From Geosiphon pyriformis uo1 (lineage: Eukaryota > Fungi > Glomeromycota), in contig JAAOMT010000181.1 of NCBI GenBank assembly GCA_016748015.1, positions 100,481-164,480 on the forward strand: a DNA stretch of 64,000 bases. Direction: 5' to 3'. This document shows positions 1-64,000 of the stretch, piece after piece (the stretch's first letter is position 1; every line of letters begins with the position of its first letter). Both the position numbers and the translations under genes were made by a program. The notes under the pieces were generated by a model. That model ran no database searches. It had not been told where the DNA came from and was given only the letters and a program-made list of their open reading frames with translations.

Positions 1-491
1 AAATGGGAGGAGTTTCACTTTTTTTTCTATTTCATAATTGGAAAAGCCAAGAGGAGACCCAAAAACCATGCTGGAATTCACTCTTTTTGCTTTAGGAATA
101 GTAGCTGCTAAGCCTAAAAGTGACCCACTGTTGATACCTTTTATGACTGTATTGTTTTTACCACAACTCGATTCACTATTCATGTCTGAGTACATATCAC
201 CAGAACCAAGTTTGACAAGAGAAATGTCCCTTTCATCACCTGAATGTTTAACATTATCAAGAACCACTTTTTTCTTTTGGGAGAAAGATCCACCAGCAAG
301 ATCATAGAGAGTACCCTTAAGCACTTTCTTTTTAGACATATTACTGCTAAAAGCAGTCTTTAAATTCATGACAAAAGGGTTATTAGTTAAAAAAATATTG
401 ATATAAACTTAATGAAAAAAACTAAAAAACTTCTTTTTCAGAAAATGCACTCTTTGAGGATTATTTGGAAATAAGAAAAAAAGAAGTTTTT
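1..491 (-). mobile_element. 5' end (5' UTR + ORF1 N-terminus) of a second LINE family, running off the left edge of the window
   Basis: The reverse complement starts with the same AAAAACTTCTTT...AAAGAAGTTTTT terminal inverted repeat as the other LINEs (425-438/478-491). It then reads a frameshifted ORF MSK(R/K)..KGTLYDLAGGSFSQKKKVVLDNVKHSGDERDISL..GSLLGLAATIPKAKRVN..GSPLG from about 340 down to 1. Confidence 0.7.
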
Positions 492-1875
492 AAGTATATC
501 TAATATTAAGTCAAATACCAAAAATAATAATAATAATATTTTGTAATTTATAATTAAATAATTTAAATCTTAATATTTAAAATATTATTAATAATTAAAA
601 ATTTTTTATTAAACATAACTTTTTTTAAAGTATTAATTTTAACAATAGTAATATTTAAATTAATTTAAAAACCAATTATAACAATTGTATATTTTAATTA
701 AAAAAAATTAAAAGATTAAAAAATAAAACAAATATAATTATAAATTTAAAAAACAAAATTATTAATTTTAAGAATAATATAGCCAAAAAAAATTATTTAA
801 TTTGGCTTTAAATATATTATAAAAAATAATAGTTTTTTTAATTAATAAAAAAAATTCCAATATTGTTTTTTATTATTAAATTTAATTAATAAGTAAAAAT
901 AATTATAATTATATTAAAAAATTTAAAATAAACAATAATATATTATTTAATATTAATAGATTTTAATATAAATCAAAAAATTTTACTAAAAACATTAAAA
1001 ATAATATTAATATTAATAGTTAAAATACTTTTAAGTATATTTTATAAAACAATAATAACAAAAAAAATATAAAAACTTAGCAATCTTAAAAATAAAAAAA
1101 TAAATAAAATCAAAAAAAACTTAAAAAACAAATTTTACATAAAATAGCTTAATATTATTTTAAAAACAAACTTTAAATTAATAAAATTATAAATAGATTA
1201 AAAAAAATCTTAATATAAAACAACTTAATTTTAAATAAAGCATTAAATATTAAAACAAAAACTATTTATTTAAAAAATTTTTAACAATTAATAATAATTT
1301 TCTAAATATTACTAAAAATAATATTATTAAAAAACAAAAAAAAATATAGTTTTAGTATTTATTTAACTAAAATTAAATAATTTAATAAACTAATTAAATA
1401 AAATTATATGTAAAAATATAACTTGTTTATTTTTAAAAGCAATAATAATTGGCTAAAAACTAATATATTAAACAATATAATTAATATAAATAATATAAAA
1501 TTAATAAAAAAAACTAAAACTATATTTTTATATAGTATTAAAATACTAAAAAAAAAATTCTTAATATTTTATTAAAAACTTAAAAATTTTTAAAATAAAT
1601 AAAAATTATTTTAAATAAATCTTTTTAAAAAAAAACTTTTAATTGAAAATAAAAAAATGCTTTAAAATTAACAAAAGACTAGTTTATTAATATTTTATTT
1701 AAAAAAGCATTTTTATTAAATATTATTAAATAATTTTAATAATTATAAATACTTTAAAAATAGAAAAAAGTTTATTTTTTTTCAAAAATTTCAAATTTAA
1801 TTTTTGAAATTTAAAAATATATATTAATTTTTTTAGTGTTTTATTAGTTTTATAATATTAATCTTAATATTAATT
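492..1875 (-). mobile_element. Heavily AT-decayed 5' part of an ORF1-only (family C) non-LTR element, interrupted by the LINE at 1-491
   Basis: The reverse complement aligns by eye to 45671-45854 plus 52624-53090: remnants of FKIKL, DNIKLFxVxF, FKAKL.NL.FGC, and a C..C...H....C knuckle near 545-590. Confidence 0.55.
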
Positions 1876-1982
1876 TTGGAAAAAAAATTTTTTTTTTTTT
1901 GTCCTAAATTTTCATAAAGAATTAAAAAGTTTTTTGAAAAGAAGTTTTTTTATCATTCAGTATACTAAATCCAAACTATTTT

Positions 1983-3807
1983 TGCTTAATTATAAAACCA
2001 TTGTTGGCTTTAGTATTGCTGTTATGAAGAAGACTATTAAAATTTCAGTTCAACTAATGGTTTTAAATCTGTACTGTTAAGAAAGAAAAGAAAAAATGAG
2101 GTTTTAGAAAATAATATCAAGATTAAAAAAGTTTTTGCTAAGAGATTAAATAGTTGTTTTTGGAGTTTAGAAGTTGGTAATATTACTAAATTTGATAGTA
2201 TAAACATAAAAAAGAAGTGTCTAATTAAGAAAACCAATTTTGGCTATAATAGTAAAGTCATTTTTAATGGCAAAAATGCTAATCAAACATTAAAGAGTTC
2301 ACATATTAAAACCAAAAAAGCTCTGAGAAAACCATTAGAAAAAATAAATTTTTTAAGTAATGATAATAATAATAATTTTTTGTTAAATGTTCTGTTAACT
2401 CTTCTTTTTTCTTTGAAAAATTTGGTCATTGTTCCTATTAAGAAGTTATTTACTTTAAATATTGAATTAAATAAAGTAACTGGAAAGTCTTCTTAAAAAA
2501 AGCTTGTAATGGTCAAAAAGTTGGTTTTAAAAGTCAATAGTTTTGAAGAAGCATTTACTTTTTCAAAATTTACTAGTATTATTAGAATAATGTTTACTTC
2601 CAAATCAAGTTTGATACAAGCTACTAAAAAGACTAAGAATGTAAAAATTTTGGTTAATGCTAATCTCAAAAAATTTACTAGGCATTCAGATTAGACTGTA
2701 ATGGTAAAAAATACCAATTAGAACATTAGTTGAGACTGTATATATTGCACTATTTGAGTTTGGATTGATTAAGTCAATTAAAATGTAATTGGTAGGACTT
2801 TGACAAAAAGCCATAATAGAATTTAACCAATCAAATCAGGCTGATTTGGTTGCAGCAAAATGGTTTATCTTAATTAAAAAAAATATTGTGTGTGTTGTTA
2901 AAACAGATTTAGACAAAATAACATGGAATATAAAAGATTATTATAGAGTGCTTCTTTATATATTGCCAATAAAAACAAATATTTATAACATCTAAGACTT
3001 TATTGATTTTGTGAATGAGAAAACATGTATTATTAATTAATATCTAATTATATATATTTAGGTCAGATATGCAGTTATTTGTTTTAATTTAACTAAGTTA
3101 TTAAATGCTATCATGAAAACCATGTTGGTTTTAAGAGATGCCAATTTGTACTGGTCTTATTTTAGTTCAGCTAAGTATGTTAGATATGAAAAATTGGATT
3201 ATATGTTATTGGACTGCTTTGTAAATAAAAAAACTTTTTTTGGTGATTTATTTCATAGAGTATTATCAAAGAAAAATAAAAGCAAACTGGTATTTATCTA
3301 TGCTAAATGTTTAGTATTGGTTGCTTGTCCTGTTTTTTTTAGTGGTGTCTTTTGGGCCAAGATTATTAGTGAGTTTTTTTCTCTTTTCTTTTTGCATAAA
3401 ATAGTTTGGTTGGTTTTGGTTTCTCTTCAAAGATGAAACCTATTCTGCTGTTGTTTGTGGAATTAAACAATAGGTTTGCTGCTTTTAAGTATAATCTTAA
3501 CAGTCTTGTAGAGCAAGTTAATAAGCTGACTAAGAGATTAGATGCACTTAGACTAATGGTTTCTTAGCTTAATTCTAAATGTCAACTGTTGGTAATCTCT
3601 TTATTACAGAATCAAGGGATGGATATAGTAATGAGTAAGAGTTTAGATGTGGTCACTAGTAATAAAACTGTTGCAGAAGTGATAAGTTTTAATCTTTTAG
3701 TTATTTTGAAATTGAAAGAGACTTTAAAGAATTTGTTAGATACAGTTATGAGTCTGTTGGCCAGAATAGACAATACTGATTTGAGTTTTGATGCTTGTTC
3801 CTTTTAA
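1983..3807 (+). pseudogene. LINE ORF1 (RRM-like + CCHC), disrupted
   Basis: ORF fragments 2509-2694, 3113-3436 and 3589-3807 are homologous to the 427-aa ORF at 51228-52511 and to 50676-51218. Confidence 0.85.
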
Positions 3808-6800
3808 TGACTGATTTTATGTGAAAAGGGGCTATATGTAATATTAGGAGTATAAACAATTCTGTTAAACAAGCCAATATTGTTTATTAATACAAAAATA
3901 TAAACAATTTAATTTTTATTATTACTAAGACAAAATTAAAAGGAAAAATTTATCTATGAATTATGAACAAGTTTAATGGTATTTGATTGTTTACTTCTGG
4001 TTTGGAGTCTAGTTATTTGGGTTTTGATGTTATAATTATTATAAATATTAGCTTGGCAAAACATATGTGCAAGATTTTAGAAATTACTAGTAGGTTTTTG
4101 TCTATTAATCTGCTTTTTAGAAATAAATTATCCATTTCAATTTTGGGGCTGTATGTTGGTATTACTCTGACTGTGCATTTGTCTCAAGCTAGTAAAATTA
4201 ACTTTTTAATTGTAAAAACTATAAATGAGTTTTTTTTTGTTATCTTAAATAAGGATTTCAATAAAAATGGTTCTTGCAGATATGCTAATTTTAAGAAATA
4301 TCTTGATTTAGGATTAGTTAATTCTTTAGTCAAAAGCTCAATTGTAAAAACCTCAACATAAGAGAATTTTAAAAATATTATAAAAACAATTGATTATGTG
4401 TTTGTTTTTTTGAGCTTGGTTAATACAATAGTGAATTGTGATGTTGTGAACATTAGTAATTACTTTAACACTAATTATTAAGCCATTTCTGTTTTTGTAA
4501 ATTTGGGCAGTTTATTAAATATGTGGTTAAATCTTGTGCACAAACAGATGAATAGAAATTATTAAAAGTTTAATGTTAAAGATAATAATAAAGTAAAATA
4601 GAACAATTTTAAAAATTTTATGACATCTAATACAGTGATGTTTTTTGGTAAGTTTGTTATTTTTAAGAGGTTTTTGGATTTGGATGTTATGTAAAATATT
4701 GTTTACAAGGTGGTGTATTTGTTAGCTAATAAAATATTCAAGAAAAAGTGGTTTAAAAATTTTGATGGTGTTTTTACTAAAAACTTTTTCAAGTTCCATA
4801 AATTAGAAATTTTGGTCTTAAGGATTATTAGATTTTTGTATAAAAGTACAAATAATAAGTTTGTTTTTTTAATAGACTGCTGGATATTTTTGAACAATAA
4901 CAAGACTTTTATTATTCAGGTTTTTTTAAATTCTGGTGTGAATTTTAATCACATAAAATCTGTTCTTTATAGTATAAAGAAATTATATTATGTCTGCAAA
5001 CTTGCCAAATCATTAAGAACCAAGAAAGTTTATATTAGATCTGCTATTGATAAAAGAATAGAAAGCTTCATGATTAATAAAGATTATACTATCAGAAGTG
5101 TTTTGAAGTATTCTTTCTGAAAAGTGGTATTAAATTATTTAGTAGCTGATAGTAAATTGTTTTTGGAGCCTATTAAAATTAAATTTAAGGTTAATGCTAT
5201 TATAGAGGGTTGAACAAGGAAAAGAGTGATATTAAACTATGTTTCTAACCTGTGGCATTATTAATATCTGGCTTATGTTAATAATACTATTTTTTTCAAT
5301 ATTATAGATACTATTAATTATGATAATATGATACATATAATTAAAAATCTTTTTAATGAGAAAGCTGTTGGTTAGTTAGGTATTACAAATAAGCTATGGA
5401 AGTATTGTAATGATTTTATAATCAGTATGCTTCTGGATTTTTTGAATCTTTGTTTAATACATAAATTTGTATCTCAATCTTAAAAGAAAGCTTAGATGTT
5501 GATAATATCTAAATCTTATGAGTGAAAAGACATTTTGACCAGTACTAAACCAATTGCATTAATCAAAACTGCTTGTAAGATTCTTTCCAAAATACTTTTT
5601 AATAGAATTTTTTTGGCCTATAGTGAGTTTGATGTTCTTTGTAAAGACAATTTTCTATGTTAAAAGACACTATTATCTAGTTTCTTATATTTGGTGTTGG
5701 TTTAATGGTTAAAAATGCTTTGAAAAAAAATCATGAACTTTAATTGATTTTGTAAGATATAAGAAAAACTTATAACTCTGTAGGTTGATATTATCTGAAA
5801 AATAGTTTGGTTTAAATTAAGATGTGTAAGCAATTTATTAGATTCTTTGGAAATATTTACAATAATAGAGTCAATTAGGTCATAACTGATTATGATTTAA
5901 CTAATGAGTATTAAGTACATAATAGACTGGACCAGAATAAGATTTTTTCTCCTATGTTTTAAAGTATTTTCTATGACTCTCTTTTGTGTGAAGTTAAAAG
6001 GCAAGAAAGTTTGTGTGATTACTGAATTAATATTAGATTTGTTGTCAAAACTGGCAGATTAAAGAATTAGAGTAGACTGATCTTATTTCTAGCAGCTAGT
6101 ACTTTTGTTGATGACACAATTTAGATTGGGAATAGTTAAGTGACTATTCAATATATTTTAGATATTGCTAGTAATTTTTTTAAGATTAATAATATTTTAA
6201 TCAATAATAAAAAACTGTCACCATTTTTATCAACCAAAGAGTTCAGAATACTTTGCTATTAATAAGTGAGTTACCAATTTTTATTATACATAAAGAGAAG
6301 TTTCATCATTATCTTAGTATTTTTTTGTTTTCTGAAAGCTTATTTAAACCTAGTTTGGTAAAGACCTACTTGAATATCAGGTTTTTTTCTAATAAGGTTT
6401 TAAAAAAAGCTATTTTAAATAAACAGTTTCTTTATTTGGTCTTAGTAGTATTGCACTTTATTATTAGTTACAGAACCCAATTTAGTTTTATTTCTAAAAA
6501 TGTGTGTAATAAATGAGATACATTAATCAAAAGAGGTTTAAGAATAAAGGCTGGCTTATCTAGAAACTTTTCCAATGAAGCTCTATTATTTGTCTTTGTA
6601 TAGACTAAAATTTTTTAAGCAGATGCAAATAAAAAGTAAATTAGCATTGATTCTGTGCTTTTCAAATGCTAGTGGTGTTCTCAATTAGTTGTTCAACCAT
6701 AGGTCCTTAGATTTGCAAGTTTCAAGTTGGTTTCTAATACACTCTTTACAAACTTTTATTATATTAAGGATCAAGCCAGTTAACAACTTTTTGGCTAACA

Positions 6801-7995
6801 TAGTAAAAAATTTTTTGGATTGTGATATGTTTTTTAACAACATTTTTTTCTTTGCATTTTAATTCTCAAAGAGCACTTTAATGTTTATTATTTTGGAGGT
6901 TTTAGTGTTCTATAATGTTTTCAAGTCACTTAAAAGATTTGGTATTGCTTTTGTTAAACAATTATATAATAAGAAGGAATTGGTTTTTGACTGAAAAAGT
7001 TTTTATCATTAAAAAAAACTCAATCTTAAAGGCTAGTTTTTGTATGATTCAAATTGACATGTGAGTATTTGGTTAACTTTTCTTGTTATTTTAATGTATA
7101 GTCTATTATTATTAGCTTCCAGCTTTTGAATGTTTTTAGTTTTGGTGGTTTTTCTAGGATATAACAATGCTTTTTTAATGCTAATTTGAATATTGTCAAT
7201 GTTTATACAAATGAATTGTTAAGAAACTTGTGTATAAATAAGATGAAATATAACACAGCTGGGTTTTTTGTTGAACTAAATTTGAGTATTAGTGCTAAAG
7301 TTGGTAGTTTAATTTTTTTTATGATGGCTAAGTTATAGACTATTGCTTTGGCTTTAAAATGTGTTTTAGTTAATAGTAGTGTAGTTGTACATTTGGACAG
7401 TTAGGTTGCTCTGAATGCTTGTGCTACTAAATTAAAATTGGTTTTGCTGAATTTTCATAATTGGTATTGGATAGAAAGATATAGTGTAGTAAACTTTATT
7501 AAAAATAGAAAGCTTGATATATTTTGGTCTAAAGTTAAAGGTTATTTGAGTGTTTGGGTAATAAGCATGTTGATAAGTTGGCTGGTTTGGCTTTATATTC
7601 AAATTTCACAATTTCTGTTTTTGTTAAAAAGAGTTATATTAAAACTGATGGGGTAGTAGTATTAAAAAATATTTGTTATTTTATTCATGATGTTTTTATA
7701 GCTGTTTATTGAACTTACTGAGAGTTTGGGCTTGAGTTTAATATAATTGATACTAATATAATTGGTAATATAGATTGGAATCAAACTTTGTTGGTTTGAT
7801 ATTCTAATTTACATATGATATTTGATTTTATGAGCAAATTTACTGCTGATTTGCACTCATATTTTATAAAAACTTGTACAATAGAACTTATTCCAGTGTA
7901 CTGTGTTTTTATTGTAAGAAGATAGAACTTTTTGACCATTTGTTTATATGTGTAATAGACTCTGCTGTTTTTAAAACATTGCTTAATTCATATAT
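3807..7995 (+). pseudogene. LINE ORF2 (APE-RT-RNase H), disrupted
   Basis: FTSGL..SYLG, ILGLY, DFN, RT FVDDT and WSKVKG motifs, with many TAA/TAG/TGA stops. Confidence 0.85.
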
Positions 7996-8235
7996 AATTC
8001 AGTAAATAATTATTAAGCTATTGAATTTTTTGTTAAACTAAAATGTTTTTTGGCTTATTTGTTTGTAATTACATTAAATTGGATGTATTTGTGCACGTTT
8101 TATATATTATTATATATATATTATATTTTTTTATTTTTATTTATTACTTTATATTATTTATACTATTATTTAATAATTAATTAATATATTATAATATTAT
8201 TATTTTTAATTTTTGTTGATTTTTATTAAGTAATA
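7996..8235. repeat. ~240 bp dispersed repeat, also at ~56190-56430; possibly the end of a decayed LTR of another family
   Basis: aaatgttttttggcttatttgtttgtaattac... matches aagtgttttttggcttacttgtttataattat... Both copies end at the same point in (G/A)TAATA, compatible with a decayed GTAACA. Confidence 0.55.
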
Positions 8236-9007
8236 GTAATTATTATTTTTTTGTTTTTTTTGTGATTTGTGGTTTTTATTTTTTTATTTTTTAATAAGTT
8301 TAAAAGTGTTTTTTTATGAGTTAATGTTTTTGAGTGTTTATTTTAGTTTTTTGCTAAAAAATCAAAAAGATTAATGCTAGTATAGATTAATTTTGACTAT
8401 TAAATTAGACTTTTGGTAAAGTTTTTTGGTCTTGAAAATTGGTTAAGAAATAAATTAGGTATTTATGCTTGAATAAATAAAACTAGAAAAAAGGTAATTA
8501 AAAATAATAGTTTAAAACTGGTTCTTTATTTAAGTATTTATAAGTATTAGAAAGTTGTTTTTAATGTATTAAAAGTTATATAAACTGATTAAGTGTTTTT
8601 TTTTGTCTTTATTGTTAGTTTCAAATTTAAATTCAAGTTTAAAAACAAATTATGAATTAGCAAAGTATTTTTTTACAAAACTTAACAATATTGTTATCAA
8701 GTTTTTTAAAATAAGTAGTATAAGTATTAATACTAATAACTTTTAAGTCTTTATTTGAGTAGTAAATTAAATTTTAAGAAAATTTTGCTTAATTTTAGTA
8801 ATATTGTAATCTTCAAAAAAATAATTATTAATTCAATTTTTAATATATTAAAAAAAAGTTTTTTTGAAAATTGTAATTCTATTTTAAATTTTAAATTATT
8901 GTTTATAATAAGTATATATTAACTGATAGTATTTTAGAGTTATTATGTTTGATGTAGTTGCTACTTTGATTTAATTGTTGTTGTATTATTTTTAAGAAAG
9001 CACCAAA
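8236..9007 (-). pseudogene. Decayed Gypsy gag 5' fragment with PBS (element D0)
   Basis: Aligns to 44115-44909 and to 34270-35035. PBS complement GCACCAAA at 9000-9007. Confidence 0.75.
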
Positions 9008-9826
9008 TATTATTAAAAGTTTTTTTGCTTTTTTTTATTGTTACTAATATTGTTTTGCTAATAATTTTGCTGTTAATAGAAGTCAATAAATTTCTAATAA
9101 GCTAATTTTTCTTTCAAAATATTTTTTTTATATTTTGAACTGTGTATACTATTGGGTTTATAATAAAATAACCAATTTTATACCAATTACTTATATAGTT
9201 ACTTTGTAATAAAAATTAACTCTTTTACAAAAAAATTTTATTTGTAAACTTTTCAAAAATATGTGTAATTACTTTGCTGTAAAAATCAATTTTTTTATAA
9301 GAAATCTTAACTGTAGACTACCTAATAATATAAAAAAAAATAAAAAATAAAATAAACTAAAAAAAAATAAAAAAAATATTTAAGAAAGTTATTTCAAATT
9401 CAGATCTAAAAGTTACTAACAATTACTAAAATTAATAATTAATTAATTTTAAAATATTAGTATAAAATAACTAATTTTGAAACAAAAATATTTAGAAATT
9501 TATGTTTTTTTCAAAGTAAGTTTTATTGAAATTAATTTGTAAAGAAAATAGTAATTCTAATTTAAATATATTTTTTTAAAAAAAAAAGTTTTTTTTTTAT
9601 ACAACTTATTATAATACTATTTTATGATTTAGCACTCTTTTTTTTCTAATATTTTAATGAATTAAAAATACATTTTGTCAAACTACAAGTTATTAATTAA
9701 ATAATAATTTGAATAATTTAATAAGATAATAAGTAATAAATTAAAATGATAATATATGCTAATTAATAATAAAAATTATAAGAATAATTTTATGTTAAAT
9801 AATATTTTAAATTTTGGCTAATAGCA
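9008..9826 (-). repeat. Decayed LTR (B-like family), 3' LTR of D1 and 5' LTR of D0
   Basis: Homologous to 44910-45670 and, more distantly, to 26611-27626. Flanked by a PBS on the left and a PPT/ORF3 remnant on the right. Confidence 0.75.
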
Positions 9827-12800
9827 TAATTTTTTTCTCAAAACTAAGCTTTATTGAAATCTAAGTACTGTTTGTAATTTTCAAATAGTAATCTAATATT
9901 ATTAAAAAAATTTGGTTTGAAAATTGTTAAAATTTCAGTTTTGTGAATTTTTTAATGTATTAAATCTTCAAGAGTTGTAAAATTGGGTTTTATAGACTGT
10001 TTTTACAAGTATAAAATAGATTATAGAGTCTAAAAACTGTTCTAAATTTGTAATAAGTGTTTATTAGTTTAGTTGTTATCTTAAATTTGTTATAAAGTTG
10101 TTTTTAAATAGCTTTAGTTGTAAAGTTTGCTGTTTCAAGCTCTAGTCTTCTTTTGTAAAATGTTTTTTTAATATAAAAATATCTATAAATTGGAAAATAT
10201 TCATTGTTTTGTTTATTAAAATACTGTTGAAATTTTTGTTAAATGATAATATTTAATAAAATATTAATAAGAGTAAATATTAAATTTTTTTTAAAGTTTG
10301 CTTTAAAAATTTTGGTAAATAAATTCTAAAATAATTTTTTGTATTTCTTTTATAAGAATAGTAATTTTGTGAATTTGTAAGTAAAGTTGTAATAAATTCT
10401 ATTTGAGTATAATTAATATGTTTTTTAAAAATAGTTATGAATGATTTAAATAGTGTTTTTAAGATTAACATTAATTTTTAAAATAAATATTGAATGTTTT
10501 GGAAAATAATTATAATAATTAATGTAAATATAAATAAATAAAATTATTTTTGGTATATAAAATTTTTATATTATTATTTGTTTTGGTTTTTAATATAGTT
10601 TGTTTTGTTTTTGTGAATTTGTATCTAAAATATAAAAAATAATTATAGAAAAAATTAAATTTTTTTAAATATTTAAATTAAAAATTGTTTAATAACAACT
10701 ATTGGTTTCAAATTTTGAGAAATATTTTCGAAATTAATCAAAAAAATTGTGTATTAATCTGTAGAGTTAAAAATTCAGAATTAATTTTAAAATAATAGTG
10801 TTTTAGTCTATTATTATATATAATTTTCTTTAAAATTTTATTATTAAGTTTTAATTTATATAATCTATTTTTTAGAATTTTGTATATATAAAATAATTTA
10901 TCTTATTTATGATTAAATTTTTTATTCTATTGTTTTTTGGTCTTAATTTTGTATAAAAAAACTTTATTTTTAATTTTAAATTTATTAATGGCTGGTAGTA
11001 GTTTATTGTTATATTATTCTTTTTGTTAAGCTTAGGAGTATTTTATATAAGTAGCTATAATATATTATTATTTTTTTAACATACTAAGAAGTATATAGAT
11101 TTTTTTTATAATGTTTTTTAAAAATTGTTTTCTTTAATTGGTTAAGCAGAATAGAATTTTACAGTAAAATTAATTGATAATATTGCTGTTTTTTTATAAA
11201 TTAAATTAAATAGTATATGTTTTATTGTATCTTGTTTTAGTATTCTGTATGTTAGTAATATTGATAGAATAAAAAGATTTTATTTTGTTTAAAATTTGTT
11301 GAAATTTTGGTTAATAATTCACAAAGTGTTTTGTTAAAATGCTTTATAAGTTCATTTATCTATAGATAATAGGACAAAAATAAAGGTTTTTTAATATTAG
11401 ATTGTTTACAAATTTTTTGTATTGGGTTGTTTACAAAATGTGTTCTCTAATTGAATAAAAGTTTAATTAAACATTTATGTCTACAAATAATGTTTTTATG
11501 AATAAAATTTACAACTGATTTTGTATTTGCTTATTAAATTGCTTTTACTTTAAGTTATTTAATAAGATAATCTATTATAATTACAATATATTGGTTTTTT
11601 TGAATTGTAATAAATATTAATTTAATTAAAAAATTGTCCAGTTTTAATTAGATTAAGAGATTTTATAGAGTATATTTCTTTTTTTTTGGCAACTATTACA
11701 AAATTTAACATATTAGTAAATATTTCTTTTTATTTGAGACCAAAAATAATGTTTTAGTGTTTTTTGAGTTGTGTTATCTCTTTTAAAATGTATTGTTAAG
11801 AGATCTAAATACATATTATATAAGATTGTTTTTTTTTGTGTTCTTGAAATACTCTAAGTAAATTGTTTGGGTTTTTGTAATTTTAATAATAAATAATGTT
11901 ATTATGTATAAAATATTGTTTTGTTTGGTATTGTAATTAATGTGTTTTACTTAAAGATCAATTTTCTAGTATTATAAGTATTTTTAATATTGTTTAAGAT
12001 TATTATAGTTTTTAAAATTTATTGTTTTGTTGTTATTTATTAATTAGTTTGATTGATAATTGTGGTTTCTAATCTTGTTTTATTTTGAAGAAGCAATCTA
12101 TATTTGTATAAAATTTTTTTAGCTTGTAATATACAGTATATTTGTAATTTACAAGAAATTTAATTTTTAAATTTGTTTGATATTTATTTTTAAGTTTTTA
12201 TTTTAAAGCTATTTGAGTCTAATATTATTAGTAATAATATCGAATTTTTTAAGATTAAAATAAAGATTAAAATAGTGTAAAGTGCAAATTATTGCTGTTG
12301 TTTTTAATTTAGTAACAAAGTAATATTTTTCTGTTGGTTTTAATGCTCTGTTAATATAGACAATTATTTTTTATTGCTTTAAGATAAGATAATATCAAAA
12401 ACTATATATAAGACATTTATAGCTTAGTTAAAATTTTTTATTAAAGTCAAAACAAACTAAAATTAAAGTTGTTCTTTAAGAATATTAAAGACTTATTATT
12501 GTTTAACTATTTATTTGTATTCAATATTTTTGTTAGTTAAATAGTTAAAAAATTTGGTAATTTTAGAAAATTTTTTAATAAATTTTTGATAATATAATAT
12601 TAATTCAATAAATTCTTTTAATTTAATAGTGTTTTGTAAAATTTTAAAGTTTTTAACAATAATAATTTTTTTTAAATTAGATTTAACTTTTTTTTTATTG
12701 ACAATATAACCAAAAAAAACCAATTTGGTTTTTTTAAAATAATATTTTTTGATATTTAATTTTAATTTTGTTTTTTATAATTATTAAAAAACTTTTTACA

Positions 12801-15800
12801 AATGAATTATATAAGCTTTAAATAATAGTAAATAAATATCAATATTATTAAGATAAACAACTACTAATTTTCAAAGAAATCCAATATAAACAATATTTAT
12901 AAGCTTTTAAAATATTGTTAATATATTATATAGTTTAAAAAATATTATATTAAACTTGTAATTTTTTTTTAAATAATGAAAGTTATTTTAAAATAATCTT
13001 TAAGATCTATTATAACTTGTTGGTATTTATTTTTCATCTAATATTGAAAAGTATTTTAATTTTCCAAAAAATTTAATATATTATTAATTTATAGTAAAAA
13101 ATAGGCATCTTTAATTATAATATTGTTTAGTTAGTAAAAATTAACATAAAAATGTATTTTTTTATTTTTTTTTAACAAAAACTGAAAAAGTTTATAGATT
13201 TATTAATAGTTAAATAAGTCTATTGTTAAGTATTTGTTGTACTTTTTTTTAAATAAATTAATAGTTTTTTGTAATAATTTAATAAACTTGTTATTATTTT
13301 AATTTGATATTGTTCATATAGATTTGATGTTAAACCAAATTAGTTTTTTTCAAATTATTGTTATTTTTAGCAAATATGTTAGTGTATTTAACAATTAATT
13401 CTTTAAGTTATTTTTGTTATTATAGTTCTAATTATTCTATGTTAATTTAATATAATTTTTTAATAACAACATAATAATTTTTAGTAATAAAGATCAATTT
13501 AAATTTCAAGAAAGAATATCTAATTATTTTTGTGAAATTTAAAACTATTTAAAGTAACTTTTGTTAAAAAATATTACTGTAAATAATTTTACTTTTTAAG
13601 TAATTATCTAATATAATAAGATAGTTATTAAGATTATAAAATATAACTTTGAATTTTTTAATTTTTTAAGCAAATAAATGTTTGAAATTGAAATTTTATA
13701 TTCTTTGCAAATTTGTTGAGTGGTATTAAGTATAAGCAAATATAAGCTTTACAAATTTCTCTAAAAAGTAATAGAATAATTGTTCTTGGTAATTTAAGAA
13801 TTTGGTAAGATTTATTTTGTATATTAAAAACTATGTTTATTGAAACTGTAAATTGTCTAGTTGATTCAAAATTTTGAGTTTTTTTTTTACTTTTGCCAAG
13901 TTTTTCTTAATTTTTAACTAATTGTAAATTCGAAATATTAATTAAAAATAAATAAATAGCTTAAACAATTTTTTTAGCATTTAATTTTGAATAATTTTTT
14001 GGTTTTATTTTAGAGTATTATTGTAATATCTTTAATATATTCTGTATTAATAAATTTTATTCTAATATTGATTTTTTTGTTTTTCAATTGTTTTTGTTAA
14101 AATTTTAAAAGCAATTTTTAGATTAATTTTTGTAAGCAATTTTGGCTTTAAAATAAAAATATTTTTTTCTGAATATCGAAAATTATATTTTATATTAATT
14201 TTATGGGCTTTTTTTGGCTTAAATTTTTGCTTATTGTTGTCAAAATATTTGAAAAATAAAGTAAATTGGTTTTTAATAAGATAGATTAAAATTGTTAGAG
14301 CTTTTTTTTAATTTTTTCAAATTCAATTTCTTTTTAATTATCTTTAGTAAGTAATAATATGCTAAAAACATAGTATTTAAAACATTATATAGAGCATAAT
14401 ATATTTTTTACAAAGTTAAATATTTATTTGTTTTAATTATTAAATTTGTGTTTTTTTAAAAAAATAGACATGACTAGAAATTAAATAGTAGAATTCAACT
14501 TTATTTTCATAATTAAATTCAGTTAGTTTTATAATATATTCAATATATTTTGCCTTTTTTATTTAACAAACATTTACTTAGAATTTTTTATTAATTAGAA
14601 TTATTATAAGTTCATAAATTATTTTAATATCATGTAAATAGTAATATAGTTTATTAAAAGTACTATTGTATACTATAATAAAAATATTCTATATTTTACT
14701 TTTTCTAAAATAAAAAAAGCATATTGACAGATCTGATTGCAGACTTTTTTTATTATTACAATATTAACTTAGTTGTATTCTTTTAATAGCAATTTTTTAT
14801 ATGTGAAACAAGATGTGTTGTTCTATTTTCTATTTTTTTTTGAGCTGTCAAATTGTTTTTGATAGCAGGCTTTATAATAATAAAAAATACAAGTTTTTTT
14901 TTAAATAATATACAAACTTCTATAAATAAAAGCTTTTTGTTATAATTTTTACATTTAAGTAAAATATAAATTAATTGTTTTCTTAGATTTAGTTTTGAAT
15001 ATAGAACATATTAACTATTAACTAATTTATTTATAAAAATAGACTGTTAGCTTATTTTTTAAGTCACAATAATATTAATTGTATTATAAATGTTTTAAAA
15101 AGTTGTTTTGTTTTTTTAATCCAATTAAACCAAGAGTTAAAAATTATGTAAGTTTTAGTAATTAATTTTTTTTTTAAATTCAAAAACTAAGATTTTTATA
15201 GATTGTTTATTAAAAATATTATAAATAATTAATACTTAGATGTATTGTTTTTGATAAAAAAATTTTAGTTTTTGAATATTTTAATCTAAATTTGTATTGG
15301 TTTTAAGAAGCCAATTATTTCTAATAAAAGCTTAGTATTAAGATATATTTATGATAAAAACTTTAATTAAAATAGTGATTCCATTAACTATAAAAAAAAA
15401 ATTGACAATTTTTTTTATTGGTGTTTTTTTTATATTATTAACAGTGATAATTACTGTTTAAGTTAATTAGTCTACATTTTTTTTGAGTTGTTATATTAAC
15501 TAATAAGTAATAATACTTTTAACTAATCTACAGTTTAGAATTAATTAGATAGATTTTTTTTAACTTTGGCTTATAGTAATTGCTTTTTGTTTAAAGATTG
15601 CTATATTGCTAAACAAAAAAAGTGATTTATTAGTTTTAAATTTAAATGAAAATATGTCTAAAATATTAGCATTTTTGGTAATTTTTGCTGGTAAAATTGT
15701 AGTATAATTAAAGAAAAAGTTTTGCTGTTATGCTGTAATTTTACTTTTTAAAAATAAAATATAATAAAAATTTTGGTCTTTAAATATTGTAAAATAATTA

Positions 15801-15974
15801 AGTTAAATATAAAAGTATTTAAATGGCTGTTAATTGTTGTTACAAAGTATCAATTAATTGTTGGAAGACTAAAAACTTCTTTCTTTCATTCATCTCAAAT
15901 TCCCAAAAAAGAGTCCATAATTTTCTGAAAGAAGTTTTTTTTTTACTATTCAGCACAATATTTTTAAACTGTCT

Positions 15975-17810
15975 TTGCTTGATTATGAGACCACTATTGG
16001 CTCTAGTATTGCTGTTCTGAACATGTCTGTCATAAAGCCTGGTTTTAATGTTGGTGTCAAGTCTAATGAGTCTAGAAAGAAGAAAAGGAGTGGTTTTTTG
16101 GAGGACAATATAAGTAATAGAAAAATTGCTACTGCTAAAATGTCAAGTGGTCATTCATGGGGTTCTGAGACAGGCGATACTACTGAATCAGATAGTGTGG
16201 ACATGGAGGAAGAGTTTTTGGTTGAGGAGACCAGTTTTGATTATGGTGAAGGTGGTGCTACTGCTGGTAGAAACTTAAAACAAACTCCTAAGAGCTCAAA
16301 GATTCAAACTAAGAGAGTGCTTGGCAAACCACTGGGGAAGATTGATTTTTTAAGTAATAATGATAATAATAATATTCTCTTGAACAAACCTGTGGTTCTT
16401 TCCCCCTCTTTTGAAAAATTTGATCAATGTTTTTATTAGAAAATCTTTTGCTCTGGACATAAGTTTGGACAATGTTGTTGGAAAATTCACTCAGAAAAAG
16501 CTTGTGGTGGTCAGGAAACTATTTTCAAAAATCAATGGTTTTGGGAGGGTCTTTACTCCTTCAAAATTTGCTGGGATCATTAGAGCAACATTTACTTCCA
16601 AATTAAGTTTAATGAAAGCTATCAAGTTGACTACTAATGCAAAGATCTTGGTGAATACCAATCTAAAAAAATCATCTGGGCATTCAGATCAGGCTGTGAT
16701 GGTAAAAGAAATTCCTGTTGAAACATTGGTTGAGGCTGTGTGCACTGTATTTTCTGAATTTGGATTAATTAAATCAGTCAAGATGCAACTAGTGAGCCTA
16801 TGGCAGAAAGCAATTGTTGAATTTGAAGATCAGAATTAGGCTGATCTTTTGGCTTCTAGATAGTCCATTCTTATTGGGAAAGATGCTGTTCGTGTGGCTA
16901 GAACCAATTTTAATAAACAAATATGAGACTCTAGGGATCTGCATAAGACACTGCTTTATACTCTTCCTGTAGGAACCAATGCTCATGATATCTGAGATTA
17001 TATTGGCTCTATAGGTGAGAAGACTTGTATGATTAATTGTCATCTAGTCACATATGCTTGAACCAGGTGTGTCATTGTTTGTTTTGGGTCAGCTGAATCA
17101 TTGGATGCTGTCATGAGTACCACTCCTGTGTTAAGGAGTGCTTATCTTCATTGGTCTTATCTTGGTTCTGCTGTGTATACAAAGTGTAGTAAAGTGGGTT
17201 ACACTTTTTTAAGCTGTGCTTCTGGTGGGAAAATTTCTTCTGATAGCTCGTTATGTCGGGTTTTTTCAGATGCAGATAAAAACAGACTGGCAGCCATTTA
17301 TGCTAAATGTTTGGTGCCAGTTTTTCATTCTTTCTCTTTTGGTGGTGTTTCATGAACCAAGATTGTTGTTGGGTCTTCTTTTCCTCCTCTTTCTGTTCAG
17401 AATGTTTTGTTGAATGATGACTCCTCCTTGGAGATGAAGCCTACCCTGCATGTGTCTTTGGTATTGAATGATAGGTTTGCTGCTCTTGAGCACAGTCTCG
17501 TCAGTCTCACAGAGTGCATGGATAAGCTGGCTAAAAGATTGGATGCATTTGGGCCAACGGTTTCTCAGCTTAGCCCTAGATGTTAGCCATTGGTGACCTC
17601 TTCATTACAGAATCAAGGGGCGAATATAGTGATAAGTGAGAGTTCAGGTGTGATCACTGGTGGTAAGACTGTTGCAGGAGTGGTGGTTTTTGATTCTGCA
17701 GTTATATCAAAAATAGAGGAAACATTAAACAATTTTTTGATCACAGTTATGAGCCTTTCGGCTAAAATAGACAATGCTGGTTCAGTTCCTGCTATTCATT
17801 TTTCTCAATG
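15975..17810 (+). pseudogene. LINE ORF1 (RRM-like + CCHC), disrupted
   Basis: ORF fragments 15975-16439, 16411-16839, 17101-17355 and 17590-. Motifs KEIPV, SEFG.IKS.KMQLV.LWQKA.VEF. Confidence 0.88.
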
Positions 17811-18992
17811 TTGGATTTGGTTTGGAAAATTGCTATGTGCAATATTCGAGATATCAATGTCTCTGCTAAGCAGAAAAACATTGTTTGTTGGCATAGAAAA
17901 TTAGGGAATTTGGTCTTGATTGTTATGGAAACAAAATTAAGGTCCAGCTGTAGGCCATGGATTAAGAATAGGTTTGATGGTGTTCAGGTTTTTACTTCTG
18001 GTTTGGATGCAGATTTTCTTAGTGCTGGAATGGCCATAATCATAAACATCTCTCTAGCTTATTATGTGTGTAAAATTTCTGAGGTGCCTGGTTGGCTCCT
18101 TTCTATTAAGTTGCTTTTTAAAAATAAGCTGTTGGTATCAATTTTGGGACTTTATGCTGGTGCTTCCCTGTCTGTTTGTTTTGCTCAAGCTGGTGAAGTC
18201 AACTTTTTGATTGCAAAGACTATAAATGAGTTCTCTTTTGTTATCTTAGGTGGTAATTTCAATGAAGATGGATCTCACAAATGTGCTAGTTTCAAGAAAT
18301 GCTCTGATTTTGGTCTGGTCAATTCTTTGAGTGGGAGCTCATTTGTAAGAGTGCCAACATGGAGCAATTCTTGGGGTGTCTCAAAAATGATTGATTACGT
18401 GTTTGTTTTTTCAAGTTTGGCCAATGCAGTTGTACATTATAGTGTTTTGGATGTTAGTGAATATTTTGACACCAATCATCAAGCTGTTTCTGTGTCTGTG
18501 AGTTTGAGTGGCTTGTTGGATGTGCAGTTGAATTTTTTTCACAAGCAAGCGAATAAAAATTGTTGGAAGTTCAATTTTAAGGGTGTTAATGATGCAATGT
18601 GGACCAGATTTAAGGATGCTTCAGTAGCTAATGCTGCCATGTTCTTTGATGATTTTATTGCTTTCAAGTGATTTTCAAATTTGGATGTGATGTGAGATAC
18701 TGTTTACAAGTCTGTTACATTATCAGCTAATGAAATATTCAAAAAGAAATGGTTTAAAGACTCTGGTCACATCTTTACCAAAGAATCTTCGAAGTTTCAT
18801 AGATTAGAACTTTTGGTTTCAAAGATTGTTAGGGCTTGTTGTGGAGCTGATGTTGACAATTTTGGTTCTTTTATGAAGTGTTGGTGTTTTTTGGACAGTG
18901 CTAAGGCTTCGGTCATTCAGGATTTGGTGGACTTTGGTGTGACTTTTAATTGTGTTTGTTCAGCTTTTTGTGTCATCAGAAAGTCTTATCAT
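17808..18992 (+). pseudogene. LINE ORF2 N-terminus: apurinic-type endonuclease domain
   Basis: MLDLVWKIAMCNIR, ETKL, GLYAG, ILGG(D/N)FNE, KMIDYV, DT(D/N)HQAV are exo/endo/phosphatase motifs. Confidence 0.9.
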
Positions 18993-19969
18993 TGTTACCA
19001 GATGAAATTAGAGATATTGCTTAGCATGAAATTACTCTTATAATTCTTATCATTAATTAGCATTTCAAATTATCACTTATTATATTAGCAAAATATCCAA
19101 AATTATCATTTAATTAATAACCCAATTTGTACATAACACAAATGTAACCTAATTGTGATAATCAATCATGCAATATTCCAAACTATGTAACATTCAAAAA
19201 GTTTGCCGAAATTTGTAGAAATTTGCTGAAATAATTGATAGTTACCAAAATATCTAATAGTTCACAGAAATAACTTGTAGTTTGCCAAAATGTATCTCTA
19301 GTTTAGCAAAATTAAAGAAAATAGCAAAGTTCAAGTTTATAGAATAGTGTTATGACAAGTTGTATAAAAAAAGAGCTTCTCTCTTCGAGAAAATGTATCT
19401 TACTTCAGATTTAACAATTAGAATTATCCTTTACACACAAAAACAAAATAAATATCAAATAATTCGAAAAATCAAATCCTTAATTATTTCTCTTTTGAAA
19501 TTAACCCATTCCTACTAAACAGTTTTGAAATTGATTAGCTACCAATTTCAATAAACTGTTAGTGACTTCAGGCCTGAATAGAAAACGTTTCTCTTAACAA
19601 AATTCTATTTCTTTTACATTTTTTTTATTTTCTTTCTTTTATTTTTATTATTATAATTATTAGGGATAGCCTACAGACAAGATTCTTGTAGAAGAGTTGA
19701 CTTTCATAGCAAAGTAACTACACATTTTTAGTGAGCTTCCAGACAAGCAATTCCTGGGAAAGAGTTGACATTTATTACAATATAACTACATAAAGCAACT
19801 GGCACGGAATTGGCCATTCTACTGATAAGCCCAGCAGTTCAAATTATAGGAAATAATTTGAAGAGAAAATTCAGTTATTGAAGGTTCAAACACTTCCTAT
19901 AAGTCATGAATTAACAACATTACAACAAACATACAAGAGCTAAAAAGAGACCAAAAACCTCCGGTAACA
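18993..19969 (+). mobile_element. Solo LTR (977 bp) related to Gypsy B LTRs, opposite orientation
   Basis: TGTTACCAG...CCGGTAACA ends. Similar to the reverse complement of 26611-27626, with a more divergent 5' third. Flanked by TCAT (18989-18992) and TTGT (19970-19973). Confidence 0.9.
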
Positions 19970-19973
19970 TTGT

Positions 19974-20796
19974 TGTTACAGGTGTTTACTTGGTTGTTAA
20001 AGTAAATAACAAATCTGTAACTTGGTGTTCAAGACTGTTGTTGATGATGGCAATCTGAAGGTGTGTTTATCTGAAGGTTTTGGTTGAGTTCTTTGTATAA
20101 TAAACAGAGATTCAGTGGTAATAGTTTTATCCATAGCTTTCCAAAACCACAGTTTTGTCAATTTTTTTCTTAGCATAATGGCCAGTGTTTTTTCTAGTAA
20201 GCTAATCTCAATCGAGTATTCTACCCTTATTTCTGGGTTTTTTACCAGTACTATATCCTAATGTCAGTACCCCGTATGTTAATTCTTAATAGAATTAGTA
20301 ATAACAACAATTAAGACAAGAAAATAAAAGAAATAATATAAAGAAATGAGCCAAGGCAATGTGCAAGTTAGTATCCATCAATAGCCATAATTAAGAGCCA
20401 TTGTTCCAGTGTGGTTAAGTATCAATTGCTATCAACATGGAGTGTTAATAGTAAAGAGTGGATTTGGATGGTAAATAATTTATTTATTCAATATTTGTAA
20501 ATGGGAGATTTCTAACTAAAAGATTCTTTTTTTTTTACTTCTAACACTACTGCTATATACATAATTGATGTTCTATAAGATTGCTCATATTTCCGAGCAA
20601 TATGCTATGATTTTTTGAGCAATGCTCACATTACTAAGTGATGTGCTCTAATTTTCTAACATTGCTCCATATTGCTGAGCAATATGCCATATTTTTTGAC
20701 ATTGCTCTATGTTGCTAAGCAATGTGCTCACATGCTAAATACTATTCTCTTATTGGTTTGCTATTTTCTATATCTGTTTTCTTTTTATGAGTAACA
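19974..20796 (-). repeat. Gypsy A 3' LTR (823 bp)
   Basis: Direct repeat of 38632-39494, adjacent to the PPT. Confidence 0.95.
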
Positions 20797-20811
20797 TTAT
20801 CTCCTTCTTTT
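20797..20811 (-). promoter_or_regulatory. Polypurine tract of Gypsy A
   Basis: AAAAGAAGGAGATAA immediately before the 3' LTR on the minus strand. Confidence 0.8.
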
Positions 20812-21445
20812 AATATTGAGCTCTGTCGAAATCTTCATTTTGAATTAATTCTAATACTTTTTTTTCAAGTATTGTTTGTTCAACTCTGTTTTTCATGTTT
20901 TCTATTTGTGTATTGTTCATTCTTCCCCATTGGTTAATGGTTATGGTTTCCATGTCAGAGTGTAACAGTATTTCTGGATAGTTCTGAAATATGTTGTGTA
21001 GTTGGTAAATTGTTCTCACATGTAATGTTGAGTTCATTTTTTTCTTAATAAATTTTTCAATTTGCTATATTATGTTTTGGTTAAATATCCTTTTGGATTT
21101 GTCGATATACAACTCTTGAATATTCAACTTTTGTCCTAACTGGTAGTAACAGTATGATATTGAAAGTTGTTCTGTCTATTGCTTTCAATTCTCTTTTGTA
21201 AGTTCTTCTGTTGGTGTTATAATAGATATTTTTCCAAAAGTGTTCTTTACTTTTTCTATTATGTTATCTGACCAGTTTTTATCATTCTTTGGTAACTGCT
21301 GATATGATGCATTCTTTGTCTTTCTTTTGGTGTTTTGATAGCAAATTGTTTGATTGTTAATGATAATTTCTATGTCTAAAGGTTGTTAACTTAGGGCCTA
21401 GAATAATTGTTGAGCTATGGTATGAATATAATCTGGTATTTCCAT
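20810..21445 (-). pseudogene. Gypsy A ORF3 (~211 aa, uncharacterised helical protein in the env position)
   Basis: ATG at 21445 (MEIPDYIHTIAQQLF...) is in frame with ORF 20810-21037; internal stops are explainable by transitions. Shares YYQLG..L / R..YQL..IF / I..WG.M motifs with ORF 27607-28107. Confidence 0.7.
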
Positions 21446-21505
21446 TTTTCTTGGTTGTCTTTGTCGTGTATACTGTGTCTTTATATACTCTTTTATTGTT
21501 TGATT

Positions 21506-22881
21506 TTATGTTTTTGGTCCAATGATTATGATTGGTTCCAGATCTTGTGGAATCTTATCTGGTTGAACTAGTATTTGTTATACTCCTAATTGTGGAATGT
21601 TATTGGTAAATGATGATGTTATTTGGTAATATGGTTTTAGTTAATCACCATATGCTGCTTTGATTAAGATTTTGTTGTCTCATCTTAATTTATAAGTTTT
21701 ATTTTTAAGAATTTCTTCTATGTGAAATGGTCTGTCTCATTTGGGGTCAAATTTTCCACTCCATTGTTTTTCTGCTTTGGTATGATATAGCAGTACTTTG
21801 TCTTCAATCTTGAATTCAACTGGTTTGTCTGGTAGTTGATTATCATGTCTTTTTTTCTGTTTTTTTTGTGTTTTTTGGATGTTATCAGCTGCTCTTCGCC
21901 ATTTATTTTCTAATGTTTCCATTAAGTCATATGTTCTTTTTAGCAACATTCCTGAAAATTGTCTTTAGTTATTGGTTCTGTTGGATAAGTGGTAACTTCT
22001 ATCTCAACTGATAATGTTGCTGTTCTATTATATACTAATTCAAATGGTGTTGCTTGTGTAGTGTCTTGCTTTATTGTCCAATAAGCAAATAATACTAATA
22101 GTATGAACAAATTCCATTCATTCTGATTTTCTTGACTGATCTTGGCAATTGCTTTACACAATGTTCTGTTAAATCTCTCAACTAACCCATTTGTTTGTGG
22201 ATGGTATGATGATGATAATGGTCTTTTGATTTCAAATCTCTGACTTAATTTTGCTAATGTTCTGTTCACAAAGTAAGTTCTTTGATTTGATAATAGTTTT
22301 TTTGAACATCCATGTCGACAAATCAAATTTTAATGAACAAATTTGGCAACAGATTCTGTATCTGCTCTTTGAATGGCTTTTGTTTCTGGCTATTTTGTGA
22401 GATAGTTCATGGCTATTACAATATATCTGTTGCCTCTGTTGGTGATTGTTAGTGGTCTGACTAAGTTAATTTTAATGCGATCAAATAGTTGTTCCACTTT
22501 GATTGGTCTTAATGATTCACTAAGTCTTGTTCCTCTTTTTCTTTAATAAACATCACAATTTTGAACATATTGGATAATGTTTGGATACATTAATGACCAA
22601 TAATATCTTTTTCTGGTTTTTTCTATGGTTGCTTTTTTATGAAAATGTCCTGGTATTGGATCTGAGTACATGTTGAATAGTATTGTCTTTTTCTTTGGTT
22701 CTGTGATTACTCTGGTCAGTTGATCTGGATTTCTTTTGTTCTTTTGGTAAAATATATTTTGATGATTAATAAAATATTTTGATTGTTGTTTTATGTTGTT
22801 TTGTTCCTTTTAAGATAATTTCTTCTTAAACAATTGGGTATTTATATAATATTGTAGTTGTTGATATTTTTGTATATTCAT
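21506..22881 (-). pseudogene. Gypsy A integrase (HHCC-DDE), separate ORF
   Basis: Starts MNIQKYQQLQYY. Contains ICRHG, YHPQTNGLVERFNRTL, KAEKQWSGKF. Ends DLEPIIIIGPKT*. Confidence 0.88.
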
Positions 22882-22942
22882 TTTTTGTTATATTTTCATT
22901 GAGTTTGTTCTGGTTTTATTATATTTTTGGGTTGAGATGTTT

Positions 22943-24313
22943 TTAGATTTGTTTCATTCATGACAAATCATCAGCATTTCTGTTGTCTTTTCCCTTTTTA
23001 TAATGTATAGTGTAAGTATATAGTGATAGTGCCATTTTCTATCTTGATTGTCTTCTATCTCCAAATTCTTGTTTATGAAGTGCTGTTAATCTCTTGTGAT
23101 TCATGTATATATCAAACTTCTGGCTCAAGTATTCACTCCATTTCATGACTGCCCAATAAATTGCTAAATGTTCTAATTCTGGTGTTCCATAATTTCTTTC
23201 AGTTGGAGTTAAATCTCGGCTGGCATATACAACTGAATGTTCTCTTCCATCTGGTCCTCTCTGTGATAGTACTGCTCCCAATGCTTGGTCTAATATATTG
23301 GTGGTAATGATGAATGATTTATTGTGATCTAAATAGATCAGTACTAAAGCTTGTATAAGCTTTCTTCTTAAAATATCAAAAGCTTCTTGTTGTGCTTCTG
23401 TCTATTTGTATTTCACATTTTTGGTTTGAAGATGATTAAGTGATTGGGCTATCTTGGAAAAGTTTTTGATGAAGCATTGATAATAGTCTGTAAATCCCAA
23501 AAATGACTTTAACTCTGTTATATTGGTTGGTACTGAAAAGTTTTTGACTATCTCTATCTTTTTTGGATCTGTTTTAATGCCATCTTTGCTTACTATGTGC
23601 CCTAAAAAGTTTAATTTTGTCTTGTCAAAGAAGCACTTATTGGCGTTTAACTTTAGCCCTGTTCATCGTAGCCTTTCGAACACTTGTTGTAAATGATGCA
23701 AATGATCATCAAATGTTTTGGAGAACATATTGGTGTCATCTAAATAAATGACTACTGATTTCCACAACAAGCCAGTATATACTATTTCCATTAGCTATTG
23801 AAATGTGGCTGGTGCATTTGTTAAGCCGAATGGCATCACTTCAAATTCAAAATTTCCCTCCTGTGTTGTGAATGTGGTCTTTTCTTTGTTCACTGAATTT
23901 ATAGCTACTTGTCAGTAACCACTATCTAAATCCAATGTTGAAAACTATTTGTTTTTTCCAAAAGCATCAAATAATTCTTAAATCTGTGAAGTTGGATAGC
24001 TGTCTCCATGTGTGACTCTATTAAGCTTTCTGTAGTCCATGCAAAAGCAGATTTTCCCATTCTTTTTCCAGACGAGTATTACTGGTAATGACCATGAGCT
24101 TATTGATGACTGAATTAACCCATTGTTGAGCATCTGGTTGATTTCTTGACAAATGATCTTATGGCTGGCAGGTGGTACTCTGTATGCTCATTGTTTTATT
24201 GGCATTGTATCTCCAGTTTTGATCTGGTGCTGGATGATATCAGTTCTGCCAAATTTATTTTTACTGGCAAAGATGTCATTGAATTTATTGAGCAACATCT
24301 TCAGCTGCATGCA
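22943..24313 (-). pseudogene. Gypsy A reverse transcriptase + RNase H
   Basis: [20 protein letters not shown] (~23735), FLGHIVS, GAVLSQ..YASR..ERNY...LE.LAI. Ends LS(R)MKQI*. Confidence 0.92.
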
Positions 24314-24769
24314 TTAGAGTGGATCTAGATTCCCCACGTTTATTTGTTCCAATTGTTCTGGTTGGAGCAAATAACATTCATTTTGTCCATATATTGTTTG
24401 TGATGTGATGTCAACATATCCACAAAGCTGTGAAAAGTCTGGAATAGGGTTTGGTAGTTGGTTTTCTATTTCAGTAGTTAAATGTTCTATAATGGTTCTT
24501 TCTGGTATCTTCATAACCTTTCCGGTGTTGTTGTAAATGAGAATTTTGATGTGGCTGTAGTTCCTGGCTGGTATGTAGAGATTGATAAGTCCAATTTCTC
24601 CTGATTTACAATGTGCTGCTTCTGCTTCAAAAATCTGGTTCTGATCCTTTACTTTCCTTTTTATGACTACCATATACTGGTTATATAGTGGAATAGAAAT
24701 TGGTTGACCAGTAAAGATAATTTCTCCCTTGTCAATAATCTCTTCTTCCACCATATTAACTGATATATC

Positions 24770-25200
24770 TATTCTATTTGTTGATCCAAATCCCTGTATC
24801 TCTTTAACTGTAATCCCTAATTCTTTTCTGTTTTCCATTGACACTAACTAAGCTATTTTGACCAGAGACAGGAATATTGCCTGCACTATCTTTTCATTTG
24901 GCTCTATTACATAGGCTTTTTCTGAATTGTTTTGTAGCATAGCAATGATATTTTCCACATATCCTGCATCAATTATTTCTCCTTTGATGTTGATTTTTCT
25001 TTTTGCTAAATTACTTATAGATGCTAATTGAATTATTGTGGTTGCTAGAATTTCCAATGCTATTTTCAGATCAATGTAAGTATGCAAATGTGGTTTCAAT
25101 TTGATAGCATCTTTTTCAGGATATCTCAGATTAAACTTTGCATCAGTATCATGCACACACTCTGGCATGATACCTTTATTATTGTCACTGAACCACTTTA
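24770..25200 (-). pseudogene. Gypsy A dUTPase domain
   Basis: DA(G)F(D)LRY, IQLAS.S.LA, GEIIDAGY, EKIVQAIF, QGFGST: the five trimeric dUTPase motifs, partly decayed. Confidence 0.85.
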
Positions 25201-26610
25201 GCTCTTGTTCTTTGGTGAGGTCAGGAAGTGCTATAAATGTTTTGGAGTTTGGATTTGAGTCCAAATTGCTGTTATCTTTGTTGCCATATTGAACAGAACT
25301 AGAACTGATGTTTTCATTATTGTTATTGTCGGAGTTTGAATCAGAATTGAAAATTGATTCCAATTCTAATGTGCAGCTGCTGATTGGTTCTTCTTCTTCT
25401 GAGATTATATAGATTATGCAGATTGGTGGATTGTAAATAAGATCACACTCATTACAATATTGAAAGTCACATGGGATCAAATAGTGGTCACATAGTTGAG
25501 TGTTTAACTGTGTTAGCCACTGCTTCTGCTTCTCTCTTGTCAGTGCTAATCTCTGGTAATGCTCATGGAATTCCTTGGGATCATCTTCAATGTTACCAAA
25601 GACATTAAATATTTGGAAGTACTTAGGTTCAGGTAGCAACAGAGGGTTGTTTTTTATTTCCAGTAGTTTGCTGATTGTCATGCTTTTTGCTTTTGCACTT
25701 GCCATTCTTCAGAGTTTATGCTTATCATGTGGCTATCCTTCCAATTGTTGCAATGCTCATTTCCAGGCATTGTCAATTAGTGTTCCTTTGCATACCCAGT
25801 CGTTGATTAGGATTGTATACTGGCAGATTTCATTGCACATTTTTCTATGTCCAAAAATGTCATTCCATATTCCTTTGTCCAGGAGAGTCTTTCCACAAGC
25901 TAAACATGAGGTATTATCCCATTTTTTCACTCATTTTGGTTGTCTAAAGTGTTCTAGAATACACGCTTGGCAGTAAAGTTTGGTCGCTGTTGAGTATTCT
26001 TTGTTGTTGCCACAGTATGCACCCATTGATGACAATTTCTTGTTGCAATCGACGCATATAAGCTTTGGTCAATGATAGTTAGAGAGTTGTGGTAGTGTAT
26101 ATTGATGAGGGGTATAATTGTCAGTTGGTAGTAACTCTTTTTCCTTTACTTTTCCTTTTTATTTGCTGTTTTCTTCCCATTCCTAGCTTGGTGTTGGTTT
26201 GTTCTCATCATTGTTGGTCCAGTTCAGGTCATTAGTTTCTCAGGTAAGTTCTTCTTTTTGCTTTTCTTTGGTGTTGTTATCCCATAAGAGTATCAGCAGC
26301 AGTTTGTTATGGTCAACATTGGCTCACAAGACCTGATATGCTTCCCATGTAGGTTTTTTCTCTTTTTCCTTAAACTCGATAAGTGGTGTTGGTATGTTGA
26401 TGGTTTTGAAGTGGCCACACATGGCTGGTACAAGTGTATGTTGACCATTTTGGCTGAGTTGGAGCTCTTGTGTTGTCCAATCAAGTATAACATTTGTTTT
26501 AGTAAGCCAGTCATTACCAACTAGTGCTTATTATTAAGTGGCTTCCATCACCAAAACTTTGATAGGGACTATAATACCATTGACTTCAAAAGGGAAGTCA
26601 TCAATCTCAC

Positions 26611-27626
26611 TGTTACCAGAGGTTTTTGGTCTCTTTTTTTAAATGTTGGTAATGTTGATTTGCTGTGAATTCACGTTTTCAGAAAGTAATTGAACCTCCA
26701 ATAACTGAATTTATCTTCAAATTATCTCCTATAATTTGAACTGCTGGGCTTATAAGTGGAATGGCCAATTTTTTGCCAGTTACTTTATGTAGTTACATTG
26801 TAATAAATGTCAACTCTTTTGCAGGAATTGCTCGTCTGAAAGTTCACTAAAAATGTGTAATTACTTTGCTGTAAAAGTCAACTTTTCTACAGGAATCTTG
26901 TCTGTAGGCTACCCTAGTGATTATAGTAAGAAAAAATAAAAAAAAATAAAAAAAATGTAAAAGAAATAGAATTTTGTCAAAAGAAACGTTTTCTATCCAG
27001 GCCTGGAGTCACTAACAGTTTATTGAAATTGGTAGCTAATCAATTTCGAAATGTTAGTTGGGTTTTGGGGATTTTCCAAGTACAATAATTAAAGAATTTG
27101 GTTTTTTGAATTATTTGATATTTATTTCTTTTTGTGTGTATAGGAACAGTTTTAAAAGATAAATCTAAAGTAAGATACATTTTCCAGAAGAGAAAAGCTC
27201 TTCTTTTATACAACTTGTTGTAGTACTAGTTTATGAACTTGCACTTTTTTTTCTCTTTGCCCAAATTCCGGCAAACTAAAGATACATTTTGATGAACTAC
27301 AAGTTATTTTGCTGAACTATTGATTAATTTGGGTGAACTATTCATAATTTCGGCAAATTTCTGTAAATTTCGGCAAATTTCTTATAAATTTCGGCGAATT
27401 TCTGTAAATTTCAGTGAATTTTTGAATGTTACAAAGTTCAGGGTATTGTGTAATTTGATCATCTTACTTTCTGTTATACTAATTAGATTATTTTAATTGA
27501 ATTGTGATATGTGATAATTGATTAAATAATAAATGATAATTTGAAATGATATTAATATACTAATGAATTATAGGAATTATAAGAGTAATTTCATGCTAAT
27601 CAATAGCTAAAATTTTACTGGTAACA
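26611..27626 (-). repeat. Gypsy B 3' LTR (1016 bp)
   Basis: Direct repeat of 35036-36010. PPT GAGGAGGAGATTA at 27627-27639. Confidence 0.95.
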
Positions 27627-28120
27627 TAATCTCCTCCTCAAGACTGAGCTCCGTCGAAGTCCAAGCACTATCTGTAATATTGAGATAGTGATCTAAAATG
27701 ATTGAAGTAATCTGGTTTGAAAATTGTTGAAATTTCAGTTCTGTGAATTTGCCAATGTATTGAACTTTCATTAATTGCAGTATTGGATTTTGTAGAACAT
27801 TTTCACAAGTATTAAACAAATCATAGAGTCTAAAAGCTGCTCTAAGTTTGTAGCAAGTGTTTATTGGTCCAGCTGCTGTTTTGAATTCATTGTAGATTTG
27901 TTTTTGTATAACTTCAGAAGTGAGATTTGTTGCTTCAAGTTTCAGTTTTCGTTCATAAAGTGTTTTTCCAATTTGAAAGTATTTATAGATAGGGGTGTGT
28001 TCATTGTTCTGTTCATTAAGAAGTAGTAGTAGTTTTTGTTGTATTGTAGCATTTGGTGGAATGTCAATAGGGGCAATTAGCAGATTTTCTTCTAGTGCCT
28101 GCTTCAAAAGTCTTGGTAAT
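27607..28120 (-). CDS. Gypsy B ORF3 (uncharacterised; N-terminus lost in the N gap; reads through the PPT and stops inside the LTR)
   Basis: Open 166+ codons (ORF track 27607-28107). Homologs in D1 (9830-10480) and A (20810-21445). Confidence 0.75.
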
Positions 28121-28289
28121 NNNNNNNNNNNNNNNNNNNNNNNNATAATAAAATTGACTAATTATGAAAAGAGAGAATAAAGAAAATTATTTTTTGAATA
28201 TGGAGTTTTTATTTGTTTTTGGGTTTGGGTGTTTTGTAATTATTTACTATTTTTGTCTTTGTGTTTTTAGTAGAGAATTATTGTAAAAT

Positions 28290-29675
28290 TTAAGTGTTCA
28301 AGTTTGGTTGTTGTTCTATTATAATTATTGGTTCTAAATTTCAGGGAATATCTTCAGGATTAATTAAAGAGGAATGTGTACCAATTTGTAGAATTAATGG
28401 TTCAGGATTGTTTCTGGAATGATAGTGTTTCAGTCTGTCTCCATGTGCAACTTTTGCTAATATTTTGTTATCAAGTCTTAACTTATATGATCCATTGCCT
28501 AGAATTTCGTGAATATAAAATGGTCCATCCCATTTGTTTTCAAATTTCCCACTCCATTGTTTTTCAGCCTTAGTTCTGTATAAGAGAACTTTATTTCCAA
28601 CTTTAAATTCGTTGATAATAGATGGTAATTTGTTGTCATGTCTTTCTTTTTGTTGAGCTTGGGAATGTTTAATATGAGCTGCTGTTATTCTTCTTTTTCC
28701 TTCCAGTGTACTAAGAAGAGTGTAGGCTCTTTTTTGGAGTGTCTCTTGAAAGTTTTCTTCATTGATTGGTTGCACTGGGTATGTTTCCACTGTGAAATTA
28801 ATTGGTAATATTGCTGTCCTTCCATAAGTAAGATCAAATGGTGTGTGTTTCGTAGTATCTTGTTTTAGTGTTCTGTATGCTAGTAATACTGATGGAATAA
28901 AGATATCCCATTCCTGTTCAAAGTCTGTTGAGACTTTGGCTAAAGATTCACACAATGTTCTGTTAAAACGTTCTACAAGTCCATTTGTTTGAAAGTGATA
29001 AGGTGATGATAAAGGTCTTTTGACATTGAACTGTTCACAAATTTTTTGTATCAAGTTGTTCACAAAATGTGTTCCTTGATCAGATAAGAGTTCAATTGGG
29101 CATCCATGTCTACAGATAATGTCTTTATAGATGAAATTTGCTACTGATTTTGCATCTGCTCTTTGGATGGCTCTAGCTTCAGGCCATTTGGTAAGATAAT
29201 CCACTGCAACTGCAATATAACGATTTCCTTGGGTTGTGATAGGTAATGGTCCGACTAAATCAATTCCAACTCTGTCAAAAGGTTGTCCAACTTTGATTGG
29301 ATTTAAAGGTTCTGTGGGGTGAGTTCCTCCTCTTCTCTGGCAGTTATCACAAGATTCTACATATTGTCGAATGTCTTTTTGCATGTAAGGCCAAAAATAA
29401 TGTTCAAGGGTTCTTTGAATTGTTCCCTCTTTTCCCAAGTGTGCTAAAGACAGATCTGTGTGCATGTTGTATAAAATTGTTTCTTTTTCATTCTTTTGTA
29501 CTAATCTGAGTGGCTGGTTTGGTTTTCTGTGATTTTTATAATAAATTTTGTTCTGGTGTATGAAATATTGTTTTGATTGGTGTTGTAAGTGGTGTTTTTC
29601 ACTTGGAGACCAGTTTTCTGGTATGATAAGAGTCTCCAAATAATTTTTAAGATTGCTGTAGTTTCTGGGATCTAT
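28290..29675 (-). pseudogene. Gypsy B integrase (HHCC, DDE, GPF), separate ORF, nearly intact
   Basis: 432-aa ORF 28341-29639: H..AH..C..C, IDLVGP, SDQGTHF, GLVERFNRTL, KWDGPF. The TGA at 28341 is probably an ex-CGA, since the frame continues NLEPIIIIEQQPNLNT*. The start appears decayed to ATA at 29675. Confidence 0.93.
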
Positions 29676-29732
29676 TCTTGTTTGGTTATTTTGTTGGTAA
29701 GTTGGTAAGTTGTGGTGGAATTGTTGTTGGTA

Positions 29733-30985
29733 TTAATCTTGTCTTATTCTTGAGAGGCTATCAACATTGATATGTAGTTTTCTTGGTTTGTGGTGTACAA
29801 TATATCTGTAGTCTGCTAGAAAGTCATTCCATCGAGACTGTTTGGCACTTTGTTCAGTTTTCTTTTTATTGAGCCATTTGAGACCAATGTTGTCCGTTAT
29901 TATGTCAAATTTTTTTCCATTTTTCAGATATTGTTGAAAATGTTTAAAAGCCCAAATAACTGCAGCAGCTTCTAATTTAGTTGAGCCATATTTGAGTTCT
30001 GTTGGCTTGAGTGTTCTGCTGGCATAGGCAATAACTTGTTCTTGGCCATTTTTATCCAATTGTGATAAAATGGCACCAAATGCTATGTGTGAGGCATCAG
30101 TAGCTAATTGGAATCGTTTGTTGAAGTCTGAGTAAACAAGAACTGGGACTGTTGTCAATTTTGTTTTGAGAATTTCAAAAGCTTTTTGTTGTTCTTCAGT
30201 CCATTTGTATGGTATGTTTTTGTTGGTAAGATAATTGAGTGGTTTGGCAATTTCTGAGAATCTTTTTATGAATTTTCGATAGTAAGAGGCTAATCTCACA
30301 AATCCTCTTAGTTCTGTAGTATTTCTGGGGGTTTGAAAGTTTTTAACAGCATTGATTGTTCTTGGATTTGGTTTGATTCCATCTTTACTAACTATGTGTC
30401 CAAGAAAGATCAAACTTGTTTTTCCAAAGTAACATTTCTCAATATTTAACTTTAATCCTGCTTTCTGTAATTGTTGAAAAACTTCTCACAGGTAAATGAG
30501 ATGGGCTTCGAAGCTTGGTGAGTATACATCAGTATCATCAAGATAAACAACTACTGATTACCACAAGAGCCCTTCATAGACAACATCCATGAGCTGCTGA
30601 AATGTTGCTGGTGCATTGCAGAGTCCAAAAGGCATAACATTAAACTCATAATTTCCTTCTTGAGTGGTGAATGCTGTTTTGGGTCTATCTTTTGGGTCCA
30701 TTTTGACTTGTCAGTATCCACTTTCCAGGTCTAAAGTTGAAAAGAACTTGGCTTTTCCCAGAGCATCTAGCATGTCATCAATTCTTGGAAGAGGGTAGGC
30801 ATCTCCAATTGTAACACTATTCAGTTGTCTATAATCAACACAGAATCTAATTTTTCCGTTTTTCTTTTTAACCAAAACTACTGGTAAGACCCAAGGACTT
30901 CTTGATGGTTGAATCAATCCGTTATTGAGCATTCTTTGGACCTCTTCTCTGATAAATTGGTGGCTGGCAGGTGGCACTCGATAAG
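29733..30985 (-). pseudogene. Gypsy B reverse transcriptase + RNase H
   Basis: [71 protein letters not shown]. Ends LSRIRQD*. Confidence 0.95.
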
Positions 30986-31199
30986 NNNNNNNNNNNNNNN
31001 NNNNNNNNNNNNNNNNNNNNNNNNNNNNNNNNNNNNNNNNNNNNNNNNNNNNNNNNNNNNNNNNNNNNNNNNNNNNNNNNNNNNNNNNNNNNNNNNNNNN
31101 NNNNNNNNNNNNNNNNNNNNNNNNNNNNNNNNNNNNNNNNNNNNNNNNNNNNNNNNNNNNNNNNNNNNNNNNNNNNNNGTATTAAGAACTATGTTTACT

Positions 31200-31640
31200 G
31201 GAACTGTAAATTGTCCAGTTGAACCAAAACCTTGAGTTCCTTTTTCACTTTTTCCCAATTGTTCTCTGTTGTTTACTGATTGTAAACCCGAAATGTTGAT
31301 TAAGGGTAAGTAAATTGCTTGAGCAATTTTTTTAGCATGTTCAATTTTGAATGGTTTGTTTGTCTCATTCTATAACATGATGGTAATGTCTCCAGTGTAT
31401 CCTGCATCTATAATTCCTCCTCTAATATTGATTTCTTTGCTTGCCAATGATGATCTGGAGGCAATTTGAACCATTGCTCCTGGTGGAATTTCAAGAGCAA
31501 TTTTTAGATTGATTTTTGTCAAAGACTTTGGTTGGAGAATCAAAGTATCTTTTCTTGGGTATCTCAAGTCATATCCAGCATCAATTTTGTGTGCTTTTTC
31601 TGGTCTGATTCCTTGGCCATGGTTGTCAAAATATTTAAAT
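31200..31640 (-). pseudogene. Gypsy B dUTPase domain
   Basis: DAGYDL, IASRSSLA, GGIIDAGYTGDI, KIAQAI, KGTQGFGSTG. Confidence 0.92.
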
Positions 31641-31749
31641 TGTAGAGGTGGTTGCTTTTCAAGAAGATAGATGGGAGTGGTTAGTAATTCTTCTACTTGT
31701 TCAGATACTCCAAATTCGATTTCATTTTCATCATTCTCATCTGACAGAG

Positions 31750-32380
31750 GAATGCTAAGAGCATAACATTCTAAACACCATTGGTCATCACAAGGCATAA
31801 CACATTCTTCACACAATTGAATGTTCATTTGCTCTAATCGTTGAATTTAAGCTTCTTTGGTTGGATATGTGTGGCTTGCAATTTGGTGGTAGGTTTCTAC
31901 TTTATTTTCATAATCAAATCCAGCTAATTCCATGGTGTACTCAATATATTCAGCTTTTTTCATTTGGCAGACATCTTCTTGAGTGGCTCTATTGATTAAT
32001 GCCATTGCTAGATCAAAAATCATTTCAGCATCATGAGGGTAGTGGTAAAGTTTATTGAGAGCACTGTTGTATGCTGCATCAAATGGTGTCTCTTTTCTGA
32101 CTTTTTCCGAAATTGATAAAGCATATTGACAAGTTTGATCACATACTCCTCTTCTCATTGCTACATCAATCCAATTGCATTCTTCTGGTAGTATTTCTCC
32201 ACATGTAAGGCAAGGTGTGTTGTCTTATTTTCCACTTCTTTTTGGAGATCCAAATCGTTTTTTATGGCATGCTTTGCAAAAGTAACAGGTACGAGTTTCA
32301 TATTCCTCTTCTGAAAAAATACATGCTCTCATTAATGAAAGTTTTTTGCTGCAATCTTTGCATTTGAGTGGAATATAGGG
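31750..32380 (-). other. Cys-rich putative zinc-binding region between protease and dUTPase (also in A ~25430-26070)
   Basis: CKDC..CKAC, CLTC..CDQTC, CEEC..PC...CLEC, with equivalents in A (CVDC, CQAC, CLAC, CNEIC, CDH(Y), CNEC). Confidence 0.7.
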
Positions 32381-32599
32381 TGGTTGTTTCTGTGATTCTG
32401 GTGTAGAATATCTAACTTTCTTCCATCCCCTTAATTCTTTGAAAATCTCTTGTTCGGTTTCTTCAGCCCAATTGAATGTTGATCCAAGAGCCATGTAGGT
32501 TTCAGTAAGTAGCATTTCTTTCTCCTCTTCAAATTCAAATACTGGAGCTTTTTCTGATCGTTTGTTAAAGGTACCACAGATTGCAGGTACTATGGTATA

Positions 32600-32940
32600 T
32601 TGTTCTTGGTATGAGATTTTAAGTTCTTGAGTTTCTCAGTTCAGGTTTGCATTGGTCTTGAAAAGCCAATCATTTCCGACTAGAGCTTGATATTGGGGTG
32701 CATCCATAACAAGAACTTTAACTAGAATGGTGATTCCATCAATTGAAAAAGAGAAATCATCAATTTCTCCTACTGGAGTCTTCTTCATACCATCAGCTGT
32801 GACAATAACTGTTTGAGCTGGTCTGTCTATGTTTTGTTTGAGTTGTTGCATCAGCTGGTAAGTGATGATACTTCCAGCTGATCCACTATTTAAGATTAAG
32901 CAAATGGATTTTCCTTCCACTGTAGCTTCTGTGTACATGG
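32600..32940 (-). pseudogene. Gypsy B aspartic protease
   Basis: LIL(N<D)SGSAGSII ... ALVGNDWL retropepsin motifs; the catalytic D is decayed by G>A. Confidence 0.88.
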
Positions 32941-35035
32941 CAGTAATTGCTTTCTGTTTATTGACTGCTGCATTACTAAGCAGAAATGGTGATTCATTTG
33001 CCTCAAATTCAAATGGAAATATATCTGACAGATTAGCATTTTGGGCAATTTGAGCTGGGGGAATGGTGTGGTTGGAAAAGTTTGATCTTGGTGCTGCAAT
33101 TTCACTTTCAGAAAGTGTAGTTTGTTGAAAATCTGATTCCTCTGGTATTGTAAGATAACTGGGTTGAATGTGATAGTGATTGGGTCTTTGCTGGCCTGAA
33201 TTTCAGGGAACCAACTGGTTATTTAGATTGATTCTGTTGTGGTTATTCTGCAATTGATTTTGGGGTGTGGATTGGTTATATTGAACTAATCTTCTTGCTG
33301 GTACTTGATATTATTGAGTGGGTGGTGTCTGATATGGCTGAATTGGTAAAGATTGCTGATATTGTTGCTGCATTGATTGTGAAGCTGGTGGATAGTAACT
33401 GTTTTGATTTTGTGGCCTTGGTGAATAATAAGTTGGTGGTGGAGATTGGTAATAGGATTGTTGTGGTAAAGAGTAACGTTGATTACTCCTGTTTTGTTGG
33501 TCTCTTTGTAATTTCCTACAATCTCATTTCCAGTGTCCTGGAATTCCACAATAATGACAATTTTGAGATTGGTTATTGGATGATAATCCAAAATTGTTTT
33601 GGTTGTGTCATTGTGAGGGTTGATATCTTTGTGGTTGTTGTGGCTGTTGTTGTTGGTTTGTGAAGTAGCTTTCAATTTTTTTTGTGAGTTGGTTTATCTT
33701 TTTTTCAGCTGCTGAGCTGGTTTCTCCAATTGCAAGATTTACAAGCTTGGTGTGATTTGCTTCTTTCATTGCCATTTCATAGCTTTTTGCCTGTCTAATA
33801 GCAGTTGCTAAGTCTGCTGAAGCATGTGGATGGACTTTCTTAATCAGTTTGTCTTTTAACCCTACTATAAACTGATCCAGAATTTGAGCATCAGAATAAT
33901 AGTCATTGGTTTCTAATTGTCAGATTCGTCTGAGAAGTTTGTTAAATCTTCCAAGATAGGTCATAACAGATTCAGATGTTTCTTGTTTGATATTGCGAAA
34001 GTGGTTTCTGAGAGTGATAGAGGTATTGTTGTCGGTGAATTGTTGTAAGAAAGCATTTTTGAATGCTTGCCAGTTTTCAAATAGTTTTTCTAAATTTTCA
34101 AACCATTCTCTTGCTGTTTCTTGGAGAAAGTAGGGAATTGCTTTGAGCATTCTTGCTGCAATCCAACCATTTGCATCTCCTGCTTTTTGAACTTTGTCAA
34201 GCCATTCTTGGGGACTGGTATCATTGTCTTCACCAGTGAATTCTGGGATTTTTGCAATGTAAGCAGTTGCCATTTCTTCTTTGTTTTTTGGAATTTTTTC
34301 TGGTTCTGATTCAGTTTCCTTACTTTCCAAGCTTTCTGAGTGATTACTTTCGTTTTCTTGTAAGTAATCAATGATATTGGCACTTGTTGATATTGGTTCC
34401 TGCTGTTGAGTAGAATTTCTAGGTGACTGAAAATCTTCTGGTCTAAAGAAACAGCTAAGTGGTGAACTTAATGTTTGTGGTTGAACAAGTGAAATTGGAA
34501 ATGGTGTAATAGAAAGTGGTAATTTGACACTGGTTCCTTGTTCAGGTGTTTGCAAGTGTTTGGCAGTTGTCTTTTGTAGTGTTGGAGTGTTTGGAGTGGT
34601 TCTTGAGTATTGCTTCAATCTTTGTTTGCCTTTATTGCTTGTTTCTGTCTCTGATTCAAAATCAAAAGAGTATTTAGACTGTACTGGGTATTTTTCTTCA
34701 CAATACTTAATAATATTAAAATTAAGTTCTTGGAAGTAGGTAGCAAGTGTTTCACTGTTCAGGTCTTCTGTTCCCAAATGTGAATAATGCACTAGATTAT
34801 TGTAGAGGTTGCTTTTAACTTCTGAAATGTTGTAGTTTCCAAAAAGATAATTGTTGATGCAGTTTTCAATATATTGGTATATTGATTTCTTTACAATTTC
34901 AATTCCGTCTGGAATGTTGAATCTTTGCTTGCAGTGGGTGTAAATTAACTGGTAATACTCTAGAGTTGCTGTGTCTGGTGTGGTCGCCACTTTGAATTTA
35001 TTGTTGCTGTGTTATTTCTGTGGAAGAGCACCAAA
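32941..35035 (-). pseudogene. Gypsy B gag (capsid + CCHC), same frame as pol
   Basis: IPEFTGED..PQEWL, LQETAREWF, IKQ..SESVMTY..F, ILDQFI.GL, and the knuckle CHYCGIPGHW..DC at ~33515-33560. Confidence 0.88.
35014..35033 (-). promoter_or_regulatory. Primer-binding site of Gypsy B
   Basis: TGGTGCTCTTCCACAGAAAT begins 2 nt after the 5' LTR. tRNA identity not determined. Confidence 0.75.
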
Positions 35036-36010
35036 TGTTACCAGAGGTTTTTAATCTCTTTTCTTAAATGTTGGTAATATTGATTTGCTGTGAATTCACG
35101 TTTTCAGGAAGTAGTTAAACCTCCAATAACTGAATTTATCTTCAAATTATCTCTTATAATTTGAACTGCTGGGCTTATAAGTGGAATGGCCAATTCCTTG
35201 CCAGTTACTTTATGTAGTTACATTGTAGTAAACATCAACTCTTTCCCAGGAATTGCTCGTCTAGAAGCTCACTAAAAATGTGTAGTTACTTTGCTGTAAA
35301 AGTCAACTCTTCTACAGGAATCTTGTCTGTAGGCTACCTTAGTGATTATAGTAAGAAAAAATAAAAGAAAATAAAAGAAATGTAAAAGAAATAGAATTTT
35401 GTCAAGAGAAACGTTTTCTATCCAGGCCTGGAGTCACTAACAGTTTACTGAAATTGGTAGCTAATCAATTTCGAAATGTTAGTTGGGTTTTGGAGATTTT
35501 CCAAGTACAATAATTAAAGAATTTGGTTTTTTGAATTATTTGATATTTATTTTTTTTTGTGTGTATAAGAACAGTTTTAAGAGATAAATCTAAAGTAAGA
35601 TACATTTTCCAGAAGAAAAAAGCTCTTCTTTTATACAACTTGTTGTAGTACTAGTTTATGAACTTGCACTTTTTTTTCTCTTTGCCCAAATTCTGGCAAA
35701 CTAAAGATACATTTTGATGAACTACAAGTTATTTCGCTGAACTATTAATTAATTTGGGTAAACTATTCATAAATTTGGCGAATTTCTGTAAATTTCAACA
35801 AATTTTTGAATGTTACAAAGTTCAAGGTATTGTGTAATTTGATCATCTTACTTTCTGTTATACTAATTAGATTATTTTAATTGAATCGTAATATGTGATA
35901 ATTGATTAAATAATAAATGATAATTTGAAATGATATTAATATACTAATGAATTATAAGAATTATAAGGGTAATTTCATGCTAATTAATAGCTAAAATTCT
36001 ACTGGTAACA
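35036..36010 (-). repeat. Gypsy B 5' LTR (975 bp)
   Basis: Direct repeat of 26611-27626, with two fewer ~20-bp internal repeats. Confidence 0.95.
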
Positions 36011-36014
36011 TCGC

Positions 36015-38631
36015 CAATAAGAGTTTTGGTTGTTTTATTGGCTGTAATGATTCTTGCACTGACAGTTCTGTCAACTTGGTGACCTAATTGATTCATGAGT
36101 TGTTTGATAATGATGCTGCCAGCTGATCTATTATTCAGAATCAGTTTGATATCCTGACCATTAACTTTGACATCAGTATACATCGCAGTTATTGGTTTGG
36201 TGTCCAGAGTGGCTCTACTGAACAATAGAACTAATGTGATTTTCTCAAGTTCAAATGGGAATATGGCAACAAGTGATTTGTCTTTGGTGCTGGTGGCTGA
36301 TAGAATATTGCGAATAAGTGGCTTCTGGTTGGTTTCCTGTTTGCTGGATGCAGCATCTTTTGGAATAACCAGAAAACTTAAGTAGTTCTGGAAACTCGGG
36401 TTTTGGTTATATCCAGTTCCTGAACTCCATTGGTGTGATCCTAATAGTTGATTTGATAAACTAGGGATTAGTTGATGAACCACTATCACCAATCTCCAGT
36501 TTTGGGTTACTCTAGATCTGAGGTTTCTGGATGTTATTATAGCTGGGTTTTGTGGCAGTGTTTGAATTGATTGTTGTGGTTGATATATTATGGGTGGCTG
36601 CAGTTGATATATTTGAGGTTGATATACTAGTGTTTGATAGATTGGTGGCAGCATCATTGGCAAATAAGTAGATTGATATTGATTTTGATTCAAGTAATGA
36701 TTCGGAGTTGGGAACTGGTAATTGGGATTCTGATATTGATTTCCCAATTATGAGTTACTATAAGCATGGCAATTGGCTCTAAAGTGATCTTGTTTACTAC
36801 AGTTGTGGCAAATTTGCATTTTTTGTTGTCATGGCTGATTTGTTGATGATAATGGACATGACTGATTTTGGAAACAATTTGTGTTTCCCTGATTATTACA
36901 TTGTTAAAGAGGCTAATAAATTGGGCGATTGTCAGTTAAGTATTCCTCTAATTTCTGATTAATGGAATCACTAAATTGTTTTAGTTTAAAATCTAAGTCA
37001 GATGATCCATTCATTACTAAATTCACAGCTTGGGCGTGGTTGGCTTTTAACTCAGCAGCTTCAAAATCTCTAGTATAAGTGACTGCAGTAGAAAGGTCTA
37101 CCAAATGCATTGAATGTACTTGTTGAAGAATGCTGCTGCATAAGTCTCTGATGAACTGATTTAAGATTTGTGGTGCTGTAAAGTAATCAGCTTAAATAGC
37201 TTGAATTTGGTGCAGATTTCTGTGGAAGCATCTCAAGTAAGTGGTGACTGCTTCTATGTCCCCTTGTTTTAGGGTGGTGAAAGTACTTGCCAGGTAGTTA
37301 ATGCTGTTATTATCACTAAAATATCTTAGGAATTTTGTTTTAAATGCATTAAAATTTTGGGGTTTCTGAGCCAAGCTATGATACCATAAGTTGGCAGTAT
37401 TTTTTAGAAAATATAGAATGACTTGTATTGTTCTTGTGTCATTCCAATTATTTGCAGTAATGGCTTTGGCGACATCATTGATTCATGCCTGGGTGTTGTC
37501 CTCTTCACCAGTGAACTTCTCAAGTTTTGCGATTGGTGCAAAAGCCATTGGCACAATCAGTTGCTGTTGTTGTATTGGTAGTTGAAGCTGTTGTTGCAGT
37601 TGCTAAACCAGTTACTAGATAAGTTGCTGTAGTGATGGCTGTTAAAGAGATATTTGTTGCTGTTGAATTGGTTCAATAATCAGTTCAATTGGTGGCTGAT
37701 TGATGACAATATTCAGAAATAAGTTTTGTTAATTAATTAAGTCAGGGTTTCAGTCATTCTGATTTGGCGGAGTTTTGATTTCTGGATTTTCTAGATTTTG
37801 ATCTTGCTAAGTCTGAAAATTCAGAGTCCCAATATCTGGATTTTCAGTAATTGGGTTCTGGTAAGTAAATTCTTAATCTTCAGATTCTTCTTCTTTTTTT
37901 TCTTCTTGTTCTTTTTCCAATTTGGTTAGTTCTTATGGATCAGTAATTCCAAAATCTGGTTGAAGTGGTGGTGATCAAACTTCTGATGGTGTTGGTAATC
38001 TTGATTTGAATCTCTCAAAGTATGCACTGTATAGTTCTAATAGATTTTTTTTCCTTTGTTTACTTTGGAATGGAAATCATCCAAATGTTGATGTCACATT
38101 TGATGTAGACGTGCCTGCTAATATGATATTGATAGCACTTCCAGGAGTATAATAATATGATGAATTTGTAGGTGATTTAATTTTGTGTTTCTTCCAAGTA
38201 GGTTGTTAAATCCATTGAGGTGTTACTGCCAGTGTTTGTAATTTTCTTTTGCCTTTACTTGCATAAGTGATTGGGTATCTTTGTTGTGTATGATGTTTAA
38301 TTTCTTTATTAATCTCAGTAATGATGGATGTGAAGTTATAATTTGTTGATAAGCTGGTGTTTTGGATTAATTTGTGGTAAAAAGTTTCTCTTGCTGATTT
38401 AGTGTTTATTGTTGTTCCTAACAAATAGGCAATTTTTTTGTTGATGTAGAAATTAAAAGCTGATTCTGCTGATATCTGATTGTGGTTCAATCCCAAATGT
38501 TGACAGTAGTGTTGAAATAAGGATTTCGTAAATCCTAAATGGTTTGCTCTTATACTTTCTGATTTTGCCACTGTTGATTTATTTGTTGGTGCTGGTTCTC
38601 TGTAGAATTATACCTTACAGGGAGCACCAAA
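36015..38631 (-). pseudogene. Gypsy A gag + N-terminal half of protease
   Basis: KFTGEED.TQAWI.D, LKQGD.EAVTTY, knuckle ICHNCSKQDHFRANC (~36770-36815), in frame with MYTDVKV..IKLIL(D)..SAGSII. Confidence 0.88.
38613..38629 (-). promoter_or_regulatory. Primer-binding site of Gypsy A
   Basis: TGGTGCTCCCTGTAAGG begins 2 nt after the 5' LTR. Confidence 0.75.
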
Positions 38632-39494
38632 TGTTACAGGTGTTTACTTGATTGTTAGAGTAAATAACAAACCTGTAACTTGGTGCTCAAGGCTGTTGTT
38701 GATGATGGCAATCTGAAGGTGTGTTTATCTGAAGGTTTTGGTTGAGTTCTTTGTATAATAGACAGAGATTCAGTGGTAATAGTTTTATCCATAGCTTTCT
38801 GAAACCACAGTTTCATCAATTTTTTTCTCAGTGTAATGGCTGGTGTTTTTCCTGATAAGCTAACCTCAATCAAGTGTTCTACCCTTATTTTTGGGTCTTT
38901 TACCAGTACTATATCCTGATGTCAGTATCCTGCACATTAATTCTCAATAGAGTTAGTAATAACAACAATTAAGACAAAAAAATAAAAGAAATAACATAAA
39001 AAAATAAGCCAAAGCAATGCGCAAATTAGTATCCATCAATAGCCATAATCAAAAGCTATTGTTCCAGTATGGTTAAGTATCAATTGCTATCAACATGGAG
39101 TGTTGATAGTAAAAAGTGAATTTGGATGATAAATAATTTATTTATTCAATATTTGTGAATAAAAGATTTCTAACTAAAGAATTCTTCTTTTTCTACTTCT
39201 AATACTACCACTATATATACATAATTGATGTTCTATGAGATCGCTCATTTCTGAGTGATATGCTATGATTTCTTGAGCAATGTTCATATTGCTAAGCAAT
39301 GTGCTCTAATTTTCTAATATTACTTCACATTGCTGAGCAATGTGCCATGTTTTCTGATATTGCTTTATATTGCTGAGCAATATGCCATGATTTCTGACAT
39401 TGCTCCACATTGCTAAGCAATGTGCTTATGTGCTAAATACTATTCTCTCATTGGTTTGCTATTTTCTATATCTGTTTTCTTTTTATGAGTAACA
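38632..39494 (-). repeat. Gypsy A 5' LTR (863 bp)
   Basis: Direct repeat of 19974-20796, with one extra 40-bp repeat unit. Confidence 0.95.
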
Positions 39495-39498
39495 TTGT

Positions 39499-42400
39499 GC
39501 ACTGAAATGTGCAGAATTTCTAAGAGCCAAGGAAGCAAACATCAGGTCTGCCATAGATAAAAGAATGGAGAGCTTTGAAACAAATAAGGGTCATACTATT
39601 AGAAGTGTATTGGAGCATTCATTTCACAAGATGGTGCTTAACCATCTGGTTGTCAATAATGAGCTGGTTTTAGAGCCTGATTTGGTTAAATCTAAGGTGG
39701 ATACAATTATGGAGAGTTGGACTCGGAAACATCAAACAGTTCCTAATGTTTCTAGTAAGTGGTGTTATTAATATTAGCCTTTGGAATATGTTTTTGATGG
39801 AGCTTTTTCTGGTGTGATGTGTTCAATTGGATTTGATAAATTTTTTGGAGTGGTATCTAATTTGCCTAATGGCAAAACTGCTGGTCTCTCTGGTATCTCA
39901 AATAAACTTTAAAAGCATTGTGATAAATCTGTTCTGGATATGCTCTTGGTACTTTTGAATTCATGTTTGGTTAGTAGATTTGTGCCCAGTTCTTGAAAAG
40001 AAGCTTGGGTTTCAATGATTCCCAAACCTTATGAGTGGGAGAGCATTCTGACAAATACTTACTCCATTGCTTTGATTGAGACAGCTCGCAAGATTTTTTT
40101 CAAGATTCTCTCTGATAGGATCTTCTCAGCTTGTAGTACTTTTGATGTTCTTCATGGTGATAATTTTTCAGTCTTAAAGGGCATGACAACTTAATCTCCA
40201 ATTTTTGTGATTGGGTCAGTTATTGAAAATGCTTTGAAGAAAAATTGAGAGCTCTGGCTAGTTCTGCAGGACATGCAAAAGGCATATAATTTGGTGGACT
40301 GGAAACATCTTGAGAAAAGTTTAGTCAGGATTAAGATGTGTAACAGATTCATTCGATTTTTTGGTAGTATTCATAAAAATCATACCAACTGAGTTATAAC
40401 AGATTTTGGTTTGACAGATGATTATCATGTACATGATAGACTGGATCAAGGAGAGGTTTTCTCTCCCCTTTTGTGGCATATATTTTATGGCCCTCTGTTG
40501 TGTGAAGTCAAATATCAGGAGAGTGTGTGTGAGTACAAAATCAATTCTCACTTTATTTCCAAAAGTGGTCATGCTGAATCTTGGACTGGATTTTTTTCTT
40601 TTCTTGCTGCTGATGCCTTTGTTGATAATACAATTTGGGTTGGCAGCAGTCAGAATGCTACCCAACACATTTTTGATGTTGTTAGTAAATTTTTCCAGAT
40701 TAATGACATTTCAATCAATAATGACAAAACTGTGGCCATTCCCATCAATAGTAAAATCAGCCACTCTTCTCTTTTTATCAGTGGTTCACCCATTTCTGTA
40801 GCCTGTAAAGGAAAATCTCATTGATATCTTGGTATTTTTCTGTCGACTGAGGGTCTTTCTAAGCTTAGTTTGACTAAAACACATTCAAACATTCATTTTT
40901 TCACTAATTTGGTCTTGAAAAAGGCTGTTTCAGATAAGCAGTTCTTGTATCTGGTTTTGGTGGTTCTCTATCCTATAGTTGGCTATAAAACACAGTTTAG
41001 TTTTGTTCCTATTAGTGTTTGTAACAAGTGAGATGTTTTAATTCACAGGGGCTTAAAGCTGAAATTTGGTCTCCTGCTTGATTTTCCTGGTGATACAATT
41101 CACTATTCTTTCTTTTATGATTTGAAGTCCTTTTCACAATGTCAATCTGAGAGTAAGATTGCTTTACTTATCAGCTTTGCAAACTTTGGTGGGATTTTGG
41201 GTCATTTGTTCAGCCATAGGTCTTATGACTTGCAAGTTCTATATTGGTGTCTCCTCTATCTATTGAGTTCTCTTGCTCATATTTGTGTCAGTGCTTCCAA
41301 TAATTTTCTGTCAGGTATGGTTCGCATTCTTCGTGAATGCAATTTGTCTTTGGGTGGCTCTTTGGCCAGCTCTTTTTGACTTCATGATGGAGTGCCTATG
41401 TCTACTATTCTGGGCAAGTCTTTGTTTTTCAAGTTTTTGTCTTCTCTCTGGCATTATGGCATTGTCTTTGTGGATCAGCTTTATGATTGTCATGGTAATG
41501 TTTTTAACTAGTACATCTTTAAGTGGTGGAAGAAACTGGATTCTTGTAAGCTGGTTCCTGATTGGTTTAAACTTTCTGTTGTATTTCTCATTGGTCTGCC
41601 TTTCTCTCCTCCAGCTTTGAATAGTGTTGGCCTTCTGAACATTTGTGGGTCCAGTAATTTTGTGTCTGTCTGCAATTGTCTTTTTCAGATTGGCTCTAAT
41701 AGTCTGTCTGTTTATACAGATAGTTCTCTCAAGAATTTGGGCACAATTGGTTGTCGGGCTGGTGCTGCTGCCTTTTTTGAGAACATTAATTTAGGTTTGA
41801 GTGTTAGTGTTCACAGTTTGGTATTGTCTACTTTGGCAGAGTTATAGGCTATCACCTTGGCGCTGGAGTGTATACCTATGTCTCACTCTGTTTGCTTGTT
41901 TTCTGATAGCCAAGCTGCTTTGGATGCTTGTAAATTGGAGCTAAATCTGATGTGTTCTGACTTTCGCAATTGGTGTTGGGTCAAGTGTTGGCATATCAAT
42001 AATATTATTCACAGCAAGAACTTAGAAGTCACCTGGTGCAAGGTCAAGAGCCACTTTGGCATTTTGGAAAATAACTGTGCCAACAGTCTTGCTGACACTG
42101 CTTTTCTCTTTGAGTGGTTTCTTTCTTTTTGTATTGGTAAATATTTTTTGGTGGCTGATGGTGGTACAGTTTCTGGTAATTCTAGGCACTTTGTTTGGGA
42201 TGTGTTTTGTGCTGTTTATCATGCACATTGGGAGGTTGGTTTTGGTTCTGGTTTTCTGGCAGGTGGTTTGCTTTCAGATGTCAATTGGCTCAGCTCTTCC
42301 CAGGTATGGCACTCTAATTTGCATATGACTGCAGGTTTTACCAACAGACACACTGCTGATACTTGTACCTACTTTATAAAGGCTTTGCATTATCAGCTTC

Positions 42401-42993
42401 CCTTAGTTGTTCAAAAACATCTCTATGACAAGTATTACTCCAGTGTTCTATGCTTGTATTGTGGGGAGGTGAAGATGTCTGATCATGTGTTTTCTTGCAT
42501 GATTGATATTTCTGCTTGTCACAAGATTTTAGAGTCCTGTGCATCTTCTTGGAGGGAACTTTCTGGTCATTCTTTTTCTATTTTGAGGGTTTTGCAGCTG
42601 TTGTCGACCTGTGCTTTGGATTTTTCGGTGTCCTTAGCTCTTTTCAAGAGTTTTGTTTTCAATAGGTGGTTTTTGGAGGCTGTTTCTGTCTTTTATGATC
42701 CCAAAGTTGCTAAGATTAAAGTTGCTGAATTTGTGTACTCTCTTTACCTTGCTTTCAGAGATGACATTTGGGTGGTTTATGCTAAACATTGCATCTTTAT
42801 GGAAAAACATGGGCTGATCTCAACAGATGGTTTAGCTCCTATCTTGGTTTTTGGCTCAGCTTTAAAGTTTTTGGCTGGTGTGATTAAATTGCTTGGGATT
42901 TCTGAGGCTTTTGGTATCTATTTTGGCTTTTGTAAACTTTGTTTGTTTTTTTCAGGTGTTGGTACTTTGGTTTCAGTTAATATAACTGCATAG
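39499..42993 (+). pseudogene. LINE copy 2 ORF2 C-terminal part: RT, RNase H, CCHC finger
   Basis: LQDMQKAY, LDQGEVFSPLLW, AFVD(D)T, YLGIFL, VYTD.SL, AEL.AI.LALE, FSDSQAAL, W.KVK.H.G..N..A, CLYCGEV..SDHVFSC. Confidence 0.92.
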
Positions 42994-44909
42994 TGTTGTT
43001 CTGACTGATACTAGTGGCTGGTTATGTATAATAAATACATAATTCACACTTAATTTAGATCATTTTTTTGATGTATAGTTCTAAGTGGTATTTGGATTTC
43101 ACTCATTAAATGTTAATAATAATAAAAATTGTTGAAATTAATTTTGTTATTATTTGGTTAAAAATAATTTTGTGGTGTAAATTAGTTAAGTTGAATTAAA
43201 TTCTTTGTTGCTAGTTAATAATTTTAAACTGAAAGTTAATAATATAATTGTTATAATAGAACAAACTAAAAATAATTAGTCTGAAATTTTGGTAAATAGT
43301 AGGTAACTGATAGTAAATTATATAATTACTGTTGTAATAAAGAATAATTTTAATTATTTTGTCTTTGTTGGTTTTTTTGTATTTTTGGCAATTATGTTTC
43401 TAATGTTTAAGAATTTTACAATAATAGTAGTTTGTTTGTTAAGTTTGGTTATTGTTAAATAATAATAATTTTTTTTGGTTTTATCATTAAAATAATTAGT
43501 ACTTTTGTTGTTGGTTAACAAAATATGGTTTAATTTTTTTTATAAGCTAATTGATTTTTTTTTAGCTGTTAAGCTGGTTTTCTAATTGTTAAATTAATAA
43601 GTTTAATTAGTTTGTTATTTTTATTGTTATTTTATAGTTTTTAATATATTAAATAGTAGTAGTTAAATTTGCTAAAGCATTTAAGCAAATGTTTTTAATT
43701 AATTTGTTTTTTAAATCAGTAATAAATTAATTTAAAATTTATGTATTAGAATATTAAGCATTTGTTTCTAACAAATAAATTCTTTTAAGAAGTTTGTTAA
43801 ACTTTTTAATATAAATTATAATAGATTTAGATTGTTTTTATTTAATGTTTTAAAAATAGTTTTAGAGAGTAATTCAAATATTATTATTTGTAAACTATTT
43901 AAAAAAAGCAGTTTTAAAGACTGACCAATTTACAAAAAGAGTAGTCAAGTTTTTGAATTATTTATCTGTAATTTTTTTAAGAAAATAAGAAATTACTCTT
44001 AATATTCTTATTTTATTCTATTTATTTATATTTTCTGCTTTAGTAATTTGGTTAAGCCATTCTTGGAAATTGGTTTTGGTATTTTTTTCAGAAAACTCAA
44101 AAATTTTTGCAATATAAATAATTATTTTTTTGTTTTTTATTATTATTTGTGGTTTTGTTTTTTTCTTTATTATCTGTGATTTTGTTTTTTTTTGTTTTTT
44201 TTTTTCTTTAATTTGTTCAAAAATGTTTTTTTCTTAAGCTAGTGTTTTAGAATATTTATTTTGGTTTTTTGTTAAATAATTAAAAAAATTATTACTAGTA
44301 TAAATTAGTTTTGGCTGTTAAATTAGACTTTTAGTAAAGTTTTTAGGTCTTAAAAATTAATTAAGTAGTGAATTTAATATTTGTATTTAAACAAATAAAG
44401 CTAAAAAAAGTGTAATTAAAAGTAGTAGTTTAATATTAGTTCTTTATTAAAGTATTTACAAGTATTTAAAAGTTGTCTTTAGTGTATTAAATATTGTGTA
44501 AACTGGTTGAATGCTTTTTTGTTTGTTTTTATTGCTGGTTTTAAATTTAGACTTAAGTTCAAAAATAAATTGTAAATTAACAGAATATTTTTTTGGCAAA
44601 ATTTGATAATGTTATAATTAAGTTTTTCAAAATAAGTAATATAAGTATTAGCATTAATAACTTCTAGGTTTTTATTTAAGTAATAGATAAGATTTTTAAG
44701 AAAATTTTACTTGATTTTTGTAATATTGTAGTTTTTAAAAAAATAATTGTTGATTTGATTTTCAATATATTAGAAAAGTGTTTTTTTGAAAACTGTAATT
44801 TTATCTCGAATTCTAAATTATTGTTTACAATAAGTGTAAATTGATTACTAGTACTTTAAAGTTGTTATGTCAGATGTGATTACTATGTTATTTTTAAAAA
44901 AACACCAAA

Positions 44910-45670
44910 TGTTATTAGAGATTTTTCTACTTTTTTTTGAATATTATTAATACTATTTTGTTGTTAATTCTGCTATTAATAGAAGTTAGTAAACTTCTAA
45001 TAAGCTAATTCTTTTTTTAAAGTATTTTTCTATATTTTAAGCTATGTATTCTGTTGAATTTATAATAAAATAATCAATTTTATGTTAATTATTTATATTG
45101 TTATTTTGCAGTAAAAGTTGATTTTTTTACAGAAAAATTTTGGTTGTAAATTTTTTAAAATATGTAGTTACTTTGCTATAAAAGTCAACTTTTTTACAAA
45201 AAATTTCGACTATAAACTACTTAATAATATAAAATAAAAATAAAAATAAAAAAATAAAAATAAATTAAAAAAAAAAATAAATAATTTTAAAACAAAAATA
45301 TTTAAGAATTTTATGTTTTTTTCAAAGTAAATTTTATTGAAATTAATTTGTAGAAAAAAATACTAAAAAAAATAGCAGTTTTAATTTAAATATATTTTTT
45401 TAAAGAGAAAAACTCTTTTTTTATACAACTTATTATAATATTATTCTATGATTTAACTTTTTTTTTTTCTAATATTTTGGTAAACTAAAGATATATTTTT
45501 TTAAACTATAAATTATTTTTACAAACTATAAATTATTTTATCAAATTATTAAATATTTTGGCAAATTCTAAATATTACATAGTTTGATATATTATATAAT
45601 TTGGTTATATTTATTTTTTATATAAAGATAATTTTATGTTAAATAATATTTCAAATTTTACCTAATAATA
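44910..45670 (-). repeat. Decayed 5' LTR of Gypsy D1
   Basis: Preceded by CACCAAA (PBS complement), begins TGTTA, homologous to 9008-9826. Confidence 0.78.
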
Positions 45671-45987
45671 ATATTAAGTTGTTTTGGGTAAATTTTGCTT
45701 TTAAAACTTATTTAATTACTATTATCTAAGTTTTTATTAGTGTTTTTTTTTAATCATACTTAAAGTTGTAAAATTTTCTATGGTGGCTTCTGGTTCTTTG
45801 TTTTTTACTTTTGTTATACTTTATAATATTTCTTTTGTTATATTTTTTAAAAATTTTTTTTTTTTACTAATTTAACGAGTGAGGTCCAAACATTGCCTAG
45901 TACAATACATCATACAAGTGATCTAAACTAGGTGTGAATCATGTATTTTCTACACATGACCAGCCATTCAGGCTAGTCAGAACAACA

Positions 45988-48900
45988 CTAGGCATTTATA
46001 TGTACCGAAACCATATCATCTAAACCAGAAAAGAATAAACAAGATTTATGAAACCCAAAATGAACACCAAATGCATCTGCAATACCTAACAACCTAACCA
46101 TGCCGGTCAAAACTACCAAAGAAAGACCAGAAACAGAAACAGGAACAGAACCATTATGTAGAATCATGCCACTTTTCTCTATAACTGCCCAGTGCTTAGC
46201 ACATACTAGCCAAACATCATCATGAAACACATGACAAAATTTATGCATAAAGACCACAATATTTCAAGCTGCAATCTTAGAGTCTCTAAAAACAGCAACA
46301 GATTTACAATACCACTTCTTGAAAATAAAGCCCTTACACAGAGTCATACCAACACTAACATCAGAGAAGCAAGTAGAAAGCAACTATGAAATACATGAAG
46401 AAGAGCGAGATAAGCCTGAGCATGCCTCTCAAGCAGATGCATGAACCTTCACCAACCGAGCATGACCAGCAGCATCAAATGGACAAGAAAACATATGGTC
46501 CAAAACCTTAACATGACCACAAAATAGACATATTACACTGGGGTAACTCCTATTATAAAGATGTTTATACACAACAACCAGATGATGATGATGCAATGCC
46601 TTCATAAAATATGTCCACAAGCTATCAATCCAAGCACTAGTAAAACCAGCAGCCAAATGAAAATCCAGATGCCACACCAAAGAAAATTTAGGCTAATCAA
46701 CATCAGCACACAGGCTATCTGCCAAGACTTAAGACCCAGAACCAACCTTCCAGCATGCACAGTGAACAGATTAGAAAATGTCACAAACAAAATGCTTAGA
46801 ATTGCTAGACACTACAGTACCACTAGCCTTGAGAAAATGTTCATTAATCATGTGAGAAAGATGTATATTAGAGAATACAGCAGTTTCAGTGAGAACATTG
46901 GCATGCTTATTTCCCAAGACACCAGAATGATCTTTAACTTTAACCCAATTAACATTCAAATTTTTGTGTTGGATAACATCAGCAATATGGTAATGCTCGA
47001 TCCAATACCGATTCCTGAAATCCAGATGAGTCAACAAGGATTCTGACTTGCACGCATTCAAAACAGCCTGGCTGTCCAAAAACAAGTCAACCGAACAAAA
47101 AGGAAGAACACACTCGAGAGCCAAAGCAATGGTCTACAATTCCGCTATTGTAGAAGAAACTAATTTGGAAACTCCTACACCCAAACTCAAATTAATGTCC
47201 TCAAAAAAAACAGCAGCACCAGCTTTCATACCAAGAGTGCCCAGTCTACTTAGAGAACCATCTGTAAACAAAAAAAGATGACCAGAATCAACTCTCAACA
47301 GACAATTGCACACAACTTCAAATTCATAAAACTCAAGAATATTAGACAAACCATTACATGGCAACAGAGAATTGCAAACAGAAGACAGCCCAGAGTCATT
47401 CAGATAGTGAACAGAAACGTCAAACCAATAAGAAACTGGGCCCCGAAAGTTCAATCTTTTCCACTGCTTGAAAGTCCTCCAATCAAAGACAAAACCAGTA
47501 TAACTGCAAAGCTGTTCAACAAAAGCAATCTCATAATGCCGAAGCAAAGAAACACAATTATAAAAGATGGGCTTATCAAGAACAACAGACATAGGGGTTC
47601 CACTTGGGAAATGAAAAGCATTGGTCATGAGACCACTCAGAGAAAGGTCACATTCCAAAAAAATCCGAACAATGCCAGCCAAAAAGTTATTCAAAGAATT
47701 GATATTAACACAAGAAGGGAAAAGCAGAGGGTGACAAGAGTGCCAGCTAAGGACCTGCAAATTATGTGATCTATGTGCAAACAAATGGCCCAAGATACCA
47801 ACAAAATTGGCAAAACCAACAACAGAAGCTGACTTGCTTTCAGCTTGGATCTGTTCAAAAGACTTCAAACCATACAGAGAAGAGTAGTAAATAGCATCAT
47901 TGGGAAAGTTATGTGGCAAACCAGATTTGGATTTCAAGTCTTTGCAAATTATAGTGTTTTATTTTGCACACACATTAATAGAAACAAAACTGAACTAAGT
48001 CTTGTATGCAATAATAGAGTGAAGAACTGCCAACACCAAATACAAGAACTGTTTGTTAAAGACAGCCTTCCTCAGCATGAAATTGGTGAAAAACTGAACA
48101 TCCAGATGGGTCTTAGCCAAGCTAGACTTTAACAAACCTTCAGTAAACAGAAAAATGCCCAAGTACCAATGAGACTCCTCTTTTTTGGCTATTGAAATAG
48201 GCAAACCACTTATTAGCAAACAAGGCTTAGAGACTCTGCAATTAATGAGAATGGCTACCATTTTGTCATTATTAATTGAAATGTTATTGATTCAAAAAAA
48301 TTCACTAGCGACATTGAGAATATGTTGCATAGCAGCCTGGCTGCTACTAACCCAAATAGTGTCATCAACAAAAGCACCTGCAGTAAGAAAAGAAGTCAAA
48401 CCATTCTGAGATTCAAAGCAACCAGTTTTGGTTACAAAGTAAGAGTTTAATCTATATCCACACACACTTCCTTGTATCTTGACTTTACACAAAAGAAGAT
48501 TGTAAAATATGCACCAAAAAAGAGAAGAAAACATCTCCTCTTGGTCCAAACCATTATGTACCTGATATCCATTGGTCAACCCAAAATTCATCATAACTTT
48601 GTTGACTCGACTATTATAAATGCCACCAAAAAACCAGATGAACTTGTCACACATCTTTATTCTGACTAAACTCTCCCTAAGATGTTTCCAGCTAACAAAA
48701 TCATAAGCTTTCTGCATATTCTGCAATACCAGCCACAGCTTACAGTTTTTTTCCAAAGCATCCTCAATAACTGATCCAATAACAAAAATAGGGGATTGTG
48801 TGATTGTACTTTTTAAAACAGAAAAATTGTTCTCTCTGAGAACATCAAACTTACTGCATGCAAAAGAAATCCTGTTCGAAAGAATCTTAGAAAGGATTTT

Positions 48901-50676
48901 GCAAGCTGTCTTAATCAAAGCAATAGGATGGATATTCATGAGAACACCCTCCCAATCATATGGTTTGGGGATTATTGACACCCAAGCCTCCTTCCAAGGC
49001 CCAGGAATGGATTCACAATCTAAGCAAGAATTCAAAAACACTAAAAGCATATCCAATACCGACCTGTCACAATGTTTCCATAACTCATTTGAGATACCAG
49101 AAAGACCAGCCACTTTTTTATTAGGCAGAAATAAGATAACACCAGACATCTCATCAAAGTCAATTGGGCACATCACATCAGAAAAAATGCTATTAAAAAC
49201 GTACTCCAAAGGCTGATATTGGCAATACCATACACCAGGAACAACAGAAACCACATTTTGCTTTCTAGTTTATCCTTCCATAACCACATCCACCTTGGTT
49301 CTAACCAGATCAGGTTTCAAAACCAATTTATTATCCATGACCAGATGGTTCAAAGACACTTTGCAAAAAGAACATTCCAGCACATTTCTAATAGTATGAC
49401 CTTTGTTCAATTCAAAACTTTTCATCCTCTTATTTATTGCTGATCTAATACTAGATTCCCTAACACATTCTGCCTCTGACATTTTGGAGGAATGATATAA
49501 CTTCTTAACTTTGAACAAAACTGATCGAATAGCATTAAAGAAGAAACCTAACAGAAAAAAAAACTTCACCATGGAAGCATTAACTGAGTCCAAACTCTCT
49601 TACTTGCTAAGCAAAGACATAAATTCCCCAAAAGAGTCTAAATGAGATGCCTTAACTAACTTTGATACCAAGAGCTTCAGCTTGTAAAATTTGGATGACT
49701 CCTTAATAAAAACATGATCATAGTTCTTAAACCATATTTTTCTAAAAACTGCATCAGCAGACGGACATAATACTTTATAGAGAGCAATTCACATTGCATC
49801 TAAGTTTAAGTGCAAACTGGCTACAAGAAAGTTATCATGTAGCATAGCAGCATTTGCTGCTGTATTATCTTTAAATTTGGCCCATTTAACACTATCTGCA
49901 TCTTTGCAATTATACTTCTATCGATCTTTATTTGTCTGTTTGCGAACAAAATTTAAGTGAATATTGAGCAAACCATCCAAACCCACCAATACTGAGACAG
50001 CCTAATGATCAGTATTAAAGTATTCCTCAACACCAAACATGTCATAACTCACTACTGCATTGACCAGATTTGAAGAAATGAGCACATAATTTATTGTCTT
50101 AACAGCACCTTGAGAATTAGACCAAGTTGGCAATTTCCCACAAGAGCTCCCATCCAAGGCATTAACCAAACCAAAATCCAGGCATTTCTTGAAACTTGCA
50201 TACTTATGAGAACTGTCTTCATTAAAATCACCTCCAAGAATAATGAAAGAAGATTTATTGATAGCTTTTGCTATAAGAAAATTGATATTGCCTGCCTGAG
50301 AAAATCAGACCAATGAAGAGGCACCAATGTAAAGCCCCAAAATTGACACAGAAAGATTATTTTTGAAAAGCAACTTGATAGACAGGAGCCAACCAGGCAC
50401 TTCTGAAACTTTACATATATGTTTTGCCAAAGAAGAATTCATGACAACCACAACACTAGCACCCAGATAACCAGAATCTAAACCAGAGGTAAACACTCAC
50501 ACACCATCAAATTTATTGATAATCCAGGAGCAAACTTTCTCTTTCAATTTTGACTCTGTAAAAATAGAAATTAGATTGTTCTTTTCCTTATGCCAATGAA
50601 TAATGTTATTCTGTTTTGCAGGATTGTTCATCCCTCTAACATTACAAGTTGCAACTTTCTAGATTATATCACTCAT
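45988..50676 (-). pseudogene. LINE copy 3 ORF2 (APE-RT-RNase H-CCHC), disrupted
   Basis: KVATCNVRG, ILGGDFNED, IPKPYDWEG, AGAFVDDT, FTDGSL, DSQA, WVKVK.HSGV.GN.HA, CLFCG....DHMFSC. Confidence 0.93.
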
Positions 50677-52511
50677 TAAGAAAGAAGAGGGGTAGAAACT
50701 GAACTAGTATTGTCCATTTTAGCTGAAAGGCTCATAACTGTGATTAAAAGATTGTTCAATGTTTCTTCTAATCTCAAGATAACCATAGAATCAAAAACCA
50801 CTGTTCCCGCAACATTCTCACTACCAGTGGCCCCACCCGAACCCTTACTTATCACTATATCTGCCTCTTGATTTTGTGATGAAAGGGTCACCAATGGCTG
50901 ACATCTAGGGCTAAGCTGGAAAACCATTGGCTCAGGTGTGTTCAACCTTTTAGCCAGCATGTCAACATGCTCTGCAAGACTGGTGAGACTGCATTCAAGA
51001 GCAGCAAACCTATTATTCAATTTCAAAGATACCAACGGGATAGGCTTTATCTTTGAAGAGGAGCCAGCTTTCAATAAGACATTCCGAACAGGAAGAGGAG
51101 AGAAAGAAGACCCACTAGCAATCTGCACCCATAAAACACCACCAAAAGAAACAAAACGAGCAACCAGAGCCAAATGTTTGGCATAAATGGCAGCCAGTCT
51201 GCTTTTATCCGAATTCAAAAAGGTTTTTCACAATGAAGCACCAGAAAAAACACTCTTTTTTCCACCAACAGGACAAGCCAATGATGTATGGCCCAATTTC
51301 TCACATCCAGCATACTTGGCTGAAACAAGATGAGACCAGTGCAGATTAGCCTCTTTCAGTACTGGCATGGTTTCTATAACAGCATTCAATGACTTAGCAG
51401 AGTCAAAACAGACAGTAGTGCATCTGGTCTGGGCATAAAAAACTGGATGACAGTCAATTACACAAGTTTTCTCACCCACTAAAGCAATATAATCCCAAAT
51501 ATCATGTGTATTGGTTTTTATTAGTAGAATGTACAAAAGAGCTTTGTAAACATTGCACACATTCCATAATTTTTTGTCCACATCAGATCTAGCAACATGC
51601 ACAGCATCCTTCCCAATCAAGATAGACCAGTGTGCTGTAACCAAATCAGCATGCTTAACCTGCTCAAATTTAACCATAGCTTTTTGCCACAGCCCCACCA
51701 ATTGCATCTTGATTGACTTAATAATGCTAAATTCGGATAGCACAGTGCATACAGCCTCAGTTAAAGTACCAATCGGAATTTTCTTTAATATTACAGCCCA
51801 ATCTAAACACCTAGATAGTTTTTTGAGATCGGAGTTTACCAAGATCTTCGCCTCTTCAGCCTTTTTAGATGCCTGTGCTAAACTCAATTTGGAAGTAAAC
51901 ATTGCTCTAACAATCCCAGCAAATTTTGAGAGGGTAAAGGCCCCCCCAAAACTATTGATTTTTGAAAACAATTTTCTGACAACCACAAGCTTTTTCTGAG
52001 CAGATTTCCCAACAATATTATTCAAGTTGATATCCAATATGAAAGACTTCCTGACAGAAACATTGACCAAGTTCCTCAAAGGGGGAGGGAGAACCACAGG
52101 TTTGTCCAAAAGTATATCATCAATATCATCACCCAAGAAGTTAATTTTCCCCAGTGGTTTTCCAAGTGCCCTTTTGGTGAAAATTTTCAAACTTTTAGGT
52201 GTTTGCTCAGAGTTCTTTCCAGCAAAAACTCTACTATCTCCATAATCAAAGCTGGTTTCCTCAACTAAACATTCTTTCTTCATGTTTACACTGTCAGATT
52301 CAGTAGTATCACCAGTTTTAGAACCCCAAGAATAACCACTTAATACTTTAGCAGCAGCAAATTTTCTATTACCAATATTATCCTCCAAAGCACCACCTTT
52401 TCTCTTCTTTCTGGACTCAGCAGACTTAACTCCAATATTAAAGCTAGGCTCTATAATAGACTTGTTTAGAACCACAATACTAGGGCCAATGGTGGCCTCA
52501 TAATCAAGCAC
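50676..52511 (-). pseudogene. LINE copy 3 ORF1 (RRM-like + CCHC + coiled coil), disrupted
   Basis: ORFs 51228-52511 (427 aa) and 50676-51218; knuckle (C>Y)AGCEKLGHTSLAC. Confidence 0.9.
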
Positions 52512-53899
52512 AAACAGTTTGGAATTAGCGTACTGAATGATGAAAAGCAGAAAAAACTTCTTTCAGAAAAATTTTTAGGCTCTTTTTTGGGAATTTGAAA
52601 TAAACAAGAGAAAGAAGTTTTTTTTTTCTAATAATATTAAGAATACTTTTAATGTTTTTAATGTTATTATTTCTATAAAATTAAAGTCTATTGGCTTGTA
52701 ATAATATGTTATTGTAAATTTTAAGAACATTTTTTTTGCTGTTGCTACTGTTTTTAATAACTGGTCTGTACTAGTAAAAAAACAATATTCAGATTTTTTT
52801 TTTTAATTAGAAAAAAATTATTATCTTGAAAAATTCTTTTAAGATTAAATTAATTAATCTTTTTTTTAGTTGTACTTTTTTTGAAATTAGTAATATGATT
52901 TTTTAAATTAATAACTATACTTGTTTTATTATTAATGCTTTGCTATTATTACTTTTAAGTTTGATAAAATATTGAGACTTATTATAGTAAAAATTGGTAC
53001 TTTACACAAATTTTGTATTTGATAAGAAATTTTAAGTGCTGTTATTGTTACAAATATCAAAATTTGGATTATTTGTTTGCTGATTACAAAGTGTTTTTAT
53101 TTCTTTTTTCTAAATTGTCTTTCAAGTTTGTTATTGATTTTAAATTTTTTGTATTTTTTTCTATTAATAAAAAATTTTATATTAAAACTTTTGTTTTTTT
53201 GGTTTTTTTTTCTGCTGTTTTTTCGAATTTATTTTTTGCTAATTTTTTAGTTAAGTCCAAATTGGATTTTTTGGAATCTTAAATTTTTAGCTTAATTACT
53301 TTAATAAGCTTTGTTGTTAAGCTTATTAATTCTTTGATTATTTTGGTTATTTGTTTTTTGAATAAACATACTAATAAGACTTTTTAAATAGAAAAAAATT
53401 TGTTTGCTATAAAATTTGCTGCTAATAATTTTTTTAATCTTTTAATTAGTATTTCCAAAAATATTGTATATTTTAAGTCTAAAATTAACTTTAATATAAT
53501 AGATTATAATAAATTATTGGTTGTAGAGTCTTTTTTGTTAAATAAGAATATTATTAAACATATTATTAATTTGTAGTATATATTAGATACTAAAACCAGA
53601 AATAGTATTAAGACTATTAAGCTATTTTTTAGTGAATTTATTTTTAATTTTAGAAATTTAAATAATATTATTAAAAAAATTTATGAACTAAATTTATTTT
53701 TAACTTTTTTTGTTTTAGTATAATATTGTCTTAACTGATTTAAGTGATTGGTTACATATAGAAAATACATAATTTATACTTAATTTAAATTACTTAGTTT
53801 AAATTACTTAGTTTAAATTATTTAGTTTAATATATTGTACTAAGTTGTATTTAGGGCTCATTTATTAAATAAATAAATAAATAATTAAATTATAAAATA

Positions 53900-56430
53900 C
53901 TAAAAATTTTAGTAAAAATATTAGAAATTTTAACAATAAATTAAAAAATATATAAAAATATATATATATATAATATTATTATTAAAAACAAAAAAAAACA
54001 ATTAAGTTTAATTAAATTTTTACCAAGTAATTTTAACAATTAAAAATTTAGTATTTAAAATAAATATTTTTTTAATAAAATTATTATTTTAATTATTTAT
54101 TATTTAATTTTTATGAATTAATATTTATTTTATTAAAATTTATTTACTTATAATTAATACTAAAACAATAGTTTTTAATTATAATTATTAATATATAATT
54201 AAATCTAATATAATTTATATTAAAATAACTCATAATTTATAATAAGTTATAGTATTTTAAATCTACTAATTTAGTAATTAAAGAATTTTTATGTTTATAA
54301 CTTATATCTGTAATACTTAATATAAATTATTATTAATTATATAAGTAATTAAGTTGGAGTTTTAAATTGTTTTAAGTTTTGAATTGTTTTAAGTTTTAAA
54401 TTATTATTAATCTTATAAGTAATTAAGTTAGTTTTAAATTATCATTAATTGTATAAGTAATTAAGTTGGAGTTTTGAATTGTTTTAAGTTCTAAATTATT
54501 ATTAATTATATAAGTAATTAAGTTAGAGCTTTAAATTGTTTTAAGTTTTAAATTATTACTAATCTTATAAATAATCAAGTTGGAGTTTTAAATTGTTTTA
54601 AGTTCTAAATTATTATTGATTATATAAGTAATTAAGTTTTAAATTATTATTAATTGTATAAGTAATCAAATTAAAGTTTCGAATTGTTCTATGTTCTAAA
54701 TTATTATTAATTATATAAGTAATTAAATTAAAGTTTTGAATTGTCTTAGGTTTTAAATTATTATTATTTATATAAGTAATTAAATTAGAGTTTTAAATTG
54801 TTTCAAGTTTTAAATTATTATTGATTGTATAAGTAATTAAGTTGGAGTTTTAAATTTTTTCAAGTTTTAAATTATCATTAATCGTATAAGTAATCAAATT
54901 AGAGTTTCAAATTGTTCTAAGTTCTAAATTATCATTAATTATCTAAGTAATTAAGTTAAAGTTTCGAATTATTCCAAGTTCTAAATTATTATTAATTGTG
55001 TGAATAATCAAATTAGAGTTTCAAATTATTTTAAGTTTTAAATTATTATTAATTATATAAGTAATCAAGTTAGATTTTTGGATTATTCTATCTAATTAAA
55101 GTTTTAATCATACTTTTTTTTTGTCTTTTAATTCTATAATGTCTAATAGCAAAAAGCATGTTATTTTTTTAGCTTGTATTTTGTAAAATTATTGTTATAG
55201 AGATATTTCCTTTAATAATTGTATTATAATTAGTTTTTATAGCTTTAAATTAAATAAAAATACAGGAAATTATCTAATTTAAATATATAAATAAATATAT
55301 TAGTCTTGATTAGTGCTATTCTTGATTTATGTTAAATTTCTATTTAATAAATTACTATTATTTTCTTATTTAAGAATTTGAAAATTTAATTTAGTAAGTT
55401 TTTTCTAATTCCTAATAAGTATTGAATAATTTTCTAATAAATATTTTTTTATTTGATTTAATGTTTTGTGTATTGTTTTTGTCACAATTATTGTTAATAA
55501 CTACTATTATGCTAGTTTTCTAAGAAGAATTCCTATTGTATTTCTATATTTTTAATTGTGTTTTTCCTTAAAATATTTGTAAATATATATTTTTTATATT
55601 GTACTAATACTAAATGTTTGTATTTTTTTGTTTATAATAAAGCAGTATCTTATTTTTAATAATTTTTTAAATTAAATTAAATAAAAAGTAGAATATAGCA
55701 AAGTTAGTATTTGAAAATAATTTTATTAGAAAATATTTTTTTAAAATATAAAGAGATTATTTCAAATTTTTGAATTAACTGTTAATTTTAGCTAAAATAT
55801 TACTACAAGTAAATTTTATGTAATTGCATATAGTTAATATTTTTTTAACATGTCTTTAATTTTGTCAAGCTTAAATTTTATTTATATTTTATTATTGTAT
55901 CAAATATTTTTACTGTTGTTTTTACTAATAAAAAGTAGTAATAAAAAAGTAATAGTTTCTTTTAAATCTTTATTAAAACTTAAATTTATAAAAAAAAAAA
56001 ATTTTCAATTTATTAATTTTATTATTAGTGAGTTTTATAATATAAAGCTAAAAGAGTATACTTTTCAGTTTTTTTTAAAATTATAATTTAATTTCTTTTT
56101 TTTTTCTTTTTATTTTATCTAATTGACTTTTTTTTTTGTTTTTTAATTAGAAAGCTATTATATATGTAAATATTTTAAGTTATTCTAACTAATTAATAAG
56201 TAATTGCTAAGCTATTAGGCTTTCTATTTAATTATAAGTGTTTTTTGGCTTACTTGTTTATAATTATATTAAATTGGGCATATTTGTATATACTTTGTAT
56301 ACTATTGTGTACACATTATGATTTCTAATTTTTTTCATTACTCTGTATTATTTATACTGTTATTTAATAATTAGTTAATATTTTATAATATTATTTTTTT
56401 TTGATTTTTGTTAATTTCTATTAAATAATA
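53900..56430 (-). mobile_element. Unclassified decayed element containing the 57-bp repeat; possibly LTR-type
   Basis: Coding-like strand asymmetry. A TF(T/I)(G/S)(E/K)(D/N) gag-like remnant near 55920. The right end is shared with the repeat at 7996-8235. Confidence 0.3.
54343..55090 (-). repeat. 57-bp tandem repeat, ~13 units
   Basis: Unit aagtaattaagttggagttttgaattgttttaagttctaaattattattaattatat, starting at 54455, 54512, 54569, 54626 (short), 54660, 54717, 54774, 54831, 54888, 54945, 55002, 55059. Confidence 0.92.
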
Positions 56431-58125
56431 TTATAAGAATACTATACTTCATAATAAGTTTATAGTACTTAATTAGTATTATGTAAATAATAAAAACCAA
56501 TCAAAAACTACAAGACACTTTAAAAAAACGGTTTTCTATACATAAAACAGCTTTTAATTTTAACTTGTATCAAAAATAAACCAAATTTTTATGTATAAGC
56601 AAATATATATGTACAGTATGTAATTTTGACTTTAATAAAGTACTTGTTATTTTTGTTTAAAAAGCAAAATTGTATGAAATAACACTTATTGAAAATGTAA
56701 TTTAAGCTACTAATATAAAGTTCTATGATTAATTAAATATTTTAGAAAATAAGCATTAAAAATTATTTAATAACTGGCTTAAAAGCTTCAAAGACTATAT
56801 TAAATTACATTTATTTTATTTTTATAATAATGTATTATTAGTCAATATTAAATATATTGAAAATAAATAAATATATATAATAATACTTCTTGCTAATTAA
56901 AGATTATACAATATTTTTAATATAGATAAAACTATATTATTTTATGCCATATTACCAAATTAAGATTTTGCTACAATATTATATCATGGCATCAAATAAT
57001 TAAAAGTGTAACTAACACTTGTCTTTACAATTAATGCTGATAAAATTAAGTGTTTGTTATTACTTATTATTAATTATACTAAATGTTTATGTTGTTTTTA
57101 AAAAAAACAGAAGAACAACTTGGTTTTTAATATTATTCAAACACTTATACTTAGATAACTGGTAATATTTTTTGGTAGTGACTTGTTGATTGAAACTATT
57201 AACTATAAAAAAACCGAAACATATTGTTATTAGTAGACAATTTTATTGGTTACAATTATAATATGAAATTTATTATAAATATTTATGTAAAATAATTTGT
57301 ATCTAACTTGATAATACATATTTAATCTATAAATATTAGAATTATTTATTGTTTTAAGACATATTATTATTGCTATTTTTATTATTATATATTAGATTTT
57401 TTTAATAATAATGCTGATAATATTTATATAATTAATTAACTTAAAGTATAAAAAAATGTTTCAAATAAAACAATTGTTTATTGCTAATACAAAATTGGCA
57501 TTTTTTTAATCAATACAAATAACAACTTTTAGAATAAAACTATAAACTTGGAAATAATAACTAATTATAATTAAAAAATAATATTAGAAAAGATTAAAGA
57601 TTACTATAAAAAGTTTAATTGCATATAATTAATATATATTTATTAATTAAAGAATTGATAAATCTATCTAAAAAAAATAATATAATTATTTTAAAACATC
57701 TATATAATAATAAATTGCAAGTTATATTGTAACAAATTATAAAACAAAAACATAATAATTCTAATAAAAAATAAGAAATACAAAAAGTAATAAGTATTAA
57801 CTGCTATTATAAATTTTAAATAATTTATAGAGCTTAAAAATAGCAAAAAAATTTATAATACAGTTAATAAGCTTGCTTATGTTAAATGTATACTTTATAA
57901 AAAAATATAGAATAAACAAAAATAAATAATTTTTACAAATTTTTTTAATATTATATAAATTATTTAAAAAATTTTATAAGAATATACAAATAAATTTATT
58001 TTTTAATAATATTATTTTTATTTTTATTATATGTATATTATATACACTTAAACTTAAAAAAACTTATAATTTGTAATAATTTATAGCAGTTTATATTTAT
58101 TAAGAATATAAGTTATCTTAAATTT
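56430..58125 (+). mobile_element. Fossil pogo/Tigger-like DNA transposon (CENP-B HTH + DDE_1 transposase)
   Basis: Decayed motifs in the expected order and spacing: N.WL.SFK (~56769), IFN(M)D(E)T.LFY (~56913), LTL..T.NAD (~57012), A(W)(M)T (~57150), ILLLVDNF (~57222), I(QPMD.G)II (~57320). The TIR candidate 56429-56469/58085-58125 is weak. Confidence 0.72.
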
Positions 58126-60131
58126 GATTATAATACTAATTTTTATTTTTATTTTATTATGTTTGTTTATTTATTAATTTAAAAAAAAGTATTAAGATTA
58201 TAATATTAAAAATTGTTTAATAAAAAATACAGAAATAAAAATAAAATTAAATTATTAAATTACTTACTAAAAAAGTAAAAAACATTAAAATAAACCAGTT
58301 ATCATGTTAAAAAAATTAAATATTAAGTATTATTAATTAGTAATATTAAATTTTTGGTTATTAAACAAAAAATTCAATCAACCAAAACTTTTAATTAATT
58401 AAACTTTTTAGATTTAATTAATAAATTAAAAACATTAAATTATAGATTAATATATTATTTAATTATTTATAATATTTAATATTTCTTATAAAATTTAATC
58501 CACAAAAAACAAAAACATTATTAAATTTAATTAAAAAAAGTAACAAAATTAGAATTTACAAAAACCAATTATTTAAAGTTTGTAAAATCATTTTACAAAT
58601 AGTTTTAAATAGATTTAAATTTAATTATTAACTATTTTTTAATAGACTTAATATTTAATTTCTATATTAACAAAAAAATTAAATAAAATTTGTTGTTAAA
58701 ATAAGCAAAATTAAAGTTTAGACTGATTTAATTTTTTATTTAGCTATTAATAATTACTAAATTACAACTTAGTATATTTTATTAATAATAATAAAACTAT
58801 GACTATTTTTATAAATTAAGAGACTTAATTTGTTTTTTTAAATATTAGCAAATTATTAATTTTAATAGTTAAAAAAAATAAATTTTATAAATAATTAATG
58901 TTTTTTTTGTTAATAAAAAGTTTTTTAAAATCTAATTTAATTTTTTTTACTTGGTTTTTGCAATTTTTTAGTCTATTATTAATAAAATTGTTTATTATCT
59001 GTTTTTTTATAATTTAAAATCATTTAAACAAATTTAAGTTAAAAATAAAATTGTTTTTATAATATAGTTTTTAAATAAAAAAAGTGTTTTGAACAGGTTT
59101 TTTAATCTTAAAATTTAAAATAATGTTTTTATATTATAATTTTTTTTTATAAATATTTACAAATTAATTAATTTTAATATTATTAATTTTATTTAAAAAA
59201 TATAAAAGTAAGTATTATAAAAATATTTACTAATAAATATAATTTTAATATTATATAAAATAATTGTATTTTTTTTATGTTTAAGCTTAAAAATTGGTAT
59301 TCAAATTTTGAATATAGTATTATTAATTTTGATTAAACTTTAAGCTATTGTATTAGTTTTAAAATATCTTTTTTTTTCAATTGTATAATTATTAATTCTA
59401 ATAATTAAGCTGTTTTAAATACTTATATGTTATTATAAATTTGTTTTTTTAATATATTAATTGTTAATATATCTGTTTTATTTGCAATCAATTTTTTATA
59501 AATTTTTTAATTTTATTTGTATAATAATATTAATATTATACTAAAAATTTTTTTTTTAATATTACAATATAAATTATTTTTTAATTGTTGTATATATTTA
59601 TTTATTTACTTTTTTTTAAAGATTAATCTAAAATTTATTTATAATAATAAAATCTTTTTTAAAATTATTTTTACATGTGCTTAATGTATTTTTTTAATAT
59701 CTTAATCTAATATTTGTTGCTATTACAAAATAGTATTTATTACTATTATAAATTAGTATTTATTGTTATATCAATTATTATCTTTTTAAAATTATTATTA
59801 TATTATATTATTTATATAAAAAAGTTTAAATATTACTTAATTTAAAATTTAAAATTATTTAAGTATTTTTAAAAATAATTGTGTTGATGTTATAATTAAT
59901 AAAAACTTTTAAATTATATAATAAAATTACAAATACTAAAATACAAAATATAACTTAATATATTTATTTATAATACTATTTAACAAAATTTTCAAAATTT
60001 TTTTTTTTTTAATAATAATTTTAATTCAAACAATAAATTATATATTAATTAAATTATATTTTTACTTATATAACTTAGAAATTATAAAAATTTTAAACAT
60101 ATTTTTTTTTTATTCAAATAAATAAATTAAA

Positions 60132-60134
<3 letters not shown>

Positions 60135-60183
<49 letters not shown>

Positions 60184-60197
60184 GTTATTATTATTAG
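60135..60197. repeat. (ATT)n microsatellite
   Basis: Direct reading. Confidence 0.9.
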
Positions 60198-60365
60198 TTG
60201 TATAATTTTACCAAATTTATAATTAAAAATCTGTTTTAATTTTAATTTTTTCGGTTTTTTAGTTTTTTTGATTTTTTTTTTAAATTTATGCCAAATTGTA
60301 ATTTTCTATGCTATTTTTTTTTCATGTATTACTAATTTACCAGAAAATCTATTGTTCTTGGAACA

Positions 60366-60389
60366 CAACAAAAACAACAACAAAAACAA

Positions 60390-60433
<44 letters not shown>

Positions 60434-60545
60434 TCAACATCAACATCAACATCAACATCAACATCAACATCAACATCAACATCAACATCAACATCAACAT
60501 CAACATTATCATCAACATCAACATCAACATTATCATCATCATCAA
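60366..60545. repeat. Compound (AAC)n-(AACATC)n-(ATC)n microsatellite
   Basis: Direct reading; it generates the low-complexity ORFs at 60268-60568. Confidence 0.92.
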
Positions 60546-60977
60546 TTTTACTAACTCTTATTAAATAAACATTTCGGTAAATGTACCTATTATCTTTTCT
60601 TTACAAAATAAATGTGAATAAAACAAATTTTTTATTTTTTCGGAAATTTATGAAAAAAAAGTAAAAAAGTAGAAAAAAAATACGAACCAAGTAATCGACG
60701 ATTTTTTATTGAAGGTAATCATTATTGGGAAAAAGAAACAGCAAACAGCAATAAAAATAACAATAACAATAACAATAACATATTTTCCTATAGATCGACT
60801 TTAAGAATGAACATATTTTCGAAACTTATTTAAAAAATAAAATAAAAAAATAAAAAATAGATACACAATTGACTTTTATTATTATTATTATTATTATTAT
60901 TATAATTATTATTCTTTTTTGAACAAAATTTCCAATTGGTACTTTGAACTAATAATGGTAATTTCATTCTATTTATT

Positions 60978-61112
60978 CACTATACTCTACTCTATTCTAC
61001 TCTAATCTATTCTACTCTACTCCACTCTACTCTACTCTACTCTACTCTACTCTACTCTACTCTACTCTACTATACTATACTCTACTCTACTCTATTCTTC
61101 TCTACTCTACTC
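60978..61112. repeat. (CTACT)n pentanucleotide microsatellite
   Basis: Direct reading. Confidence 0.92.
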
Positions 61113-61772
61113 TTTAATCTATTTTTATATTGAATAGTATTTTTATCAAGTTACAAAAAATAAAATAGAAATTATTGAGCGAAATTAAAAATTTGAAAAT
61201 TTTAGTGGATGATGTTAATAAGGGGTATTGATTTACACAATTTTCACTTGAAAAATAAAGTTTCTTGACGCCAAAGTGGTCATCAATTGGTTTAATGATT
61301 ATATGAGCACAACATAACGTTCTCCTTTTTGAAATTGAACTTTATTTTTTTACTGTGCAGAGAGACATTTTTCTTTGTGTCATATTGAATGGCTAATTTC
61401 AGAGGAAAAACCACCTTTTTTAGGGAAACGTTGAAAGAAATGGTCACATTAGAAAGTTTTCAAACTTTTAATTGGGAGAGGTGTGATGATCAGAAATTGC
61501 CAAAAAAAAAAAAAGATTTCTGATTTGATATGTCTCTACAAAAAGTAAAAATTCCTAAAAAAAATTTCGGGGTTTTGATAAAATAAAAACAATGAATCCG
61601 TTTCCTTTTCAGTGAAAGAAGAATTGGGTATAAAAAAAAAAAGATGAAACGGCGGGGGAGTGGGAAAATATTTTTTGTTTTACTAATACTACTATTATTA
61701 CTACTATTACTATTGCTGTTACAATTGCTATTATCATTGCTATTACTATTTTTTATTACTATTTTTTATTAC

Positions 61773-61814
<42 letters not shown>

Positions 61815-62267
61815 AATTTTAATTTTTTTTAACATCGTTGAAACTCAATTTGACGTGATTGAAGAAAAATTTTAAAAATATTCGATGCCGATTTTTAAAT
61901 AAGAGTTAAAAAAGAGAAAAAACAATGATTTAGCGATACAGCTATATATATAGTTAAGCTTTTGATAAATATTCGTAGAAAAAAATATTTTTTCTAAATC
62001 ATTCATGTTATTATTATTATTATTATTTCATTAAACTATAAATTTTTTGTTGTCTTTTTTTTTTTTTTTTTTTTTNNNNNNNNNNNNNNNNNNNNACAAA
62101 GAAATTTTTTTTTTTTTTTTTTGACCTTGATACACGATTACATTTCTTATTAGATAATAACCATAAGACAAATGACACCATTGACTTTTATGTAAGATTA
62201 TTTTTTTTCACTGAAAAAGAAAGTGGGTAAAGTTACTTTTTTCGATTTGTGATATTTGTTCCATTTA

Positions 62268-62396
62268 TTTGGTTGGTTGGTTGGTTGGTTGATTGATTGA
62301 TTGATTAGTTTGGTTGTGTTAGGTTGCGTTGGGTTGTGTTTGGTTGTGTTGGGTTGTGTTGTGTTGGGTTGGTTGGTTGGTTGGTTGGTTGGTTGT
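62268..62396. repeat. (TTGG)n / GT-rich simple repeat
   Basis: Direct reading. Confidence 0.85.
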
Positions 62397-62675
62397 TTCT
62401 TTTTTCTTTCGATTATGTTTTCTTCTTTCTCTTCTTTCTCTTCTTTTCTTTTATTTAAGAAAAAATTTGATTATATTATCAATCCATCAGATCAAAATTT
62501 TCAAAATTCAAAATTCAAAAATGACAAATAGTTTATTTTATTTTATTTGTTTATTTCATTGGAATTTTCTTTAAAAAAAAGCAGTCTTTTTTCAATTTCA
62601 TTCATGGTAAATGAAAATATTTTTAATTGGTTCCTTTTATTTTCTTTTGAGCAAAAAAATTATTTTCAAGATTTT

Positions 62676-62710
<35 letters not shown>

Positions 62711-62799
62711 GAGAATGATTTGTTGTCAGTTTTGAAATTCATGATATCTGTAGATTCAAAAGTATGTTTATTTGAAAAATATTGTAAATCAATTCTTAA

Positions 62800-62856
62800 A
62801 ATTATTATTATTTTTATTATTATTATTATTTCAATAACAACGACAATAACAACAAC

Positions 62857-62910
<54 letters not shown>

Positions 62911-62912
62911 CG
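62800..62912. repeat. (ATT)n followed by (AAC)/(AAT)n microsatellite
   Basis: Direct reading. Confidence 0.85.
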
Positions 62913-63279
62913 TCGTCACAAATAAAAGGTTTATTTTTGAAATCCTAATTTTCTTTCTTTCAAAGAATCAATATTATATTTGAAAGTTACGCAGATGTCA
63001 AACTTAAAAAAGTTCCTAAAAAAAGTTCAGTTCGGAATATGCTATGACTCGGACAAATGGGATCCGACTGATATTAAGGAAAGGAAAGGAGGGAAAAGAG
63101 GGAAAAGAGGGAGTTTATTCATCATTGATCTACTAAATATGTACTTAACCACTTCTTATCAACAATACGTTTATGGTAAAAAAAGTGATCAACCAAAAAG
63201 GGTTCCGAAAAAACGTTTGTAACTCCTTTTTTTTTTTTTTTTTTTTTTTTTNNNNNNNNNNNNNNNNNNNNATTTAAAT

Positions 63280-63338
<59 letters not shown>

Positions 63339-63968
63339 TAAAAGATGTTTCAAAAAAAGTTAAGCAAAATTCTCTTGTTGGGTATTTTTGTTTTTGGAAA
63401 AATTTTTTTTTTCTCGGAGTTTTGAGTTATTATAGGGTTTTGATTTACAAATTTTAAAATAATAATTTTAAAATATTTTTTTAGATGAGAGAATTAAAAA
63501 AAGAATTATCTCGGTTTCTTTTTTTATTTTTTTTCCTGATACGACTCTAAATAAGTTTTTTTAATTATGATGAAGAAGCTAAAAAAACTAAACTCGGCGA
63601 GTTCATTCTTGATGATGATGATGATGATGATTGTGATTATGATGATGGTGATTATGATTATGATTATGATCATCATTAATAATAATAATAATAATAAAAT
63701 ATTATTATTATTATTATAATCATCATCACCATCGTCATTTTAAACTTGTTTGATTTTTGGAAATCAAACATCCCAATTCTAAAAAAAAATCTAGACATTT
63801 TTACGATGTAATATACCTCAATCATAAGATCAAATAAAAAATATATATATATATTTTTTCATTTATTTTAAATATGAAAGTGACGTAACACCAAAAAAGA
63901 TATTAGGCATCATGTAAGGAACACTTTTTATTTTTTGATATTAAAGTTAATCTTTTTTCCCTCAGCCT

Positions 63969-64000
<32 letters not shown>

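What the first reader, a model, noticed from the sequence alone, without database searches (positions are those of the whole stretch)
18989..39498. All clean LTR insertions have 4-bp TSDs with a central CpG (TCGT, TCGT, TCGC)
Seen: B is flanked by TCAC (26607-26610) and TCGC (36011-36014). The solo LTR is flanked by TCAT/TTGT and A by TTGT/TTGT. TCAT and TTGT are the two deamination products of TCGT, which restores the LINE codons TAT-CGT-GCA. The D1 flank ATAT (45671-45674) is compatible with ACGT but cannot be proven. Known: some Drosophila gypsy-group elements (ZAM, Tirant) prefer CGCG sites. Inference: in CpG-starved DNA this integrase seeks NCGN, possibly methylated, which would steer insertions into young TEs and explain the nesting. 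Only two independent sites are available here.
Basis: partly seen in the sequence, partly recalled or inferred. Interest (0 to 1): 0.8.

Follow-up and report, generated by a model that had tools for sequence, protein, structure and literature searches.

The report
Fungal retrotransposons that land on CpG
In this fungal DNA three jumping genes sit at only two four-base landing sites, each likely a CG pair when it was hit although CG is very rare here, so their insertion enzyme likely seeks CG; whether it senses methylation is untested.

Summary
The flanks are as reported: TCAT | solo LTR | TTGT | element A | TTGT, and TCAC | element B | TCGC. The title's TCGT is a reconstruction: only 1 of 5 flank copies holds a literal CG, and there are two independent sites. 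Both were very likely CG. At site 1, 20 host-LINE homologues (all Geosiphon pyriformis records) read His 10, Cys 8, Arg 2, a decayed CGY codon. CG is 0.35-0.4% of dinucleotides in the host TEs. My rough model favours CG targeting about 2000-3300-fold over random and 120-200-fold over generic YR flexibility. Two LTR families hit the same 4 bp, and two more flanks in public contigs read GCAC and ATGA. No genome-wide count was possible. Methyl-sensing is untested. Steering into TEs is not shown, since non-TE DNA here is richer in CpG (1.1%). Precedents are Ginger1 (CCGG) and ZAM (CGCGCg). This scan noted the same pattern on another piece of this genome (e1-10582392, unreviewed). Verdict: new variant of a known kind.

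The parts
15853..18988 (+). Host LINE-like non-LTR element, 5' part (start approximate)
   Evidence: self-BLAST to paralogs at 1853-8240 and 45846-52651; frame runs across the site
18989..18992 (+). TSD copy TCAT (site 1, likely decayed from TCGT)
   Evidence: homologous codon His 10 / Cys 8 / Arg 2 of 20
18993..19969 (+). Solo LTR related to family B (84% to B's LTRs), oriented opposite to A and B, TGTTAC...GTAACA ends
19970..19973 (+). TSD copy TTGT shared between the solo LTR and element A (double-insertion junction)
19974..20796 (-). Element A 3' LTR
   Evidence: 740 of 821 aligned columns identical to the 5' LTR; 80 of 81 differences are transitions
20797..38631 (-). Element A internal region (gypsy-type, broken ORFs: integrase, dUTPase, protease region), interrupted by B
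26607..26610 (+). TSD copy TCAC (site 2), in A's protease region at a Gly-Glu codon pair where the change is synonymous
26611..27626 (-). Element B 3' LTR
   Evidence: 931 of 975 columns identical to the 5' LTR; 43 of 44 differences are transitions
27607..28161 (-). Extra ORF between integrase and PPT, helical, no Pfam family, conserved in related elements
28341..29732 (-). Element B integrase, open frame of 463 aa: YPYY-like motif, H2C2 zinc finger, DDE core, GPF motif; no chromodomain hit
29733..35035 (-). Element B gag, protease, dUTPase, RT, RNase H (broken; N gap 30986-31178)
35036..36010 (-). Element B 5' LTR, with the PBS adjoining at about 35024-35035
36011..36014 (+). TSD copy TCGC, the only flank with an intact CpG
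38632..39494 (-). Element A 5' LTR
39495..39498 (+). TSD copy TTGT (site 1)
39499..43137 (+). Host LINE-like element, 3' part (end approximate)
44910..45674 (-). Decayed LTR of an older gypsy copy (D) with unpaired, uninformative flank ATAT at 45671-45674

Best explanation
These are gypsy-type LTR retrotransposons with 4-bp target duplications, in what is likely a Geosiphon-like fungus, and their integrase likely selects a CG step at the centre of the four bases by reading sequence or shape, after which host CpG decay would turn the two copies into CA and TG. Shown: the flanks, the 4-bp length, strong CpG decay and two families at one site. Strongly inferred: both sites were CG when first hit. 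Inferred: the integrase itself chooses, as in Ginger1 and ZAM. Each insertion leaves two copies of the target, so a scarce target is likely re-hit, which would explain the tail-to-tail solo/A pair.
For: Flanks. Homologous LINE codon is His 10, Cys 8, Arg 2 among the 20 of 21 hits that align there. CG is 0.35% of dinucleotides in the host LINE and 0.38% in A; estimated 1.1-3.1% in LTRs on arrival. Two-site likelihood ratio: 1978-3296 against random and 122-200 against YR-only (my model). A same-site second hit has about 0.008-0.03% chance per insertion at random, against 0.3-3% if CG is required (genome size and copy number assumed). Two individual LTR ends in run X1 contigs have flanks GCAC and ATGA (table 5c; 2 rows of the 12 shown end at an LTR terminus, 2 more rows hidden); chance 0.014-0.027. 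The consensus flank of 8 contigs is GCAG. YPYY-like and GPF/Y motifs as in the Ginger1-related integrases (PMC2836005). Double insertion at preferred sites is documented (PMC5932611).
Against: Only two independent paired sites, picked after the fact. A's own TSD is a perfect TTGT pair, and 'solo first, decay, then A into TTGT' needs 2 changes rather than 3, which would mean A accepted a TG centre. The contig flanks are single-sided; GCAG is a consensus with 0.51 agreement that may include the GCAC contig, and 17 loose-end rows were hidden. A 21-contig consensus shows TAT before an LTR end, centre TA, which fits AT-rich background equally well. The ATGA reading assumes a decayed terminal CA. 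Three distant elements with a YPYY-like stretch and 4-bp TSDs (L085, L086, L090) have GATT, GATC and ATCT, 0 of 3 CG-derived, so the motif does not predict the trait. A central YR bias is general for 4-bp integrases (PMC4422553).
Confidence: 0.6

Rival explanations
1. The integrase, or a partner such as the extra 3' ORF protein, needs methylated CpG, so insertions are confined to silenced TE DNA.
For: Both sites lie inside TEs that show CpG decay. A's LTRs (9.9% apart) are older than B's (4.5%), so A was probably already methylated when B arrived. TEs carry high mCG in Rhizophagus (PMC8647823, passages). The elements encode a conserved helical ORF of unknown role.
Against: No methylome for this organism was available. 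The integrase has no chromodomain or methyl-binding Pfam hit. The extra ORF has no Pfam match. ZAM integrase binds bare CGCGCG oligonucleotides (PMC2527525). Loss of genic insertions by selection gives the same nesting.
Confidence: 0.2
2. The integrase only has the usual preference of 4-bp-stagger integrases for any flexible YR step (CG, CA, TG, TA); two CG sites are luck.
For: PFV, MoMLV, PERV and XMRV enrich central YR by 63% on average (PMC4422553, section 6). All flanks seen here, including ATAT, have YR centres. A's own TSD is TTGT/TTGT.
Against: CG is only about 3-14% of available YR steps even after correcting for decay, yet both sites trace to CG; ratio 122-200 in favour of CG. TA-centred paired TSDs, expected often under this model, were not seen in 2 of 2 sites.
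Confidence: 0.12
3. Chance plus selection: no target preference, and a reader picked a striking small sample. The double hit would come from attraction to LTR ends or local chromatin.
For: n = 2, chosen after the fact. Two random sites share some central dinucleotide 8-9% of the time (sum of squared frequencies).
Against: The shared dinucleotide is the rarest one; ratio about 2000-3300 against random. The two extra flanks also fit. An exact shared 4-bp junction is very unlikely without a scarce target.
Confidence: 0.08

Closest known systems
Ginger1 DNA transposons (Bao, Kapitonov, Jurka 2010, PMC2836005; parts 1-3 of 5 read)
   Same: 4-bp TSD centred on CG (CCGG 75%, CCGT/ACGG 24% of 112 Hydra elements), TGT termini, gypsy-like integrase with YPYY, H2C2, DDE and GPY/F motifs.
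   Different: Ginger1 are animal cut-and-paste elements with TIRs and OTU/Ulp1 domains. These are fungal LTR retrotransposons with gag, RT and dUTPase, and the outer bases look looser (TCGT, TCGC).
ZAM errantivirus of Drosophila (PMC2527525, passages read)
   Same: A gypsy-group LTR retrotransposon whose integrase binds and targets a CG-containing site (CGCGCg).
   Different: Longer alternating motif with GC at the centre of CGCG, a second binding site is needed, insect host. The target here appears to be a lone CG in CpG-starved DNA.
Central-YR preference of 4-bp-TSD retroviral integrases (PMC4422553; abstract and section 6 read)
   Same: 4-bp stagger, flexible pyrimidine-purine step at the centre.
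   Different: That bias is mild and covers all YR steps. Here both sites trace to the rarest one, CG.
Double-insertion tandems (McGurk and Barbash 2018, PMC5932611, passages read)
   Same: Two elements separated by one copy of the target site, including an inverted LTR pair.
   Different: Here the two partners belong to different LTR families and one is reduced to a solo LTR.

Membership tests
Ty3/gypsy LTR retrotransposon | Domain order gag-PR-RT-RH-IN | tested here: met
   Pfam hits along B's minus strand, with dUTPase between PR and RT
Ty3/gypsy LTR retrotransposon | Paired LTRs with TG...CA ends, PBS, PPT, short TSD | tested here: met
   TGTTAC...GTAACA, TGGTGC PBS, purine tract, 4-bp TSD
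YPYY-motif gypsy integrases (Athila/Tat-related group of Bao et al.) | Y/F-P-Y/F-Y/F motif upstream of the zinc finger | tested here: met
   alignment A1, 41 rows: Y31 aromatic in 38, P38 in 35, Y56 aromatic in 35, Y64 aromatic in 39. Motif definition taken from the paper's text; its figure was not seen
YPYY-motif gypsy integrases (Athila/Tat-related group of Bao et al.) | GPY/F motif | tested here: met
   41 of 41 rows
YPYY-motif gypsy integrases (Athila/Tat-related group of Bao et al.) | Clusters with these integrases in a tree | not tested
   no named reference sequences were fetched
Ginger1 DNA transposon | Terminal inverted repeats, no RT | tested here: not met
   direct LTRs and RT/RNase H present
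Ginger1 DNA transposon | 4-bp TSD CCGG or CCGT/ACGG | tested here: inconclusive
   length and central CG fit; outer bases reconstruct as TCGT and TCGC; n = 2
Chromovirus (chromodomain-guided heterochromatin targeting) | Chromodomain at the integrase C-terminus | tested here: not met
   B's integrase ends about 50 aa after GPF with no Chromo hit at E <= 0.01
Methyl-CpG-directed integration | Preference for 5mCpG over CpG | not testable with these tools
   no methylome, no biochemistry

The most novel reading that the evidence does not exclude
A high-copy fungal gypsy lineage integrates at methylated CpG. It would thereby pile into silenced TEs, double its target at each insertion, and lose targets as the host deaminates them, so host CpG decay works as a defence by erasing landing sites while fresh TEs resupply them.
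Probability: 0.2. Interest if true: 0.8.

Novelty: new variant of a known kind. Interest (0 to 1): 0.5.

Why it matters
A strict CG-centred target is described for Ginger1 DNA transposons, and a CG-rich one for ZAM. I found none for a fungal LTR retrotransposon in my paper searches (Repbase and most subscription journals are not covered). If real, it ties integration to the one dinucleotide the host methylates and destroys, a feedback that could shape TE stacks in glomeromycotan genomes. It also predicts mismatched TSDs, so pipelines that demand identical TSDs would under-call these elements (inference). B's open integrase frame makes it directly testable.

Tried and rejected
No whole genome is held, so the decisive genome-wide count could not be run. 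Exact LTR-end patterns found nothing in metagenome contigs or genome contigs; viral contigs gave two weak integrase hits. Close relatives in metagenomes (40-56% identity) have collapsed or truncated LTRs, with no genomic flank among those I could read; part's output was cut, and I re-read 10 loci. Of 14 complete distant elements examined, 9 had 5-bp TSDs, 3 had 4-bp TSDs and 2 gave none. Laying X1 contigs on the double junction gave 6 of 23 loose-end rows, consensus only. Runs X2 and X3 hold next to none of the element's words and were not used as evidence. Reading junctions from chimeric Geosiphon gene models failed: P0136 carries A-type LTR peptide but is spliced around both junctions. The LINE's own ends are too decayed to read a TSD. 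The extra 3' ORF model (pLDDT 79) had no Foldseek match at E <= 0.001 and a best VIA Z of 5.4, in the noise for helical proteins; the Atlas did not answer. The residue at the HIV Ser119-equivalent position is Thr in B and in 25 of 41 relatives, but also in L085 and L086, which lack CG TSDs, so it does not explain the trait; that equivalence is recalled from the D-x-G-S motif. No paper supplements were read; TSD tables there could bear on novelty.
Full report
Anatomy. The window is an AT-rich stack of nested TEs followed by about 4 kb of non-TE DNA. CpG observed/expected is 0.11-0.16 in the long TE bodies (0.33-0.43 in the B-type LTRs) and 0.93 at 60001-64000. A LINE-like element (about 15853-43137) is interrupted at one point by a solo LTR (18993-19969) and gypsy element A (19974-39494), and A is interrupted by element B (26611-36010). 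B carries gag, protease, dUTPase, RT, RNase H and an open 463-aa integrase. Named integrase relatives are Rhizophagus proteins at 45-48% identity. All 21 hits to a paralogous LINE segment are Geosiphon pyriformis records, so the host is likely Geosiphon or a close glomeromycotan relative.

Observation. The flanks are TCAT | solo | TTGT | A | TTGT and TCAC | B | TCGC. The LINE is colinear with a paralog when one 4-bp copy is left. The title's TCGT is a reconstruction, 1 of 5 copies has a real CG, and there are two independent sites. The ATAT flank at 45671 has no partner: the related LTR near 9008-9830 is internal, with a PBS on one side and a PPT on the other, and TA is 15% of dinucleotides there.

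Were the sites CG? LTR pairs differ almost only by transitions (80 of 81, 43 of 44). Estimated CpG survival is about 0.1 since A arrived and about 0.6 since B arrived. At site 1 the bases fall on a LINE codon. Of 21 homologues, 20 align there and read His 10, Cys 8, Arg 2 after a Tyr conserved in 19. That is the pattern of a decaying CGY codon and is independent of the TSD copies. At site 2 the change is synonymous (Gly-Glu), so only mutation direction helps. Apparent reverse transitions are at most 14 per 694 A/T sites, giving a 69-75% chance that the original was CG even under random targeting.

Is it more than chance? CG is 0.35% of dinucleotides in the host LINE and 0.38% in A, and an estimated 1.1-3.1% in LTRs on arrival. 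A simple decay model gives a two-site likelihood ratio of 1978-3296 for CG targeting over random and 122-200 over a generic YR preference. Its rates are partly my assumptions, and the pattern was chosen after the fact. Two different LTR families share one 4-bp junction. With assumed genome sizes and copy numbers this is about 30-100 times likelier if CG is required. Such double insertions are known where a preferred target is duplicated (PMC5932611, passages).

Other loci. No assembly is held. Run X1 holds the family, with 20,148 contigs laid on 1.9 kb; it may be the window's own sample, but the contigs are other loci. Two joints show an LTR end followed by GCAC and by ATGA (table 5c), both compatible with a decayed CG; chance 0.014-0.027. 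Eight contigs give the consensus flank GCAG at 0.51 agreement, and four align through the TTGT position before diverging (17 rows hidden). A 21-contig consensus shows TAT before an LTR end, which is uninformative. This is weak support, not the genome-wide test.

Against. A's own TSD is a perfect TTGT pair, and the shortest history (solo first, decay, then A) has A entering a TG centre. Three distant elements with a YPYY-like stretch and 4-bp TSDs have GATT, GATC and ATCT (L085, L086, L090), so the trait is not general to such integrases. Non-TE DNA is richer in CpG than the resident TEs, so a sequence-only CG preference would not by itself confine insertions to TEs. Young TEs and selection could both add to the nesting.

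Mechanism. Shown: 4-bp duplications, CpG decay, the double hit, and an integrase with YPYY-like and GPF motifs and no chromodomain hit. Inferred: the integrase selects a central CG by sequence or shape, a narrowing of the central-YR bending preference of 4-bp integrases (PMC4422553, abstract and section 6), as in Ginger1. Each insertion doubles the target, and deamination later makes the copies mismatch and removes them as targets. I put this at 0.6, methyl-dependent reading at 0.2, generic YR at 0.12 and chance at 0.08, so about 0.8 for some real CG preference.

Known systems. Ginger1 has 4-bp TSDs CCGG (75%) or CCGT/ACGG (24%) and a YPYY integrase grouping near Athila/Tat (PMC2836005, parts 1-3 of 5); that text reports no CG TSD for the LTR relatives. 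ZAM targets CGCGCg (PMC2527525, passages). Other Drosophila gypsy families use ATAT or TATA, and Tirant's CGCG was not confirmed (PMC3276498, passages). Rhizophagus TEs are generally highly CG-methylated (PMC8647823, passages). An AMF TE survey has no TSD, insertion-site or CpG passage (PMC11952901, passages). PMC6839031 and PMC12440569 (passages) and PMC4005685 (abstract) added background only. Other titles were seen only as search listings, and no supplements were read. These elements are gypsy members, work like Ginger1 in target choice, and are not Ginger1.

The scan recorded the same pattern on another piece of this genome (e1-10582392, unreviewed). I could not check its sites and do not count it as evidence.

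Verdict. A real and probably non-random feature resting on a small sample: new variant of a known kind, interest 0.5. It would be 0.8 if methyl-CpG reading were shown.

Noticed in passing
window 27607-28161 (-); also broken in A near 20800-21350; L003, L005, L006, L007, L009, L015, L016, L083: A conserved ORF of about 145 aa lies between integrase and PPT in these fungal-type gypsy elements. It has 450 representatives at E <= 0.001, no shared Pfam family among 122 members, an all-helical model at pLDDT 79 and no clear fold match. Possible accessory or targeting factor.
   Followed up: partly
window 9833-15850 and 43300-45670: Pieces C and D look like one older, AT-decayed gypsy copy split by the LINE. 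The LTR near 9008-9830 is shared with a further copy to its left (PBS on one side, PPT on the other), i.e. a tandem with a shared LTR.
   Followed up: partly
window LTR pairs 19974-20796/38632-39494 and 26611-27626/35036-36010: LTR pairs differ almost only by transitions, and most lie outside a CpG-compatible context (55 of 80, 35 of 43), which hints at non-CG methylation or a RIP-like process. Older TEs fall to 13-15% GC. LTR-divergence dating would overestimate ages here.
   Followed up: partly
window 24851-25708 and 30917-31846 (-): Both A and B carry a dUTPase domain; in B it lies between protease and RT.
   Followed up: no
window 54323-55200: Tandem array with a period of about 57 bp.
   Followed up: no
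window 7995-8238 and 56190-56433: A 244-bp stretch at the 3' end of the first LINE copy recurs at 80% identity, perhaps a truncated LINE tail.
   Followed up: no
L085, L086, L090, L092-L099, L105, L106, L109, L117, L125: Contigs filed under bacterial MAGs hold eukaryote-type gypsy sequence, mostly complete elements with LTRs and TSDs, i.e. likely host contamination in those records.
   Followed up: no
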